A stretch of 64,000 bases of DNA. It comes from Oligoflexia bacterium. Its GTDB lineage: Bacteria; Bdellovibrionota; UBA1018; CAIPTA01. The stretch spans positions 12,038 through 76,037 of the forward strand of contig CAIPTA010000181.1 of NCBI GenBank assembly GCA_903867855.1, given 5' to 3'. The position numbers and the translations under genes were made by a program. The notes beneath the pieces were generated by a model, which worked only from the letters and a program-made list of their open reading frames with translations, did not search any database and was not told the origin of the DNA. Shown piece by piece: positions 1 through 64,000 of this stretch. Positions within the stretch are counted from its first letter, which is position 1. Each line of letters starts with the position of its first letter.

Positions 1-1
1 G

Positions 2-568
2 TTCACCCGCGTGAAAGAGGAATTCGAGCGGCTTCACTTTGCGGAAAATTTGGAAATGCGTGCACTGGGTGGTGAAGGTGGCGTGCTCCAAGAAAAAAAA
101 TCCTTACCTAGCTTCGTGTGCGAGGAAAATGGGAACTTTTTTTGGCGCTGGTTTAGTGATGATCGCGTGGCAGCTTTTGGAAAAAATTTGCCGGCGCTAT
201 TATCGTTCGAGGATACGGAATCCGAGCGAATCGAATTGGGTGAAAGTAAATGGGGCGCGGAATTTGGGCCAGAAGTGAATGTGCTCGATGCGGGATTATT
301 CGATCGTCTACCTGGAAACAAGGGGTGCTATCCCGGCCAAGAAGTAGTGGAAAGATCTTTGAGTGTTGGGCACCCAGCGCGTGCAATGATCCAGGTAAAG
401 GGCGATTGTGAACTCGGCGCTGCACTTTCGGTGGATGGGAAGGATGTAGGCAAGATCACCAGTGTTTCGCCCCGTGGAGTTTATGCCCTAGCAATAGTAC
501 AATGGAAGTATCGCGAAGAAATGAGTTTTGATCATCAGGGAAGGAAGATCGTTCGATGCCACAAGTGA
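2..568 (+). CDS. YgfZ-type folate-binding tRNA-modification protein (GcvT-like fold), 5'-partial at window edge
   Basis: ORF 11..568 is open back to position 2 with no stop. It contains the YgfZ signature K-G-C-Y-x-G-Q-E (KGCYPGQE) with about 80 aa after it, so the N-terminal part lies upstream of the window. Confidence 0.6.
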   Translation, partial: FTRVKEEFERLHFAENLEMRALGGEGGVLQEKKSLPSFVCEENGNFFWRWFSDDRVAAFGKNLPALLSFEDTESERIELGESKWGAEFGPEVNVLDAGLFDRLPGNKGCYPGQEVVERSLSVGHPARAMIQVKGDCELGAALSVDGKDVGKITSVSPRGVYALAIVQWKYREEMSFDHQGRKIVRCHK

Positions 569-855
569 AAGTGAACCACGAGATTGAAGGAAAAAAGAAG
601 GATGTCTACAAGGCAGTAAAGACATACCTAAATGGCCGCGACACTTTAAAAAAATTAGGCGCTGATATCGATTGGGATGATGCAGGCCATTCCGGGGCGA
701 TCGAAGCGAGCAATTTCAAGGGAGAGATTGTAGTGGTGGAAAAATCAGGATCTTCCACCGTTACGATTACGATTGATCTTCCGCTCTTGCTCACGCCATT
801 CAAATCGAAGGTGGAAGAGGAATTAAAAAAACATTTGGGGCGAGTAAAGGCCTGA
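556..855 (+). CDS. small conserved protein, possibly PHA-granule-region (PF09650-like) family
   Basis: 99-aa ORF with ATG at 556. The pattern KKLGADIDWDD...G.IVVVEKSG..V.ITIDLPLLL recalls the polyhydroxyalkanoate-system small-protein family. This is recalled from memory, not searched. Confidence 0.35.
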   Translation: MPQVKVNHEIEGKKKDVYKAVKTYLNGRDTLKKLGADIDWDDAGHSGAIEASNFKGEIVVVEKSGSSTVTITIDLPLLLTPFKSKVEEELKKHLGRVKA

Positions 856-861
856 ATTGGA

Positions 862-1575
862 TTAGGGGCCAGGAACGGGGTTCACGATAAAGTTTACGCC
901 GTAGTTTCCTGGGTTGAAGGCCACTTGATGCTGCTTATCATTCGCGCTCGGCGTATAGAGCATATAGCCCATGATGTGCACTGTGGGGGAAATGCATTTG
1001 CCGGTGGTGGTGGGACAAATTGGTACCCACCAGAGCACTAGGCGAAAAGGGCAAAAGCTACTCGTTGTTGTATTTCCTACTTCGTTTGTGCCGCCGCCAG
1101 CCGCGAAGGGCGTTCCCGACCAGGTATTGCACTGAGCGCCAGTGAGAGTGAATCCCTTGGTAGTGGTGGTGCTTTGGTAGTAAACCGCGCCTGCAGTATT
1201 ATACACATCAAAGGCACCCGTCACCGAGGAAGAGTAATAATTTACGGAGCTATTCGAGGCTACTGAAGGCCCGTTATTCGCAGGATTGGGCGCTTGAGCC
1301 GCGCAATCGGTATAGTTGATTAGGCAAGCGAAGGTAGTGCTATTATTGGCGCCCCATAGCGTTTTCTTCCAGCCTGTTGGGTTTTGTAGAATCGACACCA
1401 CATCTCTACGAATCTGATTGGCTTGAAAGCTAATGCTGGAATTAGAATTTGTTTTGTTTAGGTTATCGATCAACTTGAACGAGGTAAGAATCACCACGGA
1501 GCTTAAGCCAACGGCGATCAGGGATTCCACTAGGGTAAAGCCTAAGCTATTTTTTTTCTTCACGGCTAACCTCAA
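862..1575 (-). CDS. type IV pilin-like protein (paralogue A) with C-terminal Cys motif
   Basis: N-terminus MRLAVKKKNSLG|FTLVESLIAVGL is a class-III prepilin leader with Gly-1/Phe+1/Glu+5 and a hydrophobic helix. C-terminus carries CPFRLVLWWVPICPTTTGKC...GY.LY.P...V.FNPGNYGVN, shared with 2902..3564 and 3670..4587. Confidence 0.75.
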   Translation of the reverse strand: MRLAVKKKNSLGFTLVESLIAVGLSSVVILTSFKLIDNLNKTNSNSSISFQANQIRRDVVSILQNPTGWKKTLWGANNSTTFACLINYTDCAAQAPNPANNGPSVASNSSVNYYSSSVTGAFDVYNTAGAVYYQSTTTTKGFTLTGAQCNTWSGTPFAAGGGTNEVGNTTTSSFCPFRLVLWWVPICPTTTGKCISPTVHIMGYMLYTPSANDKQHQVAFNPGNYGVNFIVNPVPGP

Positions 1576-1576
1576 A

Positions 1577-2905
1577 TCAAAGTATTGGGAATTCCGCTCT
1601 CGGTTCCCGAATCACAAAAAAGGTGAGTAAACAAAAAAGTATGGGCCAAAGCCAAAAGGCCTTGAGTATATATTTGTTTTCTACTCTCAGATAAAGTTCG
1701 CCAAGGCCCCAAATAAAGGCAAAGAGGGGTAAATAGGCCACTCGATCCGCCACGAGGCTTAGCTTCATGAAGGGCACATAGAAGAGGCCGCTGATGGAAA
1801 GGTAGGTAGCAAAGGTAACGCTTAATAACCAATAGCGCTTTGCGAGCCCCCAGATAAAGAGGCCGAGTGAGGCTACGGAAAGTAAGAGAAATAGCCAATT
1901 GAGTCCGGCTAACGTTTGCTTTGTGCGCACGGGGATTTCCGTGAAGCTTAACGATCGCAAGAGATAGTAGCTAAAGGTGCGACCCTCCACTTCCAGTTTT
2001 TCTTTCATGGCTTCAGGGCTCTTGGCGAACTGATCCTGAAGATATCTCTCTTCATGTTTGATGGGGGCTGGGGGAGCTTCGGCTTTCACCGCTATTGGAG
2101 TAGTAAGGATTTTTTTACTTTTACGAATCTTGGCCGTCTTCTTGATGGGCGCTTCTTTCGTTGGGGCCGCCACAAGTTCAGCGGGTTTTGGGGGATTCGT
2201 TAAAAAGTAGCTCGCACTATGCTCCGCTTCCGTGGGGTAATCATAGATTCCATGGGAAACGAGGAAGGCAGAATAGACGCTGAATAGGAGTGCAGGCGAG
2301 GAGTGAAGTAAACTTTTTTTCCAACCCAAAATTTTCGCATTCTTAAAAATTTCCATTGGCGCCAAGAAAAAAGCATAGCTTTTAGTGATCATCATGGCCA
2401 CAAGCAGAGCATTGCTGCGAAGGGGGGAGGCGGGCTTTTCTTCTAAAAAATCGCGCAGCCAAAAAGCGAAGAAAAGCGTGGAAAGCAGGCAGCCGATTTG
2501 GCTAATCCAAGTTACGGCCTCCACGGTGATGGGGCTTAGCCAAAAAAGGCTCGCAGAGAAGAGGGCGGCGGCAAAGGATTTTTTTCGTAAAAAAAGAAAT
2601 AAACAAAATCCATTTGCCCAGTGAAGCAGAATGAGTGCGCTGCGATAGAGAGCGAAATTTAAATGGAAGCCTTGGTATAGCAGCCAGTAAACGCTATGAG
2701 TGAGCGGCCAAGCCTTGGTATTCATTTGGCCGCGATACCAGTATTGCAGTGGGTTCTGGCTACTTTTTATGAAGCTATTGCCGAAGATTAGCGAGTTGTC
2801 ATCTACAAAGGCGCCATAGTGCAGGCTTGGAAAATACAATAGGAACAGAAGCGCGAGAGCGATTCCGGGCACAAAGTATTTTTGTTTAACCAGGGCTTCC
2901 ATCAT
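1577..2905 (-). CDS. polytopic inner-membrane protein, GT-C/PMT-like putative glycosyltransferase
   Basis: 442 aa with many hydrophobic helices and an acidic DD motif in the first loop (AFVDDNSLIF). A Lys/Pro/Ala-rich linker is followed by about 4 more TM helices. The gene abuts pilin paralogue A (1575/1577) and overlaps paralogue B by 4 nt, so it is probably co-transcribed with both. Confidence 0.35.
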   Translation of the reverse strand: MMEALVKQKYFVPGIALALLFLLYFPSLHYGAFVDDNSLIFGNSFIKSSQNPLQYWYRGQMNTKAWPLTHSVYWLLYQGFHLNFALYRSALILLHWANGFCLFLFLRKKSFAAALFSASLFWLSPITVEAVTWISQIGCLLSTLFFAFWLRDFLEEKPASPLRSNALLVAMMITKSYAFFLAPMEIFKNAKILGWKKSLLHSSPALLFSVYSAFLVSHGIYDYPTEAEHSASYFLTNPPKPAELVAAPTKEAPIKKTAKIRKSKKILTTPIAVKAEAPPAPIKHEERYLQDQFAKSPEAMKEKLEVEGRTFSYYLLRSLSFTEIPVRTKQTLAGLNWLFLLLSVASLGLFIWGLAKRYWLLSVTFATYLSISGLFYVPFMKLSLVADRVAYLPLFAFIWGLGELYLRVENKYILKAFWLWPILFCLLTFFVIREPRAEFPIL

Positions 2906-3564
2906 GGGTTTGGTGTGAGCACCAAATTCACTCCGTAGTTATTTGGATTAAAGGGCACTTTCTGGGCGGTATGGGAGGTGGGGGGATTATAAAGAGTATA
3001 GCCGAATACGTGCACCAGTGGATTTACGCAGCTCCCCACTGTGGTGGGGCAAATGGGCACCCACCAGAGCACCAATCGAAAGGGGCATTGCATATTCGGA
3101 GTAACAGTGGAAAAGCCTGTGGCGCCAGCGGTCGAAACCCCATTGGCCCAGTTAGTGCCGCATTGCTGGCCGCTGATATTAAAACCGCGAGCACCATCGG
3201 TACTGATGGGATAATAATTCACTCCAGAAGTATCATACACATCGAAAACGCCAGCCGGAGAGGCACTGGAAAATGTTCCCGATGCGGGGCCGTTCGTTTT
3301 ATAGGCGCTACAATCGGTGCCATTTTTCACGCAGGCAAGCGCGGCATTTCCTTTGATGGTATGTCGCCATGCGGTGAGGTTGGAAAGCAGGATGGAGATT
3401 TGCTTGCGAAAGGCATCAGCCTGAGCGGAGTTCGCGGCAGCAGTGGAGGATTTGTTCATGGTGGTATTGAGCGACATCATGCCGAGTGCTGCAATAGACG
3501 AAAGAGAAACAGCCACCATGAATTCAATGAGGGTAAACCCCAATTTATTGGAAATTAATTTCAT
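2902..3564 (-). CDS. type IV pilin-like protein (paralogue B)
   Basis: MKLISNKLG|FTLIEFMVAVSLSS is a canonical prepilin N-terminus with G|FTLIE. C-terminus carries CPFRLVLWWVPICPTTVGSC...GYTLYNP...VPFNPNNYGVN. Confidence 0.75.
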   Translation of the reverse strand: MKLISNKLGFTLIEFMVAVSLSSIAALGMMSLNTTMNKSSTAAANSAQADAFRKQISILLSNLTAWRHTIKGNAALACVKNGTDCSAYKTNGPASGTFSSASPAGVFDVYDTSGVNYYPISTDGARGFNISGQQCGTNWANGVSTAGATGFSTVTPNMQCPFRLVLWWVPICPTTVGSCVNPLVHVFGYTLYNPPTSHTAQKVPFNPNNYGVNLVLTPNP

Positions 3565-3669
3565 TTCTCCCCACTTTGCCCCAGAGTATAATTATAAACT
3601 AAGTTAAAGGGAATAACCAAGAGCGTGTCCTCGGGGAGACAGTCTGGCTGGAAACCGTGTAAAGTGGCG

Positions 3670-4587
3670 ATGGAGTTTGCCGTGAACAGAAAATACAGAA
3701 AAAATGAATTTGGCTTCGCGCTGCCTATCGTATTGGTGATGATCGCCTTGATCGCCGTGGTTACGGTGTATATGATCAGTCGCTCCACGGCGAGTTCGAA
3801 ACAATCAATTTATACGAATGGAACATTTCAAGGATCGAATATTATTACCCAGGTAACGAACCTAATTCAGGATAGTACCGCTTGGGATCATACCTTATAT
3901 GCCAACGCAGCGATGAGTTGCCTGAAGTTTAGTCCGGGAGTGGATTGCTATGCCGCCTCGACTGCGAACGGCAGCACCTATGTGCAGAATGTTACCTATC
4001 CCACCACAATGACTGGCTCTTTCGTGCTGTACGATCGCTCCGGTAAAATTTTTTATGATTCAACGGCCGCCACGAATGGATTCGACTATACGGGGCAGCC
4101 TTGCCCGTATACCACGTCAAATAGTTATAGCAATTCGTCGAATACAAAAACCTACGGTGATTCCAGCGGACAGTGCCCCTTTCGATTAGTGCTATGGTGG
4201 CAACCTCATTGCACACCAGCCTCTTCTCCCTGCAACTTAAATAATGCCCACCTCGATTATTATACGATTTATGGCTACTTGCTCTTTTCGCCAGTGGGAA
4301 ATAATACGTATAAAGTTCCATTTCGTCCGGAGAACTATAAAATCAGCATTAAAAAATCCACTACGGCAGCGAATGCTAACTATTGTTGTGCGATTGAGTG
4401 TAAGCGCACAACAGCCGATGCGGGCACGGCCTATGTAACCAAAACCATCGTGCAATCAGCAAATTGTTATCCGGGATCCTCGGAAGTGCCTTCCTCGATT
4501 TGTGGAGATGTATTTGCCGCGGATCCAGATGAGTGGGCCTATGATGGGAACGTAGTGACTAATTCTGGCACTTGTGCGGGCGGGTAA
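3670..4587 (+). CDS. pilin-like protein paralogue C (atypical, lacks Glu+5)
   Basis: Reading from the internal ATG at 3670 gives MEFAVNRKYRKNEFG|FALPIVLVMIALIAV: a short basic leader, Gly-Phe, then a hydrophobic helix with Ile at +5. A GTG at 3625 is an alternative start. Shares CPFRLVLWWQPHCTPASSPC...IYGYLLFSP...YKVPFRPENY with paralogues A and B. Confidence 0.55.
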   Translation: MEFAVNRKYRKNEFGFALPIVLVMIALIAVVTVYMISRSTASSKQSIYTNGTFQGSNIITQVTNLIQDSTAWDHTLYANAAMSCLKFSPGVDCYAASTANGSTYVQNVTYPTTMTGSFVLYDRSGKIFYDSTAATNGFDYTGQPCPYTTSNSYSNSSNTKTYGDSSGQCPFRLVLWWQPHCTPASSPCNLNNAHLDYYTIYGYLLFSPVGNNTYKVPFRPENYKISIKKSTTAANANYCCAIECKRTTADAGTAYVTKTIVQSANCYPGSSEVPSSICGDVFAADPDEWAYDGNVVTNSGTCAGG

Positions 4588-4676
4588 AATGACTGGAAAA
4601 CTTGGAATTAGTGCGCGATTATTAACGTCATCATTGATGGCGATGGTTTGCTTTTTAGTGAAGATAGGTTGAATCC

Positions 4677-5642
4677 ATGATTAAAAATATCAGAATTTTG
4701 TTTTTGTTTCTTTTTTCGGTTCAAGCAGGTGCAACGAGCTATGTGGGAATTGGAACGGCGTCTCCGGCGTCATTACTCACGCTTTACACAACGACAAATA
4801 TTCAGGGGCTAGAGATTGATGGAACATCTACCGCAACTAATACGGTGAAAAGCCTTTTTCTTGCGAACGTTACTGCCGGATCTTATAATTCCATCACCCA
4901 AACCGGGGATCAAGGAATAATCTACATGGGGACGACGATAGGTACTCCCAAGGGTTTTTTCATCGCGCCTTGGGCTAGTGCCACCACAGGTCTTCGGCTC
5001 GATACTAATGGCAACGTCGGGATCGGCACGACCTCTACGTACGGAGCTCTAACTGTAGCTAATGGTACAGATCATACGCTTAATGTGCGTGGGGATCCCG
5101 TCTCATTCGGTCTGCCTGCTGGTCTTCTTGGGCCGATTCTTCAAGGCGTAAATAGCGCTCAAACTGTCCAAGAGCCGATCACCTTGGAGGGATCAACAAT
5201 TAACTTGATGGGTGGAAGTGTGGGTATAGGTACCAGTAGCCCCTCTTATGCTTTAGATGTAACAGGCACCATCAGAGCTACAAATCTAATTCTAACTTCT
5301 GATCGCAGAGCAAAGAAAAATATAAGTAGTTTAGATGAAACAGAATCGTTGGAAAAATTGAGCCGATTGAATCCAGTTTCCTTTGAATGGAAAAACTCTG
5401 GCGAGGCTGATCTTGGTATTATCGCGCAGGAGCTTGCGGAGGTTTATCCTGAACTAGTTTTGAAGGATCAACAGGGCGCGCTTTCAATTCGTTCCACTTC
5501 TCTCATTGCTCCGCTCATTGCCTCAGTGAAAAAATTAAAGAGCGACAATGAACTATTGCGAGAAGAAAACGGAAAACAGAAATCGCGCCTCGATGAGTTA
5601 GAGAAAAAATTTAACGCTCTAGCAGCAAAAATAGAAAAGTAA
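4677..5642 (+). CDS. secreted tail-fibre-like (mosaic adhesive trimer-like) protein with C-terminal peptidase S74 intramolecular-chaperone domain
   Basis: Signal peptide MIKNIRILFLFLFSVQAGA. Repeated VGIGT..P..L.V fibre motifs. C-terminal block SDRRAKKNISSLDE...LSRLNPVSFEWK...DLGIIAQELAEVYPELV...SLIAPLIASVKKLKSDNELLREEN matches the auto-cleaving chaperone of phage tail fibres and endosialidases. Confidence 0.8.
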   Translation: MIKNIRILFLFLFSVQAGATSYVGIGTASPASLLTLYTTTNIQGLEIDGTSTATNTVKSLFLANVTAGSYNSITQTGDQGIIYMGTTIGTPKGFFIAPWASATTGLRLDTNGNVGIGTTSTYGALTVANGTDHTLNVRGDPVSFGLPAGLLGPILQGVNSAQTVQEPITLEGSTINLMGGSVGIGTSSPSYALDVTGTIRATNLILTSDRRAKKNISSLDETESLEKLSRLNPVSFEWKNSGEADLGIIAQELAEVYPELVLKDQQGALSIRSTSLIAPLIASVKKLKSDNELLREENGKQKSRLDELEKKFNALAAKIEK

Positions 5643-5646
5643 AACT

Positions 5647-6486
5647 ATGCTTCTTTCCCTGCTTATCACATTACTATCTAGCACTTTTGCTCATGCCACT
5701 GCTTGTGCGACCAGTGGTTTGATGACAGTCGCCTCTGGCGTTAATACTGTTTGCCAAAACAGTGTTTTAGGAACTCCTCAGGGATCATCTCTCGGCACTT
5801 GTGCAGGAACAACAGCTGGAACCACCACTTATTCGGCGGGTACCTACAAAGTATGTGATGGCTCTAATTGGTACGACATGAAGGGGAGTTCCATTGGCTC
5901 TTGTGTGGGAACTACAGCGGGCACATTGTCATACGTCTCAAATGCCTTTCAGTTTTGTGATGGTACTAATTGGTATAGTTTAACCTCTGGTACTGTGACG
6001 ATTAACTTAACCTCTACTTCCTGTGATGGAGTTTATTGTAAATATGTGAGCAGTGGAGATGCTGATGCAAATGGATATTGCATCAGTAATGGGTATGCCT
6101 CCGCTGTTTCTTCTACCTCAGGCGGGAACGGTTGCAACGGCTGTTATTATGTCGATTGGGTGTCCAATGCTTGGAACACTCCATATCACAATTGCAACAG
6201 CTGTAATCAAATGGCTACGGTTACTTGCCAAAGTGGAACTCCAAGTATTCCTTGTGGCGAAGCAATTTACTCCACAGGTGTTGTAAGTAACTATATCGAT
6301 GGAACTTGGGGGTCGATTAATGCGGGCTCTTGTCCGTACCCGAGTATGTATCAATTCCAAAACCTTGGCAGTCAGAGCACGGATCAAGGAGTGAAGCCTT
6401 TAGTCCGTTGTGGATATTGTGGTCCAGGGTCGGTGAACAACCCCTCAGTGACTTGCCTGAATAACTCAAATTGTGTGGCTCATTAA
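5647..6486 (+). CDS. secreted Cys-rich protein with internal duplication
   Basis: Signal peptide MLLSLLITLLSSTFAHA and more than 25 Cys. The segment C.GTTAGT..Y......CDG.NWY occurs twice in tandem. It starts 5 nt after the fibre gene stop. Confidence 0.6.
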   Translation: MLLSLLITLLSSTFAHATACATSGLMTVASGVNTVCQNSVLGTPQGSSLGTCAGTTAGTTTYSAGTYKVCDGSNWYDMKGSSIGSCVGTTAGTLSYVSNAFQFCDGTNWYSLTSGTVTINLTSTSCDGVYCKYVSSGDADANGYCISNGYASAVSSTSGGNGCNGCYYVDWVSNAWNTPYHNCNSCNQMATVTCQSGTPSIPCGEAIYSTGVVSNYIDGTWGSINAGSCPYPSMYQFQNLGSQSTDQGVKPLVRCGYCGPGSVNNPSVTCLNNSNCVAH

Positions 6487-6679
6487 GGGAGCGCTTACTG
6501 TGAAAGCGCGGCTACTTCAGAAACGCCCAGTGTGCCTTCGATCACTACATTCTCATTTGCCTTGGCCTGCGAGGCGAGGGCGATAAATCGGGCGCCGATA
6601 ACTGCTACTCTGATCATGTTTACTCCTGGGTAAAGTGCCGATGCCTGGGTATAGAGCATCGCGTTGCTCGTGGCTATGC

Positions 6680-7519
6680 TTACAATATTTTATGGATAGA
6701 TTTTACTGGCGCTAGCTTCCGCTTCAGCAGCGCAGGCACCGGGCAGAGAAGGATACTCATCCAAACCGCCACGCTAAAATAGAGCGACATCCAAAGAAAT
6801 TCATAGCCCCAATCTTTCACATCGTGAGTGACCATCCAGCGCGTGTTGAGATCTTTTATGCCATCCATAAAGCCTAGAAACTGCTTGCCGCTCGCAATAT
6901 CCGCCTGATGACGACTCATGTACATGGGCACATCTACAGTGGCCATATACATCACATACATCGCGCACCCAATGGCACCGAGGATGATCGCTCTACGAAA
7001 CCAGCCTTGAAAGTGTGAGCGAAGATCAAGAAGAGCCAACACGATCAAGAAATAGCTCACTCCCCACAATGATTCCTCCACGCAGTTGCCGATATAATTT
7101 GTGGTCACCACGGCATACCAAGAGCAAATTTCTGCCACACAGATAAGCGGCACAATCATGCGCGCAATTTTGCTCGTGAAATTTGCCTTACTCTCTTGAG
7201 CGAGAAAGGAAAGGAGCTCCGCCCATTCAGCCACGAAACAAAGTTCTGCGATTGTGGCTACAGAGCGGCCCACGAAAACGGAGGAGAGCCAAGTATCAAA
7301 GAGGCAAATGCGCTGCACATCTGCCCTCGGCAGAAGGGAGCGAAAGGCGCAGCCGAAAACATAGGCGCCAGAAAGGAGGAGGAGTTTTTTTGTGGTGGGA
7401 TCCTTTGGGAGGCTTAGGCGGGCCTTTGTCCAAGCGCTACAATTTAGTGCGCTCACACCTACTAGAAAGAGCCACCAAATGGCCACAGGGTTTGAGAGGG
7501 TAATCCAGGAGAGATTCAT
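6680..7519 (-). CDS. hypothetical polytopic membrane protein
   Basis: 279-aa ORF with multiple hydrophobic segments and no recognisable motif. It overlaps the downstream MNT gene start by 4 nt. Confidence 0.45.
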   Translation of the reverse strand: MNLSWITLSNPVAIWWLFLVGVSALNCSAWTKARLSLPKDPTTKKLLLLSGAYVFGCAFRSLLPRADVQRICLFDTWLSSVFVGRSVATIAELCFVAEWAELLSFLAQESKANFTSKIARMIVPLICVAEICSWYAVVTTNYIGNCVEESLWGVSYFLIVLALLDLRSHFQGWFRRAIILGAIGCAMYVMYMATVDVPMYMSRHQADIASGKQFLGFMDGIKDLNTRWMVTHDVKDWGYEFLWMSLYFSVAVWMSILLCPVPALLKRKLAPVKSIHKIL

Positions 7520-7788
7520 TTGGTGAGCCTATAGAAGCATTTACTAAAGAGCCGGATATGTTCGAGCAGTTCTTTGCTTTCAATTTGGGTATAGATCGAG
7601 AGGTCTATTTTATAGGGTAGGAGTAGATCATCTAGCGCGGATTCTATGGCCAAGAGTTCTGAATTTTTTCTAAAGTTAACTTTGGCTCTAGAACCGTAAA
7701 CCAGAACTTCTTCTACATTCGAAAATGCGCTAAAAACATCTTGAATGCTAGCAATGGTTTTTTCGCTGAGGCCAAACTCACTTTTCAT
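7516..7788 (-). CDS. MNT-type minimal nucleotidyltransferase (HI0073-like), catalytic motif degenerate
   Basis: ..LVYGSRAKVNFRKNSELLAIE.. aligns with the HI0073-type G-S-x(9-11)-D-x-D-L motif, but DLD reads EL: one codon shorter and only one acidic residue retained. Overlaps the HEPN partner by 4 nt. Confidence 0.55.
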   Translation of the reverse strand: MKSEFGLSEKTIASIQDVFSAFSNVEEVLVYGSRAKVNFRKNSELLAIESALDDLLLPYKIDLSIYTQIESKELLEHIRLFSKCFYRLTK

Positions 7789-8015
7789 GTATGTAAAAGG
7801 CTACTTAATTTTTGGGAAAGTTTTTCAAACTGGTCGAGATAGGATCCTACTACCTTTTGGATAATATCCTCTGCCGTTGGGCGATTATAGGTATGGGATG
7901 TTTGATTTCTGCTCTTGATCATTTCCATCCAGCAATCTCCGTCGCTCATTTGCTGAAGAGCTACTTTGAAGTTTTGGAAACGCTGCTGCCAGCGAATTTC
8001 TTGTCTCATGATCAC
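7785..8015 (-). CDS. HEPN / nucleotidyltransferase-substrate-binding (HI0074-like) protein, internally shortened
   Basis: N-terminus IRWQQRFQNFKVAL and C-terminal R-x4-H-x-Y HEPN motif (RNQTSHTY) are both present. At 76 aa the protein is far shorter than the family norm (about 120-140 aa), consistent with an in-frame internal deletion. Confidence 0.5.
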   Translation of the reverse strand: MIMRQEIRWQQRFQNFKVALQQMSDGDCWMEMIKSRNQTSHTYNRPTAEDIIQKVVGSYLDQFEKLSQKLSSLLHT

Positions 8016-8085
8016 GAGTATCTTTGAGTAAATTCCTTAGGTCAAACCCCGTGGGCCGAGCCCCTGAGCTCTTCTAGAGGTCGAA

Positions 8086-8433
8086 ATGGAATACTTAGCA
8101 AAAACTAAAAAAAAGACGCTTGCAATGCGGCAAAAAACAATTACGCTAACGAATGTAAGAAATTGTCAGAGCAGTTTTCGTGGAGGAGAACTAGTGGGAA
8201 ATAAACTCTTTGATGAAGTGAAAGAATTGTCGGGATTGCCGGATGAGGTTGGTGGAGAACTTCAGACGCTGCTCGATAAACGTGGCCTTGCGCGCGAGCA
8301 GATGACTCTTGAGCAGCTTCGTGAAATGCTCTCGGAATATTTGGTGGAAGTGAATCGTCAGATGGAAGCTTCGGATGCGCTCTCAGCGGCATTCCACGCC
8401 ACAGTGCGATCCACAAAAGCGCCCACCCAGTAG
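8086..8433 (+). CDS. hypothetical protein (doubtful ORF; 3' end overlaps the convergent tRNA-dihydrouridine synthase gene)
   Basis: 115-aa ORF with no recognised motif. Its last 76 nt overlap the 3' end of the convergent 8358..9362 gene. Confidence 0.2.
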   Translation: MEYLAKTKKKTLAMRQKTITLTNVRNCQSSFRGGELVGNKLFDEVKELSGLPDEVGGELQTLLDKRGLAREQMTLEQLREMLSEYLVEVNRQMEASDALSAAFHATVRSTKAPTQ

Positions 8434-9362
8434 TCTTCAAAAAAGGCGCGAAGATCCTTCGCGTCTTCAAAGGTGAAAATTTTCTTTCTGGTTTCTTGCC
8501 AGTCTTTTGTTTGCGCCACGTACCAGGCCAGGTGCTTTTTCATTTGTACGCAACCCAACTTCGGATTCATATGCTCTTCGATCAAATCGAGGTGGCGACG
8601 AATCAAGCGAAACTTATATTCGTGCTGTTCCCGCGGAGTGAGCGTGGTGAAGTTACGATCAAAAACCCAAGGTTTGCCGAGTGCTCCGCGACCAATCATC
8701 ACCGAGTGACAGCCCGTTTCTTTCTGCATTCGCTCCGCATCCTCATAGGAGCGCACATCGCCATTTCCCGTGATGGGTAGTTTCACCGCTTCCACCACGG
8801 AGCGAATAATTTCCCAAGGAGCATGACCCGAATATTGCTGTGATCTTGTGCGCGGGTGCACGGCGATGGAATCCACGCCTTCCGATTCTGCAATTTGCGC
8901 GATCTCTACGGCGTTCACGTGGTGATCATCCCAACCACCGCGGATTTTAATGGTGAAGGGAATTTGCACCGCTTTGCGAATCGTGCGGAATACTTCAGCC
9001 GCTTTCAAGGGCTCGCGCATGAGCGCAGAACCTGCGCCAGTTTTCGTGATCTTCGGCACGGGGCAACCCATATTGAGATCGATTATATCCGCGCCTCTCT
9101 CTTCCATGATACGGGCCGCATAGGCGAGATCGGAGGGTTCGGCGCCGAAAATTTGGATCGCGATGGGTTTCTCTTCTGGGAGATAGCTCGCGAGGGAATA
9201 GGTGCGTTCGCTATTATAAACCAGGGCTTTGGCGCTAATTTCCTCGCTCGTGGTGAGCGAAGAGCCCAATTCCTTGCACAATAGCCGGAAGGGGGTATTG
9301 GAAATACCTGCCATTGGTGCGAGGCGGCATAGGTTTGTTAAATTATGTGGGCCAATGTTCAT
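8358..9362 (-). CDS. tRNA-dihydrouridine synthase (Dus family)
   Basis: IGPHNLTNLCRLAPMAGISNTPFR N-terminus and the FMN-binding TIM-barrel motifs ..IQIFGAEP..DIIDLNMGCPVPKITKTGAGSAL.. are present. Confidence 0.85.
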   Translation of the reverse strand: MNIGPHNLTNLCRLAPMAGISNTPFRLLCKELGSSLTTSEEISAKALVYNSERTYSLASYLPEEKPIAIQIFGAEPSDLAYAARIMEERGADIIDLNMGCPVPKITKTGAGSALMREPLKAAEVFRTIRKAVQIPFTIKIRGGWDDHHVNAVEIAQIAESEGVDSIAVHPRTRSQQYSGHAPWEIIRSVVEAVKLPITGNGDVRSYEDAERMQKETGCHSVMIGRGALGKPWVFDRNFTTLTPREQHEYKFRLIRRHLDLIEEHMNPKLGCVQMKKHLAWYVAQTKDWQETRKKIFTFEDAKDLRAFFEDYWVGAFVDRTVAWNAAESASEASI

Positions 9363-9481
9363 AGAAAGTGAAAAGGGTGTACAATAAAATTAGCTTCAGG
9401 TCTATCCCGACTAATCCGATATGTAGAATGAAGCAATTGCCTGAGAGGAGCCCTATAGTGAGCGACAGAGAACAGACCTCG

Positions 9482-10069
9482 ATGTATATCCCAAATCCAA
9501 TCGTAATCGAACAGACACCGAGGGGAGAGCGCCAGTACGATATTTACTCCCGCCTCATGCTCGATCGGATCATCTTTCTGGGCACAGAAGTGAATGATAC
9601 CGTGGCCAACCTTATCATGGCCCAGATGCTTTTCTTGGAAAGTAACGATCCAGATAAGGACATTAACTTTTATATCAATAGTCCCGGAGGCTCTGTGAGC
9701 GCGGGTCTTGGCATTTACGATGTGATGAAGTTCGTAAAGTGCGATGTTACCACCTATTGCATCGGCATGGCCGCTAGCATGGGAGCTTTCTTGCTTTCTG
9801 CGGGCACCAAGGGCAAGCGTTTTGCGCTACCTAATGCTCGTATCATGATTCACCAACCCTTGGGCGGAGCTCGCGGACAAGCCTCCGATATCGAGATTCA
9901 AGCCAAGGAAATTTTGTACTTGAAGAAGCGTCTCAATCAAATGCTCTCCGACCATACTGGACAGCCGATTGCGAAGGTGGAACAAGATACCGACCGCGAC
10001 AACTATATGAGCGCCGAAGAAGCGGTGAAGTATGGCCTAGTGGATAAAATGCTTACGCGTCACGAGTAA
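9482..10069 (+). CDS. clpP: ATP-dependent Clp protease proteolytic subunit
   Basis: [71 protein letters not shown] is the ClpP catalytic-triad context. An ATG at 9428 is an alternative start. The GTG at 9368 is rejected because it abuts the divergent Dus start. Confidence 0.9.
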
Positions 10070-10084
10070 ATTTTTGGGGGAACG

Positions 10085-11413
10085 ATGAATAAGACTCCGA
10101 CTGGAACCGGCAAAGGCGGCACACTTTATTGCTCTTTCTGTGGCAAAAGCCAACGGGAAGTGAAGAAGTTGATCGCAGGACCAAGCGTTTATATTTGTGA
10201 CGAGTGTATTGATCTCTGCAACGATATCATTACCGAAGACGTTACCAAAGAAGCCCCTGGGGTAGCTGGCGCCAAGAAAACTGGCGTGGAAAGCTTGCCG
10301 AAACCAGAGGAAATCAAGAAGCACCTCGATGAATACGTGATCGGCCAAGATCGCGCCAAGCGAGTGCTCTCGGTGGCGGTGTATAACCACTACAAACGCA
10401 TTAGTCAGCCTGGTGGAAAATCCCCTGGGGGTATCGAACTCGCAAAATCCAATATTTTGCTGGTAGGCCCCACTGGTTCGGGAAAAACCCTGCTCGCGCA
10501 AACGCTCGCGCGCATGCTGAATGTGCCGTTCACGATCGCCGATGCGACCACGCTTACTGAGGCGGGTTATGTGGGGGAAGACGTAGAAAATATCATCCTC
10601 TCGCTCTTGCAGAACTGCGATTTCGACGTGCAACGTGCTCAAAAGGGCATTGTGTATATCGACGAGGTGGATAAGATCACCCGCAAATCGGAAAACCCAT
10701 CCATTACCCGCGACGTATCTGGGGAAGGCGTGCAACAAGCGCTCCTCAAGATCATCGAAGGTACGGTTGCCAATGTGCCGCCCAAAGGGGGACGCAAACA
10801 CCCTCAGCAAGAGTTCATTCAGGTAGATACCTCGAATATTCTCTTCATCTGCGGTGGCGCTTTCGTGGGTCTCGAGAAAACAATTCAAAACCGTATGGGC
10901 AAACGTGCCATGGGTTTGAGCACGAATCACAAAGAGAAAAAATTGCTCACCGGCCAGGAACTCTTCTCTGGCTTGGAGCCTGAGGATTTGGTTCATTACG
11001 GCTTGATTCCAGAGTTCGTAGGACGCTTGCCCGTAGTGGCCGCTCTTGCGGAGCTCGATGAAGCCGCTCTCGTGGACATTCTCACGAAGCCAAAAAACGC
11101 GCTCATCAAGCAATACCAAGCGCTGCTACAGATGGACAATGTGGCTCTCGAGTTCGAGAATCCTGCGATCCATGCGGTAGCTCAAGAAGCTCTACGCCGC
11201 CGCACAGGGGCAAGGGGACTTCGCGCCGTGCTCGAACAGCATATGCTAGATGTGATGTATGAAATCCCTGGTAGCACGAATATCAAGGGTTGCCGCGTGA
11301 CAAAAGAAGTGATCACGAACAACCAAAAACCAGAGCTGATCTATGCAGATCCCACTCCGGTGAAGAAGCCAGGCGAAGAAACTAAGACGCCATCTGACCA
11401 AGAAATCGCATGA
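10085..11413 (+). CDS. clpX: ATP-dependent Clp protease ATP-binding subunit ClpX
   Basis: N-terminal C4 zinc ribbon (CSFCGK..CDEC), Walker A GPTGSGKT and the full AAA+ module are present. The gene lies directly downstream of clpP. Confidence 0.95.
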
Positions 11414-11472
11414 TCCTTGACAGGGCCGCGTCTTTCTCCTAGTCTGTGTTCATTCACTGAAGGAGAATTTCT

Positions 11473-11700
11473 ATGGCCCGCGTCACCGTTGAAGATTGTC
11501 TGAAGCATGTAGTTAACCGCTATGAACTGGTGCACCTTTGCACTCGTCGTGCTCGTCAATTGCACCGTGGCGCAGAGCGTCTAGTTCCTTGCAAAAACAA
11601 TGATGTGATCGCAGCCCTTCGTGAAATCGCTGCTGGCAAAGTGCATTTCTTGCCACCATCTGCTCCTGTAGTAGACGAAAGCTCCACGCTCACCCAGTGA
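11473..11700 (+). CDS. rpoZ: DNA-directed RNA polymerase subunit omega
   Basis: MARVTVEDCLKHVVNRYELVHLCTRRARQL is a typical RpoZ N-terminus. Confidence 0.85.
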   Translation: MARVTVEDCLKHVVNRYELVHLCTRRARQLHRGAERLVPCKNNDVIAALREIAAGKVHFLPPSAPVVDESSTLTQ

Positions 11701-12677
11701 TCGTTCGCGCTGTTCTCTTCGCTATTCTTTTCAGTTCTTCGCTAGCCCGCGCTGCGGATAGGACTACTTCTATTCCCTATCTAGGGCCCGGCACGGATGT
11801 GATGTCGAAGGAGGAGTACCAGCGCGTTTACAAAAACTATATTCAGCTCAGTGCTCTCCTTGGCTATCCTTTTTTAGAAGGCAACGGTCCTGCTTGCGAT
11901 CATGACCTTCGCTCGATCTTTCGTCAATCCGGCTTCTTTAGTTATCCTGTGCCTGCGGATGCGGAGGAAGTGAAGAAGAGCAAATTTAGTTCAGGTTCTT
12001 CATTGGTGGAAAGCTACGAGCTTGGTGGCATCAGCATCCAAGTGGTGCGCGATGGAAAAACGAAAGCCTTAGATCGACTAATTTTAGTGAATGCGATCAC
12101 GCCAAAGGCCAAGCGTAAGTTGAGTCAGCTCCTGCGCAAAGAAATTTTATCCCTAGACCGTGACACTCGCACCGGCCTTGAAAAGGTGGCGGGCCTGCCT
12201 GTGGGATTTCCCCATCCCTTGCTCACTCAGGAATCCCAAGGTCTTTATGTGAAAATATTAAAATTCAATGGCAAGTTGGATGGCTGCGCGCCCTTGGCCT
12301 ACCTCGATAATACTTGGGTGGGCGGCTTTAATATCACTGATGCTGGTTGCCATGAGTTGCAGGATGCGGTGGAACAGGTGTGGACTGGCCATTCGACGGC
12401 GAAAAATTTTGCTGCCAGCGAAGTGCAAAAGATGCGGGATCACGCCATGAAACAAGCGATGAGCCATGGTTTAAGTGAGGCTGAGGCAGCAAAAATTGTG
12501 GCGAAGAATATAGTGGAACCCTTCACGGCGGATGTAAACGTGATCGGCAATGCGATGAGAAATTTGGCGCAATGTAATTCTCTGGCCCTCGGCAGCGGGA
12601 AGAAATCTCCTGGCGGCTCTGAACAGGAATCTCCCAATAAAGCAAATTCTACTCCCACAGGGAGCTCAGCAAAATAG
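11697..12677 (+). CDS. secreted hypothetical protein
   Basis: GTG start overlaps the rpoZ stop codon. Signal peptide MIVRAVLFAILFSSSLARA. No recognised catalytic motif. Confidence 0.45.
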   Translation: MIVRAVLFAILFSSSLARAADRTTSIPYLGPGTDVMSKEEYQRVYKNYIQLSALLGYPFLEGNGPACDHDLRSIFRQSGFFSYPVPADAEEVKKSKFSSGSSLVESYELGGISIQVVRDGKTKALDRLILVNAITPKAKRKLSQLLRKEILSLDRDTRTGLEKVAGLPVGFPHPLLTQESQGLYVKILKFNGKLDGCAPLAYLDNTWVGGFNITDAGCHELQDAVEQVWTGHSTAKNFAASEVQKMRDHAMKQAMSHGLSEAEAAKIVAKNIVEPFTADVNVIGNAMRNLAQCNSLALGSGKKSPGGSEQESPNKANSTPTGSSAK

Positions 12678-12685
12678 GAGAGGGT

Positions 12686-13930
12686 ATGATGAAGCAGATT
12701 TTATGGTTCTCTTTGTTTTTTAGCCTAGCGGCCTCCGCGGCCCCTGATTGCTCTAAGAAAATGGGCGATCGACCCAATAAATCAGCGAAGCCGGGCACGG
12801 TGAATACCGCCATGCCGATCGAGCATATTGTGGTGCTCATGCAAGAGAACCATAGCTTTGATAATTATTTCGGGAAACTCAACCAACCGCAATTCTACGG
12901 ATCAGCGATTGACGGCGTTTTAGATACGATGTGGAATCCCGATCAAGACGATAACAAAGTATTTGCCCATCATGAGGAAACGCTCTGCGTTTCTAATCCT
13001 AAGCACGATTGGGAATCCATGCATAGCGATTGGGATAACGGCAAAAATGATCAGTTCGTGGTGAATAATAATAACCAAACAATCGGCTATTTCGATCAAA
13101 CGGACATTCCCTTTTACTATGCTCTCGCAAATCGCTTTGCGGTAGCAGATCGCTATTTTGCCTCCGCGATGACTCAAACCTATCCAAATCGATTTTATTT
13201 ACTCACCGGAACATCCTTTGGACACGTGGAGAATGATCCAGTTTATTTTGGCAAGTTTAGCCAGAAAACTATTTTTGAATTGCTCACAGAAAATGGCATT
13301 AGCTGGAAATACTATAATGATGGCTCCGGGTATTTTCAGTTGTTCAAGTACTCTGCTAGCACTGCGGATAAGATCGTGAACCCATCGCAATTTGTGCAGG
13401 ATTTAAATTCCGGCAAGCTTCCTCAGGTTTCCTTTATCGATGCGAGTGATAAAGGGGAAGATGAACATCCCTCCGCCGATATTCAGCAGGGCCAAGTATT
13501 CGTGGCGCAAAGAATTAAAGAGCTCACTCAGAGCCCCTATTGGGCTAATAGCGTGCTTTTTCTCGCCTATGATGAGAACGGTGGCTTTTTTGATCACGTG
13601 GCTCCACCGGCAGCCTGCGCGCCGGATAGCATTGGCCCAAATCGCTTTGGCTTGCCCACAGGTGGCGATTTTCAGCACTACGGATTCCGTGTGCCCTTTG
13701 TGGCTGTATCGCCCTTTGCAAAAACGCACTATGTTTCCCATAAGACCTATGATCACACCTCGATCCTTCGCTTCATTGAAACGAAATTTAATTTACCAGC
13801 GCTAACCTCAAGGGATGCGAATGCCGATGATCTTTCCGATCTCTTCGATTATTCACAATCGAACCTAAGCGTAGATCTTCCAAGCGGAGCTATGGATCCC
13901 GCGAAAGCGTGTAAAGACTCTATTTTCTGA
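12686..13930 (+). CDS. secreted phosphoesterase-family enzyme (phospholipase C / AcpA acid-phosphatase type)
   Basis: Signal peptide MMKQILWFSLFFSLAASA. Hallmark IEHIVVLMQENHSFDNYFG of the PF04185 phosphoesterases. An AGGAGAGGG RBS precedes the ATG. Confidence 0.75.
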   Translation: MMKQILWFSLFFSLAASAAPDCSKKMGDRPNKSAKPGTVNTAMPIEHIVVLMQENHSFDNYFGKLNQPQFYGSAIDGVLDTMWNPDQDDNKVFAHHEETLCVSNPKHDWESMHSDWDNGKNDQFVVNNNNQTIGYFDQTDIPFYYALANRFAVADRYFASAMTQTYPNRFYLLTGTSFGHVENDPVYFGKFSQKTIFELLTENGISWKYYNDGSGYFQLFKYSASTADKIVNPSQFVQDLNSGKLPQVSFIDASDKGEDEHPSADIQQGQVFVAQRIKELTQSPYWANSVLFLAYDENGGFFDHVAPPAACAPDSIGPNRFGLPTGGDFQHYGFRVPFVAVSPFAKTHYVSHKTYDHTSILRFIETKFNLPALTSRDANADDLSDLFDYSQSNLSVDLPSGAMDPAKACKDSIF

Positions 13931-13970
13931 TTCAATTTCATAGATTTCGGGAAATTGCCGATCTATTTAG

Positions 13971-16475
13971 GTGAGATTTTTCGCCTTTTATTTTGCTGCC
14001 TTTTTTCTAAGTCATTCCGTGGCGTTCGCCGTTGATCTAGGGCCATTATTTAAAAATTGCCAAGAGGCATGGTCTAAACTTAGCACTTCGCAATCTAAGG
14101 ATAGGCAAGCCTTGCTCGATAGGGTGAATCCGTCTACCGACACATTGGATCAACTGGATCGCTTAACTGCTGTAGAAGATATTTTAAAATGGGGCAAAAC
14201 CACGGATGACGAATTGGATTATCTGCGCCTCATTCGTCTCCGCGATTATGTAGATGCACCAAATTATATGGCCGGTGTGGAAATCTATGGCCAGGAAACC
14301 TATCTCGCTTGGCGTGATGCAGATGAATTTTTAAAGAGCATTCCGATTGGAAAATTTGAACCCACTATCGATGTGCTTTCAAAGAATCATCGCTTGGCCA
14401 CATCTGCCTTGTCGAAAACTCTGAAGCGTCTTGATAGTATCATCCCCGATGGTCTGCTGGCGGATAAGGGCGGAGTGATCAAGCGTAGAAGCTCGATCAA
14501 TATTGTGCCGATCTTGGACCCCTTGAAACATCCCTTCACAGATGAGCAGTATGCGGCCATCAAAGCAAACCAATGGCTTCAGGGATTTGTAGAGCTCCCC
14601 ATTCATCAGCCTGGTAAACATTTTGGATATATCTACTATTCGAAACCAGAGGATACACAGCCTGAGCTCGAGGCCTTAATTAAATGGTATGATCTCAATA
14701 AAAATAAAATGGATCCGGTGGAGCTCGCCGCAAAGTTTTCCTATCGTTATACTTCGATTCATCCTTTCATTGATGGGAATGGACGTTCTTCTCGGCTCAT
14801 CATGGATCGTATCCTCGCTGAATATGGATTACCTCCACCCTTATTAAAAGATTCGTGGGAAGATATTGTGCTCGGCGAAGATAAATATGTGCAAGAAGTG
14901 CGCGATGGGATTGATCGCTACTTAACCCTAGCAGAACAAAAAGCGCCAACTTATTATAATAATAAAAGTGGCAACTTAGTTACAACAGGGGTGTTAAAAC
15001 TGTCGGCCGCTAGCGATAGAGTGCTCGCACCACTCAGCGGAGAAACATTTAAGGTAGAAGGCAAAGAACTTTATTTCAGCACTACAGATGGATTTTTCTA
15101 TGATCATTTTGGTGTGCCGTATTTGGTGCACGAAAATCGATTTTATCCAGTGGCCGATCGTAGCTATCGTTTATATGAATTGAATGCTACGGCAAAAATA
15201 GATGGATATACTGCAGGGCTCAGCAAAGGCCATGCCCTACAGCTAAGAGAGAATTTGCGTTTTATCAAAAGCGTTGCGGATAAAAGCGCAGATTTAACGA
15301 CGTTCACGGTGGAGCCGTATTCTTCGATCGCAGCCGCGAATAAAATTGGAGATTTCCAGTTTTTCCCTTGGCAGAAAGATCTTTTTCAAAGCGCGGCCAC
15401 AATTACGGAAACAGATCCAACTAAAATTCTTTCCGTGTTTCGCTTTCAAAAAACCACTTTCGCTGCTGGCGCAAATCCAGAAACGATACTGGCTCAGTAT
15501 GAGTATGTAGATTACCTATATTGGCAAATGCAGCAAGCGGCCAAAAAATATTTTCCTGATCTTGAGGCTACCGTGATGGAGAGTCGTCAAAAGTTGCACC
15601 AAGCGGGAAGAGATTTGCTAGAGCCTTATCGTCAGGCCCGTAATGCACTTCCGTCTGAAGGTGCCCAGCGAGTAAGCAATAACTATCGAGTGAAGCTTTT
15701 CGATGCTTACTTGGAAAATTCTAAGCTCAGTTATAAGAGCTTCGATCGAGCCATGGACGCTATGCCAGACGATTCCATGGTGGTGATGCGTAGTGATATG
15801 CCGATCGTTTCCAAAATTGGCTTCACTTCTATTAGCGATTTTAGGAAGTTGTTCACCAGCCTGCCAAATTCCAAGAAGTTGGGGATTTTCCTCGAAAAAT
15901 TGCAAGCCTTCATGACGGGAGAAGGCAAGCGCCCCCTGCAGCAAGTTATTGCTGGAATTCACGAAAAAATTGAAAATAATGAAGGCCCTTTTAAGTTCTT
16001 GCCGCCATTTTTAGAGAAGATGTATTTTGATATTGAAAAAACCTATAACGATGGCGGTTACAACGCATTTCTAACTGCGCTAGCTAAAGTTCTAGAGAGT
16101 CCCTATGTTCATCGAGGTCTGGGCGACGAGTGGGAGCGTGCCTTCGTAGTGCAGCAATTACATGCTGGAGATGTGGGGAATAAATCTCTTAAATCTTTCA
16201 CAACGAACACAAATTTAATGAGTGGGGTGCCTTTTGTGGATATTCCTGCAAAGGGACAAATCTCCTTTGTGCGAATTCCAAAAACCAAGATCAAGCCTCA
16301 ACTGGGCTCTGATATGTTTACGAATGAATACGAAATATTGGCAACCGATATAGTTGGGCCGCAGAGAATTATTCAAAAGTTTTCTGGAGCGGAATTGGCG
16401 CAGCCAATTACTCCGGTAGAAGCTCTGCCGGATACAGATCCAAATAAACAATTTATGCAGCAGTATTTTAATTGA
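13971..16475 (+). CDS. large secreted Fic (Fido) domain protein
   Basis: Signal peptide ..FFAFYFAAFFLSHSVAFA. The canonical Fic active-site motif H-P-F-x-D-G-N-G-R-x-x-R (HPFIDGNGRSSR) is intact and embedded in an otherwise unrecognised 834-aa protein. No (S/T)xxxE(G/N) inhibitory motif was noticed by eye. Confidence 0.75.
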   Translation: MRFFAFYFAAFFLSHSVAFAVDLGPLFKNCQEAWSKLSTSQSKDRQALLDRVNPSTDTLDQLDRLTAVEDILKWGKTTDDELDYLRLIRLRDYVDAPNYMAGVEIYGQETYLAWRDADEFLKSIPIGKFEPTIDVLSKNHRLATSALSKTLKRLDSIIPDGLLADKGGVIKRRSSINIVPILDPLKHPFTDEQYAAIKANQWLQGFVELPIHQPGKHFGYIYYSKPEDTQPELEALIKWYDLNKNKMDPVELAAKFSYRYTSIHPFIDGNGRSSRLIMDRILAEYGLPPPLLKDSWEDIVLGEDKYVQEVRDGIDRYLTLAEQKAPTYYNNKSGNLVTTGVLKLSAASDRVLAPLSGETFKVEGKELYFSTTDGFFYDHFGVPYLVHENRFYPVADRSYRLYELNATAKIDGYTAGLSKGHALQLRENLRFIKSVADKSADLTTFTVEPYSSIAAANKIGDFQFFPWQKDLFQSAATITETDPTKILSVFRFQKTTFAAGANPETILAQYEYVDYLYWQMQQAAKKYFPDLEATVMESRQKLHQAGRDLLEPYRQARNALPSEGAQRVSNNYRVKLFDAYLENSKLSYKSFDRAMDAMPDDSMVVMRSDMPIVSKIGFTSISDFRKLFTSLPNSKKLGIFLEKLQAFMTGEGKRPLQQVIAGIHEKIENNEGPFKFLPPFLEKMYFDIEKTYNDGGYNAFLTALAKVLESPYVHRGLGDEWERAFVVQQLHAGDVGNKSLKSFTTNTNLMSGVPFVDIPAKGQISFVRIPKTKIKPQLGSDMFTNEYEILATDIVGPQRIIQKFSGAELAQPITPVEALPDTDPNKQFMQQYFN

Positions 16476-18156
16476 TTGCTGGAAGCAGTGTGCTTAAGGA
16501 ACCCAGATCGTTTCTAAGTTGAATACCGATTCCGGCACCGAGGCCAGCGCAGGAATTAGTAACACTTTTTTTAATCGCAAATGTATTTTTGCAGTATTGA
16601 TTTTTTACGTCCGGAGCGGAAGGTTCCGCATCGGAGCAGAAAATAGAATTAAATATGGATAGACCAGAAGTCACATCTCCCAAAGGGTTCACTATATCTA
16701 TTACTTGGCCGCCAGCCAGGGCAAGGCCACCCTCATAGATCCCAATTCCGCCAATCGCGGCCACTAACTGATGAGGCAATTCCGTATCACTTGTGGAAAT
16801 CACGCCTTTTCCAAAAAATAGACCCGAAACTAAGTCCGCACCAAAGTCGATAGGGGCATTAATGGTGGAATCGATGATCGTGCCCACATAGCCAATATCA
16901 GAAGCAAAATAAGCGGCACCACGAAAAATCGGAGTAAAGAAATTTTCCTGTGGAGCTGGTGGTGGCGGTGAAATTTTTTTCTGGGGCAAGGGGTGAATTG
17001 TGTCTACCACTATTTTCGCTACGGCCTTAGCCTGGCCTGGCTGGAATTTTTCTTCGAGCATTTGAAAACTGCCTTGGTATCGCATTAGTAGTGCTTCGAT
17101 AAAGAGTACGTCATCCTCTCCCAGCGCACGATAAGATTTCGCGGCTCTTTCCATGGCTCCGGGTATATCTGAATAATGGTCTGATTCGCGCAATTCGAGA
17201 ATAGTATTCCAGACTAATTGATCTGCTTTTTCTTGCCCGAGTTGGTCTCTTATTTTCCAAAGGAATGATGGCAAAAAACTTTCCCATTTCGTTTCTGTTG
17301 GCGTGGAATTTGTGACTTCAACTATTTTACTGAAATCCAGTTCGTAGCTTTCGCCCGCGAATTCCTTAAGGCCAAGAAAAGAATTTTTTTCATTTATCGA
17401 GCTAGCCAGGTAGCTGCCCAGATTCAAGGAGATTGGTTTTTTTTCTGGATCGGGGAGTAGTCCGGGAGAATCTACGGCTGCATAGAATGCTTCCAAGTAA
17501 ATTAGGTCGGGCAGCTTGGCTGCGTCCATCCCAAAGTTAAAGTGGGCGAGGGTTTTGGCTGGTTCGAGTATTCCTAGAGTTACCCAGTCGTGTTCATAAA
17601 CTGCCTGGCCTTCATTCTCTGCGGTATCATACCAGTTTATATCTTCTAATCCTTGCTTGCGGCTATGAAACCAAATTTCTTCATTCCAGGAGCCATTTCT
17701 AGGAATATAGCGAGCGCTATTAAATTCCGCTTTTTCGGAAAAATGTTTTTGGGCATCGAATGCTTTATTCAAATCAAGCCGAACCAAAATTTTTCGATCT
17801 AGTGCTGAGTCTGGGCGTATTTGCGTGGCTAGTTTCAAAAAATATTCATGGGCCTTGGTGAGGTGGTAGAGCACATTGTTCGCATCAAAGGAGCGTTTTT
17901 TTATTGCGTCTTCACTGTCGGCACTTACTAATTTGAAGAAAGAATTTTCTGCCGCGTTGGAGCTATTTATTTGGAGTGCGCTTTTACAGCTTTCTTCTTC
18001 CAGCGAAGTTATTTTATAGCCTTGGTCGCTATCGATTTTTTCACTTGTAATAATAGCGCATTTATCTACGCTAGCCTCGATGGCGTTTTGGAGCTTCGCT
18101 ACCGCAGGCTGCGTGCAGAATAAGCTAAGGATTAGATAGAGCCATGGGCGATGCAT
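16468..18156 (-). CDS. secreted hypothetical protein with Gly-rich C-terminal region
   Basis: Signal peptide MHRPWLYLILSLFCTQPAVA and 562 aa. Convergent with the Fic gene, with which it overlaps by 8 nt. No known motif. Confidence 0.45.
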   Translation of the reverse strand: MHRPWLYLILSLFCTQPAVAKLQNAIEASVDKCAIITSEKIDSDQGYKITSLEEESCKSALQINSSNAAENSFFKLVSADSEDAIKKRSFDANNVLYHLTKAHEYFLKLATQIRPDSALDRKILVRLDLNKAFDAQKHFSEKAEFNSARYIPRNGSWNEEIWFHSRKQGLEDINWYDTAENEGQAVYEHDWVTLGILEPAKTLAHFNFGMDAAKLPDLIYLEAFYAAVDSPGLLPDPEKKPISLNLGSYLASSINEKNSFLGLKEFAGESYELDFSKIVEVTNSTPTETKWESFLPSFLWKIRDQLGQEKADQLVWNTILELRESDHYSDIPGAMERAAKSYRALGEDDVLFIEALLMRYQGSFQMLEEKFQPGQAKAVAKIVVDTIHPLPQKKISPPPPAPQENFFTPIFRGAAYFASDIGYVGTIIDSTINAPIDFGADLVSGLFFGKGVISTSDTELPHQLVAAIGGIGIYEGGLALAGGQVIDIVNPLGDVTSGLSIFNSIFCSDAEPSAPDVKNQYCKNTFAIKKSVTNSCAGLGAGIGIQLRNDLGSLSTLLPAIN

Positions 18157-18276
18157 CGCCTTAAATAAGCAAGAATTGCGCCCGTCTCTAGATCAGGTAT
18201 ATTTGCTTTGAGGGGTGCAACTCTGTCTACGGTTTTGACACTCGCAGAATTGGTCACAAGAGGCTTGAAATTGGGC

Positions 18277-20598
18277 CTACTGTGCCTTTGTTGTTTTGGA
18301 TATGATCGGACTCGTTTGACTATTCCCCAGCGAATCCGTGGCTACTACTTGGAAGTAGTAGGTGCTGTTAGCACTCAATCCATTCACGGTTACTACTTGC
18401 GTGTCGCTCGCAGTGCTTACTTGCACTGTTTGGAGAGACAAGCTTGTAGGGCTCGTTCCAACGGAGACTACTGCGGTAGAAAGTGCTCCGGGTGTTCGCC
18501 AGATGAGAGTGGCTGAGGTGGCTGTTGTTGTGCCATCGAAGCCAAGTATGGTCCATCCAGGAGTGGGATTGGTTCCTGTGCCCGTGCCAGTTCCTGTGCT
18601 GGTTGAAGTTGCTGTGGCAGTTTGAGTTGCTGTAGCAGTTTGAGTTGCCGTAGCAGTTTGCGTGGCTGTGGCCGTCGCGGTATCAGTCGCGGTCACGGTT
18701 TGTGTTGCTGTGGCTGTATCAGTAGCGCTTGCTGTCTGAGTCGCTGTAGCAGTCGCAGTTTGCGTTGCAGTAGCTGTCTGTGTAGCAGTCGCGGTCGCGG
18801 TTTGTGTTGCTGTGGCTGTATCAGTAGCGCTTGCTGTTTGAGTCGCTGTAGCAGTTTGCGTTACTGTGGCTGTCTGAGTCGCAGAAGCAGTTTGGGTAGC
18901 AGTAGCCGTCTGCGTAGCAGTTGCCGTTTGCGTTGCCGTAGCTGTCTGTGTGGCAGTCGCAGTTTGAGTTACTGTAGCTGTCTGTGTGGCAGTCGCAGTA
19001 GCAGTTGAAGTTACTGTTGCTGGTAAAGTGTCCACGTCGATCACTAGGCTATTTTTTTGCGTGCCAACTTGGTCACTTGCCGTAACCATGAAATAGTATT
19101 TGGATCCAGAGGCAAGATTCGAAACTGTGAGAGTGTGATTGGTGGCAAAGCTGGTTTCGTCGATTTCATTTGGAAAATTCACACCATCGATTCCCCATTT
19201 CAACTTGCCTTTGGTGGCAGCTTCTGGAGTTTGCCATACTAAGCTCACGCTGTTGAGTGCACCTTGTCCGGAGAATCCAACGATGTTCCAAACAACAGGG
19301 GCATTTGGTTGGCAATAGGTGATTGCGATTTTACTTGCGGCGCTCCCGGCATTCGCCAAGTGAACTATATCCGTGAGCGCAGTATAAGAATAAGGCTCGG
19401 TGCTTTGATCCACTTTTGCAGAGATGGAATTTGGATCGATCCAATTAGCGGGCCAAGAAAGCTTAAAGTCGTGGTTGATATTTACGCTATCAGAAATAGA
19501 GCTACCGATCTGTGCGAGACCCTTTGTATAGTCATCTTCAAAATTAAATAGCACGCCGCCAGTTTTCTGCACCATTTCGAAATATCCGTAGCCAAGGGAG
19601 GGATAGATGCAAGCAGCCTTCATGCTATTGTGAATGGCAAGATCCGCTTTTGTTACGTGAACGATGGCGTGGGTGGTTACAGGCATATCGCCTTTTAGGG
19701 CTTTTACAGCGGCAAATGTGGTATCGGTATTAATGCCAGTTTTATCATAGTAGTTCTTTTTTACATTCGATTCATAGGCCACATCGCAGCGAACAGGCAT
19801 GCCGAGCGCGTGCATCTCTGCATCGCTTGGGAAATAGGAGCCGATCTCGTTTTCGTCGCTCATAAATAAAATAGATAGAGCTGCATCAGGACGAAAAAAA
19901 CCTTTCGCTTGGTTTTCTTTCGCGTTTTTTGTAACTGCATAATAGAGGCTATAGAAGAGGGCCTCGCCGCTACCGTCATAATCGACGATCTTCATGCCGG
20001 ATTGAAAAATTTGCTGTAGGTCTTTTGCAATTTGCTGTGAGTTAAGTTTTTTATTGCTCAAGACATACGGAATATCTTTGGATGGTGAGTAGAGCACGCC
20101 GCGATGTGCGGAGTTTGCTTGGCCGAGCAGCACAGCATAGTTGATGTCTGAATCAGAGGGAAGCTCGCGCACCATGCTCTCAATATTGCTGGCAATGCGC
20201 TGCCAATTGGTTTCCATGCTACCCGAAGTATCCATCACAAAAAGAATATCTAGCTTGCGCGTGCAAGTGGCCGCATTTTGCTCAAAGTGATCCGTATTAC
20301 ATGTTGTGGGTGGCGAAGTGGGCTGCGGAGGATTTACGATCACCACGGGAGGCGATGGGGGCACTACAACGGGGGTGGGTATGTGTTCGATGGCCTTACA
20401 TTCCGCCACGATATTGGGATATTTTTTGAGGAGCTCGGCGCTGATTTTTCCTTTTTCATAGGCATCTTCCAGGCGATCACAGATCTCCCGATTGGGGTGA
20501 ACGGCGCAAGCGGCAAGAAGGCCTGATATAAGGAAAAATCCAGTAAATTTAATAAGATACCGGATTATTGTAGTGCTATTTGAATTTGTGCTACCCAT
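18277..20598 (-). CDS. lipoprotein with von Willebrand factor A domain, (TATATQ)n linker and fibronectin-III-like domains
   Basis: Lipobox ..ISGLLAAC. VWA MIDAS motif LDILFVMDTSGSME. About 140 aa of T-A-T-A-T-Q hexapeptide repeats. Flanking beta-rich segments (..LTVSNLASGSKYYFMV..; ..TVNGLSANSTYYFQVVATD..) are typical of FN3. Confidence 0.7.
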   Translation of the reverse strand: MGSTNSNSTTIIRYLIKFTGFFLISGLLAACAVHPNREICDRLEDAYEKGKISAELLKKYPNIVAECKAIEHIPTPVVVPPSPPVVIVNPPQPTSPPTTCNTDHFEQNAATCTRKLDILFVMDTSGSMETNWQRIASNIESMVRELPSDSDINYAVLLGQANSAHRGVLYSPSKDIPYVLSNKKLNSQQIAKDLQQIFQSGMKIVDYDGSGEALFYSLYYAVTKNAKENQAKGFFRPDAALSILFMSDENEIGSYFPSDAEMHALGMPVRCDVAYESNVKKNYYDKTGINTDTTFAAVKALKGDMPVTTHAIVHVTKADLAIHNSMKAACIYPSLGYGYFEMVQKTGGVLFNFEDDYTKGLAQIGSSISDSVNINHDFKLSWPANWIDPNSISAKVDQSTEPYSYTALTDIVHLANAGSAASKIAITYCQPNAPVVWNIVGFSGQGALNSVSLVWQTPEAATKGKLKWGIDGVNFPNEIDETSFATNHTLTVSNLASGSKYYFMVTASDQVGTQKNSLVIDVDTLPATVTSTATATATQTATVTQTATATQTATATQTATATQTATATQTASATQTATVTQTATATQTASATDTATATQTATATATQTATATQTATATATQTASATDTATATQTVTATDTATATATQTATATQTATATQTATATSTSTGTGTGTGTNPTPGWTILGFDGTTTATSATLIWRTPGALSTAVVSVGTSPTSLSLQTVQVSTASDTQVVTVNGLSANSTYYFQVVATDSLGNSQTSPIISKTTKAQ
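18575..19022. repeat. tandem 18-bp coding repeat (about 23 units) encoding (TATATQ)n in the VWA lipoprotein
   Basis: Near-identical 18-nt units (gcagtttgagttgctgta-like) run across about 450 bp. The opposite-strand Cys/Ser-rich ORFs (18622..19008 etc.) are artefacts of this repeat. Confidence 0.8.
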
Positions 20599-20842
20599 AT
20601 AAGCCGCTTTCTTAATAAAGTTTATATTTCTTAATATTTAGGATAAGCGAAAAACACGGAAGCGTCAAATGCTCCGGGCTTAATGATGTAAGTATTTGTT
20701 TTTATTTAATTTAAATTAGCTCTCCTTGGATTCTAAAGAGTTCATTTTAGGAGTTTGGCGGGGCTAAGACGAATAAAGAGCTTTCCATGTATGACGCTAT
20801 GCACTATAAGTGCCGAAACAAACATTTCGAAGGAGTTCTCTT

Positions 20843-21214
20843 ATGAAATACCTACTTATTCTATTGGCAACCATGGGCTTGAGCCACGTGGCTTTCGCTG
20901 AAGACTATCGCTGCGATCAGCCTGTGAGCAAAGATGGCGAACGCATTCAAGGTGGCCCAAGCTACGACGTTACGAGCGATGCGGATAATGGCGTGTTTCT
21001 CGTAATCAACCAAGGCGTGGTGCATGGCCCAAGCGTAGCCCCAACAGAACTGAAGATGAAGCATGTTGGACATTCCATCGATGGCCCGGAAATTTACCAC
21101 GCTGGAAATGTGACGGTTACATTTAATAATTTTTATTTAGGCGGCGTAGTGCGCACTAGCGTTACTCTTGACCTGAAACAAGGCGGCAGAGTCTTCGAAG
21201 CGGCTTGTAAATAA
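20843..21214 (+). CDS. small secreted hypothetical protein
   Basis: ATG at 20843 gives the signal peptide MKYLLILLATMGLSHVAFA. An AT-rich promoter region and GGAG RBS lie upstream. Confidence 0.4.
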   Translation: MKYLLILLATMGLSHVAFAEDYRCDQPVSKDGERIQGGPSYDVTSDADNGVFLVINQGVVHGPSVAPTELKMKHVGHSIDGPEIYHAGNVTVTFNNFYLGGVVRTSVTLDLKQGGRVFEAACK

Positions 21215-21275
21215 TTTCCGGATTTTGATTTTATAATGGCCTGTCTCCGCTCATGCTGTGGCAGGCGTTCTTTTT
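21215..21275. terminator. putative bidirectional terminator between convergent genes
   Basis: gcctg..(loop)..caggc stem followed by a T-run (gttcttttttt). The loop is long, so this is a weak call. Confidence 0.3.
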
Positions 21276-24221
21276 TTAAAGAAGAAGGCTGCGAATATCG
21301 TCTTTGGTGAGTTCTGCGGTATCGCCTGAGCCACTGAGGAGGGAACCCGCCAGCGCGCGTTTCTTCTTCTGCAATTGCAGGATTCGATCTTCCACTGTAT
21401 TGCGAGCCACTAGGCGGTGAATGAACACAGGATTCAGCTGTCCAATTCGGTGAGCGCGATCCGCTGCCTGATCCTCTGTGGCTGGGTTCCACCAAGGATC
21501 GAGAATGAATACGTGATCGGCCGCCGTAAGGGTAATTCCCACGCCGCCAGCCTTCAGCGAGATCAGCATCACCGGCGGACCATCATCTTTTTGGAAGGTG
21601 GAAACAATCGTCTCGCGATTTTTGCTGCTACCATCTAAGCGAATGAATTTGATACCTAGGGCGTTGAGGCGCGGCTCCACGAGATCAAGGAGAGATGTCC
21701 ACTGCGAGAATACGAGAGCCTTGTGATTATGGGAAAGCGATTCCTGTAAAATCTCCATAAACAATTCTAGTTTTGCAGAGCCGAAGTTCGCATCTAAGCC
21801 ACTGCCGGGCACCATACTGCCATGACAGCAGCTCTGTCGAAGGCGGAGTAGCATTTCAAGTGCGGCCATCACGGATCCAGAATCTAATTTTTCCAGCACT
21901 TCTTTGCGAGAGGCCGCGAGCACGCCATTGTAGAGAGATTGCTCTTGCTCATTGAGATCACAGTGGAGCACGATTTCTGTTCGCGCTGGTAATTCTGGCG
22001 CCACATCTTTTTTCAGGCGTCGTAAGATAAAGGGACGGATCTTCGTGCGGAGGCGCTCCAAGCGCCGCTCACTGCCACTGCGGATGGCTTCCCCATAGAG
22101 ACGATTAAATTCTTCACGGGTGCCTAGTAGGCCAGGATTCAGGAAATGGAACTGACTCCAAAGATCATCCAGATTATTTTCAATAGGTGTGCCGGAAAGT
22201 GCAATGCGGAAATTACCGCGCAGGCGGTGTGCGGCTTTCGCAATTTGGCTATCGGGATTTTTGATTGTCTGTGCTTCATCGAGAATCACAGTGTCCCAGG
22301 GCATCTCGCAGAGTTTATCCTGCTCGATACGGTATACACCATAACTCGTTAACACCACATCTGCATCGATGGTGCGGGAGGCGCCATGGTAAATGGTATA
22401 TTTGAGTCCAGGTCGGAAATCAGAAATTTGATCGGCCCAGGATTGCAGCACGCTGGTAGGGCAGATCACTAGCGTTTTCCCATCAAGGCAGGCGATAGAT
22501 TGAAGCGTTTTCCCAAGACCCATATCATCGGCGAGCAAAGCACCCATGCCGAGTTTGCGCAAAAAACAGAGCCAATCTACACCGCGCTTTTGGTAGAGAC
22601 GAAGATCCGCTTTCAAATCTTTTGGCAGGGGCACATGGGGTATACGCTCCAGCTTCATAAGACTATCGCGCAAGTCTTTCAATTTTTCAGAGATAGCTTG
22701 GCCGCTGTCTTCGCAGAGGCTGGCCGCTTCAGGAAGTAAATAGTTAGGAAGTTTTTCTGTGGCTTTTCTCGCATTGAGCAGTGCCTCAGCGCGATCCGCA
22801 TATTTTAAGAGCCAGTCTTGCGGTAGGGATCCCCAGCCACCGTTGGCGAGTGGCACGAAGCTGCGATTATTTTTCCAAGCAGCTAGCACATCCACAGAGT
22901 TGGCGGAGGCACGTCCACCGTTGGCGGTGAAGCCGAGATTAAACTCTCCTTCGCCCACTTCCATATTGGGAATGAGCTCACCTTCCACGCGAAAGGAGTT
23001 GAGGCCATTGCCGGTAGTTTCCCAGCTATTTAATTTCGACACAAAGAGTAGAGCAGATTCGCCCTCGTAATGACTCTGGCGACCCACCTGCAATTGCAAT
23101 TCACTGTGGAGGCGCTTTACGAGACGCTCTTCTTCCACGAGATCACGCTCAGGAATTTCCATACTCTCCACGATCATTTCCGAACCACGCACTTCCGCGA
23201 TCGGTGGATTTCCATAAAACATCTGTGGATACACAGAGAGCCGATCTTGGGTTTCCGCTTGGAGGTGCAAAACCAAGCGAGGCGGAAATTTTTTGAGGCG
23301 CGGGGCTTTTTGCGTTTCGATGCGCACTACCATTTTCGCCTCAAGGCCAGGGAGAATGGTTGAGGCGAAACGCTGGATATCTTTGGCGGGGATATGGCCA
23401 AAGGCTTCACGCTCTTTGGTGCTGAAGGCAGGCTCGCGCACGGCCTTGAGCGTATTTCCGCAGAGTACGGCGCCATTTTTGAAAGCGTAGCCAACGTTGG
23501 AATCGTTTACGAGCTCAAACTTGAAGCCACCCTTATCATCGATGAGTCTGGCCTGCGGGCTCACTGTTTGCGCAGAAATCTCTACCGGCTTTTCTTCGAA
23601 AGTGACTGCAGGGTGACCCTTAATGGCAGCGAGCAAACGGGTGAGGGTATAGCGATCGAGTGGATTGGAATGAGAGCCGCCGAGCACATGATCGATGGCA
23701 TAGTCTTCTTTCGTGGCGATGGGGGCTTGGCCCGTGATCCGTCCTGATTGAATGCCGCCAATATAGGCGACTAAACTCTGGTTGAGTTTCACCTCTTTCG
23801 TGCCGCTCACAAGATAGCGATCAAAATTTAAATAGCCGCTCTGGCGATAGAAGCGATAGTCGATGCGCGGCGGGCCTGAAGGCGCAGCGGTGGTGGCCTT
23901 CTTACTCGTTTTGGTTTTGCCCACTAAGGCTTCTTGCTTGGTGAGGCCATTTTTGAAGGCCGTAGCGGCAGCCACAGCGTGCACACAGGGGTCGTTACGA
24001 TCGCCACAGTCGCAGTGCCAATCCATTTCCGTGGGCCAGAGAGTAACTTTAGGGCTCACAGCTTGATTCGGACGGTTAATCTTTAGTAAAATTTCTTCCG
24101 GGCTACGCGAACTTTCAAAAACAATTCCATCTTTCGCCAGGGCGATACCCTTTGTCCACACATTGGGGAGCGCCGCTTCTTGTAGGGCTGCGTAGAGTTG
24201 TTGAATGTTGATAGGGTCCAT
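21276..24221 (-). CDS. SNF2-family helicase with N-terminal SWIM zinc finger
   Basis: SWIM motif WHCDCGDRNDPCVHAVAAA. SNF2 N-domain with DDMGLGKTLQSIA, DEAQTIKNP and a helicase-C block (..LISLKAGGVGITLTAADHVFILDPWWNPATEDQAADRAHRIGQ). Confidence 0.85.
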   Translation of the reverse strand: MDPINIQQLYAALQEAALPNVWTKGIALAKDGIVFESSRSPEEILLKINRPNQAVSPKVTLWPTEMDWHCDCGDRNDPCVHAVAAATAFKNGLTKQEALVGKTKTSKKATTAAPSGPPRIDYRFYRQSGYLNFDRYLVSGTKEVKLNQSLVAYIGGIQSGRITGQAPIATKEDYAIDHVLGGSHSNPLDRYTLTRLLAAIKGHPAVTFEEKPVEISAQTVSPQARLIDDKGGFKFELVNDSNVGYAFKNGAVLCGNTLKAVREPAFSTKEREAFGHIPAKDIQRFASTILPGLEAKMVVRIETQKAPRLKKFPPRLVLHLQAETQDRLSVYPQMFYGNPPIAEVRGSEMIVESMEIPERDLVEEERLVKRLHSELQLQVGRQSHYEGESALLFVSKLNSWETTGNGLNSFRVEGELIPNMEVGEGEFNLGFTANGGRASANSVDVLAAWKNNRSFVPLANGGWGSLPQDWLLKYADRAEALLNARKATEKLPNYLLPEAASLCEDSGQAISEKLKDLRDSLMKLERIPHVPLPKDLKADLRLYQKRGVDWLCFLRKLGMGALLADDMGLGKTLQSIACLDGKTLVICPTSVLQSWADQISDFRPGLKYTIYHGASRTIDADVVLTSYGVYRIEQDKLCEMPWDTVILDEAQTIKNPDSQIAKAAHRLRGNFRIALSGTPIENNLDDLWSQFHFLNPGLLGTREEFNRLYGEAIRSGSERRLERLRTKIRPFILRRLKKDVAPELPARTEIVLHCDLNEQEQSLYNGVLAASRKEVLEKLDSGSVMAALEMLLRLRQSCCHGSMVPGSGLDANFGSAKLELFMEILQESLSHNHKALVFSQWTSLLDLVEPRLNALGIKFIRLDGSSKNRETIVSTFQKDDGPPVMLISLKAGGVGITLTAADHVFILDPWWNPATEDQAADRAHRIGQLNPVFIHRLVARNTVEDRILQLQKKKRALAGSLLSGSGDTAELTKDDIRSLLL

Positions 24222-24752
24222 AAAGAGTGAAGACTATAGCACGTTCTCAGCATAGGAAAAGCGAGAAGCTGATAGAAGTAAAAAAAAGCGAATGATGGTT
24301 TTGGCCTCGGATACGAATAATCTATGATTTCAGTAGTTTAAGTTTTTTGAGAATTTTTGGCTCGGGAGGATTTTTTATGGGGCCGGCTAGCGGCTTCTGG
24401 GGTGAGGGCAAATTTGGCAGTTGTGATTATTGACCATCCTCAGAAACCCTAAAAGATTTTCGGTGACTCCCATTCTTATACTTTCGTTCACAAAATATTC
24501 TGGATTTGGCTAATTCCTCCTCTTAGTCGACATTCGACTTAATGAATAAGCTCAGCGGCAAAGAGAACACAGCAGAGGTCGTCAAATTTTTTTGAAATAG
24601 CCTCTCAACGAGAGCGTCTGATGTTACGCGCTTTCCTAATACCAAACTACTTGTAGCTGTGGCGAAATTACCGAAGGTAGGCTCGGTAAATTTTGAGTAT
24701 ATGTCGCGACGAGGCTCTTGGTATGGTGATTTTCTATACCTTCGTTCACTAG

Positions 24753-25298
24753 TTGTGGTATCAAGAATTTATGAAACAGGGTGATTTTTTTCCTATCCAA
24801 CAAAAAGCCTATGGTGGTGAGCTACTGAAAACTCGTCGTGGTCGCATGCATGGGCGCACTCTTTCTACGAAACATTCAATGCACCTTGTGCTCCGCTCTA
24901 CTCGGGCTAAAGGGGCGCTTTCTTTTTTAAGACATCGGATCACAATTGATCGTATTTTGACTAAATTTGCGGCAAAAAATGGAGTAAGGATTTTGTCTCT
25001 GGCCAACGTAGGGAATCACCTGCACCTGGAGATACGGCTCTCTACGCGGCATACTTATCGCGCCTTCATTCGAGCGATCACGGCGGCTATCGCCATGGCG
25101 GTGCAAGGGAAGAATCGCTGGAATAAGATTCAAGAGAAATTTTGGGACTATCGCCCCTTTACCCGCATCGTAGTGGGCTATCGAGCGCTGCTCTCGTTAA
25201 AAGACTATATCGAGATCAATCAGCTAGAGGGACTTGGCGTAGCACGGTCGAAGTCTCGTCTAGCTTTGGGCTGGCGAGTAGTGAGACCGCCAGGGTGA
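24753..25298 (+). mobile_element. RAYT / IS200-like HUH (Y1) tyrosine-transposase gene, apparently solitary
   Basis: HUH motif NHLHLEIRL and a C-terminal KFWDYRPF...DYIEINQL block matching the RFWE...DYIYINP catalytic-Tyr helix of REP-associated tyrosine transposases. A 530-bp non-coding region lies upstream. Confidence 0.55.
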
Positions 25299-25299
25299 T

Positions 25300-28008
25300 C
25301 TAAACCACGAAGTTGACTAACTTCCCGTTCACATAGATTTGCTTACGAATAGTTTTGCCAGCTAACTGTGCTTGCACTGCTTCTCTAGCCATCGCAATCG
25401 CAAACACTTCCGCTTCCGAGCTTCCCACAGGAGCTTCGAACTGATCCCGGAGTTTTCCATTCACTTGCACCACAATTTTCATGGCATTTGCCACCAAGAA
25501 CTGTGGGTTCGCTGCAGGCCATGGCGCGAGGGTTACACTCGTGGTGTGACCAAGCTTGGCCCATAGTTCTTCCGCAAAGTGGGGAGCGAAGGGAGCGAGA
25601 AGCACGGCGAAAGTTTCAAACACTTCTTTTGTCTGCGCCTTGCCGGAAAGCTCATTCACGCAAATCATGAATTGGGAGACGGCCGTATTAAAACTTAGGT
25701 TTTGAATATCCTTTGTTACTTTATCAATCGTTTGATGGAGCACGCGCATGGCTTCTTCGGAAACTGGAGTGGTGGAGAGGGAGAGAGTTTCGCTCTCGTC
25801 ATTACCGTGAGTCCAGCGCCAGGCTTTTTGCAAGAAACGATAGACGCCTTCGATGCCGCTCATATTCCAGGGCTTGAACTGCTCCAAGGGGCCAAGGAAC
25901 ATTTCAAAAAGTCTCAAGGTGTCTGCGCCGTAGCGAGCGACAACCTGATCAGGATTGATCACATTATAAAAGCTCTTGCTCATCTTCTCTGCGGCCGAGC
26001 CGCAGCGATAGCGATCGTCTTCCAAGATAAATTTGGCATTTTTATATTCCGGACGCCAATTGCGAAAGGCTTCTAAATTCAAGAAATCATTTTCCACGAA
26101 GCTCACATCCACGTGGAGTGCCTGGGTATCGTACTTATCGCGAAGACCATAGCTCACGAAAGTGTTCACATCGCTTTTGAGTCTATACACATAACTAGAT
26201 CTACCCTGGATCAAGCCTTGGTTCACCAGCTTCTTGAAGGGTTCTTCCACTGGTGCAAAGCCAATATCGAAAAGGAATTTACACCAGAAGCGGGAGTAGA
26301 TGAGGTGGCCCGTGGCGTGTTCTGCGCCGCCGATATAAAGATCCACATTCTGCCAGTAGTTCAGCGATTCTTTGCTCGCCAATTCTTTCGAATTTTTTGG
26401 ATCCATATAGCGGAAATAGTAGGCAGACGATCCTGCAAATCCGGGCATGGTGGAAAGTTCGAGAGGGTAACCATCTTTTGTTTGCCAATTTTTTGCGCGG
26501 CCGAGCGGCGGTTCCCCGGTTTCCGTGGGCAAATATTTATCCACTTCGGGAAGGGCCACAGGGAGCTCTTCTGTGGGCAACACTTTCGGTAAACCATCTT
26601 TATAGTAGACAGGGAAGGGTTCGCCCCAATAGCGCTGGCGCGAGAAGATTGCATCGCGCAACCGGTAATTTACTTTGCGAGTGCCCACGCCCAATTTTTC
26701 TAGTTCCTGTATAGCGCGAGTGATGGCGCTACTCGCTTGCAGGCCATTCATAAAATCAGAGTTGATCATCTTGCCGTCGGTCGCTTCGAAGGCTTCCTTC
26801 TCGATATTGCCGCCTTCTACTACGGGGAGAATGGGGAGAGAGAAGTGTTTTGCAAAAGCATAGTCCCGCGAGTCGTGAGCCGGCACAGCCATGATGGCGC
26901 CGGTGCCATAGCCGCCGAGCACATAATCGCCAATCCAAATCGGAATGGGTTTCTTGGTGAAAGGATGGATTGCATAGGAGCCAGTGAACACGCCGCTCAC
27001 GCGTTTCACATCGGCCAAACGATCTCGCTCCGTGCGTTTTTTGCATTCTTCGAGATAGGCATCTACGGCGGGTCTCTGGGCGCTACTTGCAAGCTTTAGG
27101 GACCAATCACTTTCCGGAGCGAGCACCATAAAGCTCACGCCGAAAATAGTATCGGGGCGCGTGGTGAAAATGCGCAAAGAATCAGTGGAATTTTGGATCG
27201 CGAAATCTACTTCGCCGCCCACGCTTTTGCCGATCCAGTTGCGCTGCATTTCTTTTACCGCTTCCGACCACTCTAACTTCTCTAAGCCTTGGAGCAATCG
27301 TTCCGCATAGGGCGAAATACGGAGCGACCATTGCTTCATGATTCTTTGCTCTACGGGATGGCCGCCGCGCACAGAGAGTCCATCTTTCACTTCATCATTC
27401 GCTAGCACGGTGCCGAGGGCTGCACACCAGTTCACAGGAAGATCAGCAAGGTAAGCGATGCGGTGATTTTGCAATTCGGCTTCACGAGCAGCAGGAGAAA
27501 GTTTCGTCCACTCCGGGTGCTGTTTCTCGAGATGAGAAATCGGCATGGCTTTGTCTAGTTTCACATCATAGTAGTGATCAAACATTTGGGCGAAGGCCCA
27601 CTGTGTCCACTTATAGTATTCCGGATCACAGGTGGAAACTTCACGGCTCCAGTCAAAAGAGAGGCCGATTTTATCGAGTTGCTCGCGATAGGTAGCGATA
27701 TTTTTTTTCGTGGTCGTAGCTGGATGCTGACCGGTTTGAATTGCGTATTGTTCGGCGGGGAGTCCGAAGGCATCCCAGCCCATAGGGTGCAGCACATTGA
27801 AACCCTGCGCGCGGCGGAAGCGGCAAATGATATCACTGGCAATATAGCCCAGGGGGTGACCCACGTGGAGACCCGCGCCCGATGGATAGGGGAACATATC
27901 GAGCACATAGTATTTCGGTTTCTTCGGATCGGTGCCGGTTTTGTACACCGCATTTTTCGCCCAATAGTTCTGCCACTTTTTTTCAATTGATTCGGGTTGG
28001 TATGCCAT
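25300..28008 (-). CDS. leuS: leucyl-tRNA synthetase
   Basis: MAYQPESIEKKWQNYW..YVLDMFPYPSGAGLHVGHPLGY (HIGH region) and KMSKS present. Full-length class-I LeuS architecture. Start taken at the ATG at 28008. Confidence 0.95.
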   Translation of the reverse strand: MAYQPESIEKKWQNYWAKNAVYKTGTDPKKPKYYVLDMFPYPSGAGLHVGHPLGYIASDIICRFRRAQGFNVLHPMGWDAFGLPAEQYAIQTGQHPATTTKKNIATYREQLDKIGLSFDWSREVSTCDPEYYKWTQWAFAQMFDHYYDVKLDKAMPISHLEKQHPEWTKLSPAAREAELQNHRIAYLADLPVNWCAALGTVLANDEVKDGLSVRGGHPVEQRIMKQWSLRISPYAERLLQGLEKLEWSEAVKEMQRNWIGKSVGGEVDFAIQNSTDSLRIFTTRPDTIFGVSFMVLAPESDWSLKLASSAQRPAVDAYLEECKKRTERDRLADVKRVSGVFTGSYAIHPFTKKPIPIWIGDYVLGGYGTGAIMAVPAHDSRDYAFAKHFSLPILPVVEGGNIEKEAFEATDGKMINSDFMNGLQASSAITRAIQELEKLGVGTRKVNYRLRDAIFSRQRYWGEPFPVYYKDGLPKVLPTEELPVALPEVDKYLPTETGEPPLGRAKNWQTKDGYPLELSTMPGFAGSSAYYFRYMDPKNSKELASKESLNYWQNVDLYIGGAEHATGHLIYSRFWCKFLFDIGFAPVEEPFKKLVNQGLIQGRSSYVYRLKSDVNTFVSYGLRDKYDTQALHVDVSFVENDFLNLEAFRNWRPEYKNAKFILEDDRYRCGSAAEKMSKSFYNVINPDQVVARYGADTLRLFEMFLGPLEQFKPWNMSGIEGVYRFLQKAWRWTHGNDESETLSLSTTPVSEEAMRVLHQTIDKVTKDIQNLSFNTAVSQFMICVNELSGKAQTKEVFETFAVLLAPFAPHFAEELWAKLGHTTSVTLAPWPAANPQFLVANAMKIVVQVNGKLRDQFEAPVGSSEAEVFAIAMAREAVQAQLAGKTIRKQIYVNGKLVNFVV

Positions 28009-28148
28009 AGACGAAAATCCTAGCATTTTTTTGGAAGCTTTTGGGGATTGTGCGCAGCGATATTTTATTTGTGCCGCCTTGTTTCTTGACAGATGCACTA
28101 CCTTTTCGTACCAATTCCTATCGCTTTATTAATTGTGAGAGGAATTTC

Positions 28149-30209
28149 ATGCAGAACATTCTAGTTATGTCCCCGCTGATCGCAGGCCCGATTGCGCTAC
28201 TCATCGCTCTATTCTTATATGTGCGGATCAAAGCTTTGCCTGATGGCAATGAAACCATGAATCGCATCGGGAAATACGTGCGCGAAGGCTCCATGGCATT
28301 CCTCACTCGTGAGTATAAAGTGCTAGCGGTATACTCCGTAGTGGTAATGGTGCTCTTGTTTTTCACGCTCGGCACTCTTTCTGCTGTTTGCTTCTTGCTC
28401 GGCGCTGTTTTGAGTCTCATGGCCGGCTTCTTCGGTATGAAGGCGGCTACCTTTGCTAACGTGCGCACTGCTCAAAGTGCTCGCGAAGGTTCAAAGCCAA
28501 ACGCCTTGCTCACTGCACTAGATGGTGGCGCGGTGATGGGTCTTTCAGTTGCAGGTCTTGGCCTTTTGGGTCTCGGCATTCTTTATTACTTGTTCCAGGC
28601 TTCGGATCAACTTGCCACGGTGCTTCACTCCTTTGCCGTAGGCGCTAGCTCGATCGCTCTTTTTGCGCGTATCGGTGGTGGTATCTATACCAAAGCGGCA
28701 GACGTGGGTGCGGATATCGCTGGTAAAGTGATCGAGAATATTCCGGAAGATGACCCACGTAACCCTGGTGTGATCGCCGATAACGTGGGCGATAACGTGG
28801 GTGACGTGGCCGGTATGGGCGCCGATATCTACGAATCCATGGTGGCAGCGATTGTTTCCGCGATGGCGATTGCCCTCACGGTGCCAGCAGCTGGCTTGGA
28901 TAAACTTTCTCCTGGCATGATCGAAACCAACCTTCGTTTCCTTGCCTTGAGCCTTCCATTGCTTCTTTCGGTGATTGGTCTCGTGATTAGCGTGGGCATG
29001 ATTTTCGTGGCTCGCTTTATGCGAAACGGCAATCCAGCCACTGTGCTGCGTAACTGTCTCATCATTCCACCAGTAGTGGTAACCGCTGTTTCGGCAGTGC
29101 TCATGCCGATGCTTGGGGTGAGTCAATCCGTAACGATTGCTCTTGCTGCCGGTGCATTCGGTGGTGCGATCATTGGCTTGATCACGGAATACTATACTGC
29201 TGCCTCGCCGATTCGTAAGATCGCAGAAGCTTGTACCACGGGTGCGGGCACTGGCGTGATCCGCGGTTTGGCTGTTGGTATGGAATCCATCGTGGTGCCT
29301 ATGGGTGTGGTGGCTCTTGCGGCTGGCATCTCTAACCACTTCTTGGATCTCTACGGAATTGCGATCGCCGCGGTGGGCATGCTCTCCGGTACTGCCATCG
29401 TGATGACGGTGGACGCCTACGGACCTATCGCCGATAACGCTGGCGGTATTTCGGAAATGAGCGGACTCGGCAAAGAAGTGCGCGACATTACCGATGAACT
29501 AGATGCTGTGGGAAATACCACTGCGGCAATCGGAAAAGGTTTCGCCATCGGCTCTGCAATTCTCACCGTGTTGGCGCTTTTCTCTGCCTACAATATGGAG
29601 ATCAACCATGTGCGTGAAGCCCATGGCAAGGGTGCTCTTGTATTGCAGTTAACGGATGCGAACGTATTGATTGGCCTCATCATCGGCTCGATTCTGCCTT
29701 TCATCGTGGGTGCTAGCACCATGACGGCAGTAGGACGCGCCGCCGGTTCGATCGTAGAAGAGATCGGCCGTCAGTTCCGTGAAATTCCTGGTTTGCTCCA
29801 AGGAAAAGCAGAACCACAACCAGATAAAATCGTAGACATCGCAACCATCGCAGCTCTTAAGGAAATGATTTTCCCTGGCTTAGTAGCGATCTTCGCGCCG
29901 ATCCTGATTGGTTTGGTACTAGGCCCTGCCGCTCTGGCTGGTACCTTGGCTGGTTCCCTCGCTGTTGGCGCAACACTCTCTCTCTTCATGGCAAACGCCG
30001 GTGGAGCTTGGGATAATGCGAAGAAGTATATCGAGAAGGGTAAGTTGGAAGGCCACAAAAAAGGCAGCGATGCTCATAAGGCTGCTGTGGTAGGCGATAC
30101 GGTTGGCGATCCTTTCAAGGATACGTCCGGCCCAGGGATTGCGATTTTGATTAAGGTGATGGGTGTGGTGTCGCTGCTTATCGCCCCTCTAATCGCGCTC
30201 CTCGGCTAG
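28149..30209 (+). CDS. hppA: membrane-bound proton/sodium-translocating pyrophosphatase
   Basis: [49 protein letters not shown] are the H+-PPase signature motifs. About 16 TM helices. GAGAGGA RBS 8 nt before the ATG at 28149. Confidence 0.9.
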
Positions 30210-30547
30210 GAAAATTTCCAATCTCTGCGTTGCTCTCCTCGCGCCCCGTTCCGCTGGCCACTAGGCCAGCTCACGGTTGCGCTCGTCGAGCGCCTTTATC
30301 TTGGAAATTTTTCTACGCCTCGAAAAATTTATATAGTGGCGCTTCAAAAATCCCATAGCCTTTGTTGGACTTCTCCTTCCTTCTGCAGCGGCCAGCTCGG
30401 CCGCTTTAGTCGGGCGTCGGCGTCCGCCGCGGCTCTGGAATTTTTGCCGCGTCTTCGCAGTTGCCGCAGGGCTGAGCGCAGTAGCGCGAAGTCAGATTGA
30501 AAATTTACCTTCGCCGCGGAAATCAGATAGCCCGCTATCAATTTCAA
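30210..30547. other. GC-rich structured intergenic block with multiple palindromes and a recurring GGAAATTTT-like motif
   Basis: Palindromes tggccactaggcca and gcggccagctcggccgc share GGCCAGCTC. The motifs gaaaatttcc, tggaaattttt, tggaatttttg and tgaaaattta recur at irregular spacing. The composition is visibly more GC-rich than surrounding intergenic DNA. Confidence 0.35.
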
Positions 30548-30587
30548 AAAAAGCCCTCTGCATTTGGGTGCAGAAGGGCTTTTTTGT
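30548..30587. terminator. bidirectional rho-independent terminator
   Basis: aaaaaaagccctctgcatttgggtgcagaagggcttttttg is a perfect GC-rich stem flanked by A-run and T-run, between hppA (+) and the convergent giant secreted-protein gene (-). Confidence 0.7.
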
Positions 30588-30601
30588 TAATTATATTTTA
30601 T

Positions 30602-33448
30602 TTAGTTGGCTTTTTTGAAGCCGTTTGTGAAGTCATTGGAGTTATTGATGCCTTTGTCGGAAGTGGCAGATTCGTCTTGCTTAGACATTGCATCGGGCAC
30701 CGCTCCTTTTGCGTCAGTTATTTTTTTATGCATTACCTCGCACGCACATTTCTTCGTAGTTGGAGGGGCTCCAAGATCACAGGTTGCATCGGCGTCGGTA
30801 TAGGCAGAGCTCGAAGTCGCCGCGGGGGTAGTCATTGCACAAGCTTGCATTAAATTGGAGTACGCATCAAGAATACTTCCATTGCCATTTGCGAGTTCGG
30901 GTGTGCGTTCTTTAAAGTTAAATGTACTTGGAACTTCTGCAACGCAACCAGCGTTAACTTGTGCTTGGCATGCTAATTTACCAGCAGCGCCTCCACTTTT
31001 TTTCTTACAACCGTCTAAGGATTCGACGGCAGCAGAATAGGCCTTTACGGTTGAGTCATTGCTATTTGCGTTCATTGCAGCTTGAGCAATGTTTTTTTGA
31101 GCAGCCTCATCTGAACAATCATCGGAATTACCAGAGCAGGCGCTATTCGCTTGGCTTCTGCAGTCGGCAAGATCCGATTTTACCTCATTTGCACTGTCGG
31201 AACTATCTGAGCCACTATCGCTGGGTTTGGATCCGTTTTCTTGTCCATTCCGCATCATCCCACTTAGTAGTGTTATGAATCGTTTTTCTGAATTAGGGCT
31301 GCATAAATTTGCATAAGGCGCTCTGCAGTTGTTGCTTCCCAAAACTTTATCTAAATCGTCATAGTCTGATTTGATTAGGCTGCAATATCCAGTCATCGCC
31401 ATAGCCTCATTTTTTTTGTCCAAAACTTTATTTTTCAAATCAGTAGTGGCCTTCGCGTTTGCAGTGACGGATTCTGGATCCATATCGCTAACGCCGAGGA
31501 GGCCCTTCGCATCTGGCATTGGATCAGAGGAGAAGAGATTATTTCTATCTTTATCTTTCGTGAGGCTCGCGGGGTCTGCCTTTTTCATCGTAATACCAGC
31601 AGTGGCAGGTACGCCGAGAGCCGCTAGAGAGGAGCTAAGGTCAGCCACGGCGGAAGTAACTTTTCCAGCAGCGATAGCGAAAGAAGCCGATGCGGCTCCG
31701 ATCACATTAGTAATCTGAGCATTTGTAGCTTTTGCAAAACTAACTAATTTTTGTTTGTAAGCGCTTGATTGGGAGACATCGTAATCCTCTCGCTGCTGCA
31801 TCAGGGTGATACAAGCTTCAAAGCCAACGCATGTTTGCTGATCGGGCACTGTGGTTGGGCTGCCATTTGTATCCAGGGTTAGGTGCTGAAGTGTAATCGT
31901 GGTTGGGCTTGGATTAGCGGTCCAGGTGCCGCCAGTGCTGAGCTGAGCATACGCAGTTGTGCCGTTGATTCCACTTTCTAACTGCGCTTTAAGTTCTCGT
32001 AAACAATCGAGGCCTGCAGTCGGATCTGTGGTGGCGCTGCAGTTCGCTGCAAACTGGGAAAGACCGGTACTATAGCTTTTCGAGAATCGCGTGAGGAATC
32101 GGTTCATTGCTTTCGTCACTGTATTTGTGGCTTGGGTCTCGATAGATAAAATTTTCTTTTTAGCTGAGTCTACTTGATAGTAGCCAGCATAGTACTTTGG
32201 TCCCTGTGAGTTCATGTCTTGATCAAAATTGTTCATGGCCCTTTTAAAACAAGTCTTCATCGAACTTTGGTAGAAGTTTTTTAGAGTATCAGGGCTCACG
32301 GAACTTCCATTCAAGGCAAGTGAATCAAAAGTTGAGCTTAAATTGGTGAGTGCTTGTGCAAGCTGATTATTTACATACTGTTTAAAAGCTTTAGGGTCCA
32401 AAGCATTTAAATTTCCTGCACTAATGGAGTTCTGCAGGATATCTTGCTGCTGCTGAATTAAGCTGCTGATGTTTGCCGAGTTGCCGTTATTGAGCTCACC
32501 CTGCACCTGATTGGCGCCAAACGATTGGTTGGTAGCAGAGGCCAAACACGCAAGGGGAGACATCAAGCTTGTGCCATTGGGGCCGTTAATTCTGCAGGGC
32601 ATATTGCTATCGCCCACAAAGCATCCATTGATAGCATCACTGAGAATGCCTTTCATCCAATCATTTGCGGTTTTATTGCTGCTTATTTTGAGGTTGTCCA
32701 CCTGCCCCGCGAGATCTCCCGCAAAGCCTTGGCCACCAATGCTTACATCGCTGGCCCCTTGCGCTCCAGAGGAGCTAGGACTGATTAGGGATTGAACTTG
32801 GTTGATCATCGCATCAACTGCTTGGAGTTGATTGTTGAGGCCATTATCTCCTTCAAGATCATCCTTTATCTTTTTCGCCATATCGTCATAGTTCGTTACG
32901 ATGGATTGCTGGCTATCGTAAGCACCGTTGGCGGCTTCAATATAGGCTTTTAGCTGATCCTTGAATTGACCAGTAGCGATGGCATCCATCGCGGTTTGCA
33001 TATTCTTAATACAAAGAAAGCGATCGTTAGCGGCAGAAAACTGATCGAGCCAGGTAAGAGCATCTCCCCAAACAGTGTTGTAGGTCGAACATGTAACCTT
33101 CTCGCCAAGAATCGCGTTGGGGGGAAGTGCTGCTCCGCTTGCTGACCGTTTTCCTTTTTTTGCATTCGTTTCACACTGCGCTTCCGTAGCCATCGCCTGA
33201 GCAATAGCTGCGTTAGCTTGGCCAAGTTGAGTCCCTACGGTTCCCATTTTCGCGGTGGCGCCTACGAAGCTCGCCATATTCTGCGCTTGGTTTACGCCGT
33301 TAATTACCGTGGTGAGGCCGAGAGCTGCGCCACTAATTGCGCCAGCAGCTCCGGAGGCGGCATCAGTGCTTGCATCTCCCAACGCTGTGGAGCTGGCGAT
33401 CGATAGCAAAAGTATAGAGCAGGTGATGAGTTTTAAATCGGTGCGCAT
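30602..33448 (-). CDS. giant secreted Cys-containing A/S/N/Q-rich protein of unknown function
   Basis: Start at the ATG at 33448, with a GGAGG RBS. Signal peptide MRTDLKLITCSILLLSIASSTALG. About 950 aa with low-complexity composition and numerous paired Cys. Confidence 0.5.
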   Translation of the reverse strand: MRTDLKLITCSILLLSIASSTALGDASTDAASGAAGAISGAALGLTTVINGVNQAQNMASFVGATAKMGTVGTQLGQANAAIAQAMATEAQCETNAKKGKRSASGAALPPNAILGEKVTCSTYNTVWGDALTWLDQFSAANDRFLCIKNMQTAMDAIATGQFKDQLKAYIEAANGAYDSQQSIVTNYDDMAKKIKDDLEGDNGLNNQLQAVDAMINQVQSLISPSSSGAQGASDVSIGGQGFAGDLAGQVDNLKISSNKTANDWMKGILSDAINGCFVGDSNMPCRINGPNGTSLMSPLACLASATNQSFGANQVQGELNNGNSANISSLIQQQQDILQNSISAGNLNALDPKAFKQYVNNQLAQALTNLSSTFDSLALNGSSVSPDTLKNFYQSSMKTCFKRAMNNFDQDMNSQGPKYYAGYYQVDSAKKKILSIETQATNTVTKAMNRFLTRFSKSYSTGLSQFAANCSATTDPTAGLDCLRELKAQLESGINGTTAYAQLSTGGTWTANPSPTTITLQHLTLDTNGSPTTVPDQQTCVGFEACITLMQQREDYDVSQSSAYKQKLVSFAKATNAQITNVIGAASASFAIAAGKVTSAVADLSSSLAALGVPATAGITMKKADPASLTKDKDRNNLFSSDPMPDAKGLLGVSDMDPESVTANAKATTDLKNKVLDKKNEAMAMTGYCSLIKSDYDDLDKVLGSNNCRAPYANLCSPNSEKRFITLLSGMMRNGQENGSKPSDSGSDSSDSANEVKSDLADCRSQANSACSGNSDDCSDEAAQKNIAQAAMNANSNDSTVKAYSAAVESLDGCKKKSGGAAGKLACQAQVNAGCVAEVPSTFNFKERTPELANGNGSILDAYSNLMQACAMTTPAATSSSAYTDADATCDLGAPPTTKKCACEVMHKKITDAKGAVPDAMSKQDESATSDKGINNSNDFTNGFKKAN

Positions 33449-33563
33449 AGAGCCTCCAAAGCGAATCCCCATCTAACTGATCGGACTTTTCTAGAAAAGT
33501 CTTTACCGTAGGAAAATACTTTGGATATTGTTTAAGGATTTTACAGTGTCTAAAAGTTCGACA

Positions 33564-35870
33564 CTATTGGAAGCTTAAGAGCTTAGAGAAGATGATCGCG
33601 ATTTGGCCACGGTCCGCTTTATAGTTCCACTGTTCAAAGGTGAGGTAGCGCCACCAAACATAACGCGCCTCTTCGCCCAGGCTTTCAGTGGGCACATGCT
33701 GGAAGCGAAGCAAATAGGTGAAGAGGGCAAACCAATCTTCATTCGATTTCAATCCGTGTGGCGTGGCCTTTTCGCCGAGGAAACGAGCGAAAGTTGGATA
33801 GGCAGTTTGGCCTTCGGATTGATCGATATAACCATCTTTATTTACATCGTATTTCGAGAAAAGAATTTCGATATAATACGGAATCAAGATATAGGCTTCC
33901 GTGTCGGATAGCTGATAAGGCGCGCTTGCGCTACCTTTTCTCACCAAAGCATCAAAGGCTTCCATAATGGATCCTTGTTGGGCGGCTGGCTGGCCTTTGA
34001 AGTAGTTCGCGAAGGCGGGAATATAATTCCAATACTCAGGCGCATTTTTCTTAAAGGCATTGCGGTAGCAAGTGGCATCGATCAAGGCATTTCCCTTTGC
34101 ATCCACGCCGGTGGAGCCACAGATGGCCTCAATCGAGGAATGCACAATTGGAGCTTGCTTCACTACAGAGAGCAATAAGTACTCAAGTTCGAGCGCATCG
34201 TTGATACTGAGAATATTATTGCCCACGCCAGCGTAGGTGAACATATCTGCTTCTAGCATATAGGTTGTGGCGGAATCTTTAGAACTCTCCGAGAGAATAT
34301 TGGCGCTCTCTAGAATAGGGAAGAAATCTGCCCACAAGGAGTTCACTTCATTCTTGGTGAGGGCAGGGTCACTGAGCGGCTGGGGAGTGCCGTAGCCACG
34401 CATCATGAGCGCCGAGATACTTCGGAAAATATTGAGATAGCTGAGGTTGGTAAAGCCAATGTCCTCCGCGGGCTTGCCATCAGGAATGGTTACCCAGGCC
34501 GTATTGAGCGGCATTACCGTGCGCACGTTCGCGATTCGCTTTTGCATATCGCGGATGGCGGCGAGAGAATTTTGATCGCCGAAGGATGTCCACTGCAGGG
34601 CTTTATCGGGCGTGACTGCGAGAATATCACTTCGCTTCATAGTGATTGAGTTGATGTTTTGACCATTCGCTACACTAGTATAGAGACCGCTCAAATAGAG
34701 CTGCGCTTCCGACCAATTGGTGAAATCCGCATACATTTGATCGATGCTACCAGGATTAATTCCGGTATTTTTCTCTGCAAGCGGGGCAGCCTTATAGAAA
34801 ACTTTATCAAAGAGCACGCGAAGCACTGGCTTTAGAGAATCTGCAGAGATCGGCACGAGCTGATTCGCAGAGAGTGTATCGATCATCGTATCCAATTCAT
34901 CGTAGCTGATGAAACCGGCTGGGTGGTTGGCGATAGAAAGTTGGAGAAGTGTTTTAGCGTCGGCGGCGATTTGTTCAAAACGCTGCAAGCCTTTTCCCTT
35001 CACTAGCGAATCATGCTGCTTTTGGTAGTAGGCGGTGCGCACTGCGAGGGTGAAATAGCGAGGCACTAAATAGAATACTTGCTGCCAATCGCTCTTTTGG
35101 ATCACATCGGCGGGTGGAGCTACGAGAATGGATTTTCCGTAACGAACAATCTTGAGGTAGCGCAATGCATCTACAGCCCAAGCCCCGCCATTATCTGCCG
35201 GGTTCGGACCATAAAAGAGAAAGCCCATTTGGGTGATCAAGGCATCGAGATGATCGAAGCTATAGGTACCAATACTTCCCTGCAGGGCCTCACCAATTTT
35301 GGCGGTGGCATCATTGAGCGCTTGGAAGGCATTTTCAAAGCTATCGGGGTCGAGTCCGCGCTTGGAAATCATATCGAAGCCGAATGGTAAATAGGGGCGC
35401 ATCACCTTCGACTGCTGCCGGAATACTTCCATGATACGAAGTGTATTGCGAAGTTCGTCGGCGGTGATTTGGTCTACGCGTCCGCCGAGCACGCCTTGCT
35501 TAAAGGCCATCGCTTCCGCAATAAACTCAGGAGTGAGTGTGCGGTTCTTCATGAAAAATTTCTGAATGAAGGCGCGAAGTTCTTCTGGAGTATAGTAATC
35601 CGGGTTAGCCCCTTTGGTGCTTTCCACAAAAGTTCGGAAGGCTTTACTTAAGCAGAGCCAGAAGGAATCTAGTTCGTCTTCACTAATAGTGCCCTGGAAG
35701 AATTTTTTGAAAGGAGTGCCAGGATCGGAAAGGCAACCTCCAGACAGCGCATTCACGGATAGGGATTGCGGATCTTGTTGAGGATCATTGAGCTTGAGCG
35801 AGCAGGCGGTGAGCAAGCTGCTGGCAATGGCGATTGCTGCGATTGGGCGAAGGATTTTACTAAAAGACAT
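33564..35870 (-). CDS. large lipoprotein with EF-hand-like Ca-binding loop
   Basis: Lipobox ..SSLLTAC. C-terminal DVNKDGYIDQSE fits the EF-hand loop pattern D-x-N-x-D-G-x-I-x-x-x-E. 768 aa, otherwise unrecognised. Confidence 0.5.
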   Translation of the reverse strand: MSFSKILRPIAAIAIASSLLTACSLKLNDPQQDPQSLSVNALSGGCLSDPGTPFKKFFQGTISEDELDSFWLCLSKAFRTFVESTKGANPDYYTPEELRAFIQKFFMKNRTLTPEFIAEAMAFKQGVLGGRVDQITADELRNTLRIMEVFRQQSKVMRPYLPFGFDMISKRGLDPDSFENAFQALNDATAKIGEALQGSIGTYSFDHLDALITQMGFLFYGPNPADNGGAWAVDALRYLKIVRYGKSILVAPPADVIQKSDWQQVFYLVPRYFTLAVRTAYYQKQHDSLVKGKGLQRFEQIAADAKTLLQLSIANHPAGFISYDELDTMIDTLSANQLVPISADSLKPVLRVLFDKVFYKAAPLAEKNTGINPGSIDQMYADFTNWSEAQLYLSGLYTSVANGQNINSITMKRSDILAVTPDKALQWTSFGDQNSLAAIRDMQKRIANVRTVMPLNTAWVTIPDGKPAEDIGFTNLSYLNIFRSISALMMRGYGTPQPLSDPALTKNEVNSLWADFFPILESANILSESSKDSATTYMLEADMFTYAGVGNNILSINDALELEYLLLSVVKQAPIVHSSIEAICGSTGVDAKGNALIDATCYRNAFKKNAPEYWNYIPAFANYFKGQPAAQQGSIMEAFDALVRKGSASAPYQLSDTEAYILIPYYIEILFSKYDVNKDGYIDQSEGQTAYPTFARFLGEKATPHGLKSNEDWFALFTYLLRFQHVPTESLGEEARYVWWRYLTFEQWNYKADRGQIAIIFSKLLSFQ

Positions 35871-37254
35871 AGTATAATCCTCCTCGTGCGCGGCTATTGT
35901 GCTGAAACTTACTTACGATATCCACATTGTCTGCGGCAGTGGAGCCGAGCATATCGAGCCCCGCATTTAGCATCCAGCGACTCGAGAAATTATAGAAAAA
36001 ATCGCTCACAAAAATATTTTCTTTATGAATGGGGATATAAATGAATTTTACAGAGGCCTTAAAGATTCCTGCCCAAGATTCTAAGATGGGGCCTAAGAGT
36101 GCAATGCTATAGGCGTCGCTGAACATATAGCGAGGCTCAAAGATACCTGTGGGGCTAGAGGTGGCGAAGGAGCCGCTATCTGGGGCGTTACCGCCTTCCA
36201 CATGAATATAGGAAATCTCCGCTTGGGTGGAGGCTAGTCCACGACCATGGAGATTTTGCTGTAAAAGGCCGCTTGCCACAGTGGCATTTTTCGTGGTTTG
36301 GATATTCCAGTTTGAAGCTGGGGTATCCGCCTTGGTATTCTCTTGGATAACAGAGCCTGTGATTTTTGTGTTGGCGCCAGCGATTCCTACATCTGCCGCG
36401 TAGATCTGGTGGTAAAGCACGCGAGTATATACATCGATAGGCAAGGTGAGAGTGCTCAAATTGAGCTGACCTATATAGTTAAGCAAGATCTGGTTCATGG
36501 GCTTATAGGCAAAGGAAGCTCTGCTCCACAAGCCGTGCTCGGGATTACCCACTCGATAGCTAATGCCAGTGCCTGGGTTGTCGAGCACATCACGAATGCC
36601 TGGAAAGTGCAGCGTAAGATTAAGAGTAGTAGCTTGGTTGAAAAGGAGCACCGTGGACGAAGGACAGCTAAACCAAGGCGAGTTTGTTTTACAAACGCCG
36701 CCACTGATATCTTTTGATGTGCCTAGCTCCGGGATAAAAAGTGGGGTGGCGAAAACGGTGAGCTCGGAAGAATTGTCAGGGGCCTTGTAGTGTAGGAAGA
36801 AACCTGCCAGGCCATCTTGTTGCTCTTGTAGGTAATCCCAGCGGAAGCGAGGCTGAAAGAGACCTAGCGACCAATAGCTATCTACGGTGCTCCAATCCTC
36901 GCGCTTGCGGCCGAAGACGAGCTGCCAGGAGGAAGGCTTGGTGGCGATATAGGCTTCATGCACATCGTAGGAATGGTAGCCGCCGGAATGAAGGCCTAGC
37001 ATGGCTTCGCCATTAAACTCTGCTTCCAGCTTATCGGTGGCACGATACGCATCATAGCCAACAGAGGCCGCGAAATAGCCCACTCGCTGGGCGGGGAGCG
37101 CATCTGCGCTTTGCGTGAAATAGTGCACATCGGAGAGTCCGAAGCGGAAAGTATTTTTATCGACGTCGGAAAAGTTGGTGGGCACAGCGTGCGCAGTGGA
37201 AATAGAAAAGAAAAGCCATAAGCATAGGCTTCCCATTTTCTTAAGTTTCCGCAT
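35860..37254 (-). CDS. outer-membrane beta-barrel protein (unknown family)
   Basis: Signal peptide MRKLKKMGSLCLWLFFSISTAHA. Alternating amphipathic beta-strand texture. C-terminal ..GGLYYVF with terminal Phe is typical of OM beta-barrels. The 3' end overlaps the lipoprotein gene start by 11 nt. Confidence 0.5.
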   Translation of the reverse strand: MRKLKKMGSLCLWLFFSISTAHAVPTNFSDVDKNTFRFGLSDVHYFTQSADALPAQRVGYFAASVGYDAYRATDKLEAEFNGEAMLGLHSGGYHSYDVHEAYIATKPSSWQLVFGRKREDWSTVDSYWSLGLFQPRFRWDYLQEQQDGLAGFFLHYKAPDNSSELTVFATPLFIPELGTSKDISGGVCKTNSPWFSCPSSTVLLFNQATTLNLTLHFPGIRDVLDNPGTGISYRVGNPEHGLWSRASFAYKPMNQILLNYIGQLNLSTLTLPIDVYTRVLYHQIYAADVGIAGANTKITGSVIQENTKADTPASNWNIQTTKNATVASGLLQQNLHGRGLASTQAEISYIHVEGGNAPDSGSFATSSPTGIFEPRYMFSDAYSIALLGPILESWAGIFKASVKFIYIPIHKENIFVSDFFYNFSSRWMLNAGLDMLGSTAADNVDIVSKFQHNSRARGGLYYVF

Positions 37255-37442
37255 TGGCAACAACAGCATTTTGCTCCACTGATAAGGCAATTTTTTCTAG
37301 CCTTTAGTATAGCAATCTGCTTCCTATAAAACAACGCAAGAAAGCCGCAGAAACGCTCAGCTATTGGTTTAGGGGTACTTGTTAAAAGGTATTTATTTAT
37401 AGCCAAAAACACTACGTGTTTAGGTTTTTGACAGCTGAAAAA

Positions 37443-38573
37443 CTAATGCTCAAGTTGGCGTGTGAGCTGCGCGAGAGTTTTATATTCTCTCCATGTTCGC
37501 TTCAAGGCCGCACTTTCTGCGTTGAGGCGCTTACGGAAATAGCGTTGACGAATTTTCGTCTCCCGAGAGGGGAATTCGCGGCGGAGTTTTGCGAGCTGTT
37601 GGATTTTCTCTTCAATATTGGCCTTGAGGGCTTCCAACTGCTGGTGACACTGTAGCGCTAGTTCACTCTGCGCCTTTGGTAATTGTTCGTGGGTATTCTC
37701 TAATTTTGCCTTATAGATTTGCCAATCCGGTGTGCGAGTTAGATTCGAAGAAAAACCAAATTTATTTAGCGACCAAATCAACCACTTACTTGGATCCCAG
37801 TGATACCAAGCGATGCCATTACGATAATCGTTGGCGAACACATGGTGAAAGTTATGAAATCCTTCGCCATTGGAAAAGAGTGCGGTGATCCAGCTATCGC
37901 GAGCAGTTACTTTTGTGGAATAGGGCTGGTTGCCAAGCACGTGAGCCATGGAATTGATGAAAAAAGTGCCATGATGAACAAAAACAGTGCGGAACAGACC
38001 ACCAAAGAGAAAACCTGCAAAGGGGTAGCCGCAGAGATAGCCTAAAAAAGTAGGGAGCACAAAGCCGGTGGTAACCGCGATCGGTAGATAGTATTTATCC
38101 TGCCAAAGCACCAACGGATCTTTCAGTAGATCACGAATATTATCGTAGGTGCGTTCTTCTGGATCCTTATAAAAAATCCAACCCATGTGGGCATAGAAAA
38201 AGCCACGATTGATATTATAGGGATCGCCCTCTTTATCCACGAAGCGATGATGGTAGCGATGATCGGAAGACCATTTAAGCGCTGAATTCTGCAAGGCGCC
38301 CGCACCGAAGATGAGATAGAGAAATTTTACCACGCGATTGCAATCGTAGCTTTGGTGAGAAAACTGACGATGATATCCAGCAGTGATGCCTAGGCTAGTT
38401 AGCCATGTCATCGCAGAGAAAATAAAAAAGTAGCCCCAGTGCCAACCATTCACGTGAAGGTAGACAGGGATTAGCGCGACGCTTAATGCTGGTGTGAGAA
38501 TTAAAAACGCTGCGTTGATCGGACTAAATTTGCCATTCCATATCGGGGCGTGCTGCCAGTTTTTATTTGTCAT
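37443..38573 (-). CDS. membrane fatty-acid (acyl-CoA / acyl-lipid delta-9-type) desaturase
   Basis: Three histidine boxes (HRQFSH, HRYHH, HNFHH) in a four-TM-helix scaffold. Confidence 0.8.
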   Translation of the reverse strand: MTNKNWQHAPIWNGKFSPINAAFLILTPALSVALIPVYLHVNGWHWGYFFIFSAMTWLTSLGITAGYHRQFSHQSYDCNRVVKFLYLIFGAGALQNSALKWSSDHRYHHRFVDKEGDPYNINRGFFYAHMGWIFYKDPEERTYDNIRDLLKDPLVLWQDKYYLPIAVTTGFVLPTFLGYLCGYPFAGFLFGGLFRTVFVHHGTFFINSMAHVLGNQPYSTKVTARDSWITALFSNGEGFHNFHHVFANDYRNGIAWYHWDPSKWLIWSLNKFGFSSNLTRTPDWQIYKAKLENTHEQLPKAQSELALQCHQQLEALKANIEEKIQQLAKLRREFPSRETKIRQRYFRKRLNAESAALKRTWREYKTLAQLTRQLEH

Positions 38574-38609
38574 GGGATAAGTATTACAGAGAAACGGAGA
38601 TAGTGTAAG

Positions 38610-39944
38610 TTAAGAATTTGTCTCAATTTGATTAAGTGCGTTGTACGCGGCTACCTTATACGCCTCAGCAAGAGTGGGATAGTTGAATACCGACTCGCGA
38701 ATGAAATCGAGTTTCGCCCCGAGACGTTGGAGTAGGAGCCCGATGTGCACGAGTTCCGTGGCGCCTTGGCCAATGATATGAGTGCCGAGGAGTTCCTTTG
38801 TTTCCCGATGAATGAAAAGTTTCAGTAAGCCATCCTCATCGCCCAAAATCTGACCCCGCGCGAGCTCCGAATAGTGGGCGCGCCCTACTACGAAGGGGAT
38901 CTTTTTCTCTAGGAGTTCCCGTTCGCCAAGGCCGGCGTAGGCAATTTCAGGATCGCAGTAAATTCCATAGGGGTAGATATCGGGAAATTTCGGATTGGAA
39001 AGTCCAAATGCATGCCTGGCAGACATGCGACCCTGTTCAGAGGATGTGGCAGCGAGCGCTGGGGCACCGATCACATCACCAGCAGCGTAAATATGGGGCA
39101 GATTCGTTTGGTAGTTTTCATTCACCACAATAAATCCGCGTGGATCTGTGAGCACACCTGCCTTTGACAACGCAAGGGCTTCTGTGTTCGGGGCACGGCC
39201 CATGCAAATCAGGGTAGCATCGAAGCGAAAAGCTTTTTTGCCTAGTTTAATTTTTAACTTCGCAGATCCTTTAGCCTGTTCAAAAGGCCCGATCTCTTCT
39301 CCGAGCTGAAACTTTACCCCTAATGAGCTGAGTTTTTTGCGGAGCATGGCGATCATTTCATCGTCTACATTGCGGAGTAATTCCTTGCGGCGATCCACAA
39401 GCGTAACTTTCGTGCCGAGACGAGCGAAGAGGCTGGCATATTCACAGCCAATCACTCCAGCACCTAGAATTAGCAGCTCTTTTGGCCCCTTGCTCATGGA
39501 AAGAATGGAGTCAGAATCGTGCACATTCTTCCATTGAAAAGGAAATTCGGGAAGGTGGAGGGGACGCGCCCCAGTAGCGATCAGAAATTTTTTGCCTTCG
39601 AGAACCGTAGTAGATTTTTCCACCAGAATTTGATGACTGTCAAGGAAGCTTGCCTTCCCTACGAAGTGAGATACTTTATTGCGCGCAAATTGATCTTTTA
39701 CAAGGCGGGTTTCCCGCGCTGAAATTTTTTGAGCTGCCGCCTGCGCTTTCTTCCAAGTGCTATTTGGTTTTAGCGCTGCTTCGCGAAGCATTTTGCTGGG
39801 AATGGTACCGAGGTGCGCACAAGCCCCACCTAATTTTTTATTTTCTACGATAGCAACGCTTTTACCGGCCTTCACCGCTTGAATGGCGGCTCGTTGGCCG
39901 GCGGGGCCTGAGCCGATCACAATCAGGTCAAAGCTTTGCTTCAT
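38610..39944 (-). CDS. sthA: soluble pyridine-nucleotide transhydrogenase-like flavoprotein disulfide-reductase family member
   Basis: FAD-binding N-terminus DLIVIGSGPAG. The site GGACAHLGTIPSK carries a single Cys, as in SthA/UdhA, rather than the CxxxxC of lipoamide dehydrogenases. NAD-binding GAGVIGCEYA. Confidence 0.6.
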   Translation of the reverse strand: MKQSFDLIVIGSGPAGQRAAIQAVKAGKSVAIVENKKLGGACAHLGTIPSKMLREAALKPNSTWKKAQAAAQKISARETRLVKDQFARNKVSHFVGKASFLDSHQILVEKSTTVLEGKKFLIATGARPLHLPEFPFQWKNVHDSDSILSMSKGPKELLILGAGVIGCEYASLFARLGTKVTLVDRRKELLRNVDDEMIAMLRKKLSSLGVKFQLGEEIGPFEQAKGSAKLKIKLGKKAFRFDATLICMGRAPNTEALALSKAGVLTDPRGFIVVNENYQTNLPHIYAAGDVIGAPALAATSSEQGRMSARHAFGLSNPKFPDIYPYGIYCDPEIAYAGLGERELLEKKIPFVVGRAHYSELARGQILGDEDGLLKLFIHRETKELLGTHIIGQGATELVHIGLLLQRLGAKLDFIRESVFNYPTLAEAYKVAAYNALNQIETNS

Positions 39945-40420
39945 TAGTGGTGGTGGCCACCAGCGCCGTGCACGTGTCCGTGGGCCTGCTCTTCTTCTGT
40001 GGCCAAGCGGATTTCCATCAACTCTACATCGAAATCGAGGTCTTTACCGGCGAGGGGATGATTGCCATCCAGTACCACTTCTTTATCATTCACGGAGGTA
40101 ACTACGAATACTGGGGCGTGGTGATCATTTGCATCCGGACGAAAGCGATCGCCAATTTTTACGTCTAAATCTTTTGGGAACTGAGTGCGAGGCACGCTCA
40201 TCATGCGATCCTCTTCTTTTTCGCCGTAAGCATCTTTCGCGAGCACATGAACTTTCTTTTTATCGCCCACTTTCATTTCCAAGAGAGCAAGTTCGAGACC
40301 AGGGATGATTTGGCTGTGTCCGGCTAAAAAGGCTAGAGGCTCCGCTCCGCGGGAACTATCCAGCACGGTGCCAGAATTATCGGTGAGGGTATAGTGAAAG
40401 GCGATTACATTCGTAGACAT
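39944..40420 (-). CDS. slyD: FKBP-type peptidyl-prolyl isomerase with His-rich metal-binding tail
   Basis: FKBP fold motifs (..FHYTLTDNSGTVLDSS.., ..GHSQIIPGLELALLEMKVGDKK..) and C-terminal EEQAHGHVHGAGGHHH. Confidence 0.7.
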   Translation of the reverse strand: MSTNVIAFHYTLTDNSGTVLDSSRGAEPLAFLAGHSQIIPGLELALLEMKVGDKKKVHVLAKDAYGEKEEDRMMSVPRTQFPKDLDVKIGDRFRPDANDHHAPVFVVTSVNDKEVVLDGNHPLAGKDLDFDVELMEIRLATEEEQAHGHVHGAGGHHH

Positions 40421-40527
40421 GAGAGCTCCTTTTTGAACACGCTTAGCCAGAATACCATCATAAATTTTTTCATTCCGATACAGGAAAATTCTGATAGACT
40501 CGAAAACATTCTTTAAGGAGGAATTTC

Positions 40528-40809
40528 ATGACACGCCGTAACCTTGCCGGGCTATTTTTGCTACTTTTCTCATTCACTTCGGTGGCTGTAACAGCTCAAG
40601 CGGATGACGCTTCTCCAGTATCGGTGAGTCATCCTGCGAAGAAGAAATCGCACTCTCACAAGAAATCCAAAAAGAACAAAAAATCTAGGGGCAAAAGAAG
40701 CTCGCCTAGCTCCAAAATGGGTAAGCGGAAATCTCATTCGCCCCAAGTTACGAATGCCGCTCAAGAGCCAGGCACTCCTCTACCGCCTCCTCAAGTACCG
40801 AAAGAATAG
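40528..40809 (+). CDS. small secreted Lys/Ser-rich basic protein
   Basis: Signal peptide MTRRNLAGLFLLLFSFTSVAVTAQA, then KKKSHSHKKSKKNKKSRGKRSSPSSKMGKRKSHS and a Pro-rich tail. Confidence 0.4.
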   Translation: MTRRNLAGLFLLLFSFTSVAVTAQADDASPVSVSHPAKKKSHSHKKSKKNKKSRGKRSSPSSKMGKRKSHSPQVTNAAQEPGTPLPPPQVPKE

Positions 40810-41229
40810 TTTCTGCTCGGCTAAATAAAGCACCCCAAACGCTCCGAGGCATAGCCACTTCATCGTGGTGAATTCCGGCAAATAATGGGGTGCCAAATTC
40901 CCTGATTGAAGGCAATAGAGGATAGTGCCCGTTTCGATCACATCGGCAGTTGCGGCGAGCGCGATAAAATTTCCTAGCATTTTATTTTTGGCATTATGGG
41001 CTAGCCTCAGGAGCAGGGCCACGTAGGCTGGAATGAACAGAAAAAGATCAGCGCACTCGCCCCAGAAATGCCTACGCTCATCGATCGGAGTGAGCGAGCT
41101 CAAGAAATATCTCGCCTCTTCTACGCTATAGTGAAATCTAGCATCTAGTGTTGGAAGGCCGTGGTTCAGAGTACTCACGAGTATTCCCGCAGAAACAAAA
41201 AATCCGAGTTGCCAGCGCCAATTTTTCAT
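40780..41229 (-). CDS. hypothetical small membrane protein
   Basis: 149 aa with 3-4 hydrophobic helices and no motif. Confidence 0.35.
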   Translation of the reverse strand: MKNWRWQLGFFVSAGILVSTLNHGLPTLDARFHYSVEEARYFLSSLTPIDERRHFWGECADLFLFIPAYVALLLRLAHNAKNKMLGNFIALAATADVIETGTILYCLQSGNLAPHYLPEFTTMKWLCLGAFGVLYLAEQKLFFRYLRRR

Positions 41230-41232
41230 CCG

Positions 41233-42294
41233 CTACCTCGTGTTCATCGCCACACGAAGCGCCTCAATCCACTCATTTGGCGATATGGGGAGATCCACAT
41301 GCCAGGGGCGCTTTGCTTCTAAAATAACTGGATCGTTCACATCCTTGGGGAGTGTCCACGCTCTACCAAGGGAATCTACTAGTTCCAAGAAAATGGCGAG
41401 TCGATACAATAAAGGATCCACTTCCTTTAGGAAGTAAGGTTCGCGATAGAAGCGCACACTCGGCTCGATATTCTTGAACACCGAATAAAAATGAAGACCG
41501 AAAGCCGATGGCTCCTCTTGAGAAACACCAAACACTTTGCGTTCGCGCACGAGGCGCGCGATCGCGGGGATTTTCAATTTGCCCATTTCTTCTTCGAACT
41601 CCGACCAGTTTGGGTAGGCGAGAGCCATGTGGAGTTTACCAATTTGGGTGAGCATCGCCGCAGGAGCAGCTAACTTATGAAAGCCAAATTGCGGGGCACG
41701 CTCTGCTAGGCAATGCGCGAGCAGGGCATAGCGGCGTGCTCGTTTATTAGTCTCCACGAAATAAGGTTCTAAGTTTTTTTTGAAATCATCTCGCTGGGAG
41801 CCGATCAGGCGCAGCCAATCGAAGAGAGTTCCAGAGGCATAAACACTCTCAGAATAAGGAAATTTATTGCGCGTAAAGAGCTCTTCCATTTCGAGAGCAG
41901 TGCGGAGGTATTCAGAGGCAACGAAGCCTTTTTTTTCCTTCGTTTCTAGGGCTGGAAATTTTCCAGTCACGGCTCTGTGCATTCGAAGTGCGATGATCAA
42001 GTTTCTACTCCCAATCATTCCCAGTAAATTGATCAGGCGATGGGTGGGGCTTTGCTTTTTTTTCGTCTTATCTTCTTTGTCGTCTTTTTCTTCTTTGGCC
42101 ACGCGAGCGGTTTTCTGCATCACGAAGGCAGCGAAAATATTTTTGTACACTGGGTTGCGGTTGAGAATTCCCACGAGATCATCGGTGGTAACATCAATAT
42201 CAATAAATTCCTGAAGAGTATCATTGGCCGTAGCACCGAGCTGGATCGGAAAAATGCTTTTGGTGAGGATTCCGTGTAGAGCGCTATCTGCCAT
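41233..42294 (-). CDS. HDOD-domain signalling protein (putative)
   Basis: ..HRLINLLGMIGSRNLIIALRM.. resembles the HDOD core (LG.n.vRNL..a..). No HD catalytic His-Asp dyad was recognised. Confidence 0.4.
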   Translation of the reverse strand: MADSALHGILTKSIFPIQLGATANDTLQEFIDIDVTTDDLVGILNRNPVYKNIFAAFVMQKTARVAKEEKDDKEDKTKKKQSPTHRLINLLGMIGSRNLIIALRMHRAVTGKFPALETKEKKGFVASEYLRTALEMEELFTRNKFPYSESVYASGTLFDWLRLIGSQRDDFKKNLEPYFVETNKRARRYALLAHCLAERAPQFGFHKLAAPAAMLTQIGKLHMALAYPNWSEFEEEMGKLKIPAIARLVRERKVFGVSQEEPSAFGLHFYSVFKNIEPSVRFYREPYFLKEVDPLLYRLAIFLELVDSLGRAWTLPKDVNDPVILEAKRPWHVDLPISPNEWIEALRVAMNTR

Positions 42295-42356
42295 TTTGAT
42301 TCAGGATAGGAGCTTCGACACTTGAAGTCAAATTGCAAAGGTCTCATACTAGAGGA

Positions 42357-42758
42357 ATGAAAACGATCGCTAAAGATATTATGTCGCAAAAGTTAATCGT
42401 GGCTCGAGAGGGCATGAATATCGAGGAGGCGGTGAAGCTACTGGTGAATAATAAAATTACTGGATTGCCCGTGGTTGATGCCGCTGGGCATATGATCGGT
42501 ATCCTCTCGGAGTATGATATAATCGCGACCGTGGGAAAGCAGACTCATATCGAGGCCTCTCTCTTTGCCAATTCTATTTCCTACACAAAAACTGTGGAGA
42601 GCGTAGATGAGGATACTCCGCTAGCGGATATTCTACAGCGATTTATTAATTTGAAGTGTCGTCGCCTCCCCGTGCTGGATAAAGCGAAACGCCTAGTGGG
42701 AATAATTTCTCGCAGGGATGTGATGAAGGTTCTCTACTACCGCGCGAAAGTAAATTGA
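42357..42758 (+). CDS. CBS-domain pair protein
   Basis: Two CBS repeats (..ITGLPVVDAAGHMIGILSEYDII..; ..RRLPVLDKAKRLVGIISRRDVMKVL). AGAGGA RBS before the ATG at 42357. Confidence 0.75.
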   Translation: MKTIAKDIMSQKLIVAREGMNIEEAVKLLVNNKITGLPVVDAAGHMIGILSEYDIIATVGKQTHIEASLFANSISYTKTVESVDEDTPLADILQRFINLKCRRLPVLDKAKRLVGIISRRDVMKVLYYRAKVN

Positions 42759-43399
42759 TGAAAATACAGCTGCGTAATCAGGATGGGATCGAGGTGCTAG
42801 AGCTAGAAGGCTCCATCGATGCTCATGATATGCAAGTATTGAAGGCCGGGATCACCAAGCTTTTGCGGGCCGGAAAAAATCGCATCATCCTCAGTTTCGC
42901 TGATTCTATTGCCCTCATCACGGGCGACATTTTGCGTGAGATCGCGATTCTAGACCTTTTTGCCAAGGAGTTGGCGGGGGCAGTAGTTTTGGCGACTTCG
43001 AATGAAAAACTCACTCAAGTGATTTTAAATTATACAAAGCCTTCCGTTTTATCCGCATTCCCTGAAGTGAAGCTCGCCGTTTCTTTTTTTAAAAATGCCA
43101 AAGAGGAATCCCTCAAGCCCTTTGATTCTAAAGTGGCGAATGAGCAGCTAGCCGCAAAGGATACAGAGATTTCCGCGCTCAAAAATCAGCTAAAGCTTCT
43201 CGATCCTCGCGAAGTAGCAGATCTTCGCAAAAAGAACGCCGAGCTACTGAAGCAAAATGGAATGCTAGAAGAAGAGTTAGCGGCTTCCCTTAAAGTGAGG
43301 CGTGCGCCTCCCACCGTGGCCGCCTATGAGCAGAAAGTGAATCTTTTGGAGGGATCGCTCGCGAGGCTCACAGAGCAATTGCAAAAGGCTAAGCAATGA
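42758..43399 (+). CDS. STAS-domain (anti-sigma-antagonist-like) protein with C-terminal coiled coil
   Basis: N-terminal ..GIEVLELEGSIDAHDMQVLKAGITKLL..RIILSFADSIALITGD.. has STAS topology. C-terminal heptad-rich segment (LKNQLKLLDPREVADLRKKNAELLKQNGMLEEELA). Confidence 0.55.
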   Translation: MKIQLRNQDGIEVLELEGSIDAHDMQVLKAGITKLLRAGKNRIILSFADSIALITGDILREIAILDLFAKELAGAVVLATSNEKLTQVILNYTKPSVLSAFPEVKLAVSFFKNAKEESLKPFDSKVANEQLAAKDTEISALKNQLKLLDPREVADLRKKNAELLKQNGMLEEELAASLKVRRAPPTVAAYEQKVNLLEGSLARLTEQLQKAKQ

Positions 43400-43593
43400 G
43401 TTCTTTCATTCGTGATACATGCACGGCCTGCGCGATTTGCGAGGGTGTATGTCCCACGAAGAGCATTTTTCCCGTTGGCGAAAAATTCTCGATCGATACG
43501 GATACTTGTGAAGAATGCAAGCTCTGCGTTTCCGTTTGTCCGGTGGACGCGATAATTAAACTGAAGCCGCCAGGCTCTGGTTCAGCTGCATAA
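43396..43593 (+). CDS. 2x[4Fe-4S] ferredoxin
   Basis: CTACAICEGVCP and CEECKLCVSVCP are two CxxCxxCxxxCP clusters. Confidence 0.8.
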   Translation: MSSFIRDTCTACAICEGVCPTKSIFPVGEKFSIDTDTCEECKLCVSVCPVDAIIKLKPPGSGSAA

Positions 43594-44668
43594 ATCGTTT
43601 CAAACCTAGAGCTAGGCTTGCTTCCTGCCATGTTGGATCACTTGGGTTAAACGCAAGGTAGAGTTTGTCGCCAGCTTTGGTGAGTGCTCTCGGATCTTTA
43701 AAGCGATTCTTCCACGCAAAATTTTCTTCTCGCAAAGCCCGAAGCACAGCAAAGTTTCCGATCGTGCCAAACTCTTGCAGGAAGTAATGCCAATTCGTCT
43801 TTGGCAAAGCTGCTCGAAGGGCCTCAGAAAACATTCCAGCGCTTTGATAGCTCTCCGTTTTGGCCGCAGGGAAATCTAAGCTCCTTTGAAAGCAGCTTGT
43901 GGCAAAGCTAGCCGCATCAGAATCGCCAAACAGAAACTCTTTACCTCTCTTGCCAAGCCCTGTGTGCACGTCTAATACGTAGGCTTCTTCAGTTAAGGGA
44001 AAGTGCTGGCGTAAAAATTCCACCACATGAAGTATTTCACGTTGTAAGGATGTGCCTGCATAAAAAAGTCCATCAGGATGGGTGTTTTGGCCGGATGCAA
44101 TAGCTTGGAGCGCACGCTCTTTTCCGTGGCCTAGAAGTTGGAACAAAAAACCAAAATAGCTCGTATATTTCGCTCGCGGAGTAGAAGGGGAGAGAAAGGG
44201 ATGAAACTTTTCGTAGTCTGGATTGATCTTAGTTTTATCTTTTAAAAAATTCCGATTGAGGTCCACATTATTGGCGTTGGTGCGGCGGTAAAATGCCATG
44301 CCAAAGGCATTCAATCCATGAATAAAAAGAATGGAGTGATCACCTTGGGCGAGTAATTTAGCGTCGAGAGATTCTTTCAGAATTTTGGTTTGAATAGCAG
44401 AGCCGGTATACGCCTCGATGCCATGCAATCCAGAAATATGAAGCAGTAATTTTTTTGGATTCCGCTTGAGCATGGAAAAGTCTACATAGAGCTCGGAGCT
44501 TTCCTCGGCTGGTGCTCGCAATCTTAATTGGCGAAAGCCGCGGGCTTCTGCTGCCGCCAGAAAATGATCGCGAGCGGTGGCATAGTCTTTTTGAAAATAG
44601 CTCAACCCAAGCTCTCCACAAAGGCCAGTACTTCTTCCACGTGGCCATCCACTTTCACGCCGCGCCAT
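43556..44668 (-). CDS. M14-like zinc carboxypeptidase / succinylglutamate-desuccinylase-fold protein (DUF2817-like), putative
   Basis: ..LLLHISGLHGIEAYTGS.. resembles the HxxE zinc site of the deacylase/M14 fold. Weak call. Confidence 0.35.
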   Translation of the reverse strand: MARRESGWPRGRSTGLCGELGLSYFQKDYATARDHFLAAAEARGFRQLRLRAPAEESSELYVDFSMLKRNPKKLLLHISGLHGIEAYTGSAIQTKILKESLDAKLLAQGDHSILFIHGLNAFGMAFYRRTNANNVDLNRNFLKDKTKINPDYEKFHPFLSPSTPRAKYTSYFGFLFQLLGHGKERALQAIASGQNTHPDGLFYAGTSLQREILHVVEFLRQHFPLTEEAYVLDVHTGLGKRGKEFLFGDSDAASFATSCFQRSLDFPAAKTESYQSAGMFSEALRAALPKTNWHYFLQEFGTIGNFAVLRALREENFAWKNRFKDPRALTKAGDKLYLAFNPSDPTWQEASLALGLKRFMQLNQSLAASV

Positions 44669-45042
44669 TCTTGCAGGATTTTACCTTTTTCATCTAAGAG
44701 AAAAGTGCTGCGTTCGATGCCGCGCACTTTTTTTCCATACATATTTTTCATCTTGATCACATCGAATTCTTTGCAGGCGGCTTCTTCGCTATCACTCAAG
44801 AGATGAAAGGGAAACTTCATCTTAGCGCGAAAGCGTTCATGGGAGGCGAGGCTATCCCGCGAAATGCCGAAAATCTCCACGCCAAGTTTTTGAAATTTTC
44901 TATAGTGCTTCGCGAACGCTTCCCCTTCTCGCGTGCAGCCTGGGGTGCTATCCTTTGGGTAAAAATAGAGCAGCACTTTTTTGCCTTTCCAGTCGGAAAG
45001 ATCGAAGGATTCGCCGGAGGTGGAAGCTAATTTTTGGTTCAT
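44602..45042 (-). CDS. bcp: thiol peroxidase Bcp (peroxiredoxin Q)
   Basis: ..KKVLLYFYPKDSTPGCTREG.. is the peroxidatic Cys motif. Start taken at the ATG at 45042, not the long upstream extension. Confidence 0.8.
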   Translation of the reverse strand: MNQKLASTSGESFDLSDWKGKKVLLYFYPKDSTPGCTREGEAFAKHYRKFQKLGVEIFGISRDSLASHERFRAKMKFPFHLLSDSEEAACKEFDVIKMKNMYGKKVRGIERSTFLLDEKGKILQEWRGVKVDGHVEEVLAFVESLG

Positions 45043-45971
45043 GTTTTGGCCTTTCTGAAATAGGGGAAGGATTGAATCGTAAGCGCGGTTAGAATTAATA
45101 ATGCACCAGCGGCCTGCCAAATATTGAGGCGCTCGCCTAAATAGAAGTAGCCCACAAGCGCTCCCTGAATTGGCTGCACAAATAGCGTGAGCGACACAAA
45201 GGCAACCGGAGCACTTTGCAGCGCATAGGTCCAATAGGCATAGGTGATTGTGGTTCCGAGCGGACCCATCCAAAGCAGCGCGAGCATGCTTTTGCTATTC
45301 AATAAAGATAGATTGGGAAAGCTTTCCTGGCGAATTGCGAAAAGATACATCGAAAAAAAGAAATAGCCTAAGCTTAAAGCAAATCCAAAAATAGTGATGG
45401 GGGAAAATTCTTCCGCCAGTCTTCTGCTAATGATGCTATACATTGCCTCCGCTGGCAGCGCGAGCATCATCAAAATATTTCCCATGTTGAATAGGGAAAG
45501 CGATTCACTCACTTTGTCTGGCCGCAGATTACTCAAAAAACAAAAGCCCACCACGGCAAATTGAAACGCGAGCAATTGTCGCCACGCCATTCGCTCGCCT
45601 AAAAATACTCGAGCCAACACCACGGCAAAGAGGGGTTCTAGCGCAACTATGATAGCATTTTCCGTGGCGGTGCTTCTGGCTAGGCCCGTATACTGAAAAT
45701 AGGGCGAGGCAAAAAAGGTGATGATGCCCATCAAAAAAATCCACAGAATATGCGGGCGACTCAGTACCTTACGGATTACTGGCCCAGATTGCTTTTTTCG
45801 CGCCATATGAACGATGGCAATCAACAAGACACCGAGCCAAGCAGCGCCATAGCGGAGCCACGCGGTTTGGAAGGGGGAATAGTCCTGCAAGAGGATTTTC
45901 CCCATCGTGGGATTCGTTGCCCATATTGCATTGCATATAATTAGACCGACTAAAGTTTGCCAAGACATCAC
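45039..45971 (-). CDS. EamA/DMT-family transporter
   Basis: 10-TM drug/metabolite-transporter duplication pattern. 310 aa. Confidence 0.7.
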   Translation of the reverse strand: MMSWQTLVGLIICNAIWATNPTMGKILLQDYSPFQTAWLRYGAAWLGVLLIAIVHMARKKQSGPVIRKVLSRPHILWIFLMGIITFFASPYFQYTGLARSTATENAIIVALEPLFAVVLARVFLGERMAWRQLLAFQFAVVGFCFLSNLRPDKVSESLSLFNMGNILMMLALPAEAMYSIISRRLAEEFSPITIFGFALSLGYFFFSMYLFAIRQESFPNLSLLNSKSMLALLWMGPLGTTITYAYWTYALQSAPVAFVSLTLFVQPIQGALVGYFYLGERLNIWQAAGALLILTALTIQSFPYFRKAKT

Positions 45972-46059
45972 CCGAGAATATATTTGTTTTTCCCGTCCAC
46001 TGCTATATGTTTATAGCGTGCAACCATTTGATCTTTTTTCCCCCACCGAAGAACACAAA

Positions 46060-47217
46060 ATGCTTCGGGACACAGTGCGCGATTTTACGAAATCAGAAGT
46101 GGAGCCTCAGGCTCATGAACACGATCGTAAGGAGCGCTTCAATCTCTCTTTGTTCAAGAAGCTAGGTGAACTTGGATTGCTCGGTATTACTGTGCCGGAT
46201 ACCTTTGGTGGAGCTGGAATGGATGCTCTCGCGGCCTGCATCGCGATTGAAGAGCTGAGCTATTCCGATCCTGGTTTTGCACTCGCCTATTTGGCCCATT
46301 CGATTTTGTGCGCCAATAATATTGCGCAAAACGCGAGCACAGAGCAAAAAAAGAAATACTTGCCGAAGCTTTGCACCGGCGAATGGATTGGCGCCATGGC
46401 AATGTCGGAGCCGAATGCGGGCACTGATGTGCTAGGCATGGAAACTCGCGCCGTGCAGTCTGGCACAAACTATTTGCTAACTGGTCGTAAGATGTGGATT
46501 ACGAATGGCACCACGGATGAGCAGGGTACTCCTGCGGATGTGGTGCTCGTCTACGCGCGCAGTGATATCAAAGATTCTGGTAAAAAAGCGGAAGTAACTA
46601 CCTTCCTCGTGGATAGATCGATGAGCGGCTATTCGGTGGGGCAAAAAATTGTGGATAAGCTCGGTATGCGCGCCTCCAATACGGCGGAGCTCGTATTTGA
46701 TAAAGTGCCTGTACCGAAAGAAAATCTAGTGGGCGAACCAGGCCATTCGCTCTTGCACATGATGAAGAATTTAGAAATCGAACGCCTCACCTTGGCTGCC
46801 ATGAGTTTGGGAATGGCTCGTAGAGCACTCGAAATCATGAACCGCTATGCGGAAGAACGTAGTGCCTTTGGTAATTCTCTCAATCGTTTTGGACAAATTC
46901 AGCGTCATATCGCCGAGAGCTATGTGGAATATAAGGCTGCCCGTTGCTACCTCTATGAAGTGGGTCGCAACTTGAATTTGGCTGTGGAAGGTAACCGCGT
47001 GGATTCTGATGGCGTGAAACTCTTTGCCGCTACCATGGCGAAGAATGTTTGCGACAAAGCCATTCAGGTGCTCGGTGGCTATGGCTATGTGGGTGAATAT
47101 ACCGTGGAGCGCCTATGGCGCGATGCTAAGCTTATCGAAATTGGTGGGGGCACCTTAGAGGCCCATCACAAAAATATCACTAGGGATCTCGCAAAAAATC
47201 CGAGCTTAATAGAATAG
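46060..47217 (+). CDS. acyl-CoA dehydrogenase (isovaleryl-CoA dehydrogenase-like)
   Basis: ..GAMAMSEPNAGTDV..WITNG.. and the C-terminal catalytic region ..YGYVGEYTVERLWRDAKLIEIGGGT.. are typical ACAD. Confidence 0.85.
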   Translation: MLRDTVRDFTKSEVEPQAHEHDRKERFNLSLFKKLGELGLLGITVPDTFGGAGMDALAACIAIEELSYSDPGFALAYLAHSILCANNIAQNASTEQKKKYLPKLCTGEWIGAMAMSEPNAGTDVLGMETRAVQSGTNYLLTGRKMWITNGTTDEQGTPADVVLVYARSDIKDSGKKAEVTTFLVDRSMSGYSVGQKIVDKLGMRASNTAELVFDKVPVPKENLVGEPGHSLLHMMKNLEIERLTLAAMSLGMARRALEIMNRYAEERSAFGNSLNRFGQIQRHIAESYVEYKAARCYLYEVGRNLNLAVEGNRVDSDGVKLFAATMAKNVCDKAIQVLGGYGYVGEYTVERLWRDAKLIEIGGGTLEAHHKNITRDLAKNPSLIE

Positions 47218-47223
47218 AGGCCC

Positions 47224-47679
47224 ATGTTCTGGAAACTATTGCATGCTGCTTTAGCCTTCGCGGTGGATATCGAAGACGATGATTTTCATGAACTACAAAA
47301 TCAGGCTTCGCAAGCACTAGAGAGTTTAAAGAATTTTCAGCAGCCGGGGGCAACGCACTCGGCCTTAGATCATGTGCGCGTTCGCGTGATGCACTTGGCG
47401 ACGGATCAACACTTTCTTAATGCCTTGCAAAAACTCTGGAATCATCCGAATCGCATGCTCTGTATTTATTTGGAGATTGGCGCCGTAGTGCTGATCACAG
47501 TGTATAAAGCGTGGCGCCAAGCTGTGCAGAAGCATTGGTTTGGCAAGCTATTCGTAGGTTTCTACTGTATGATTCTACTTTGGGGCTCGGTGAGCTTCGC
47601 GATTCCTTACTATTGCTATGGAGACAGTTATCTCACTGTGCTCAAGGGAATCAAATCTGTCGTATTCGACACGAAATAG
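47224..47679 (+). CDS. hypothetical small membrane protein
   Basis: 151-aa ORF with two hydrophobic helices, immediately upstream of the catalase-related gene. Confidence 0.3.
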   Translation: MFWKLLHAALAFAVDIEDDDFHELQNQASQALESLKNFQQPGATHSALDHVRVRVMHLATDQHFLNALQKLWNHPNRMLCIYLEIGAVVLITVYKAWRQAVQKHWFGKLFVGFYCMILLWGSVSFAIPYYCYGDSYLTVLKGIKSVVFDTK

Positions 47680-47688
47680 AGGTCTTCC

Positions 47689-48849
47689 TTGAAAAATCAA
47701 TTTGTAACTGTGGTCGCAATGTCCTGCTTTTTCCTGCACCTGGAAAGCTTTGCTGCTGGTGCGAAACCGGTTTCAACTCCTGTGCCGCAACTGGAACCGC
47801 CTTTAGAGTTCGGTGAGATATGGGATGCCGAACAAGAGATTAACCTCCAGAGTGTTTTGGATACCACTCAGGCGATGCTGCTAAAGCGTTCTGAAGGGGC
47901 TAGTTTCATTCGTCGTGATGCTCACCCAAAGCACCATGGATGTGTAAAGGCAGATTTTGTAGTGGATAGCTCATCGCTCGCTCCTGAGCTCCGTGTAGGA
48001 ATTTTCGCAGAAAATACGAAAAAAGTTTTCCCTGCTATTATCCGATTCTCTAATGGCAATCCCGATGGCGGCCAGAGTGCTGATCTCGCGAAAGACATTC
48101 GCGGCATGGCTGTGAAGCTCATCAATATTGAAGGCACCAAATCTGGTAGCCAGGATTTCGTGATGCTTACGAGTAAAGAATTTTTTAGCAAAAATGGGAA
48201 GGACTACCATGAGCTCCACGATGCGCTCGGCGGCGGTTCGCTTTCAACTCTTTGGTATTTGCTGCTTCATGGCACGGAGCGTTCGATTCTTTTGAACAGC
48301 CAGATAGAGGCGGCAAACCCTCTGCAGCTTAGCTACTTTAGTTCAGTTCCTTATAAGCTTGGTGCGCGCACGATGAAATTCAAGGTGGAGCCATGTGCCG
48401 TGAATCCAAAAGATACAGTGCCAGGTAAAGATGCAAATACGAATTATTTACGAGAACGATTGGCTAGCAGTTTAGCGAAAAACGCCTCGTGTTTTGATTT
48501 TTTTGTAGAGCCTAATATGGACATGGAAACTCAACCCGTGGAAAATCCAATGATCCCATGGGACGAAACAAAATCACCCTATATTAAAGTGGCAAGCATC
48601 CAAATCCCAGTGCAGCAAGGAAGTGATTCTGAGGGCCAACTCAATTTTTGTGAAAATTTGAGTTTTGATCCTTGGCATACGCTTCCAGGCACTCGTCCGA
48701 TGGGACAAATTAATCGCATGCGCGCCAAAATCTATCCGTTCATTTCTTCTCTTCGCCACCAATATAATAATACGCCGATACTAGAGCCTCGCGATCAGAA
48801 CTTCTGCGCCGGTGAATCTGCGGCTCTTTGCGCCGCGCCCAAGCATTAG
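47689..48849 (+). CDS. secreted catalase-related (catalase-fold haem) protein
   Basis: TTG start with an AGAGG RBS. Signal peptide. FIRRDAHPKHHG..F....IIRFSNGNPDGGQSADLAKDIRGMAVKL aligns with the catalase core FDRERIPERVVHAKG..F...VRFSTV.GERGSADT.RDPRGFA.KF. Confidence 0.5.
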   Translation: MKNQFVTVVAMSCFFLHLESFAAGAKPVSTPVPQLEPPLEFGEIWDAEQEINLQSVLDTTQAMLLKRSEGASFIRRDAHPKHHGCVKADFVVDSSSLAPELRVGIFAENTKKVFPAIIRFSNGNPDGGQSADLAKDIRGMAVKLINIEGTKSGSQDFVMLTSKEFFSKNGKDYHELHDALGGGSLSTLWYLLLHGTERSILLNSQIEAANPLQLSYFSSVPYKLGARTMKFKVEPCAVNPKDTVPGKDANTNYLRERLASSLAKNASCFDFFVEPNMDMETQPVENPMIPWDETKSPYIKVASIQIPVQQGSDSEGQLNFCENLSFDPWHTLPGTRPMGQINRMRAKIYPFISSLRHQYNNTPILEPRDQNFCAGESAALCAAPKH

Positions 48850-50162
48850 AAATAGGGCTCTAAAATTTCTCGGCCATTGATTTTGGCTCGTAAGGTTGTG
48901 AGGGCGGTGAAGACTCCCAAGATCTTCCTATCTAAAAAAAGTAGCTCTTGTGGCGGCGTACGCAGCATGAATTTTTTCGGAATTTCTAGGGCGCGCTCCG
49001 CTACGCGCTTCGGCAAGTTTCCCTCAGCCCAAGCATATTCATCCGTCTGAAATGGCTCCACGATGAGGCTGCACAAAGCATGCAGATAGTCTTTCAATTC
49101 TTCGGAGTCGCCAGGCACCAGCACTCTGAGGGCAATGGTGGCCGCCTCAAATTCTTGGCGATCCTTGCGCAAAATACCCCTTAGCATGCGCAAGTGAGTA
49201 TGTGTAAAAGCAGGCTCGAACTCTCTCACGGCGCCGAAATCATAGAGTATCCATTTATCTTCTTCGCCATTTTTACCAAGGTGAATACGGTAATTTCCAA
49301 AATGAGGATCTGTTTGCACAATGTGCAATTCATAAATTTCTTTGAAGAGGAGGCTTAAGAGATCTTTAGATAATTTATTGCGTCTGGCTTGAGAAAGCTT
49401 TGCTATTTCATCGCTATCCACACCAACACCAGGCAAATACTCCATGGCTAAAATTCGTTTTCCAGAAAACTCAGGAAAGGGCTTCGGGATGAGAAAGTTG
49501 TTGCCCAGTTTCTCGCGAAAGTATTCGAGACGCTTTAGTTCCAGTTCATAGTCGAGCTCTTGCTTCAACATGAACTTAATTTCAGCAAACACAGGATCCA
49601 TATTTGGCAGCTTTGGAATGGCGCTAGAAAATTTTAGGAAGTTTTTGAGGGCGCGGAGATCGCTATCCACCGCATCGTCTACCCCAGGATACTGAACCTT
49701 AAGCACAATATTTTCGTTAGTACTTAGAATAGTGGCACGATGAACTTGCCCTAAGGAGGCCGCCCCTAGGGCTTCATCGTCGATTTTTAGCTTTGCCATT
49801 CGCTCTTTTCCGAGCCTGCGGGTGATGGTTTTCTCCATCTCTTCCCATTCTACAGCTGGAGAATTCGAGTGGAGGGTTTTTAGGAGTGCATTGATTTCGG
49901 GTGGAAAAAAATGCTCACCATACATGGAGAGCATCTGGCCCACCTTCATGAGGCTACCCTTAAGCTCACCAAACTCTTTCGCAAGCGCAGCCGCTTGGGA
50001 TAGTCGCAAGGCTTGTTTGCCAAGCTTCTTTTTTGTTTCGTCAGAAAAGATCGAGCCAAGGCTTTCTGCGGCACTCTTCGCCCCAGCTTCCATGCCGAGC
50101 ATCGCGAGACTCATGCTTCGAGAAAAGAGTCCGGATTTAATTTTTTTGATCTTTTTTGCCAT
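48846..50162 (-). CDS. ABC1/UbiB-family atypical kinase
   Basis: ..AAASLGQVHRA..VLKVQYPGV.. and HTDPHFGNY are the ABC1 kinase motifs. Confidence 0.8.
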   Translation of the reverse strand: MAKKIKKIKSGLFSRSMSLAMLGMEAGAKSAAESLGSIFSDETKKKLGKQALRLSQAAALAKEFGELKGSLMKVGQMLSMYGEHFFPPEINALLKTLHSNSPAVEWEEMEKTITRRLGKERMAKLKIDDEALGAASLGQVHRATILSTNENIVLKVQYPGVDDAVDSDLRALKNFLKFSSAIPKLPNMDPVFAEIKFMLKQELDYELELKRLEYFREKLGNNFLIPKPFPEFSGKRILAMEYLPGVGVDSDEIAKLSQARRNKLSKDLLSLLFKEIYELHIVQTDPHFGNYRIHLGKNGEEDKWILYDFGAVREFEPAFTHTHLRMLRGILRKDRQEFEAATIALRVLVPGDSEELKDYLHALCSLIVEPFQTDEYAWAEGNLPKRVAERALEIPKKFMLRTPPQELLFLDRKILGVFTALTTLRAKINGREILEPYF

Positions 50163-50163
50163 G

Positions 50164-51534
50164 CTATTTTTTAAAAAGTGCCAGCGCTTTTGCCCTTTGG
50201 ATCGAATGATCTACGATGGGTAGCGGATAGCCCAAAATGCCATCGGGGCAGTGAATCGTTTTTTTTCCCTGCAATTTTAGCTCTGGCACTTCGGAGCGAA
50301 TGAAAGCACCATCCGGATCAAAGCGTTCCGATTGAGAGTAAGGATTGAATATGCGGAAATAGGGCTGGGCATCGCAGCCTGTGGAGGCGGACCACTGCCA
50401 GCCACCATTATTCGCTGCTAAGTCAAAATCGAGAAGGTGCTTGGCAAAATAATCTTCGCCGAGTCGCCAATCAACAAGTAAATCCTTTGTTAGAAAGGAA
50501 GCCACTACCATGCGCAAGCGATTGTGCATCCAGCCTGTGGTATTGAAGTGTCTCATTGCTGCATCGATGATAGGAAAGCCAGTTTTGCCTGCACACCACG
50601 CTTCGAAGTGTTCTTTTTTTCCTGGCCACACAATGCCTTCCAGTTCCTTTTTAAAGCTATGACCCACCACATGGGGGTTATTAGCGAGTATCATATGATA
50701 AAAATCTCGCCAGGTGAGTTCATTCAGCCATGCTGCTGGGCCTTCGCCGTCTAGATTATTTACTGCTCGCACTGCCTCGCGAACGCTCAAGGTGCCAAAG
50801 CGAAAGTGCACAGAGAGACCAGAGGTGCCATCAACGCTTGGAATATCTCGCAGCTTTTTGTAGTCGTGAATTTTGGGAAGGAATGCTCTCAAGCGTTTTA
50901 GCGCGGCCGTTCTTCCCGGTTCCAACCAAAGCGGGCTAGGCGTAAATCCGATCTGTTTCATCGACCATTCATGGTTGTATGAACTAATTTCGGAGGCGGC
51001 CAAGAGTGCTTTCCAGCGCACTTTCTTCTCTTCGTAGTGCTCGGGCCGCATCGCTTTGAGCCAGGCATTCTTATAAGCGGTATAGACCTTAAAGCTCTCG
51101 CCGCTGCCGTTCAATATCTCTCGTTTTTCGAAAATCACTTGGTCTTTGAAGCTATGAAAGGCAATCCCTTGTGACTGGAGACCCTTATGAACCTTGGCAT
51201 CTCGGGAAATCGCATAAGGCTCATAGTCGGCATTAGTGAATACAGCATCAATGCTAAGCGCTTTTGCAACTTTGGGGATCTCTTCTGTAGGATCACCTAT
51301 CCTTACAAGGAGTTGGCTGCCATTTTCTCGGAGTTTTTGATCAATTTCTTCCAGGCTTTTATGAATGAACGTGAGGCGACGATCCTGCCGATCCAGCTTA
51401 TTCAGGATTTTAGGATCAAAGTTAAAGCAAACCACGAGTTCGTCGCCAAAGGCCGCCGCAGCAGCTAAAGCGGCATGATCATTGAGTCGTAAATCTCTAC
51501 GGATCCAGCAAAGCGCCCTTTTTTTCTTTTGCAT
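50164..51534 (-). CDS. deoxyribodipyrimidine photolyase / cryptochrome-family flavoprotein
   Basis: N-terminal alpha/beta domain (LCWIRRDLRLNDHAAL) and FAD-binding C-terminus (TGFPIIDAAMR..TGWMHNRLRMVVASFL..DWR.GEDYF..LLDFDLA.NNGGWQW). Start taken at the ATG at 51534. Confidence 0.85.
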   Translation of the reverse strand: MQKKKRALCWIRRDLRLNDHAALAAAAAFGDELVVCFNFDPKILNKLDRQDRRLTFIHKSLEEIDQKLRENGSQLLVRIGDPTEEIPKVAKALSIDAVFTNADYEPYAISRDAKVHKGLQSQGIAFHSFKDQVIFEKREILNGSGESFKVYTAYKNAWLKAMRPEHYEEKKVRWKALLAASEISSYNHEWSMKQIGFTPSPLWLEPGRTAALKRLRAFLPKIHDYKKLRDIPSVDGTSGLSVHFRFGTLSVREAVRAVNNLDGEGPAAWLNELTWRDFYHMILANNPHVVGHSFKKELEGIVWPGKKEHFEAWCAGKTGFPIIDAAMRHFNTTGWMHNRLRMVVASFLTKDLLVDWRLGEDYFAKHLLDFDLAANNGGWQWSASTGCDAQPYFRIFNPYSQSERFDPDGAFIRSEVPELKLQGKKTIHCPDGILGYPLPIVDHSIQRAKALALFKK

Positions 51535-51655
51535 TGGCCGAATATACCCCAATTTTAAATTTGATAGGGAAAAATGCAGAAAATTCCTTTTCTGACGCAC
51601 TATTTAGGCGTATAGAATAGGCATCAAAAATGTTCCCTGAAGAGGAGTGCTTCTC

Positions 51656-52543
51656 ATGTCAGATTCTAGACAAGTGAATTTAAAAACAGGTCTCGCCGAA
51701 ATGCTAAAAGGCGGCGTGATTATGGACGTGATGAACGTAGAGCAAGCCAAGATCGCAGAAGCAGCGGGTGCAGTAGCGGTAATGGCGCTTGAGCGCATTC
51801 CAAGCTTGATCCGCAGCCAGGGCGGCGTGGCTCGCATGAGCGATCCAAAAATGATTTCCGATATCATGCAGGTAGTTTCCATTCCTGTGATGGCAAAGTG
51901 TCGAATTGGCCATTTTGCAGAAGCGCAAATCTTGCAGCAACTCGGTGTTGATTTTATCGATGAATCCGAAGTGCTCACTCCTGCGGATGAAGCAAATCAC
52001 ATAAATAAATTTGATTTTAAGGTTCCTTTTGTTTGTGGTTGCACCAATTTGGGTGAAGCCCTTCGCCGCATCGGTGAAGGCGCTGCCTTGATTCGTACCA
52101 AGGGCGAAGCTGGCACTGGCAATGTGGTAGAAGCAGTTCGCCACATGCGCCAACTCATGACGGAGATTCGTCGCCTCAAAACATTAGATAGCACTGAGCT
52201 TTTCGCGGAGGCAAAACGTTTGCAGGCACCGTTAGAAATCGTGCAGCTTACTGCAAAACTCGGACGCCTTCCCGTGCCAAATTTTGCCGCTGGTGGCGTG
52301 GCGACTCCGGCAGATGCTGCGCTGATGATGCAGCTTGGGGCTGAAACTGTATTTATTGGTTCTGGCGTATTCCAAGATGCTACCGCAAAAGAAGCCGAGG
52401 CTCGCGCGCGTGCCGTAGTGAAGGCAACTGCGCAATTCAATAATCCAGCAATTCTACTTGAGGCCTCCACTGGCTTACCAAAAGCCATGACCGGTGTAGA
52501 AGCCGTAGCTCCTGAAAATCGTTTGGCAGGGCGCGGTTGGTAA
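51656..52543 (+). CDS. pdxS: pyridoxal 5'-phosphate synthase lyase subunit
   Basis: [46 protein letters not shown] is near-invariant PdxS sequence. AGAGGAG RBS before the ATG at 51656. Confidence 0.95.
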
Positions 52544-53109
52544 TCGGGATATTAGCCTTGCAAGGCTGCGTAGAGCCCCATGCGGAGCATTTACGCTCTC
52601 TTGGTATTAGCGTGCGCTATGTGAGGCTTCCCTCTGATCTAGATGGAATCGATGGCTTGATTTTGCCGGGCGGCGAGAGCACCACCATGCTGAAGTTGGC
52701 TAGGGTGTTTGGTGTGTGGGAAAAACTCCTTCCGCTAAGTAAGCAAATTCCATTTTGGGGTATTTGCGCGGGTTCCATCCTGATGGCCACCCAGGTAGAA
52801 AATCCAGAGCAAGAATCTCTGGGCGTAATTGATCTTACTGTACGTCGCAATGCTTATGGTCGTCAGCTAGAGAGTTTTCAAGGAAATGTAGATACCGATA
52901 CTGGCCCAGAGGCGGCTGTTTTCATTCGTGCGCCGAAGTTCACAAAATTTGGATCTACAGTGAAAGTTGCGGGCAGGGTGAATGGCGAAGCGGTTTTCCT
53001 AGAAGAAGGAAGGCATATGGTCACGGCCTTTCATCCGGAGATGACGGACTCCAATTGGTGTCACCAACGCTTCTTAGCTAAAATTTCTGCGAATACGCCT
53101 GGCCTTTAA
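52537..53109 (+). CDS. pdxT: pyridoxal 5'-phosphate synthase glutaminase subunit
   Basis: IGILALQG...[18 protein letters not shown].. is the class-I glutamine amidotransferase triad. TTG start overlaps the pdxS stop. Confidence 0.9.
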
Positions 53110-54611
53110 GCTCGCGGAATAAAACTTCCGTGGAAACCGAGCGGTAGGTAGCGCCCAAGCCAGGCCCGTGCCACAAGCTCTAAACTAATTTCTTTGCGAA
53201 TATCTAGAAATGTTTCATCTCGATCTGCATCGTAGCCAAGATGGAGAATCCACGCATTTTTATCATCTGGAACATAGAGCGGTTCGCCGAGGCACTGCCG
53301 CGCAGAAACCGTAATTCTCTTTGCGCTGCGAGCTTCTAGATCCCAGCAGGCGAGGGTATTGAAGGCTAAAGGGTCCTCATTACCGAAAGCAGCTTCGAGC
53401 AAATGGTAGTGACTCATGGGCTTGCCAAGGAGATGCGAATTCACGCCGGGAAAATCTGTGGGCACTCCATCACTAATTTGCGTGCGCGAGCGGAGTTTCA
53501 TTGTGGCGAGATCGATGCTAAAGCGCGTGATCCAGGAGTTGGGGGATGGCGGCATCACGTCTGCTGACCAGTTCTCAAACATCGCGTAGGCAGAATCATC
53601 GGGCATCACCACGGAATCAAAATGGAGCTGACCTGATTCCTCCCATGCATTGCAATGGTGGAAGGCGAGTCCGCCCGGTGAGCTTTCAATCTCTAGTGGC
53701 GAGGCTGAGCCATCTTTTCTCACCAAGATGATGCGGAATGGTTTGCTGCCATCATACTCTAAGAGATCGGCGATGGGAGATTGTCCGAGGGCGGCCCCGA
53801 GTAGTTTTACTTTTAAGGGCGCAACCAAAAAAACCATATAGTTTTCTGTGAGCAGACAATCATGGATCGGAAAAAAACCGCCGAGCGAATGGCTAGCCAC
53901 TTGTGTGAGCTGCTCACTGCCTTTTGCTAGACGAAAAACTTTTAGCTCCGGAGAAAGCGCTTGTGTGATGCCATAGCTATACACATCTCCCGTTACTGGA
54001 TCTAGCTTTGGGTGCGCTGTGAAGGTGGTATGCACGGCAAGGGAGCCACCAAAATTCCAGGTACCGGTGGCGTGCAAGCTTTCTGGATCAAGAGCTGTGG
54101 GCCAGCTCGATTCCGATAAGGCTAATAATTTACCGCCAATAGTTTGAATATTAATATTGGGTGGATATTTATAGCCGCGAGAGTGGCCTTCGCAAGCTGT
54201 GCCGAATTCGGTATAAAGCATTTTTTTGGCTGCTTGCTCTGCAGCGCGCTCTGGCGTGCCTACGAAAGCGCTTTGCAGTTGCACTCTGGAATCTGAAATG
54301 TGGAGAGCAGAGAGATAGGCATCTCCGTCAAAAAAATGGGTGAGCTCGCGACCAAAGGTCTCTTTAGATCCGGGTCCGATGCGATAGAGGGTGCCGCGGA
54401 TAGAGGCAGGAATGCTGCCTTCAATTTCTGTAATTGTGGCAGGGCCTTCAAAACTCGCGCTGCGATAGGCGAGCCAACTCAAGCGTTGTTTCGCGGTAGA
54501 GAGCGAAGTGGTTTTTTGAAAAAAACTCCACGCCCGGATAGGCACAGAGAGCGATGCTGCGAACCCTAGGCTGCCGAGACTAATGGTTTGCAAGAATTTT
54601 CTTCGTTCCAT
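53106..54611 (-). CDS. Tat-exported carotenoid-cleavage (RPE65/lignostilbene) dioxygenase-family protein
   Basis: Tat motif MERRKFLQTISLGSLGFAASLS. ..THFFDGDAY.. and further His-containing beta-propeller blades are typical of carotenoid oxygenases. Confidence 0.7.
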   Translation of the reverse strand: MERRKFLQTISLGSLGFAASLSVPIRAWSFFQKTTSLSTAKQRLSWLAYRSASFEGPATITEIEGSIPASIRGTLYRIGPGSKETFGRELTHFFDGDAYLSALHISDSRVQLQSAFVGTPERAAEQAAKKMLYTEFGTACEGHSRGYKYPPNINIQTIGGKLLALSESSWPTALDPESLHATGTWNFGGSLAVHTTFTAHPKLDPVTGDVYSYGITQALSPELKVFRLAKGSEQLTQVASHSLGGFFPIHDCLLTENYMVFLVAPLKVKLLGAALGQSPIADLLEYDGSKPFRIILVRKDGSASPLEIESSPGGLAFHHCNAWEESGQLHFDSVVMPDDSAYAMFENWSADVMPPSPNSWITRFSIDLATMKLRSRTQISDGVPTDFPGVNSHLLGKPMSHYHLLEAAFGNEDPLAFNTLACWDLEARSAKRITVSARQCLGEPLYVPDDKNAWILHLGYDADRDETFLDIRKEISLELVARAWLGRYLPLGFHGSFIPRA

Positions 54612-54779
54612 TTAAGCCACCTTTGCTTTTCGAAATCGTATCGCGAACTAAAGAAAATGCAATGGGTATAAATTAGGTTTATGGGATACCTTGCTTTTAA
54701 ATTGCTATGGCATTTCAAGTTCCCTATGGTAAAAATTAAGGCAGTCAATCTCATTAAGAATTAAGGAGGATCCTGAATT

Positions 54780-55328
54780 ATGATGTTCAAGCGTAATTTC
54801 TTTTTGTCCCTAGCGTGTCTACTATTTTTGGTTTCCGGTGCAGCAAAAGCAGATGGCCTGAAAACTGTTCCTTCTGTTGATTTGAATCAATACTTAGGCA
54901 CTTGGTATCAGATCTCTCGCAATATCCTGTTTTTTGAAATGGATTGTTCCGCTTGTTCTCGTCAAGTGCTTGCCCCACAAGCAGATGGTTCTGCTAGTGT
55001 TTGGAATACTTGCAATCAGGGCTCGCCGTTGGGTCGCGTAGTGAGTATTCGCGGCACAGCTACTGTGGAGAACCCACAAACGAATGCTGAACTTCTTGTA
55101 GATTTTGGTCTGCCAAACAAGGGTCAATATTGGATCATTGCTTTGGCTCCTGATTACCACTGGGCTGTTGTGTCTGATCCAACGAAAAAATCTCTTTACG
55201 TGCTTTCAAAAACTCCAACGCTTGATAGCGATTCTTATAAAGCGGCAGTGGCTGCTGCGAGCGTGCAAGTGGATACTTCTCAGCTTGCAATTACCAATCA
55301 ATCTGACTGTAGCTATCCAGCTAATTAG
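54780..55328 (+). CDS. blc: bacterial lipocalin (Blc-like)
   Basis: Signal peptide followed by the lipocalin SCR1 motif YLGTWYQISR. Confidence 0.65.
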   Translation: MMFKRNFFLSLACLLFLVSGAAKADGLKTVPSVDLNQYLGTWYQISRNILFFEMDCSACSRQVLAPQADGSASVWNTCNQGSPLGRVVSIRGTATVENPQTNAELLVDFGLPNKGQYWIIALAPDYHWAVVSDPTKKSLYVLSKTPTLDSDSYKAAVAAASVQVDTSQLAITNQSDCSYPAN

Positions 55329-55342
55329 CGGAGATAGTGGCC

Positions 55343-56275
55343 ATGACAAGAGCAGCTCTATTCTTTTTGCTAGTTCTTAGCGGCTTATTGGCGAATATCC
55401 AGGCAAAGGCAGATGGTCTGCAATTGCCTGGGCCTCCTGTAAGCGCGGCTAACCCGGGGAGCAAGGTATATTCCTATTCAGTGCAGGGCGCTGAGATCAG
55501 CTGTTCTGGACGAAAGGTTAATCTCTTTGTTCCCACTGGTGGAAGCGGCTCGGAAGTATTCCCCGTATTGGTGTATGGTCATGGCCAGGCTCTTTCCTTA
55601 GAAAATTATCAGGCTACGCTTGAGCATTTAGCCAAGAAAGGTATCGTAGTTATTTTTCCCGCCTACGATACTGGCTTCTTTGATACCAACTGGATTCGTA
55701 TGGGAACAGACTATGTGAATCTCGCGGCATGCGCGATGGCGAGTTTAGGGAAACAAGTCACAGTTGAGCAAGTGGTTTTCGCAGGCCATTCGAAAGGTGG
55801 CTATGTGGCGGGTGTGGCGGCAGGAGTTGCGTTTAAGAACAAGATGTCAATTAAACCGAAGACGGTTATTTTGTTAGAGCCAGCCGGTGCAGATCTCGAT
55901 TCACTTCGGTTTCTAGATCCTTCTGTTTCCATGACAGTAGTTTTCTCGGATCACGATACCATTGTGAAAGAAAGTATCGCTCAATCCATCTATAGTTCTG
56001 CGCCGAGTATAATAAAGCAGTTTATTGGTCTAAAAAGCTATGATCAAACAATTCCGACTGTTACTGCAGATCATTTCTGGCCTTTGACGAAGAGTTCCGC
56101 CTTCGGTGGGGGCAGTGAAAATGCACTCCATTACTATGGCGAATGGAAATGGCTCACTGCTGCGGCTTTGGATGTAGCGGCCGGCGCTAAGTTCAATAAT
56201 CCCTATTTATATGGTGAGGAGGCCCTGGATAAGGGCATACCTAATTTCAAGGATAGCGTGCAGCGAAGTTTCTAG
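55343..56275 (+). CDS. secreted alpha/beta-hydrolase (esterase/lipase-like)
   Basis: Signal peptide. ..VLVYGHGQA.. oxyanion region and nucleophile elbow FAGHSKGG. Confidence 0.6.
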   Translation: MTRAALFFLLVLSGLLANIQAKADGLQLPGPPVSAANPGSKVYSYSVQGAEISCSGRKVNLFVPTGGSGSEVFPVLVYGHGQALSLENYQATLEHLAKKGIVVIFPAYDTGFFDTNWIRMGTDYVNLAACAMASLGKQVTVEQVVFAGHSKGGYVAGVAAGVAFKNKMSIKPKTVILLEPAGADLDSLRFLDPSVSMTVVFSDHDTIVKESIAQSIYSSAPSIIKQFIGLKSYDQTIPTVTADHFWPLTKSSAFGGGSENALHYYGEWKWLTAAALDVAAGAKFNNPYLYGEEALDKGIPNFKDSVQRSF

Positions 56276-56287
56276 CTGGCAATTAGA

Positions 56288-56602
56288 TTAGAAGCAGGGC
56301 GAAAACCAAGGCTTTTGAGTCATGGTTTGCACTTCAATGGTTTCACCTTTATCGTTGGTTTGTTTGGCGGTAAACCAAATATAGTTGCACATAAAGCCGC
56401 CACTAATACCATTTTCATTTACTGTGCTTTCATCGAGAGTCCAGCTCTCGTTGTTTATTTCCCGATCTGCATCGATTTGGGCATTAAATTTATAGATTGC
56501 TGCCGCTTTGCATTCAGGCAAGTAGGACGGCTCACTTTTAGCCAGCGCAGAAACGCTACCAAGAAGAGCAATGGCACAGAACATTGTTGGGATCAGGCGC
56601 AT
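56288..56602 (-). CDS. small secreted hypothetical protein
   Basis: ATG at 56602 with a GGAG RBS. Signal peptide MRLIPTMFCAIALLGSVSALA. Confidence 0.35.
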   Translation of the reverse strand: MRLIPTMFCAIALLGSVSALAKSEPSYLPECKAAAIYKFNAQIDADREINNESWTLDESTVNENGISGGFMCNYIWFTAKQTNDKGETIEVQTMTQKPWFSPCF

Positions 56603-56837
56603 AGTAAACTCCGATGCTTTTGATTTTGGGCAATCTATCATATGGACTAATTTAATCAAGTATTGTTCGCATTATATTGGCTCTTGCGGAGCGAGAGATA
56701 CGGCTCATCTCTTATATCTAATGATTTCAGTACTTTAAGTGTTTTCAGCTAGAAAGCACATTCCACTCTTCCGATGGGTTATCCCGTCGTCCAAGGCTAT
56801 AACCATGTTCGTGCAGAAGAACTAAAAGGAGCCCCCA

Positions 56838-57410
56838 ATGTTGAAATCCATACTTAGAAACCAAATGCTACTTAGTCTATTCCTTGCCATGATTGCGTAT
56901 AGCTCAGGCAATACCAATGCCTATGCGCAGAGCTTTTACGGTGGTGGTGGTGGCCGTGGAGAGGCATTAGATCCGAGCTATGCGGAAGAGGCCGAACAAA
57001 TGCGCAATGAGGCCGTGCAGATTTACCGAGATGCAGCCAAACAATCTGGCGATGAAGCCTTAAGTCAAATCGCAGATGCTTTGTCGAGTTCGCAGCTGCT
57101 TTCAGGAGATGTTGGCACCTGCTACGGTGGAGGAAAAGATCTAGTCTGTAGTGCAATAACTTATCCCATGGAAGCCGCCACTTACTTTTGCACCGAACCA
57201 ACTATGCCTTTACTGCTTCATGAGGCGGCCCATCTCATTCAATCGAATGGACAAGTGGAAGGCGCCGAGGTGGAATGCGAAGCTGATAAGCATATGATCA
57301 TGGCCTTTTACTACGGCAGAGGTGAAGTTGAGCATGGGCTATATGACAAGATTTTCCGTTGCCCTGGCAATCTCGAAATGGAGCGTAAGTTCCGTAGTGG
57401 TGGCAGATAG
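56838..57410 (+). CDS. small secreted protein with HExxH zinc-binding motif
   Basis: Signal peptide, Gly-run, then ..MPLLLHEAAHLIQ.. (HEAAH) and 6 Cys in 190 aa. Confidence 0.45.
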   Translation: MLKSILRNQMLLSLFLAMIAYSSGNTNAYAQSFYGGGGGRGEALDPSYAEEAEQMRNEAVQIYRDAAKQSGDEALSQIADALSSSQLLSGDVGTCYGGGKDLVCSAITYPMEAATYFCTEPTMPLLLHEAAHLIQSNGQVEGAEVECEADKHMIMAFYYGRGEVEHGLYDKIFRCPGNLEMERKFRSGGR

Positions 57411-57433
57411 ATAGCTCTGTCACGTCCCACTGC

Positions 57434-59866
57434 TTACAGCGTTCCCGGCGGCGTGATACCAAAGCGAGTGTCTGCCTTATTCTGCAATTTATAGCGATGG
57501 AAAGTGCAGGCTCTTTTTTGGAAGGGAAGCGTGCCTATTTGTTTCTCTAGTTTTCCAATATCGAAGGCAGAGGGATTGGTAGGGTCGGCGCTATTCTCAT
57601 TGAAATAGAGCGTAGTAGTGCAAATACTTTGGGTAGTATCGTCGGGCCAATTGGCTAAGGTTCCATTGGTAGAGCTCGGAATATTGGAGGAAAGTAGCCA
57701 AAGCATGCATAGCTCACCTAGGCGCTGCCCATGGGGTCGGTTCGCTCCATCTTGGGCATTTTCATTAGCCGCATAAGCGGATTCTCTTTGCACCGCTTGT
57801 TGAAAGCCCTTCACAAAAAATTGGCGAAACACTTGAATATTTTCCTCGATATCTGAGCGCGCGTTATCGAGATCGTCAGCGATTGGATCTAGATCTCCAA
57901 TCCCAGCGGACTGCAGGGCCACAGCGAGATCTTGCCCACTTGCCTTTAGTATCGTGGATTGGGTGGTGCCGATTTCACTATTCGCGAATCGATTTTGCAG
58001 GTCGATGTTCACGAGGCCATTCATATCCGTGAGAAATACTTGGGTGCCATTTTGCAGATCGAACAAATTGAAGATGGCTACTAAGCGCTGCACTTGGCAT
58101 TGCTCTGGGGTGAGCGCAATCGGAGTGGGTGGAATTTCTTCCGTGCCAGATTTGGTTGGTAAAACCTTCGGTAATTGTGCAGGGCAGGCTTCCGCATCGG
58201 AAACGGTGAGCTGACGAATCGTTTCATCTACCTTGTGTTTTTCCTGCAGAAGGGAAAGCGGCAACTCAGGATTGTTCGAATTATACTGAATCATGCCATC
58301 CAAGAAACTCGAAATATTTTGCAGCACTTGGTAGGGCGAAAGTGGCGCTCCATTGGAGGAAACTCTTGCGCTCGATAAAATGATGCCAGCATTAGTGGCG
58401 ATGATGCGAGCAAAGTCGGCGTTCACAAGAACCTGTACATTAGGCACTAGCTTATTCCAATTATTTAAGAGCTGGCTCGAAGCCACTGAGAGTTGCGCAG
58501 GATTATAGAGCCCAAGTGTATTGCCGATATAATCCGTGAGCTGAGCGAGTCCGGGTGTTCCGCTGATGCCTTGGTCAGCGGGAGGAACTGCAGGACATAC
58601 AGCCTGTGGCCCAAGCGCGATCCAGCAGGCCCAGAGCGAAGGATTCGACTGGTAAATGCTAAACGGAGTGGGCGTAGAGGTGAAAGAGTTTGGTCCGGTG
58701 ATTGTGGTAGCAGGTGTAATTAGTTGAATCGAAAGACCGGCTATCATGTTCACGATAGCCGCCGATTTGGCATTATCGGAAGAGGCTGATTGCGCTTGGT
58801 CGAGGGCATTGTTGATGGCTGCGATGGAATTTAGATTTTGCTCCTGCACCTCGAAAATTTCTTGGAACACGCTATTTTGTTTTGAGGCTTGGAAGCTATC
58901 CTGCGGCGGCACTTCATTCTGAATTTGACTTAGCCACTGAAGCAAGGAAGGCATCTGCCGACTCAATATATCAATCCCTTTCCACAGAGGGGTGGAGGAA
59001 TAATTCGGCAAACGATTTTTTCTGGCGAGGTCGAGGAGCGTATAGGAATCGTCGGCGTTGCAATAGCTTTCGGTCATCGATTCAAGAGCGCACTCGAGAG
59101 AATCTGGCATTTGACTGCTTTGTGCCGCAAAAATCGCCTCATCATATTGTCCCGTTCGCAAAGTTTCTAGGCCAGTGCTCATTAATTGGCCGATCACAGA
59201 TACGCCGGCACCAAATACGCCGGGTAAAAAACTGCCACCATAGGCTGCGAGATTGGTGCCTAATTCGAGTGCAGCGATAGGGGATTGCTGTAGACATTGC
59301 GTGAGGCTCGGAGAGGTAGAGGTGGTGGTAAGTTGCTGGCCCCAACTGAGCATGGAGCTGAGCTGGCTCACTCGCACATTATGCTGAGAGGTTTGCGTGG
59401 ATACATTGTAGGTGGCTTGATCATTATACATCTGCAAACGCAACGTACTGATAGCTTCCTGGAGGCTCACTGCTTCCGCCGAACCCGCTTTCGAATTCTG
59501 CAAGGCTAGCGTGAGCAGTTGATAGCTCTGCTGGTCGGTTTGGTAGTTCGCATAACTCGCGCCAGACTGGAGATTCTGAATGCTATTTGCTGCCGATTGA
59601 ATGGTAGAGAGTTCGCTGATAAATGGTTTGCAGGCATCCGTATTTTTTAGATTCTCAATTACATTCACGATGGCTTGGCTTTGGGCATTTGCCGCTTGCG
59701 TGAAAACACCTTGGGAGCCGCAGCTGCCTTGAAACGCGGAAAGTACGGCGGGCGCCGCATCCGGACGATTATCTTTCAAGCCTTGGCCGAAGCCGTGGGC
59801 ATTCGTGGCTACAAAAAAATTGATAACCAATAAGAAAAAGAACGGAATATTTTTAGGATTCACCAT
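57434..59866 (-). CDS. giant secreted Cys-containing Q/N/S-rich protein of unknown function
   Basis: Start at the ATG at 59866, with a GAGGG RBS. Signal peptide MVNPKNIPFFFLLVINFFVATNAHG. About 810 aa with low-complexity composition and paired Cys throughout. Confidence 0.5.
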   Translation of the reverse strand: MVNPKNIPFFFLLVINFFVATNAHGFGQGLKDNRPDAAPAVLSAFQGSCGSQGVFTQAANAQSQAIVNVIENLKNTDACKPFISELSTIQSAANSIQNLQSGASYANYQTDQQSYQLLTLALQNSKAGSAEAVSLQEAISTLRLQMYNDQATYNVSTQTSQHNVRVSQLSSMLSWGQQLTTTSTSPSLTQCLQQSPIAALELGTNLAAYGGSFLPGVFGAGVSVIGQLMSTGLETLRTGQYDEAIFAAQSSQMPDSLECALESMTESYCNADDSYTLLDLARKNRLPNYSSTPLWKGIDILSRQMPSLLQWLSQIQNEVPPQDSFQASKQNSVFQEIFEVQEQNLNSIAAINNALDQAQSASSDNAKSAAIVNMIAGLSIQLITPATTITGPNSFTSTPTPFSIYQSNPSLWACWIALGPQAVCPAVPPADQGISGTPGLAQLTDYIGNTLGLYNPAQLSVASSQLLNNWNKLVPNVQVLVNADFARIIATNAGIILSSARVSSNGAPLSPYQVLQNISSFLDGMIQYNSNNPELPLSLLQEKHKVDETIRQLTVSDAEACPAQLPKVLPTKSGTEEIPPTPIALTPEQCQVQRLVAIFNLFDLQNGTQVFLTDMNGLVNIDLQNRFANSEIGTTQSTILKASGQDLAVALQSAGIGDLDPIADDLDNARSDIEENIQVFRQFFVKGFQQAVQRESAYAANENAQDGANRPHGQRLGELCMLWLLSSNIPSSTNGTLANWPDDTTQSICTTTLYFNENSADPTNPSAFDIGKLEKQIGTLPFQKRACTFHRYKLQNKADTRFGITPPGTL

Positions 59867-60066
59867 GTGTATTTGTCCCTCGCTAAAATTTGTATCCCGC
59901 CAATAATTTAGGTGCAACAAAGGAGAGGCAATTTTTTGAGAAAACTATGAAATAAATACGCGATATGACGTTTTGCGTTATATCGTTTTATGTAAACATA
60001 TATTAGTTATAATTGACGGTTCATCCTTTTCTGGCAAGGATCTTTGCAGAAAGAGGGAATAAATTC

Positions 60067-61185
60067 CTAGTTGATAGTGGTATCCAGGGAGTTGTCTTGA
60101 GAGGGTTTGCCACAAGCTTCTTCGATGCAGGTCCAACCTGCGGCCTTGAGGGAGTCGCTCACATTCTGTTGGTGGCTTAAGAGATCGCGAACATAAGCGT
60201 CAGGGTCTACCAATGCGGCCTCTGCACCGGATTTCAATTGCGGCTTCAGCGGATAGGTATAGTAGAGAATGTGGTTCACTTCTTCAAGCTTATCCTTGGC
60301 AGTGGCATTGGAATCAGCGGCGAATTTCTGCTGGTACGCCTTTAAAGCGAAGATAGCTCGCTCAGAGGCGTCGAGGGCCGTCTCCCCTTGATCATCAGGA
60401 AAATCAGAAAATTTATCCACCTGGTTCACAGGAATTTTTTTGCTTTGAATTAACGCTGCCACTACTTTATCCGAAGCATTTCCCGCAGCAGACCAGAGCA
60501 GATCTTTCGTGCTCACATCTGCCCCAGCGTTGATAAGATCAAGAGCGATCTCCTGCTGTGAATTATAAACCGCTGTGCTGAGCACTGGAATCGCTTTTCC
60601 TAAACCACTATCCACTGCATTTGGATTTGCCTTATGTTCTAAAAGAATTTTTACGGCTACTTCATCTCTGTTCGTTACGGCGCGCACAATTGGAGTTGGG
60701 GCTTGGAACATTGGGTCACTCGATGGATCGCTAGAAGAGCCATTACTATTTGGATTCGCACCTTGTTCAAGGGCAAGAAGGGCACAGGCGTTTCTTTGCG
60801 CTATTTCATCTTCGCTTAGTTTGGCGTCGAAATCCTTTGCTTGGAAATCTAATACTCCGTTTAGATAAATGGTCGCTACTTTTTTGGGGTCACTGATATA
60901 GTCAGTATCATATTGGATCGCTAGAAATTGTTTACATTTCGCCAGCGGGGATTCTGGTGGGGGAGGCGCTGGCGCGGGCATAGGTGCGGTATCCACCGAA
61001 TCAGCGGAGTCATCTTGAGAATTTTCGCAGTAGTAATTGTTTACTTCATTCTTCACGATTGTAGAAAGGCTGCTAATGGCGTGTTTCAAGGAATCGAGTA
61101 GAGGCATTCCGGCATGGGCGGGAGGGGCAAATAAGCTGAGGCCCGAGAGTATGAGCACAGAAATGTTAAAGATTTTATTTTTCAT
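60067..61185 (-). CDS. secreted ankyrin-repeat protein
   Basis: Signal peptide MKNKIFNISVLILSGLSLFAPPAHA. Ankyrin-like helix-turn-helix repeats (..KANPNAVDSGLGKAIPVLSTAVYNSQQEIALDLINAGADVSTKD..). Pro-rich N-terminal spacer. Confidence 0.5.
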   Translation of the reverse strand: MKNKIFNISVLILSGLSLFAPPAHAGMPLLDSLKHAISSLSTIVKNEVNNYYCENSQDDSADSVDTAPMPAPAPPPPESPLAKCKQFLAIQYDTDYISDPKKVATIYLNGVLDFQAKDFDAKLSEDEIAQRNACALLALEQGANPNSNGSSSDPSSDPMFQAPTPIVRAVTNRDEVAVKILLEHKANPNAVDSGLGKAIPVLSTAVYNSQQEIALDLINAGADVSTKDLLWSAAGNASDKVVAALIQSKKIPVNQVDKFSDFPDDQGETALDASERAIFALKAYQQKFAADSNATAKDKLEEVNHILYYTYPLKPQLKSGAEAALVDPDAYVRDLLSHQQNVSDSLKAAGWTCIEEACGKPSQDNSLDTTIN

Positions 61186-61348
61186 AGATATGTCGATACG
61201 TTGAAAGCCTACTAGAGGTTATTCATGCTCTATGCCAGCGGAATACCATCGAAAAATCAGCGGAGTAGCCAGTTAGATTAGAGATCCAACTGCCGCGAGT
61301 AGTAGCAGGTGCCTATGTCTTGGGCAGCGAAATAGGCCCACTTCTAGT

Positions 61349-61900
61349 TTATTTCCACTTGATATTGCAGCCCAAACTTGGGCGTTGATCGTGAGATATC
61401 GGCTTTCCAGCAAGTAAATTATCGATGGCAGTTCTAAGGTCTTTGCCACTCACCGGAATTGAATTTCCAGGGCGGCTATCGTCTAATTGCCCGCGGTAAA
61501 CCAGGCGATGCTCCCGATCAAAAAGAAAATAATCTGGCGTACAGGCGGCATCAAAGGCCTTCGCCACGGATTGCGTTTCATCATAGAGATAAGGAAAGCT
61601 ATAGCCAGCTTCCTCTGCCTCCAGCTTCATCATGGCTGGACTATCTTGTGGGTGAAGAATAATATCGTTAGAGCTAATTGCACAAATTCCCACTCCAAAC
61701 GCAGAGTATTTTTTGCCAAGCTTCGCTAACTCGAATCGCACATGCTTCACGAAAGGGCAGTGGTTGCAAATAAACATAATCAATAATGGTTTACTTGCAA
61801 AGTCTAGATTCGTAACTATCTTTCCAGATACGGTATCTGGCAGTGAAAATTTTGGTGCAGGGGTGCCAAGGGCTAACATGGTAGAAGGAGTGCGTGCCAT
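61349..61900 (-). CDS. thioredoxin-fold thiol-disulfide oxidoreductase (AhpC/TSA-TlpA-like)
   Basis: CxxC site in ..LLIMFICNHCPFVKHV.. within a thioredoxin-fold-length protein. Confidence 0.6.
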   Translation of the reverse strand: MARTPSTMLALGTPAPKFSLPDTVSGKIVTNLDFASKPLLIMFICNHCPFVKHVRFELAKLGKKYSAFGVGICAISSNDIILHPQDSPAMMKLEAEEAGYSFPYLYDETQSVAKAFDAACTPDYFLFDREHRLVYRGQLDDSRPGNSIPVSGKDLRTAIDNLLAGKPISHDQRPSLGCNIKWK

Positions 61901-61997
61901 AAAAATTACGATAGCAGCACCTTGACAGATTGAAAAGCAAACTCATCTTTATCTATGTAAGGCGGCCACCTTCGAAACATTATCAGGAGGTTTTTGT

Positions 61998-62372
61998 ATG
62001 AGAACTGTATTTTTTCCAAATGTGTTGTTTGACAATTTAACGGAAGAAAAAGTGATTACCGCTCGCTCTAGAGTGGATGAGGATGCGGCAAACTACTATA
62101 TCCATGTAGAAGTGCCCGGTTTTTCCAAGAGCGATTTGAAGATCCTGATCGAGGATCGCGAGCTGAAAATTGAAGGGGAAAAGAAGGGGAAGTTCCCTGT
62201 TTCCCTAAAGAAGGCATTCAACTTGCCCGACGAAATCGAGATAGAAAAGATTCGTGCCCAAACAAAGGATGGTGTGCTGGAATTAGTGCTACCGAAAAGT
62301 GCAGCACTGGCCCCTAAAGAAATCCCGGTGGAAGAGGGCACTACGAGCTTGTTTCCGGTGGAAAAGGAATGA
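61998..62372 (+). CDS. Hsp20/alpha-crystallin small heat-shock protein
   Basis: ..ANYYIHVEVPGFSKSDLKILIEDRELKIEGEK.. and ..KDGVLELVLPK.. form the alpha-crystallin domain. Confidence 0.85.
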   Translation: MRTVFFPNVLFDNLTEEKVITARSRVDEDAANYYIHVEVPGFSKSDLKILIEDRELKIEGEKKGKFPVSLKKAFNLPDEIEIEKIRAQTKDGVLELVLPKSAALAPKEIPVEEGTTSLFPVEKE

Positions 62373-62400
62373 ATCGAGGCAAAGGCAAGAGATTTCCCGC

Positions 62401-63591
62401 TCAGGGAGATCTCTTGTTTTTTTCTAGGATCCATCTAGAAAAATATTTTGTGCTTTGATGTGCATGATGCCAGAGCAGGGTAGCAATGGTATTTTCCTTG
62501 GTTCGCCTTTGCTTTTCTTGCCATTTCTCTTCTAGCAATTGAATGAAACGCGGAGATTCTCTCTCCCTGGAAAAAAGTTCATGAAGAATAGCAATTCCAC
62601 GCCCGGAGGAGCTTTGCCATAGCACTTCATCTTCGTATAAGCGAATTGCTGCCTGCACAAAATCAGGCCCGCGATCGGCAATGAGACCACCCCAGAGGCT
62701 CGGATTGGGTAGCAATCCCTCTGCGCCAACAGGCGTGCTCACGCAGGGAGTGCCCACACTCCACGCATCCGTTATTTTTCCTTTTAGTCCGGCGCCAAAA
62801 AGAATTGGGGCGAGATTTACGCGATATTTTTTTAAGGTTTCATATTGATCGGGGGTGGCGCCACGAAAAAAAATCCGCATCGAAGAATTTTGTAGATCAA
62901 CAATTTCTTTACGGGGATAGGCGCCATAGAGATGAAGTTCTGCAAACGGCACTTGGCTTTTGATGCCTGGCCAAATTTCTTTCGCTAGGTACTGAGCGGC
63001 CTCAAAATTTGGCGGATGGCGGTAATTACCGATGAACATAAAGTGGGAGCGTTCGGAATAGCTTAGTCCACACTCTGCCTTTTCATAAAAAAAGGGCACA
63101 TAGGCCAGGAGTTCCTTTGGAAATTCAAATTCGGTTTGGATATATTCCATCTCGAATGTTGAAATCAATAAATTCAGATCGGAGCGATAGAGACTGGCTA
63201 ACTCGCGGGGAAGTGTTTCATCAAAGGCTCCTTTCTCTCTCTGCTGCCGTAAAAAATGAAGATCAATCGTATCGATTATTCGAAGGCATTTAGGAAATAG
63301 CTCTCGGATTCTCCAGCCAAATTGCTCTTCCGTCATAAAGCGATCAAAAATAGTGATATTGGGTTGCTCGGCAAGAAGCAGGGCTTGAAGCGCGGTTTCC
63401 TCAAGTGGAATTTGAATTATTTTCACTCCCAATGAACGCAACTCATCTGAAAATGAGTTTTCCTTTGAGTAGGCGAAGAATGTGACTCGCCAATCATTTT
63501 CTAAGCAGGCCTTTACTAAGGAGCGAGTGCGAACTCCGCCAGCGGAGGATCGCTGTTCGGGCCAGATTTGTGCCATGAAAACAATTTTCAA
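62401..63591 (-). CDS. putative glycosyltransferase (GT-B fold)
   Basis: Two-Rossmann-like layout with a C-terminal ..GLKGKITDAWSVGTPCVSTPVGAEG.. donor-binding-like block. Weak. Confidence 0.4.
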   Translation of the reverse strand: MKIVFMAQIWPEQRSSAGGVRTRSLVKACLENDWRVTFFAYSKENSFSDELRSLGVKIIQIPLEETALQALLLAEQPNITIFDRFMTEEQFGWRIRELFPKCLRIIDTIDLHFLRQQREKGAFDETLPRELASLYRSDLNLLISTFEMEYIQTEFEFPKELLAYVPFFYEKAECGLSYSERSHFMFIGNYRHPPNFEAAQYLAKEIWPGIKSQVPFAELHLYGAYPRKEIVDLQNSSMRIFFRGATPDQYETLKKYRVNLAPILFGAGLKGKITDAWSVGTPCVSTPVGAEGLLPNPSLWGGLIADRGPDFVQAAIRLYEDEVLWQSSSGRGIAILHELFSRERESPRFIQLLEEKWQEKQRRTKENTIATLLWHHAHQSTKYFSRWILEKNKRSP

Positions 63592-63992
63592 GATTGTTTT
63601 TCTTTCGCCGCTTTTTTGTAGCTTTCCATAGCTTTCTTTACCAAATCAGAGGCTTGCTTTTCGATATCCTTGCTCTCTGCGGCAGAGATAGTTTGGCCAT
63701 TAAATGCCGGAACCATAATATTATTGCGAATGAAATCATCCGCATTTTTGCCTGCTGGTGTATCCCGCACTTTAGACCAATCGAGCGCACCCTTACCATA
63801 AAGTAGACCGGCAAAGAGTTTCACCGCGACATTTTGTGAATTAATTTGGTTTTGTACAGCGCCCACGAGCAGAGCATCACCAAAGTGTGGCGACTGCAAA
63901 AGAATCCCGACTACTTGTTTTTTTAATGCATTTTGACTGGCCATTAACTCCGGAGAATCAAGGCTTTTTCCCTGTACTATAGCCGGAATCAA
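63588..63992 (-). CDS. hypothetical protein (may extend past window end)
   Basis: 134-aa ORF overlapping the downstream GT gene by 4 nt. No motif. Confidence 0.3.
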   Translation of the reverse strand: MIPAIVQGKSLDSPELMASQNALKKQVVGILLQSPHFGDALLVGAVQNQINSQNVAVKLFAGLLYGKGALDWSKVRDTPAGKNADDFIRNNIMVPAFNGQTISAAESKDIEKQASDLVKKAMESYKKAAKEKQS

Positions 63993-64000
63993 AATTGTAT

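Follow-up and report, generated by a model that had tools for sequence, protein, structure and literature searches.

The window, a stretch of DNA of 64,000 nucleotides, carries a six-ORF module at 862-6486 in which genes for three paralogous pilin-like proteins lie beside those for a GT-C-like membrane protein, a fibre protein with an S74 chaperone domain and a Cys-rich secreted protein. On our interpretation, the module encodes a complex of minor pilins that shows a trimeric fibre adhesin at the tip of a type IV filament, and its GT-C enzyme modifies the pilins; we give this interpretation a probability of about 0.5. The evidence comes from the encoded proteins, from the recurrence of the module in other genomes, and from distant relatives in which pilin and fibre are joined in one protein.

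Gene content and surroundings of the locus

The six ORFs form two divergent operons, and all of them were present at the coordinates given in the initial annotation, which confirmed its list of pilin, membrane, fibre and Cys-rich genes. The minus strand carries pilin B (862-1575), the membrane protein (1577-2905, 442 aa) and pilin A (2902-3564). The start of the membrane-protein gene overlaps the stop codon of pilin A at 2902-2905, as the reported 4-nt overlap required. The 1-nt gap reported between pilin B and the membrane-protein gene applies only if pilin B is taken as its longest ORF, which begins with TTG at 1575; public gene calls begin four codons later (233 aa), and the likely start is GTG at 1563. 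The plus strand carries pilin C (ORF 3625-4587; 305 aa if translated from the likely ATG at 3670), the fibre gene (4677-5642, 321 aa) and the gene for the Cys-rich protein (5647-6486, 279 aa with 20 Cys), separated by gaps of 89 and 4 nt. Between both operons lies an intergenic region of 105 bp (3565-3669), which contains a perfect TATAAT on the plus strand (3587-3592), a consensus match only. No full sigma-70-like match was found in 3565-3669, the number of such matches over 500-7800 was below the shuffle expectation, and the promoter and terminator scan together remained below chance expectation.

The module is flanked by housekeeping genes (YgfZ-like, Dus, ClpP, and ClpX). The best matches of ClpX and ClpP, at 69% and 82% identity, were to Bacteriovoracaceae and Bdellovibrio MAGs, which place the organism only loosely in the Bdellovibrionota. 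Around ClpP and ClpX in the genomes of the nearest species, synteny was limited to these two genes and the module was absent. Beyond 10 kb, 41 ORFs have at least 150 aa; we scanned 30 of them with Pfam, together with the ORFs around the locus. Among the ORFs scanned, the PilB, PilC, PilQ, and prepilin-peptidase families had no match, in agreement with the initial annotation, and neither pilus machinery nor T2SS genes were found. A major pilin gene was not found in the locus, nor was an additional pilin of the trio's family found in the window.

The encoded proteins

Pilins A, B, and C are 30-45% identical to one another and have six invariant Cys and a CPFRLVLWW motif in common; judged by these features, they are true paralogues within one pilin-like family. 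Two of them, A and B, have canonical G/FTL[IV]E prepilin N-termini (the slash marks the cleavage site). The leader of pilin A, the A-type member, reads MKLISNKLG/FTLIE, and that of pilin B, which falls in the B-type clade and contains the six conserved Cys, ends in NSLG/FTLVE; Glu5 is present in both. Pilin C, the C-type member, starts with G/FALPIV, retaining the G/F cleavage site and a hydrophobic helix, and is missing Glu5, as is every C-type orthologue. Pilin A matched PF07963 (N_methyl) with 26.5 bits against a cut-off of 21.2 and TIGR02532 with 23 bits against a cut-off of 16.3. The PF07963 score of pilin B (20.9 bits) was slightly below the Pfam cut-off, and pilin C matched neither the N_methyl nor the TIGR02532 model. 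We do not assign the pilins to the PilV, ComG, GspH/I, or Verru_Chthon cassette families, for which the weak NCBIfam matches covered the N-terminal helix only and were far below the cut-offs. The globular domain had no sequence match in the PDB.

In the AF2 model of pilin A, a long helix at the N-terminus (12-61) precedes a beta-sheet; this is the expected pilin fold, and the best structural matches of the model were the T2SS minor pseudopilins GspI and GspK. An S/T/G-rich loop of low confidence lies between Cys135 and Cys160. The extra C-terminal domain envisaged for all three pilins was found in pilin C and not in pilins A and B. Pilin C combines the 6-Cys globular domain of the trio with a C-terminal module of ~80 aa containing six further Cys, which is kept in the relatives P0018, P0025, P0026, and P0048. 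The C-type proteins from different loci group as one clade, and we propose pilin C as a capping subunit.

The membrane protein itself had no Pfam match, and its relatives P0008 and P0012 reached the PMT_2 gathering score. Its alignment with TPR-containing PMT_2 (TMTC-like) glycosyltransferases (hhalign 99.5%, E = 1.9e-22, 349 columns) and an invariant DD motif bore out the earlier description of it as GT-C-like. The motif, D35-D36, directly follows TM1 and is invariant in 14/14 aligned sequences, as are other GT-C positions; by the positive-inside rule, it would lie in the first periplasmic loop. The top Foldseek matches of the AF2 model (pTM 0.78) were ArnT (E = 0.0098, prob 1.0), STT3, PglB, Pmt4, and PimE, with TM-scores of just 0.3-0.4 and none at E<=0.001. 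Residues 220-276 form a disordered Pro/Lys/Ala-rich insert. The protein stops after the transmembrane domain and has no C-terminal TPR, like P0002, P0003, and the orthologue in locus L088. A PDB profile search with the full membrane-protein alignment was dominated by TPR proteins and gave no useful information. We classify it by homology as a TPR-less relative of PMT_2/TMTC-like GT-C enzymes, and not as TMTC-type.

The fibre protein consists of a signal peptide, three GIGT-type repeats (24, 115, 183), an S74 chaperone, and a C-terminal coiled coil. Peptidase_S74 (PF13884) matched residues 208-262 (E = 2.4e-16), with the SDxxxK Ser-Lys motif present as SDRRAK at residues 208-213, and the PDB sequence matches were the MYRF chaperone domain and a phage tail fibre. 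These features identify an S74 intramolecular-chaperone fibre, for which autocleavage is predicted. The Cys-rich protein comprises a signal peptide, two 'C.GTTAGT..Y......CDG.NWY' repeats, and a Cys-rich C-terminal half; it matched no known family, and a PDB sequence search returned no match. The fibre and the Cys-rich protein each have a Sec signal peptide, and neither has an obvious anchor.

Recurrence of the module and pilin-fibre fusions

Pilins adjoin a GT-C gene in five independent metagenomic lineages with differing gene orders, and an orthologous S74 fibre gene adjoins the pilins in three of these lineages. This supports the earlier view of a dedicated unit rather than a standard pil operon, and the locus is conserved as a unit in the sense that the module recurs. 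The fibre orthologue beside the L090 pilins is 34% identical over its full length, and that beside the L088 pilins is 30% identical. The adjacency of fibre and pilin genes is kept across three gene orders and about 30-45% protein divergence. The Cys-rich motif recurs in one lineage; it was found in a signal-peptide protein of L090 whose gene begins 54 nt past the fibre gene. L001 has neither a fibre gene nor a Cys-rich gene, and in L161 the two are not found after the pilins; the pilin/GT-C core is kept in both. The fibre and Cys-rich genes are accessory to this core. An ABC-2 exporter adjoins the module in L161, and two tyrosine recombinases lie beside the fibre gene in L088. Shufflon-like switching of the L088 fibre gene was considered on account of these recombinases and a Shufflon_N-like stretch in P0036, and was dropped because suitable inverted repeats were not found.

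The family is rare and wholly unannotated in public data. Word-indexed homologue searches with the pilin profiles returned 3-4 proteins only, and the family was visible only by exhaustive HMM search. When GTDB species genomes and JGI metagenome contigs were scanned for motifs from the pilin and membrane-protein alignments, no relatives were found.

The wider pilin family comprises 405 clusters. Pilin-fibre-S74 fusions were found in eight of the 151 representatives (P0027, P0036, P0038, P0049, P0097, P0102, P0119, and P0133), and fibre residues 23-317, covering the mature part and the chaperone, align to the C-terminal half of P0036. In the window, pilin and S74 are encoded by separate genes. 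Because distant relatives fuse pilin and fibre in one protein, the fibre of the window is probably carried on the pilus tip as an adhesin.

Proposed tip complex, alternatives, and known systems

We infer the following order of assembly. The locus would provide an accessory tip module, and the machinery that assembles the type IV filament would be encoded elsewhere. Prepilin peptidase would cut the three pilin-like proteins after the conserved Gly, and the products may form a 1:1:1 priming or tip complex, with pilin C, which lacks Glu5 and carries the extra Cys-rich module, as its cap, in the role that GspK has at the GspI-J-K tip of the T2SS. The fibre would be exported through Sec and trimerise in the periplasm under the control of the S74 chaperone, which would then cleave itself off at Ser208. 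The mature trimer of ~190-residue chains would dock on the pilin trio and be carried out by the filament tip as a receptor-binding adhesin; in related organisms the same outcome would be reached by a single polypeptide in which the pilin module continues directly into the fibre and S74 domain. The GT-C-like enzyme, translationally coupled to the pilin genes, would use a polyprenyl-phosphate sugar to glycosylate the pilins in the periplasm, the sites probably being the S/T-rich, disulfide-bounded pilin loops. The Cys-rich protein may act with the fibre or the tip, as a partner or as cargo.

The similarity of the pilin model to GspI and GspK would also fit a secretion pseudopilus, in which the trio tips a short T2SS-like or T4b-like piston pushing the Sec-exported fibre and Cys-rich protein across the outer membrane, with the fibre anchored elsewhere or released. 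The lack of an obvious anchor on either exported protein and the absence of a major pilin gene from the locus point in the same direction. Such cargo would resemble T2SS substrates, or TcpF and CofJ of type IVb systems. However, the covalent pilin-fibre-S74 fusions place the fibre on a filament subunit rather than among released cargo, and T2SS genes were not found nearby, so that we consider a piston unlikely, if credible. We are slightly more doubtful that the pilins and the GT-C enzyme function alone as a set of glycosylated minor pilins, with the fibre and Cys-rich proteins as independent surface proteins that became neighbours by co-regulation or common island descent and do not physically contact the pilins. 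Such independence would agree with the arrangements in L001 and L161, and the three fibre-bearing loci could owe their adjacency to a single ancestor, but the persistence of this adjacency through rearrangement and divergence, together with the independent linkage of pilin and fibre in the fusions, argues against it.

The target of the membrane protein may be something other than a pilin: the fibre or the Cys-rich protein, or the envelope or lipid A in an ArnT-like manner; the protein could also be a non-catalytic platform for the trio. The missing TPR substrate-recognition domain of its nearest relatives, the best fold match to ArnT, and the exporter adjoining the L161 module favor such roles. 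We consider them improbable, since the gene is linked by start/stop overlap to the pilins and not to the fibre, is present in the fibre-less L001, and encodes invariant catalytic-type DD and other GT-C positions. Matches of the fibre to many PHROG tail-fibre families, its relatives on 64 viral contigs and the recombinases of L088 could indicate that the locus is what remains of a prophage or phage tail, or that a degraded tail-fibre gene and unrelated general-secretion pseudopilins cluster by chance. This origin is largely refuted and was rejected: phage-family matches were confined to the fibre among the module genes and their neighbors, housekeeping genes lie on both sides, the fibre carries a bacterial Sec signal peptide, and the module is kept in several lineages, with its pilin family not found on viral contigs.

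Tip-located minor pilins and adhesins give type IV pili new functions. The passengers known to us at type IV pilus tips are either proteins of the PilY1 type or domains that have been grafted onto a pilin. A pilin-borne tip complex as proposed here suggests a further solution, an S74-matured phage-style trimeric fibre presented by pilins, and evolution appears to have made both fusions and a split system of three pilins and a fibre. More tentatively, type IV filaments of some Bdellovibrionota-like bacteria might carry S74-matured, phage-type trimeric receptor-binding fibres at their tips, either as a pilin fusion or docked to a dedicated glycosylated heterotrimer of paralogous minor pilins. 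The retractable pilus would then be a tail-fibre-bearing harpoon that recognises and reels in target cells, and the same principle could explain the anchoring of MAT-type fibres on predator surfaces. If the proposed tip complex is right, the module would be a concrete candidate for how predatory or epibiotic bacteria mount fibre adhesins on the cell, and would add a likely pilin-modifying glycosyltransferase, a GT-C enzyme that is TMTC-like but TPR-less.

The pilin-S74 architecture (IPR012902-IPR030392) is already catalogued among modular pilins in a 2021 survey, which took S74 as a 'peptidase' function and made no link to a trimeric fibre, a pilin trio, or a GT-C gene (Raynaud et al. 2021, PMC8179133). 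It is matched exactly by P0036, P0049, P0038, P0027, and other relatives, and, if our reading is true, this 'pilin-peptidase S74' architecture would be reinterpreted as a fibre-display device. We know of no catalogued member that has been studied experimentally. The likeness to the S. sanguinis modular pilins PilB and PilC lies in a pilin 'carrier' module with an effector module displayed on it at the tip of the filament. Pilin C is likewise bimodular, whereas the window fibre differs from the modular pilin-S74 proteins in being a separate Sec-secreted protein.

Pilin C also resembles GspK-type capping subunits in the absence of Glu5. Unlike the GspI-GspJ-GspK and FimU/PilVWX-PilY1 tips, the members of the trio are closely related paralogues that have a single 6-Cys globular domain in common, and the proposed passenger of the trio is a homotrimeric phage-type fibre rather than a beta-propeller protein. 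The type IVb pili have the trimeric tip minor pilins CofB and TcpB with the secreted partners CofJ and TcpF (PMC8179133). The threefold pilin tip assembly, the beta-rich trimerising C-terminal domains, and the secreted partner encoded nearby would be similar, but homology was not detected in this comparison; CofB/TcpB form a homotrimer, in contrast to the three different pilins of the split version here, and trimerisation would instead come from the S74 chaperone-assisted fibre.

The window fibre shares with the S74 subgroup of Bdellovibrio MAT fibres a signal peptide, trimeric-fibre-type repeats, a C-terminal S74 domain with SDxxxK, and its occurrence in a Bdellovibrionota-like organism. The MAT proteins of that study are much longer (for example Bd3182, 922 aa; Bd2133, 1,031 aa) and have in common a beta-rich N-terminal domain of ~130 aa; the authors left the surface anchor unidentified and raised the possibility of an interplay between the fibres and type IV pili (Caulton et al. 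2024, PMC10769870). In contrast, the window fibre has 321 aa with GIGT repeats straight after the signal peptide (from residue 24), and its ~188-residue pre-S74 part would offer little room for such a domain. The fibre had no sequence match to the MAT tip fragments, the only MAT parts in the PDB.

TfpW is a GT-C arabinosyltransferase encoded beside pilA in P. aeruginosa group IV strains. The window likewise has the gene of a polytopic GT-C-type enzyme directly beside the pilin genes whose products it would modify. For the wider context of pilin glycosylation, see bioRxiv 10.1101/150227. The window protein is instead related to the PMT_2/TMTC-like branch, and is likened to TfpW by gene position and enzyme type.

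Gene content of the divergent locus

The locus comprises six genes. On the minus strand, the ORF list gave pilin B (window positions 862–1575), a 442-aa membrane protein (1577–2905), and pilin A (2902–3564), while the plus strand carries pilin C (3625–4587), a 321-aa fibre protein (4677–5642), and a 279-aa Cys-rich protein (5647–6486). For pilin C, the ATG at 3670, which is the start used by public gene calls, yields a 305-aa protein. The initial annotation had described the minus-strand genes as tightly packed. The 4-nt overlap between the membrane-gene start and the pilin A stop codon was confirmed, while the 1-nt gap to pilin B holds only for the longest ORF. The GC content is uniform across the locus, and the six-gene feature is real. 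None of the window ORFs scanned against Pfam matched the PilB, PilC, PilQ, or PilD families, in agreement with the earlier statement that no pilB, pilC, pilQ, or prepilin peptidase gene is present.

The three pilins aligned across their full length with 30–45% identity and share an invariant CPFRLVLWW motif. Pilins A and B possess G|FTL[IV]E prepilin N-termini (N_methyl/TIGR02532). Pilin C retains the Gly-Phe site and the hydrophobic helix, lacks Glu5, and bears an additional C-terminal module of ~80 residues with six further Cys. All three contain an S/T/G-rich loop between conserved Cys, which was modelled with low confidence. An exhaustive HMM search with a query limited to the globular domain of the trio retrieved 405 representative clusters at a cut-off of E ≤ 1e-3, of which 58 reached E ≤ 1e-10; no further member was found in the window. 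The N-terminus is of the G[FMLV][ST]L[IV]E type in nearly all members, the domain begins at residue ~45–60, and six Cys are invariant across the family. These features therefore indicate a genuine but divergent pilin family, closest in shape to the minor pilins of tip complexes.

In the fibre protein, a signal peptide is followed by three GIGT fibre repeats and by a Peptidase_S74 domain (E = 2.4e-16; SDRRAK at residues 208–213), and the chain ends in a coiled coil. The Cys-rich protein likewise starts with a signal peptide; it contains 20 Cys, the repeat C.GTTAGT..Y...CDG.NWY occurs in it twice, and it matched nothing in Pfam, NCBIfam, PHROGs, or the PDB sequences.

Among 5.8 billion proteins, the membrane protein has only two full-length homologues, P0002 (41% identity) and P0003 (38%). 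Weaker matches were TPR-repeat proteins, several with PMT_2, two of which passed the Pfam PMT_2 threshold. In a joint alignment, the whole transmembrane domain is similar between the membrane protein and these TPR relatives, and the invariant positions include Asp35-Asp36, directly after the first helix. Profile–profile comparison of the TPR-less and TPR groups gave 99.5% probability (E = 1.9e-22, 349 columns). The AlphaFold2 model (pTM 0.78) best matched ArnT, STT3, PglB, Pmt4, and PimE in the PDB, all of which are GT-C enzymes. The global scores of these matches are weak (E of about 0.01, TM 0.3–0.4). We assign the protein to the PMT_2 (TMTC-like) lineage of GT-C enzymes, as a member that lacks TPRs, with a putative activity, sugar donor, and acceptor. 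The sole disordered stretch in the model, residues 220–276, is a lineage-specific Pro/Lys/Ala-rich loop insert (PPKPAELVAAPTKEAPIKK...) that is missing or far shorter in orthologues.

Conservation of the locus in metagenomic lineages

The gene neighbourhood could be examined in several independent metagenomic lineages, with GC contents from 48% to 59%. In L090, a C-type pilin gene diverges from two pilin genes, an S74 fibre gene (34% identity to the window fibre, full length), and a gene for a signal-peptide protein, which begins with '...YEYCDGAQWHSMRGS...C..ATEGKLTY', the repeat of the window Cys-rich protein. The Cys-rich protein is thus recurrent in at least two lineages. In L088/L089/L091 and a 31-kb sister contig, an S74 fibre gene (30% identity) diverges from a GT-C-like gene followed by two pilin genes and a C-type pilin gene. 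L001 has a C-type pilin gene divergent from two pilin genes and a GT-C-like gene, with no fibre in the 17 kb of contig examined. The order in both L002 and L085–87/L161 is GT-C-like gene, pilin, and C-type pilin; the L002 contig ends there, before reaching the fibre region, and in L085–87/L161 an ABC-2 exporter, and no fibre gene, follows pilin C.

In a neighbour-joining tree without support values, the pilins form three clades (A-, B-, and C-type), to each of which every complete locus contributes one member. The three pilins and the GT-C-like gene are therefore a core that is retained in all lineages open to judgement. The fibre gene is adjacent in three lineages, in three different gene orders. 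The finding that the initial annotation had named as contrary evidence, a locus not kept as a unit in related genomes, was accordingly not made.

Since the GT-C-like gene is always found next to the pilins, shows translational coupling with them in the window, and persists where the fibre is lacking, the pilins are most plausibly the target glycosylated by the putative enzyme.

Two local features of related loci were also recorded. In the L085/L161 lineage (L161:1099–2674), an ABC-2 membrane protein and an ABC ATPase are encoded after the C-type pilin; they resemble a Wzm/Wzt glycan exporter and could be linked to sugar supply for the GT-C enzyme. Between L088:1575–5315 and its 31-kb sister contig (JGI 3300050046), two pilins are identical (P0022, P0025), whereas the fibre genes are different (366 aa versus 320 aa). 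In L088, the fibre has two tyrosine recombinases and an HTH_17 gene as neighbours, and three unknown genes occupy that place in the sister contig; no shufflon-like repeats were found.

A candidate tip module of a type IV filament

Peptidase_S74 and the pilin module occur in one polypeptide in 4 of the 59 wider-family members scanned with Pfam, and others of this set carry H_lectin, Gly_rich_2, or ALK_LTK_GRD modules. A local search detected the full S74 domain in 8 of 151 listed representatives (P0027, P0036, P0038, P0049, P0097, P0102, P0119, and P0133), and GIGT repeats without S74 in about seven more. Residues 1–214 of P0036 align with pilin A (35% identity) and residues 328–617 with the window fibre (27% across 323 columns). 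The S74 fusions come from different source samples, each as one continuous ORF. Rosetta-stone fusions of this kind are independent evidence for a physical cooperation between the pilin module and the S74 fibre.

The model with the most support is that of a tip module for a type IV filament whose assembly machinery would be encoded elsewhere. Because three distinct paralogous pilins are kept as orthologous sets, one of them consistently Glu5-less and bimodular, the trio would fit a 1:1:1 priming or tip complex, like the established GspI-J-K complex or PilVWX holding PilY1. A homotrimeric fibre would require a threefold base, which three pilin–fibre chains might supply in the fused relatives, and the pilin trio in the split version. 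Trimerisation would be imposed by the S74 chaperone, with cleavage at Ser208 to follow; both steps have been shown for phage fibres and for the mosaic adhesive trimer (MAT) fibre Bd3182 (PMC10769870). The GT-C-like enzyme would glycosylate the pilins, and the Cys-rich protein might be a partner or cargo comparable to CofJ or TcpF.

The likeness to GspI-J-K would also suit a secretion pseudopilus with the fibre as its cargo, and the lineages with no fibre beside the core might be expected if the genes were merely neighbours without contact. The fusions, in which both parts form a single chain, favour a physical association over either reading. The window fibre has viral tail-fibre relatives, as is expected for S74 fibres, which could suggest a phage remnant; the fibre gave the only phage-family match within the module and its flanks, the pilin family was not found on viral contigs, and the flanks consist of housekeeping genes and a small nucleotidyltransferase pair. 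A different role for the membrane protein is a further alternative.

Other fusions show further variety. P0040 and other members of alignment A5 carry varied C-terminal modules (ALK/LTK glycine-rich domain, Gly_rich_2, H-type lectin), and the pilin family seems to be a general carrier of adhesin-like modules. An HTH_3/DUF4423 gene and an unannotated ~370-aa gene flank both the fusion gene of P0036 (L092:1643–3554) and that of P0038 (L159:12261–14445), and might serve the fused systems as a conserved pair of regulators or partners.

Known systems and genomic setting

Raynaud et al. 2021 (PMC8179133) defined modular pilins and listed pilin plus S74 (IPR012902-IPR030392) among the most frequent architectures, reading it as a peptidase function. 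The fused form is therefore already catalogued, and has been neither interpreted as a fibre nor studied. The literature searched described no split form with three orthologous pilin types, no TMTC-like GT-C gene lacking TPRs in such a module, no short S74 fibre that is secreted separately, and no Cys-rich partner protein. The feature would belong among pilus-tip adhesin modules. Caulton et al. 2024 did not identify what anchors MAT fibres to the cell surface, and pointed to a possible interplay with type IV pili (PMC10769870). The module provides a concrete hypothesis for that anchor; membership of the window fibre itself in the MAT family is doubtful on size grounds.

The window ClpX and ClpP are at best 69% and 82% identical, respectively, to those of Bacteriovoracaceae and Bdellovibrio MAGs, which points to a divergent Bdellovibrionota-like bacterium. 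In the nearest species genomes, the surroundings of ClpP-ClpX lack the module, and at the motif level it is also missing from 185,579 GTDB species representatives.

A multi-pass membrane protein of 279 aa (6680–7519, minus strand), whose gene runs convergently to that of the Cys-rich protein, had no Pfam, NCBIfam, or PHROG match and no homologue in the related loci, and probably lies outside the module. Between the module and Dus/ClpP, two small overlapping ORFs (7516–8015, minus strand) encode a Polbeta-like nucleotidyltransferase and an NTase_sub_bind protein, and look like an MNT/HEPN-type toxin–antitoxin pair. Elsewhere, the window encodes an IS200-like Y1 transposase (24753–25298), an 834-aa Fic-domain protein (13971–16475), and three large ORFs without a Pfam match (30602–33472, 956 aa; 57434–59920, 828 aa; 16468–18156, 562 aa). 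Beyond the window start, a few kb from the module, the public contig carries a mevalonate-pathway cluster (HMG-CoA reductase, diphosphomevalonate decarboxylase, and GHMP kinase).

Follow-up and report, generated by a model that had tools for sequence, protein, structure and literature searches.

Genes at the locus

Close to the start of the window, by which we mean the whole 64,000-nucleotide stretch of DNA analyzed, lie three genes encoding pilin-like proteins (paralogues A, B and C), together with genes for a polytopic membrane protein and a secreted fibre protein.

862–1563, minus strand: paralogue A, type IV pilin-like, 233 aa, GTG start at 1563
949–1053, minus strand: signature hairpin segment of A, CPFRLVLWWVPIC...C...GYMLYTP, aligned to the modelled strands of B
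1577–2905, minus strand: polytopic membrane protein of 442 aa, putative PMT_2/TMTC-like GT-C homologue lacking TPR
2902–3564, minus strand: paralogue B, type IV pilin-like, 220 aa, six cysteines
2983–3087, minus strand: signature hairpin segment of B, residues 160–194, from the AlphaFold model
3670–4587, plus strand: paralogue C, pilin-like, lacking Glu+5, 305 aa, ATG start at 3670
4174–4293, plus strand: signature hairpin segment of C, CPFRLVLWWQPHC...C...GYLLFSP, with a 5-residue insertion ahead of the second strand
4677–5642, plus strand: secreted fibre protein with a C-terminal Peptidase_S74 domain, 321 aa

B and C are divergently transcribed. TATAAT and GGGGAG sequences are found upstream of B, and the start of the membrane protein gene overlaps the stop codon of B by 4 nt (ATGA). 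The starts given for A and C are the choice of the gene callers behind public metagenome and genome records (P0004 for C); reading A from the TTG at 1575 would give a protein of 237 aa. A near-identical orthologue of A occurs in another metagenome (P0003).

Read from the sequence, each of A, B and C begins with a class III (prepilin) signal, comprising a short basic leader, a glycine and a hydrophobic helix, and this precedes a module of ~200 aa with six conserved cysteines. In A the leader VKKKNSLG is followed by FTLVE and in B MKLISNKLG is followed by FTLIE, both with Glu at +5. The signal peptide of C, also read directly from the sequence, has KNEFG and then FALPIVLVMIALIAVV; FALPI follows the glycine, so that Glu+5 is lacking. 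This confirms what the earlier note had said of C, and the orthologues of C likewise lack Glu+5. The description of the proteins as pilin-like also holds. B matches N_methyl (Pfam PF07963) with 26.5 bits and TIGR02532 with 23 bits, exceeding the cut-off of 16.3 for the latter, and A scores 20.9 bits against N_methyl, slightly below the cut-off of 21.2. C has no match in Pfam.

A has six cysteines and is without a C-terminal extension. In C the module is followed by a tail of ~75 aa containing six further cysteines, for which there is no Pfam match. The tail is conserved in L006 (288 aa), L036 (280 aa), P0011 and P0013, where the orthologues of C again lack Glu+5.

A single conserved module with a central hairpin

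All three open reading frames carry the motif that drew attention to them, and their common pattern is CPFRLVLWWxPxC...C...GYxL[YF]xP...F[NR]PxNY. The hairpin segment reads CPFRLVLWWVPICPTTTGKCISPTVHIMGYMLYTP in A, CPFRLVLWWVPICPTTVGSCVNPLVHVFGYTLYNP in B and CPFRLVLWWQPHCTPASSPCNLNNAHLDYYTIYGYLLFSP in C, and is followed by FNPGNY at 901–918, FNPNNY at 2935–2952 and FRPENY at 4321–4338, respectively. The ending VPFNPxNYGVN previously ascribed to all three is exact only in B, the corresponding residues being VAFNPGNYGVN in A and VPFRPENYKIS in C.

BLASTP gives 43% identity over 230 aa between A and B (E = 9e-56) and 33% over 223 aa between B and C (E = 4e-30), a similarity that on this comparison lies far above chance. 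The homology spans the full length of the proteins, beyond the C-terminus alone. Six cysteines are invariant across the three, at positions 78, 85, 135, 160, 172 and 179 of B. The motif segment is the most conserved part, with identities of 74, 49 and 51% (A–B, B–C and A–C), and the loop between C135 and C160 lying directly before it is the most variable (20, 22 and 17%), with other segments at 25–50%.

The AlphaFold model of B has a pLDDT of 87.2 and a pTM of 0.79, and contains a helix at 12–61 and strands at 116–118, 162–171, 183–192 and 212–216. Within the model the motif forms two long central β-strands (FRLVLWWV and VHVFGYTLY) beside the 50-residue N-terminal helix. The predicted strands are FRLVLWWVPI (162–171) and LVHVFGYTLY (183–192), connected by a turn from C172 to P182. 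Two cysteines (C172 and C179) lie within this turn, and one is located where the first strand begins. With six near-invariant cysteines, disulfide stabilization of A, B and C is plausible. We infer three disulfide bonds, 78–85, 135–160 and 172–179 in B numbering, that would staple a head poor in secondary structure, and the hypervariable C135–C160 loop would be exposed on the surface.

A profile made for the family matches the α1 helix of geopilin (E = 4e-8), TcpA and PilA from several species. Profile searches of all PDB chains gave matches limited to α1 (profile positions 5–83), and M. xanthus PilA (8tj2) is matched at residues 1–43 only, with an E value of 0.03. For the head domain there is no Foldseek match, and no sequence match beyond the helix to solved pilins, Pfam or NCBIfam. 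The earlier note had allowed that its motif might prove to be the D-region of a known pilin family; this is not the case, as solved pilins match at the N-terminal helix only.

Against the models of canonical minor pilins and pseudopilins (PilV, FimU, GspH/I/J/K and ComG), every score is below the curated NCBIfam cut-off. PRK10557 scores highest with 22.5 bits (cut-off 120), followed by PilV with 20.8 bits (cut-off 52.2). Most of these matches by far fall within the N-terminal ~50 residues, with the PilV match in A reaching residue 102.

A family found in Bdellovibrionota

On sequence comparison, A, B and C are best read as old paralogues within a family of type IV pilin-like proteins that has not been described before. 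When clustered at 50% identity the family falls into at least 308 groups, and the profile search returned 978, 308 and 9 representatives at E values up to 1e-3, 1e-10 and 1e-30, respectively. It has no entry in Pfam or NCBIfam. The proposal that these proteins make up a pilin subfamily of their own, marked by a conserved cysteine-rich signature, is upheld. Across the family the signature is C-P-[FL]-R-x2-L-x-W-x3-C-x(3-8)-C, of which CPFRLVLWW is the local form, and alignment shows this motif to be the most conserved element. W66, C78, C85, G127, C135, C160, P161, C172, C179 and P182 are nearly invariant. Glu+5 is present in 103 of the 129 members with a recognizable N-terminus.

The taxonomic distribution was surveyed using a DNA pattern for GNDxCP[LF]RxxLxW across 185,579 species genomes. 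This found 27 loci, and the family HMM confirmed 18 of them, all in MAGs (16 named Bdellovibrionota and two unclassified). The other nine are non-members, a number equal to the chance expectation. So far as found, the family would be confined to Bdellovibrionota. Recent duplication restricted to this strain, which the earlier note had also considered, is contradicted by orthologous sets in three other lineages and by the hundreds of clusters.

The best 150 representatives match profile positions ~5–220, most of them starting at positions 1–20, and 141 of 151 family proteins reach the C-terminal end of the profile (position 200 or beyond). Since most members align from the start of the profile through to its C-terminal end, body and motif are inherited together. 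Beyond the module, a further 50 aa or more are present in 112 of 141 members. A domain scan of the 91 members that are 300 aa or longer revealed S74 (ten), Fibrinogen_C (three), H_lectin, Big_9 and Cadherin_4 (two each), and RCC1 and Shufflon_N (one each).

Neighboring genes and a recurring gene set

The membrane protein encoded at 1577–2905 has no Pfam match even at E 10. Its homologues in a phmmer-type search are TPR proteins with PF13231 (PMT_2; E values of 1.6e-9 to 6.5e-4), one of them named 'protein O-mannosyl-transferase'. Alignment with the PMT_2-bearing homologues shows an invariant DD motif (D35-D36, in FVDDNS), PxxVExVxW and K175. The protein is polytopic with an acidic DD motif in its first extracytoplasmic loop, as is expected for GT-C enzymes. 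The alignment stops at the membrane domain, and the TPR region is absent from this protein and from three close homologues, all of which adjoin family pilins. The AlphaFold model is all-helical, with 21 helices of at least four residues. Foldseek places ArnT (E = 9.8e-3, probability 1.0), STT3, PglB, Pmt4 and PimE at the top, with weak scores (none with E < 1e-3, TM 0.3–0.4). The GT-C assignment is thus putative, drawing on remote homology and weak fold scores, and the protein is a candidate pilin O-glycosyltransferase.

The product of 4677–5642 matches PF13884 at residues 208–262 (Pfam, E = 2.4e-16), and its SDRRAK (within TSDRRAKK) fits the SDxxxK motif of the intramolecular-chaperone domain. 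It also matches the MyRF ICA domain (PDB 7dc3, E = 1.2e-9) and a tail fibre (8jov), and has a weak match to 8ojn in the capping-loop region (E = 0.082). Its sequence marks it as a MAT-like adhesin of short length. In P0095, P0014 and P0020 the mature part of this protein is fused to the C-terminal side of the pilin module, and an S74 gene likewise flanks the orthologous cluster in L006.

A four-gene module recurs in four lineages, consisting of two pilins with Glu5, a Glu5-less pilin with a cysteine-rich tail, and the TPR-less GT-C homologue. The loci L006, L036 and L037 have Glu5 pilins, a Glu5-less C-like pilin and the GT-C homologue (36–41% identity) in shuffled order. There are two Glu5 pilins in L006 and L036 and one on the shorter L037 contig. 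The cysteine-rich tail is seen in L006 and L036; the C-like gene of L037, also without Glu+5, is cut by the contig end before the tail. The C-like clade forms a separate branch in the tree. Linkage to the GT-C gene is found only in the CPFRLVLWW clade, other family loci being without it. Genes for pilus or T2SS assembly and for a prepilin peptidase are absent from the 64-kb window, and the ±4-kb flanks of related loci have no recurring neighbor able to supply prepilin peptidase or assembly functions.

Interpretation

On balance we favor, as somewhat more probable than all else taken together, the reading that A, B and C are minor or tip pilins, glycosylated as a set, whose role is to present adhesins. 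They would be cleaved by a prepilin peptidase whose gene lies elsewhere and would then join a type IV filament in low abundance, to prime it or form its tip. A and B, having Glu+5, would be placed lower, and C, with its cysteine-rich tail and no Glu5, would cap the tip in the manner of GspK or PilX-type subunits. The co-transcribed GT-C enzyme would act in the periplasm and O-glycosylate the heads, which are rich in Ser/Thr, much as TfpW modifies the group IV pilin of P. aeruginosa. Across the family the module would act as a carrier of C-terminal adhesive domains, and the most likely use of these would be in contacting prey or surfaces. Against this reading stand the lack of assembly and prepilin peptidase genes in the window, the remote homology and weak fold scores behind the GT-C assignment, the restriction of GT-C linkage to one clade, and the size of the set, which has three members where canonical minor-pilin sets comprise four or five together with PilY1.

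The architecture might alternatively be that of the earlier note, with a conserved disulfide-stabilized C-terminal module on unrelated, exchangeable pilin bodies or heads. The hairpin segment is indeed the best conserved (74/49/51%) and the loop before it the most variable (~20%), but the alignments of A, B and C run the full length of the proteins, and everything from the signal peptide to FNPxNY behaves as a single module of ~200 aa rather than a graft. The parts that are swapped within the family are domains C-terminal to the motif, not in front of it, and of the readings considered this is the least probable. It is unlikely, though less so, that A, B or both are major subunits of a dedicated pilus, with glycosylation by the GT-C enzyme masking the fibre (against phages, for example, as in group IV strains of P. 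aeruginosa) and C as the one minor or tip subunit. In favor of this, A and B consist of the bare module with a short leader and Glu+5, a TATAAT box and a strong RBS precede B, and in P. aeruginosa tfpW and tfpO sit directly downstream of the major pilin gene. Large pilins of ~200 aa can be major subunits, with M. xanthus as an example (PMC11046646). Yet each locus, in four lineages, has two similar Glu5 paralogues plus a Glu5-less one, the bulky extensions of most members would be hard to fit in a filament body, and there are no assembly genes nearby.

We consider it quite improbable that the three act as pseudopilins, mirroring GspI–GspJ–GspK, in a type 4 filament that is type II secretion-like or otherwise not displayed on the surface. 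GspI/J/K, discussed in PMC8179133, is a trio with one Glu5-less member, and the trio here resembles it. There are also weak N-terminal NCBIfam matches to GspH and GspI, and P0012 is labelled 'pseudopilin PulG' by JGI. The GspH and GspI matches are nevertheless below the curated cut-offs and cover the N-terminal helix only, there are no T2SS genes nearby, and the fusions to lectin, fibrinogen, Ig, cadherin and S74 domains argue for exposure outside the cell. A still smaller likelihood attaches to bitopic envelope proteins with a pilin-like anchor and a cysteine-rich domain, for example a periplasmic or surface receptor. This would be in accord with a head for which solved pilins offer no detectable structural relative, with loci orphaned from assembly genes, and with the ~20% of members without Glu+5. 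However, 80% of members keep the glycine followed by F-[ST]-L-[IV]-E, and it is difficult to see why this motif for cleavage and methylation would be conserved if the proteins were neither processed by a prepilin peptidase nor assembled into filaments.

Comparison with known systems

A and B share Gly-1, Phe+1 and Glu+5 with type IV pilins (PF07963, TIGR02532), and the model of B suggests a comparable layout, with a long N-terminal helix and a small β-sheet head in which the cysteines would be paired. They differ in having six conserved cysteines where a single D-region pair is usual, and in belonging to a three-member set with neither PilY1 nor assembly genes nearby. As with the Glu5-less minor pilins (GspK, PilX-type), the locus contains multiple paralogues, one of which lacks Glu5.

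[quoted passage not shown] Here too a GT-C-type membrane enzyme with a DD(x) motif appears to be co-transcribed with pilin genes, and the pilin heads are Ser/Thr-rich (20–22% Ser + Thr). In contrast to TfpW, the enzyme of the window is PMT_2/TMTC-related and without a TPR domain, with no demonstrable kinship to TfpW. No sugar-precursor genes are seen near its gene.

The fibre protein resembles the MAT (mosaic adhesive trimer) fibres of Bdellovibrio bacteriovorus (Caulton et al. 2024, PMC10769870) in its signal peptide, GIGT-type capping-loop repeats and C-terminal S74 domain with SDxxxK, and comes from the same bacterial lineage. The 21 MATs of B. bacteriovorus have in common a conserved N-terminal domain, β-rich and ~130 aa long; for the present protein the weak 8ojn match is the only link. 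It is, however, 321 aa in length where MATs are roughly 1000 aa, and the S74 gene lies beside pilin-like genes (here and in L006) or is fused behind the pilin module elsewhere, a link not described for MATs (PMC10769870).

Modular pilins, such as PilB and PilC of S. sanguinis (Raynaud et al. 2021, PMC8179133), consist of an N-terminal pilin module to which a functional or adhesive module is joined at the C-terminal side, and the pilin plus IPR030392 (S74) architecture has previously been catalogued (PMC8179133). The payloads of the present family (S74, lectin, fibrinogen, Ig and cadherin domains behind the pilin module) are of this kind, whereas A and B have no payload and C ends in a tail without a match to any known domain. 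The carrier itself also differs, being a distinct cysteine-rich family of ~200 aa that is so far found only in Bdellovibrionota.

Three pilin-like paralogues share a Cys-containing motif

The pilin-like paralogues A, B and C lie together with three further genes, arranged as follows.

862-1575 (-): ORF of A; the gene callers of the public record start at GTG 1563, giving 233 aa
1577-2905 (-): ORF of 442 aa, overlapping the stop of B by 4 nt and ending 13 nt before the GTG of A
2902-3564 (-): B, 220 aa
3625-4587 (+): ORF of C; the gene callers of the public record start at ATG 3670, giving 305 aa
4677-5642 (+): secreted protein of 321 aa with a C-terminal Peptidase_S74 domain (E = 2.4e-16), in which SDRRAK fits the SDxxxK motif
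5647-6486 (+): secreted protein of 279 aa with 20 Cys residues and an internal duplicated motif, G[TS]C[AV]GTTAGT..Y...[YF][KQ][VF]CDG[ST]NWY

The motif described in the earlier note is present in all three paralogues, as seen from the ORF listing and the exact residues. A, B and C have in common CPFRLVLWWxPxC, with a second Cys six residues further on, followed by GYxL[YF]xP and F[NR]PxNY. By BLASTP, A and B are 43% identical over 230 aa (E = 9e-56), and B and C are 33% identical over 223 aa (E = 4e-30). The similarity is thus real and spans the whole proteins, and this full-length homology contradicts the earlier proposal that a conserved module had been grafted onto variable bodies. Six Cys residues are invariant (78, 85, 135, 160, 172 and 179 in B numbering). 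The best-conserved segment is the hairpin region (B 160-194), with 74, 49 and 51% identity (A-B, B-C and A-C), and the least conserved (~20%) is the C135-C160 loop just before it; the remaining segments lie at 25-50%.

The proteins carry a pilin-type signal. In A and B the N-terminal prepilin motif is the only part matched in Pfam and NCBIfam, and C has no match at all in either database. A and B have the glutamate at position +5, and C lacks it, with FALPI following the Gly, as had been noted before. The heads of all three contain 20-22% Ser+Thr.

The paralogues belong to a large family

A word-indexed protein search with B gave three matches, comprising B itself and two orthologues. The near-orphan status that this implied was overturned when 1.84 billion cluster representatives were searched exhaustively with an HMM, with 978 matches at E ≤ 1e-3, 308 at ≤ 1e-10 and 9 at ≤ 1e-30. 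Most of the best 150 matches cover profile positions ~5-220. Within the proteins found in this way W66, C78, C85, G127, G132, C135, C160, P161, C172, C179 and P182 are invariant or conserved to 90% or more, and the consensus of the motif region is GND-x-C-P-F-R-x-x-L-x-W-x3-C-x(3-8)-C-x-N-P-x-V ... F-N-P-x-N-Y. CPFRLVLWW in A, B and C is therefore one local version of a signature that runs through the family. Glu+5 is present in 103 of the 129 members with a readable N-terminus. The clade closest to A and B (member proteins P0005-P0009 and loci L036 and L037) has an additional Cys pair in the variable region, making eight Cys instead of six, for example in GSACAHGAASCHGGFDVY.

The family is clearly of the type IV pilin-like, or modular pilin, kind. 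It is not represented in Pfam, NCBIfam or the PDB, and its current labels are generic ('prepilin-type N-terminal cleavage/methylation domain-containing protein' or 'PulG'). Even if the members were ordinary minor pilins, we would have a useful family definition and a correction to annotation.

The motif forms the central hairpin of the modeled head

B was modeled with AlphaFold2 using 150 family sequences (mean pLDDT 87.2, pTM 0.79). A long helix (12-61) is followed by two short ones at 63-81 holding C78, with C85 just after, and then by a poorly structured stretch rich in Ser, Thr, Gly and Asn. Strands are formed by residues 116-118, 162-171 (FRLVLWWVPI), 183-192 (LVHVFGYTLY) and 212-216. In this model the motif, made up of the second and third strands, is thus the central beta-hairpin of the head and the core of the conserved Cys-rich module, with C172 and C179 in the turn and C160 just ahead of the first strand. 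Loss of Cys residues among 103 full-length members was too sparse for disulfide pairs to be assigned from co-loss.

Profile matches among all PDB sequences are limited to the alpha1 helix of geopilin, TcpA, CFA/III pilin and PilA/PilE proteins. No solved pilin family therefore has this motif as its D-region, and the family adds a pilin head domain without a solved relative. The D-region of Myxococcales PilA, which the earlier note had itself raised as a possible identity for the motif, is ruled out, as Myxococcus PilA (8tj2) is matched at residues 1-43 only.

The family is widely distributed within one lineage

Genomes were scanned, one per species for 185,579 species, with a degenerate DNA pattern for GNDxCP[LF]RxxLxW, which covers ~20% of members, so that the taxonomic picture is a sample and not a census. 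The family HMM confirmed 18 of the 27 loci found. Sixteen of these lie in Bdellovibrionota metagenome-assembled genomes (MAGs) named Pseudobdellovibrionaceae, Bdellovibrionaceae, Bdellovibrionales, Bdellovibrio or Pseudobdellovibrio, and the other two in unclassified 'bacterium' MAGs. The nine remaining loci, from other taxa, are non-members, and by our calculation about nine are expected by chance (37-bit pattern, 2 x 596 Gb). A scan of the species genomes with the window-specific peptide VLWW[VQ]P[IH]C gave no match. In this sample the family is lineage-restricted, and it comprises hundreds of clusters at 50% identity.

Paralogues often occur in tandem, in sets of two or three, with three each at loci L023, L029, L030, L031 and L034. 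A set orthologous to that in the window, two paralogues plus a C-like one together with the gene between A and B (a putative GT-C gene, see below), is conserved in three other lineages.

L006: GT-C homologue (36% identity), then B-like, A-like and C-like genes, the last of which lacks Glu5 and shares the Cys-rich tail of C; an S74 gene is divergent to the pilin cluster
L036 and L037: the same gene set in a different order; L037 has one pilin with Glu5 on the contig, which ends before the tail of the C-like gene

In a neighbor-joining tree the C-like proteins lacking Glu5 form an old clade of their own. The partner of A in the tree is an orthologue from another metagenome, and the same holds for B. 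The orthologous sets and the tree together rule out that A, B and C are recent duplicates or strain-specific, the other objection that the earlier note had foreseen. Its view of a distinct pilin subfamily with a Glu5-less member stands.

Exchangeable elements follow the pilin-like module

The module end is matched in 141 members. Extensions of 50 aa or more follow it in 112 of them and of 100 aa or more in 83, and the longest runs to 860 aa. Pfam domains in the 91 members of at least 300 aa are Peptidase_S74 (10), Fibrinogen_C (3), H_lectin, Gly_rich_2, Big_9 and Cadherin_4 (2 each), and RCC1 and Shufflon_N (1 each), so that fusions to such payloads occur across the family. Exchangeable heads in front of a conserved C-terminal module had been envisaged, and we find the reverse: conservation extends over the entire N-terminal pilin-like module, and the exchangeable elements come after it.

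The S74 product encoded after C has further matches, to the MyRF chaperone domain (1.2e-9) and to a phage tail fiber. Its mature part (residues 23-319) aligns lengthwise with the C-terminal parts of two family members, P0095 (334-657 of 680) and P0014 (328-617 of 622), and with a third, P0020, in two pieces. Some genomes thus encode the pilin module and the fiber as one protein and others as neighbors, a Rosetta-stone pattern that suggests a functional link between pilin and fiber without proving one. The Cys-rich gene at 5647-6486 begins 4 nt after the fiber gene, and from this spacing is probably co-transcribed with it and C. Its product has no Pfam or NCBIfam match; a relationship to the tail of C or to the family was rejected, as BLAST gave no match.

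A putative glycosyltransferase gene lies between A and B

The 4-nt overlap and 13-nt gap at the ends of ORF 1577-2905 place B, this ORF and A in one operon. Its product has no Pfam match, even at E 10. In a search of 5.8 billion sequences, its homologues beyond three close ones are TPR proteins with PF13231 (PMT_2), at E = 1.6e-9 to 6.5e-4, one of which is named protein O-mannosyl-transferase. The alignment covers the full length of the product, which is missing the TPR domain, and its invariant residues are a DD pair (35-36), P125, V128, E129, W133 and K175. In structure searches with the AlphaFold model (pLDDT 74.8, pTM 0.78) ArnT ranked first (E = 9.8e-3, probability 1.0), with no match below 1e-3; STT3, PglB, Pmt4 and PimE were also high, mixed with unrelated transporters. 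We read the product as a divergent GT-C glycosyltransferase. A Lys/Ala/Pro-rich insert of ~65 aa (residues ~220-283, pLDDT 42-49) is shorter or missing in the three close homologues and entirely missing in the TPR-bearing ones.

All close homologues adjoin pilins of the family. Together with the Ser+Thr content of the heads, this makes periplasmic O-glycosylation of A/B/C-type pilins the most economical candidate function for the putative enzyme.

The locus is an orphan pilin cluster

The 64-kb window encodes neither assembly components for a pilus, Tad or T2SS system nor a prepilin peptidase, which makes the A/B/C locus an orphan. The rest of the window is housekeeping and miscellaneous (ClpP/ClpX, LeuRS, H+-PPase, SNF2 helicase, a Fic protein, photolyase, PdxS/T and RPE65). 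A scan of 500-7000 for sigma-70 promoters and terminators gave fewer sites than shuffled controls.

An all-against-all neighbor search of 20 family loci revealed no recurrent partner other than pilin paralogues, with the exception of one gene pair common to L022, L023 and L030. The GT-C and S74 genes are thus features of the CPFRLVLWW clade only, and this one clade travels with its own putative GT-C enzyme. The exceptional pair, in Bdellovibrionota MAGs, follows the pilin cluster and encodes a pentapeptide-repeat-like protein and a polytopic membrane protein (L022 4571-6474, L023 5797-7619, L030 4016-5669). At L037 a PF05090 (HTTM) gene (4804-5700) lies just upstream of the GT-C gene. A second type of accessory membrane enzyme may be linked to the family at these four loci.

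Within the window, 6680-7519 (-) encodes a polytopic membrane protein of 279 aa with no family match even at E 10. Two small overlapping ORFs at 7516-8015 (-), with NTase_sub_bind and (faint) Polbeta domains in the public gene table, look like a HepT/MntA-type toxin-antitoxin pair. At 13971-16475 (+) a protein of 834 aa contains a Fic/DOC domain, and at 24753-25298 (+) there is an IS200-like Y1 transposase; both may mark mobile or effector content in a region that is otherwise housekeeping. In the public record this contig carries a complete mevalonate-pathway set (HMG-CoA reductase, MVD-like, GHMP kinases) immediately outside the window, on its left side.

Discussion

We envisage that A, B and C would be processed as prepilins, that disulfide bonds would staple the Cys-rich module, and that the proteins would be incorporated as a priming or tip complex with the Glu5-less C on top. 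The putative GT-C enzyme would glycosylate the proteins, and the complex might present adhesins for contact with prey or surfaces. The same proteins could instead, though less probably, form a dedicated, glycosylated major pilin, T2SS-like pseudopilins, or anchored proteins that make no filament.

Type IV pili are needed for prey entry by Bdellovibrio-like predators. With its lineage restriction and a pilin-like module that bears lectin, fibrinogen, Ig/cadherin and S74-fiber payloads, the family could be the missing link both for prey recognition by these pili and for the anchoring of mosaic adhesive trimer (MAT) fibers. It is a concrete candidate, open to test, for the layer of predatory pili that recognizes prey. 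A bolder reading, which we regard as rather unlikely, is that it serves as the device, so far missing, by which the phage-like MAT/S74 fibers of predatory Bdellovibrionota are presented. The fiber would be either fused behind the module or a separate secreted neighbor (as in the window and at L006) that docks on a glycosylated A/B/C tip complex, and pili would carry interchangeable tail-fiber-like prey receptors at their tips. It is this link between pilins and MAT fibers that would raise the importance of the family.

The S74 product resembles a short version of the MAT fibers of B. bacteriovorus. Caulton et al. (2024) left the surface anchor of these open and considered that the fibers might act together with type IV pili (PMC10769870), and a 2025 review describes no link between the two (PMC12428579). 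If true, the presentation-device reading would answer what holds MAT fibers on the predator surface and how type IV pili interact with them. The family follows the principle of the modular pilins of Raynaud et al., a conserved pilin module with an exchangeable C-terminal part, and a pilin with IPR030392 (S74) is already among their frequent architectures (PMC8179133). In Pseudomonas aeruginosa group IV strains TfpW, a GT-C enzyme encoded next to pilA, O-glycosylates the pilin (10.1101/2020.04.19.049825). The candidate GT-C gene beside the pilins here would be a second, independent case of such an enzyme encoded inside a pilin operon.

What the first reader, a model, noticed from the sequence alone, without database searches (positions are those of the whole stretch)
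4677..5642. Chromosomal tail-fibre-like protein with peptidase-S74 intramolecular chaperone domain but no prophage context
The C-terminal block (SDRRAKKNISSLDE...NPVSFEWK...GIIAQELAEVYPELV) is the auto-cleaving trimerisation chaperone of phage tail fibres and spikes. The N-terminal part has VGIGT..P fibre repeats and a Sec signal peptide. No capsid, terminase, integrase or other tail genes occur anywhere in the 64 kb. The protein is therefore probably a bacterial surface fibre, as in the Bdellovibrio MAT fibres, and here it is embedded in a pilin locus.
Basis: partly seen in the sequence, partly recalled or inferred. Interest (0 to 1): 0.7.

Follow-up and report, generated by a model that had tools for sequence, protein, structure and literature searches.

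The report
Phage-like fibre tied to pilin genes
A bacterium of the Bdellovibrio phylum encodes a very short, exported, self-cleaving protein resembling a phage tail fibre. It is not part of a prophage. It belongs to a conserved gene cluster with three pilin-like proteins and is probably the adhesive tip of a type IV filament.

Summary
- a Sec-type signal peptide;
- three VGIGT "capping-loop" motifs;
- a C-terminal Peptidase_S74 intramolecular chaperone (60 bits against a cut-off of 22) with the catalytic Ser208/Lys213 intact.

No phage gene turned up in the 64 kb window or in the 10 kb upstream of it. LeuRS places the host in an uncultured, deep-branching Bdellovibrionota lineage, not in Bdellovibrio itself.

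It is not a canonical MAT fibre. It is 321 aa, against at least 626 aa for MATs, and it has no room for the MAT N-terminal domain.

- The three adjacent pilin-like paralogues belong to a family in which about 21 of the 150 best cluster representatives carry a fibre plus S74 module fused to their C-terminus.
- One such fusion (P0012) is also among the closest relatives of this S74 domain.
- An Oligoflexia MAG has three such fusion genes in tandem.
- The unfused cluster recurs in a divergent organism. There too it has three pilins (one lacking Glu5), a membrane protein of about 430 aa and a signal-peptide S74 protein.

Best reading: this is a split "modular pilin", in which an S74-matured trimeric tip docks onto a type IV filament. 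The S74 and non-prophage parts are well supported. Tip display is inferred.

The parts
4677..4733 (+). Sec-type signal peptide (aa 1-19, MIKNIRILFLFLFSVQAGA, predicted cut after A19)
   Evidence: Read from the sequence and a hydropathy calculation. The orthologue in L093 also starts with a signal peptide (..ATPAFA|LNTM) followed at once by a VGIGT loop.
4734..5297 (+). Mature fibre or tip, aa 20-207 (188 aa, 19.0 kDa, pI 4.5, no Cys); predicted triple beta-helix-type module
   Evidence: PHROG tail-fibre profiles extend back to about aa 38-106. Aa 85-223 are 55% identical to the fibre module of the prepilin-type protein P0010. There are weak Foldseek matches to the Bd2133, Bd1334 and Bd3182 tips. 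The monomer AF2 model is poor in this region.
4743..4784 (+). Capping-loop motif 1 (aa 23-36, VGIGTASPASLLTL)
   Evidence: motif family described in PMC10769870.
5016..5057 (+). Capping-loop motif 2 (aa 114-127, VGIGTTSTYGALTV)
5220..5261 (+). Capping-loop motif 3 (aa 182-195, VGIGTSSPSYALDV)
   Evidence: it aligns to the Bd3182 tip loops in 8ojn.
5298..5315 (+). Catalytic Ser208...Lys213 (SDRRAK), the predicted autocleavage site
   Evidence: S208, D209 and K213 are invariant in alignments A1 and A2. The SDxxxK motif is defined in PMC10769870.
5298..5642 (+). Peptidase_S74 intramolecular chaperone domain (aa 208-321, 12.8 kDa) with a C-terminal long helix at aa 273-320; stop codon at 5640-5642
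   Evidence: Pfam 60.2 bits. AF2 pLDDT is above 93. Foldseek matches MyRF ICA 7dc3 at E 6.7e-9 and K1F 3gw6 at 1.6e-3. phmmer matches 7dc3 at 1.2e-9 and 8jov at 2.8e-6.
3670..4587 (+). Pilin-like paralogue 'C' (305 aa). Its N-terminus G|FALPI lacks Glu5, and it has a 75-aa Cys-rich C-terminal extension. It lies 89 nt upstream of the S74 gene on the same strand.
   Evidence: It is a paralogue of the other two pilin-likes. Orthologues P0276 and P0281 also lack Glu5 and share the extension. The cap subunit of a minor-pilin tip complex lacks Glu5 (PMC10191384).
2902..3564 (-). Pilin-like paralogue 'B' (220 aa), prepilin-type N-terminus KLG|FTLIE
1577..2905 (-). 442-aa multi-pass membrane protein of unknown family, translationally coupled between pilin genes B and A
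   Evidence: No Pfam, NCBIfam or PDB hit. It is conserved next to three pilin genes in L093 (36% identity, E 3e-65), L091 and TARA loci L159/L160.
862..1575 (-). Pilin-like paralogue 'A' (237 aa), prepilin-type N-terminus SLG|FTLVE
   Evidence: Pfam N_methyl 20.9 bits, just under the 21.2 cut-off. Prepilin motif. 43% identical to paralogue B.
5647..6486 (+). 279-aa secreted Cys-rich protein (20 Cys) with two C..G..Y..CDGxNWY repeats. It starts 4 nt after the S74 stop codon and is probably co-transcribed.
   Evidence: The motif is shared with the N-terminus of P0002, whose S74 region is 94% identical to the window protein over the aligned 44% of the query. No orthologue was found in the L093 cluster, so its membership of the system is uncertain.

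Best explanation
The gene encodes the precursor of a very short trimeric fibre of phage-tail-fibre type. The proposed steps are as follows. (1) The Sec pathway exports it using a cleavable signal peptide (aa 1-19). This is inferred from the sequence. (2) In the periplasm the C-terminal S74 intramolecular chaperone (aa 208-321) brings three chains together and templates folding of the preceding beta-helical module (aa 20-207, with three VGIGT capping loops). This is inferred by homology to the K1F endosialidase, MyRF and Bd3182. (3) The Ser208/Lys213 dyad then cuts the chaperone off. The catalytic residues are shown to be present, but cleavage itself is untested. (4) The resulting stub, three chains of about 19 kDa with no anchor and no Cys, does not act alone. 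It is the detached 'effector module' of a modular type IV pilin system. It docks onto a tip complex formed by the three adjacent pilin-like paralogues. One of these lacks Glu5, as filament-capping subunits do. The fibre is therefore presented at the tip of a type IV filament as an adhesin. This step is inferred from gene fusions and a conserved neighbourhood. The ligand, probably a surface glycan by analogy with Bd3182 and P22, is speculative. Overall the system works like trimeric tip minor pilins such as CofB and TcpB with their secreted partner CofJ, but the trimer is built by a phage-type S74 chaperone.
For: S74 identity.

Not prophage. Viral relatives are no closer than bacterial ones: at most 43% on IMG/VR and 31-37% in GenBank phages.

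Fusion links between the pilin family and S74 fibres:
- P0012 has a pilin module 30% identical to window pilin B (E 2e-15) and an S74 region 48% identical to the window protein (E 2e-41).
- P0010 is a prepilin-type protein carrying a fibre module 55% identical to window aa 85-223.
- An exhaustive HMM search with the pilin-like profile found 1,372 representatives. Of the best 150, 32 carry capping-loop or S74 modules, and about 21 of those have a complete S74 domain with SDxxxK.
- In most of the fusions examined (at least 14 of the 18 whose junction was printed) the first VGIGT loop follows the pilin module within a few tens of residues. In the window protein it follows the signal peptide within 3 residues.
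- An Oligoflexia MAG (GCA_031292385.1) has three tandem pilin-fibre-S74 genes in a housekeeping context.

Conserved split cluster: L093 and its sister contig carry orthologues of all three pilins (37-44% identity), of the membrane protein (36%, E 3e-65) and a 320/366-aa signal-peptide S74 protein with the same three-loop architecture (30% over aa 23-289).

Specificity: among 43 S74 ORFs in 79 unrelated genome loci, none is fused to a prepilin motif and only 3 have a prepilin-like ORF within 3 kb.

Literature: the pilin+S74 architecture IPR012902-IPR030392 has been catalogued, and trimeric tip pilins CofB/TcpB with the secreted partner CofJ are known (PMC8179133). Tip complexes are capped by a subunit lacking Glu5 (PMC10191384).
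Against: - The window protein has a Sec-type signal peptide, not a prepilin-type one, so any attachment to pilins must be non-covalent. No interaction has been shown.
- No type IV filament machinery (ATPase, platform protein, secretin, prepilin peptidase) lies in the 64 kb window, and the rest of the genome could not be examined.
- A junction HMM built from 15 fused proteins did not match the C-terminal extension of pilin C. The idea that pilin C retains the junction module is therefore unsupported.
- The gene order differs between the window and L093.
- The more distant TARA loci have three pilins plus the membrane protein but no S74 gene within 8 kb, so the fibre is an accessory rather than a core part.
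- The trimer could not be modelled, and the monomer model of aa 20-207 has low confidence.
Confidence: 0.6

Rival explanations
1. A free-standing MAT-type surface fibre. The S74-matured trimer would sit on the outer surface by itself and recognise prey, and the pilin genes would be unrelated neighbours.
For: The genome is Bdellovibrionota. The protein has an S74 domain and capping loops like the S74-type MATs. Foldseek gives matches to Bd2133, Bd1334 and Bd3182. Short signal-peptide S74 proteins without pilin neighbours are common in other phyla.
Against: The protein has no room for the 130-aa N-terminal domain that all 21 MATs share. It is half the length of the shortest MAT. phmmer with the N-domain of a long Bdellovibrionales S74 fibre (L033) does not hit it. 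The mature protein has no evident anchor. Fusions and the conserved cluster tie it to the pilin family.
Confidence: 0.2
2. Cargo of a type II secretion-like pseudopilus. The three pilin-like proteins would form a short piston that expels the folded, periplasmic S74 trimer as a soluble lectin or toxin-like factor, and the fibre would not stay on a filament.
Confidence: 0.15
3. A relic of a degraded prophage or tailocin tail-fibre gene with no present cellular role.
For: The domain family is typical of phage tail fibres and spikes.
Against: The protein has a signal peptide, which virion proteins assembled in the cytoplasm lack. The ORF and catalytic residues are intact. No phage genes lie within 64 kb or in the 10 kb upstream. 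GC content is like the surroundings. An orthologue with the same architecture sits in the same cluster in a divergent organism. Viral relatives are at most 43% identical.
Confidence: 0.03

Closest known systems
S74-type MAT fibres of Bdellovibrio bacteriovorus (e.g. Bd3182; Caulton et al. 2024, PMC10769870)
   Same: It is chromosomal rather than phage-borne and comes from the same phylum. It has a signal peptide, beta-helix modules with VGIGT-type capping loops, and a C-terminal S74 chaperone with SDxxxK. There are weak sequence and fold matches to the solved tips.
   Different: It is 321 aa, against 626 to about 1,000 aa or more. It has no conserved 130-aa N-terminal domain and no long stalk. 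It is encoded in a pilin-like gene cluster. The host is not Bdellovibrio, and predation is not shown.
Modular type IV pilins with an S74 module (architecture IPR012902-IPR030392; Raynaud et al. 2021, PMC8179133)
   Same: The fibre plus S74 module is the same, and the pilin module of those fusions belongs to the same family as the window's three pilin-like proteins.
   Different: Here the pilin and the fibre are separate genes, and the fibre has a Sec signal peptide in place of a class III one. The published catalogue read the module as a 'peptidase'. No member has been studied experimentally, as far as the searched literature shows.
Trimeric tip minor pilins CofB/TcpB with the secreted partner CofJ (type IVb pili)
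   Same: The concept matches: a trimer at the filament tip, plus a Sec-exported protein that docks onto it to mediate adhesion.
   Different: There is no sequence or fold relationship. In CofB the trimerising domains are beta-repeat and beta-sandwich domains, not an S74-templated beta-helix. Here the three pilins are different paralogues.
Phage tail fibres and spikes with a C-terminal intramolecular chaperone (K1F endosialidase 3gw6, T5 pb1, Thermus phage phiFa distal tail fibre)
   Same: The S74 domain, catalytic dyad and capping-loop fibre modules are shared.
   Different: This protein has a signal peptide, has no virion context, is at most 31-43% identical, and is far shorter.

Membership tests
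Peptidase_S74 / intramolecular chaperone domain (PF13884) | Profile match above the curated threshold | tested here: met
   60.2 bits against a cut-off of 22, aa 208-262, covering the full profile 1-58.
Peptidase_S74 / intramolecular chaperone domain (PF13884) | Catalytic Ser-Lys dyad in an SDxxxK motif | tested here: met
   S208-D-R-R-A-K213. S208, D209 and K213 are invariant in 108 aligned relatives.
Peptidase_S74 / intramolecular chaperone domain (PF13884) | Chaperone fold (beta-hairpins plus a long C-terminal helix) | tested here: met
   AF2 pLDDT is above 93 for aa 208-321, with a helix at 273-320. Foldseek matches 7dc3 at E 6.7e-9 (target TM 0.62) and 3gw6 at 1.6e-3.
Peptidase_S74 / intramolecular chaperone domain (PF13884) | Trimerisation and autoproteolytic release | not testable with these tools
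   No multimer prediction was available, and concatenated sequences are not accepted. This needs expression of the wild type against S208A.
Bdellovibrio MAT superfamily (PMC10769870) | Signal peptide | tested here: met
   Sequence features only.
Bdellovibrio MAT superfamily (PMC10769870) | Conserved beta-rich domain of about 130 aa immediately after the signal peptide (present in all 21 MATs) | tested here: not met
   A VGIGT capping loop starts 3 residues after the predicted cleavage site. Only 93 residues precede the second loop. phmmer with the post-signal-peptide domain of a 2,070-aa Bdellovibrionales S74 fibre (L033) gave no hit to this protein. Caveat: full-length HD100 MAT sequences could not be obtained, so L033 serves as a proxy.
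Bdellovibrio MAT superfamily (PMC10769870) | Long trimeric fibre (626 to about 1,000 aa or more) | tested here: not met
   The precursor is 321 aa and the mature protein 188 aa.
Bdellovibrio MAT superfamily (PMC10769870) | Capping-loop motif and an S74 (or alternative adhesive) terminus | tested here: met
   Three loops and an S74 domain.
Bdellovibrio MAT superfamily (PMC10769870) | Display on the predator surface, with a role in prey handling | not testable with these tools
   The organism is an uncultured MAG. Its lifestyle is unknown.
Modular type IV pilin with an S74 module (IPR012902-IPR030392) | Class III (prepilin) signal peptide and pilin module on the same polypeptide | tested here: not met
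   The S74 ORF has no G-F-[ST]-L-x-E motif and no pilin-profile hit. Pilin modules are encoded by separate adjacent genes.
Modular type IV pilin with an S74 module (IPR012902-IPR030392) | Fibre plus S74 module homologous to that of the fusions | tested here: met
   48% identity to P0012 (E 2e-41) and E 1e-15 to 1e-19 against the three L087 fusions.
Phage tail fibre within a prophage | Neighbouring virion, lysis or integration genes | tested here: not met
Type IV pilin / pseudopilin (the three neighbouring genes) | Prepilin-type N-terminal cleavage/methylation motif with Glu5 | tested here: met
   Met for two of the three. Paralogue B scores 26.5 against 21.2 on Pfam and 23 against 16.3 on TIGR02532. 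Paralogue A scores 20.9 against 21.2 on Pfam (borderline) but has a perfect G|FTLVE motif. Paralogue C has G|FALPI without Glu5, which is conserved in its orthologues.
Type IV pilin / pseudopilin (the three neighbouring genes) | Pilin fold (long N-terminal helix packed on a beta-sheet) | tested here: inconclusive

The most novel reading that the evidence does not exclude
A type IV filament in a Bdellovibrionota lineage is armed with a phage-type trimeric fibre matured by an S74 chaperone. The fibre is either fused to the pilin (the tandem triplet in Oligoflexia) or, as here, exported separately through Sec and docked non-covalently onto a three-pilin tip complex capped by a subunit lacking Glu5. 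This would be a previously undescribed way of building a pilus-tip adhesin. It could also point to the surface element that presents phage-like fibres in predatory bacteria, which is still unidentified.
Probability: 0.4. Interest if true: 0.8.

Novelty: new variant of a known kind. Interest (0 to 1): 0.55.

Why it matters
Bacterial S74 fibres (MATs) were described only in 2024, and what holds them on the cell is unknown. The authors themselves raised a possible interplay with type IV pili. Separately, pilin+S74 fusions were catalogued in 2021 but read as 'peptidases' and never studied.

This locus connects the two observations. One pilin-like family is repeatedly fused to, or clustered with, S74-matured fibres. 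That gives a concrete and testable model: a phage-derived trimeric tip displayed on a type IV filament. It also gives a minimal system of six genes with a 188-aa mature fibre in which to test it. If true, it would extend the known ways that type IV filaments acquire adhesive specificity, and the ways that phage receptor-binding modules are domesticated.

Tried and rejected
- A genome scan with a 35-sequence alignment failed because no conserved stretch was found. The single-protein scan did not recover the source genome, so it is not a GTDB representative.
- tblastn of the window's neighbours against 79 unrelated S74 loci found no homologues, so the cluster is lineage-restricted.
- The word-indexed search made the pilin family look like an orphan with 3 clusters. 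The exhaustive HMM search corrected this to 1,372 representatives.
- Exact-cluster look-ups gave no taxon names. LeuRS homologues were used for taxonomy instead.
- The afdb50 fold library was unavailable, so MAT full-length models could not be compared. The MAT supplement holds no N-domain sequence.
- PDB has no match to the L033 N-domain.
- P0010 against the downstream Cys-rich protein is not significant (E 0.7). Only a short motif is shared with P0002.
- A junction HMM from 15 fusions did not hit the C-terminal extension of pilin C. The idea that pilin C keeps the fusion junction is rejected as untested resemblance.
- Pfam, NCBIfam and PDB searches say nothing about the 442-aa membrane protein or the Cys-rich protein. 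A GT-C-like reading of the membrane protein, based on its VDDN loop, rests on memory only and is not claimed.
- Foldseek of the pilin model against PDB gave nothing.
Full report
**Observation**

The ORF is at exactly the stated coordinates: window:4677-5642(+), 321 aa, ATG start.
- Pfam Peptidase_S74 (PF13884) matches aa 208-262 at 60.2 bits, against a gathering score of 22.
- There are 33 PHROG hits; most of the 25 shown are tail-fibre or baseplate families. Some extend back to about aa 40-100, so the N-terminal part is fibre-like too.
- By sequence, the best solved relatives are the MyRF intramolecular chaperone (7dc3, E 1.2e-9) and a phage tail fibre (8jov). There is also a weak match of the VGIGT loops to the Bd3182 MAT tip (8ojn).
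- The SDxxxK motif is S208-D-R-R-A-K213. S208, D209 and K213 are invariant in alignments of 35 and 108 relatives.
- Three VGIGT..P..L 'capping-loop' motifs lie at aa 23, 114 and 182.
- The N-terminus (MIKNIR / ILFLFLFSV / QAGA|TS) has the charge, hydrophobic core and A-x-A site of a Sec signal peptide. This is a reading of the sequence, not a predictor output.
- An AlphaFold2 monomer model is very confident for the S74 domain (pLDDT above 93, long helix at 273-320). It is poor for aa 20-207, as expected for a chain that folds only as an intertwined trimer.
- Foldseek against PDB returns MyRF ICA (E 6.7e-9). Weaker hits are the Bdellovibrio fibres Bd2133, Bd1334 and Bd3182 and the K1F endosialidase chaperone.

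**No prophage**

Pfam scans of 47 window ORFs and PHROG scans of the ten large ORFs without a Pfam hit found no capsid, portal, terminase, tail, lysis or integrase gene.
- The window instead holds ClpP/ClpX, LeuRS, an H+-pyrophosphatase, an SNF2 helicase, photolyase, PdxS/PdxT and similar genes.
- ARAGORN found no tRNA gene.
- GC content around the gene (0.45) is close to that of the window (0.44-0.52).
- Bases 1-25000 have no megablast match among 50,697 phage records.
A sister contig shows the 10 kb upstream: mevalonate-pathway genes, glycosyltransferases and a YgfZ-like gene.
- Viral relatives are no closer than bacterial ones. GenBank phages reach 31% over the full length (Thermus phage phiFa distal tail fibre) or 37% over the S74 part. 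IMG/VR contigs reach at most 43%.

**Organism**

The exact protein occurs in a single cluster, and its longest contig is 110,885 nt and comes from an NCBI MAG. The genome is not a GTDB species representative.

LeuRS is 71% identical to its nearest unnamed relatives. It is 67-68% identical to 'Bdellovibrionota bacterium' MAGs, 64% to Bacteriovoracaceae, and 62% to Halobacteriovorax and Oligoflexia. The host is therefore a deep-branching, uncultured member of Bdellovibrionota, not Bdellovibrio. A predatory lifestyle is not shown.

**Is it a MAT fibre?**

Caulton et al. define MATs by three features:
- a signal peptide;
- a long trimeric fibre (typically about 1,000 aa, shortest 626-627) ending in an S74 domain (13 members) or another adhesive domain (8 members).

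They also describe a capping-loop motif (PMC10769870).

The window protein has the signal peptide, the loops and the S74 domain. Its whole mature part, however, is only 188 aa and begins with a capping loop 3 residues after the signal peptide. There is no room for the N-terminal domain.

Long S74 fibres from Bdellovibrionales and Pseudobdellovibrionaceae MAGs (L003, L004, L021, L033) range from more than 736 aa (a partial ORF) to more than 3,640 aa. L033, and the incomplete L021 ORF, carry an N-terminal domain of this kind; in L033 it follows a signal peptide. That domain does not match the window protein. Full-length HD100 MAT sequences could not be obtained, so this last test uses a proxy.

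My conclusion is that the protein shares modules and mechanism with S74-type MATs but is not a member as the family is defined.

**The pilin neighbourhood is functional**

The gene sits in a compact six-gene cluster (862-6486):
- Minus strand: pilin-like B (2902-3564), a 442-aa multi-pass membrane protein (1577-2905) and pilin-like A (862-1575). These are translationally coupled.
- Plus strand, divergent from the above: pilin-like C (3670-4587), the S74 gene (89 nt further on) and a Cys-rich secreted protein (4 nt after the S74 stop codon).

Four lines of evidence tie these pilins to the fibre.

1. Fusions.
   - P0012 (465 aa) is among the closest relatives of the window's S74 region in 5.8 billion proteins (48% identity, E 2e-41). 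It carries at its N-terminus a prepilin signal and a pilin module homologous to the window's pilins (30% identity, E 2e-15).
   - P0010, another prepilin-type protein, carries a fibre module 55% identical to window aa 85-223, but with a different C-terminus.
2. Family-wide pattern.
   - An exhaustive HMM search of 1.84 billion cluster representatives with the pilin-like profile found 1,372 relatives.
   - Of the best 150, 76 are 350 aa or longer.
   - Thirty-two carry capping-loop or S74 modules, and about 21 of those have a complete S74 domain and SDxxxK.
   - In most of the fusions examined (at least 14 of the 18 whose junction was printed) the first VGIGT loop follows the pilin module after a short Cys-Trp...Cys loop.
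   - The window protein thus corresponds to the part of such a fusion that follows the pilin module, with a Sec signal peptide in place of the pilin.
3. Tandem fusions. An Oligoflexia MAG (GCA_031292385.1) has three pilin-fibre-S74 genes in tandem (635, 643 and 638 aa) among MutS, pyruvate kinase and PilZ genes.
4. The split arrangement recurs. In L093 and a sister contig (GC 0.58, a different organism) there are:
   - orthologues of pilins B, A and C (44, 38 and 37% identity; C again lacks Glu5 and has the same extension);
   - an orthologue of the membrane protein (36% identity, E 3e-65);
   - a 320/366-aa protein with a signal peptide, a VGIGT loop 4 residues later, three loops in all and an S74 domain (30% identity to the window protein over aa 23-289).

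As a control, among 43 S74 ORFs in 79 unrelated genome loci none is fused to a prepilin motif, and only 3 have a prepilin-like ORF within 3 kb. None of those loci holds this pilin family.

More distant TARA loci keep three pilin genes plus the membrane protein but have no S74 gene within 8 kb. The fibre is therefore an exchangeable accessory of a more widespread three-pilin module.

**Mechanism proposed**

*Shown:*
- domain identity;
- an intact catalytic dyad;
- an export signal at the sequence level;
- the absence of phage context;
- fusion and neighbourhood links to a pilin family.

*Inferred by homology:* the S74 domain trimerises the chains, templates the beta-helix and then cuts itself off at Ser208. 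This leaves a trimer of 19-kDa chains.

*Inferred from context:* this trimer is presented on a type IV filament whose tip complex is made of pilins A, B and C.
- The published rule is that filaments assemble from the tip and that the tip complex is capped by a subunit lacking Glu5 (PMC10191384). That fits pilin C.
- A precedent exists in the trimeric tip pilin CofB, which binds the secreted CofJ.
- The pilin+S74 architecture was listed among the most frequent modular pilins by Raynaud et al. They read it as a peptidase (PMC8179133). The present data argue that it is a fibre-folding device, not an enzyme acting on other substrates.

*Speculative:*
- the ligand, a glycan by analogy with Bd3182 and P22;
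- how one homotrimer docks on three different pilins;
- the role of the membrane protein;
- the role of the Cys-rich protein.

**Weak points**

- No interaction has been shown.
- The trimer could not be modelled.
- A junction HMM did not match the extension of pilin C.
- Structural support for the pilin fold is weak.
- Gene order differs between the two split clusters.

Rivals, with my confidence in each:
- A free-standing MAT-like fibre: 0.2.
- Cargo of a T2SS-like pseudopilus: 0.15.
- A phage relic: 0.03.

**Verdict**

The protein itself is a new, unusually small member of the known class of bacterial S74 fibres. Its genetic coupling to a pilin family that is elsewhere fused to the same module makes it a new variant of a known kind. 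It also yields a testable model of a type IV filament tipped with a phage-type fibre. Interest is 0.55.

Noticed in passing
window 1577-2905 (-): This 442-aa multi-pass membrane protein has no Pfam, NCBIfam or PDB match. It is translationally coupled between two pilin genes. Orthologues in L093, L091 and TARA loci L159/L160 always lie next to three prepilin-type genes. A (F/Y)VDDN..F.NSF loop after the first transmembrane segment is conserved.
   Followed up: partly
window 5647-6486 (+): This 279-aa secreted protein has 20 Cys and two C..G..Y..CDGxNWY repeats. The same short motif occurs at the N-terminus of the S74 proteins P0002 and P0043 and inside long Bdellovibrionales fibres (L003, L033). 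It has no family match, and no orthologue was seen in the L093 cluster.
   Followed up: partly
window 7516-8015 (-): Adjacent small genes encode a Polbeta-type nucleotidyltransferase and an NTase substrate-binding protein, an MNT/HEPN-like toxin-antitoxin pair. A similar pair lies 5 kb from the pilin-S74 fusion P0279 in L089.
   Followed up: no
window 30602-38573 (-): Four consecutive large ORFs (956, 768, 476 and 376 aa) on one strand have no Pfam or PHROG match at all.
   Followed up: no
window 24753-25298 (+): An IS200-like Y1 transposase (possibly a RAYT) is the only mobile-element gene seen in the window.
   Followed up: no
window 10085-11413 (+) (ClpX): Its 90%-identity cluster includes a 142-aa fragment deposited as 'Vibrio sp. 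FNV 38' (MDR9824714.1) on a 426-nt contig. This is probably contamination of a Vibrio assembly by a relative of this organism, which hints at an association with Vibrio.
   Followed up: no
L093 1-3056: Two tyrosine-recombinase genes abut the 3' end of the orthologous S74 gene. Its product is 366 aa there and 320 aa on the sister contig, where other small genes take their place. This could be an insertion or a switching element at the chaperone end.
   Followed up: no
L087 8086-13850: Three tandem pilin-fibre-S74 fusion genes (635, 643 and 638 aa) lie in an Oligoflexia MAG (GCA_031292385.1). The count of three matches the three separate pilin paralogues in the window and raises the question of heterotrimeric fibres.
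   Followed up: partly
L076 (Deltaproteobacteria MAG), fibre ORF: A fibre ORF is interrupted by an intein-like insert directly after a VGIGT loop (..SIAGH|CVTGDTLL ... VAHN|T). Separately, in L084 the pilin-S74 fusion P0012 is followed by a Hint-domain protein and a B_lectin protein.
   Followed up: no
L085 56-9528: P0070 has a different pilin family fused to a fibre plus S74 module. It lies directly upstream of a PilM/PilO/PilB/PilT/PilC type IV pilus assembly cluster. Pilin-S74 fusions therefore occur in more than one pilin family and can sit next to the machinery.
   Followed up: partly
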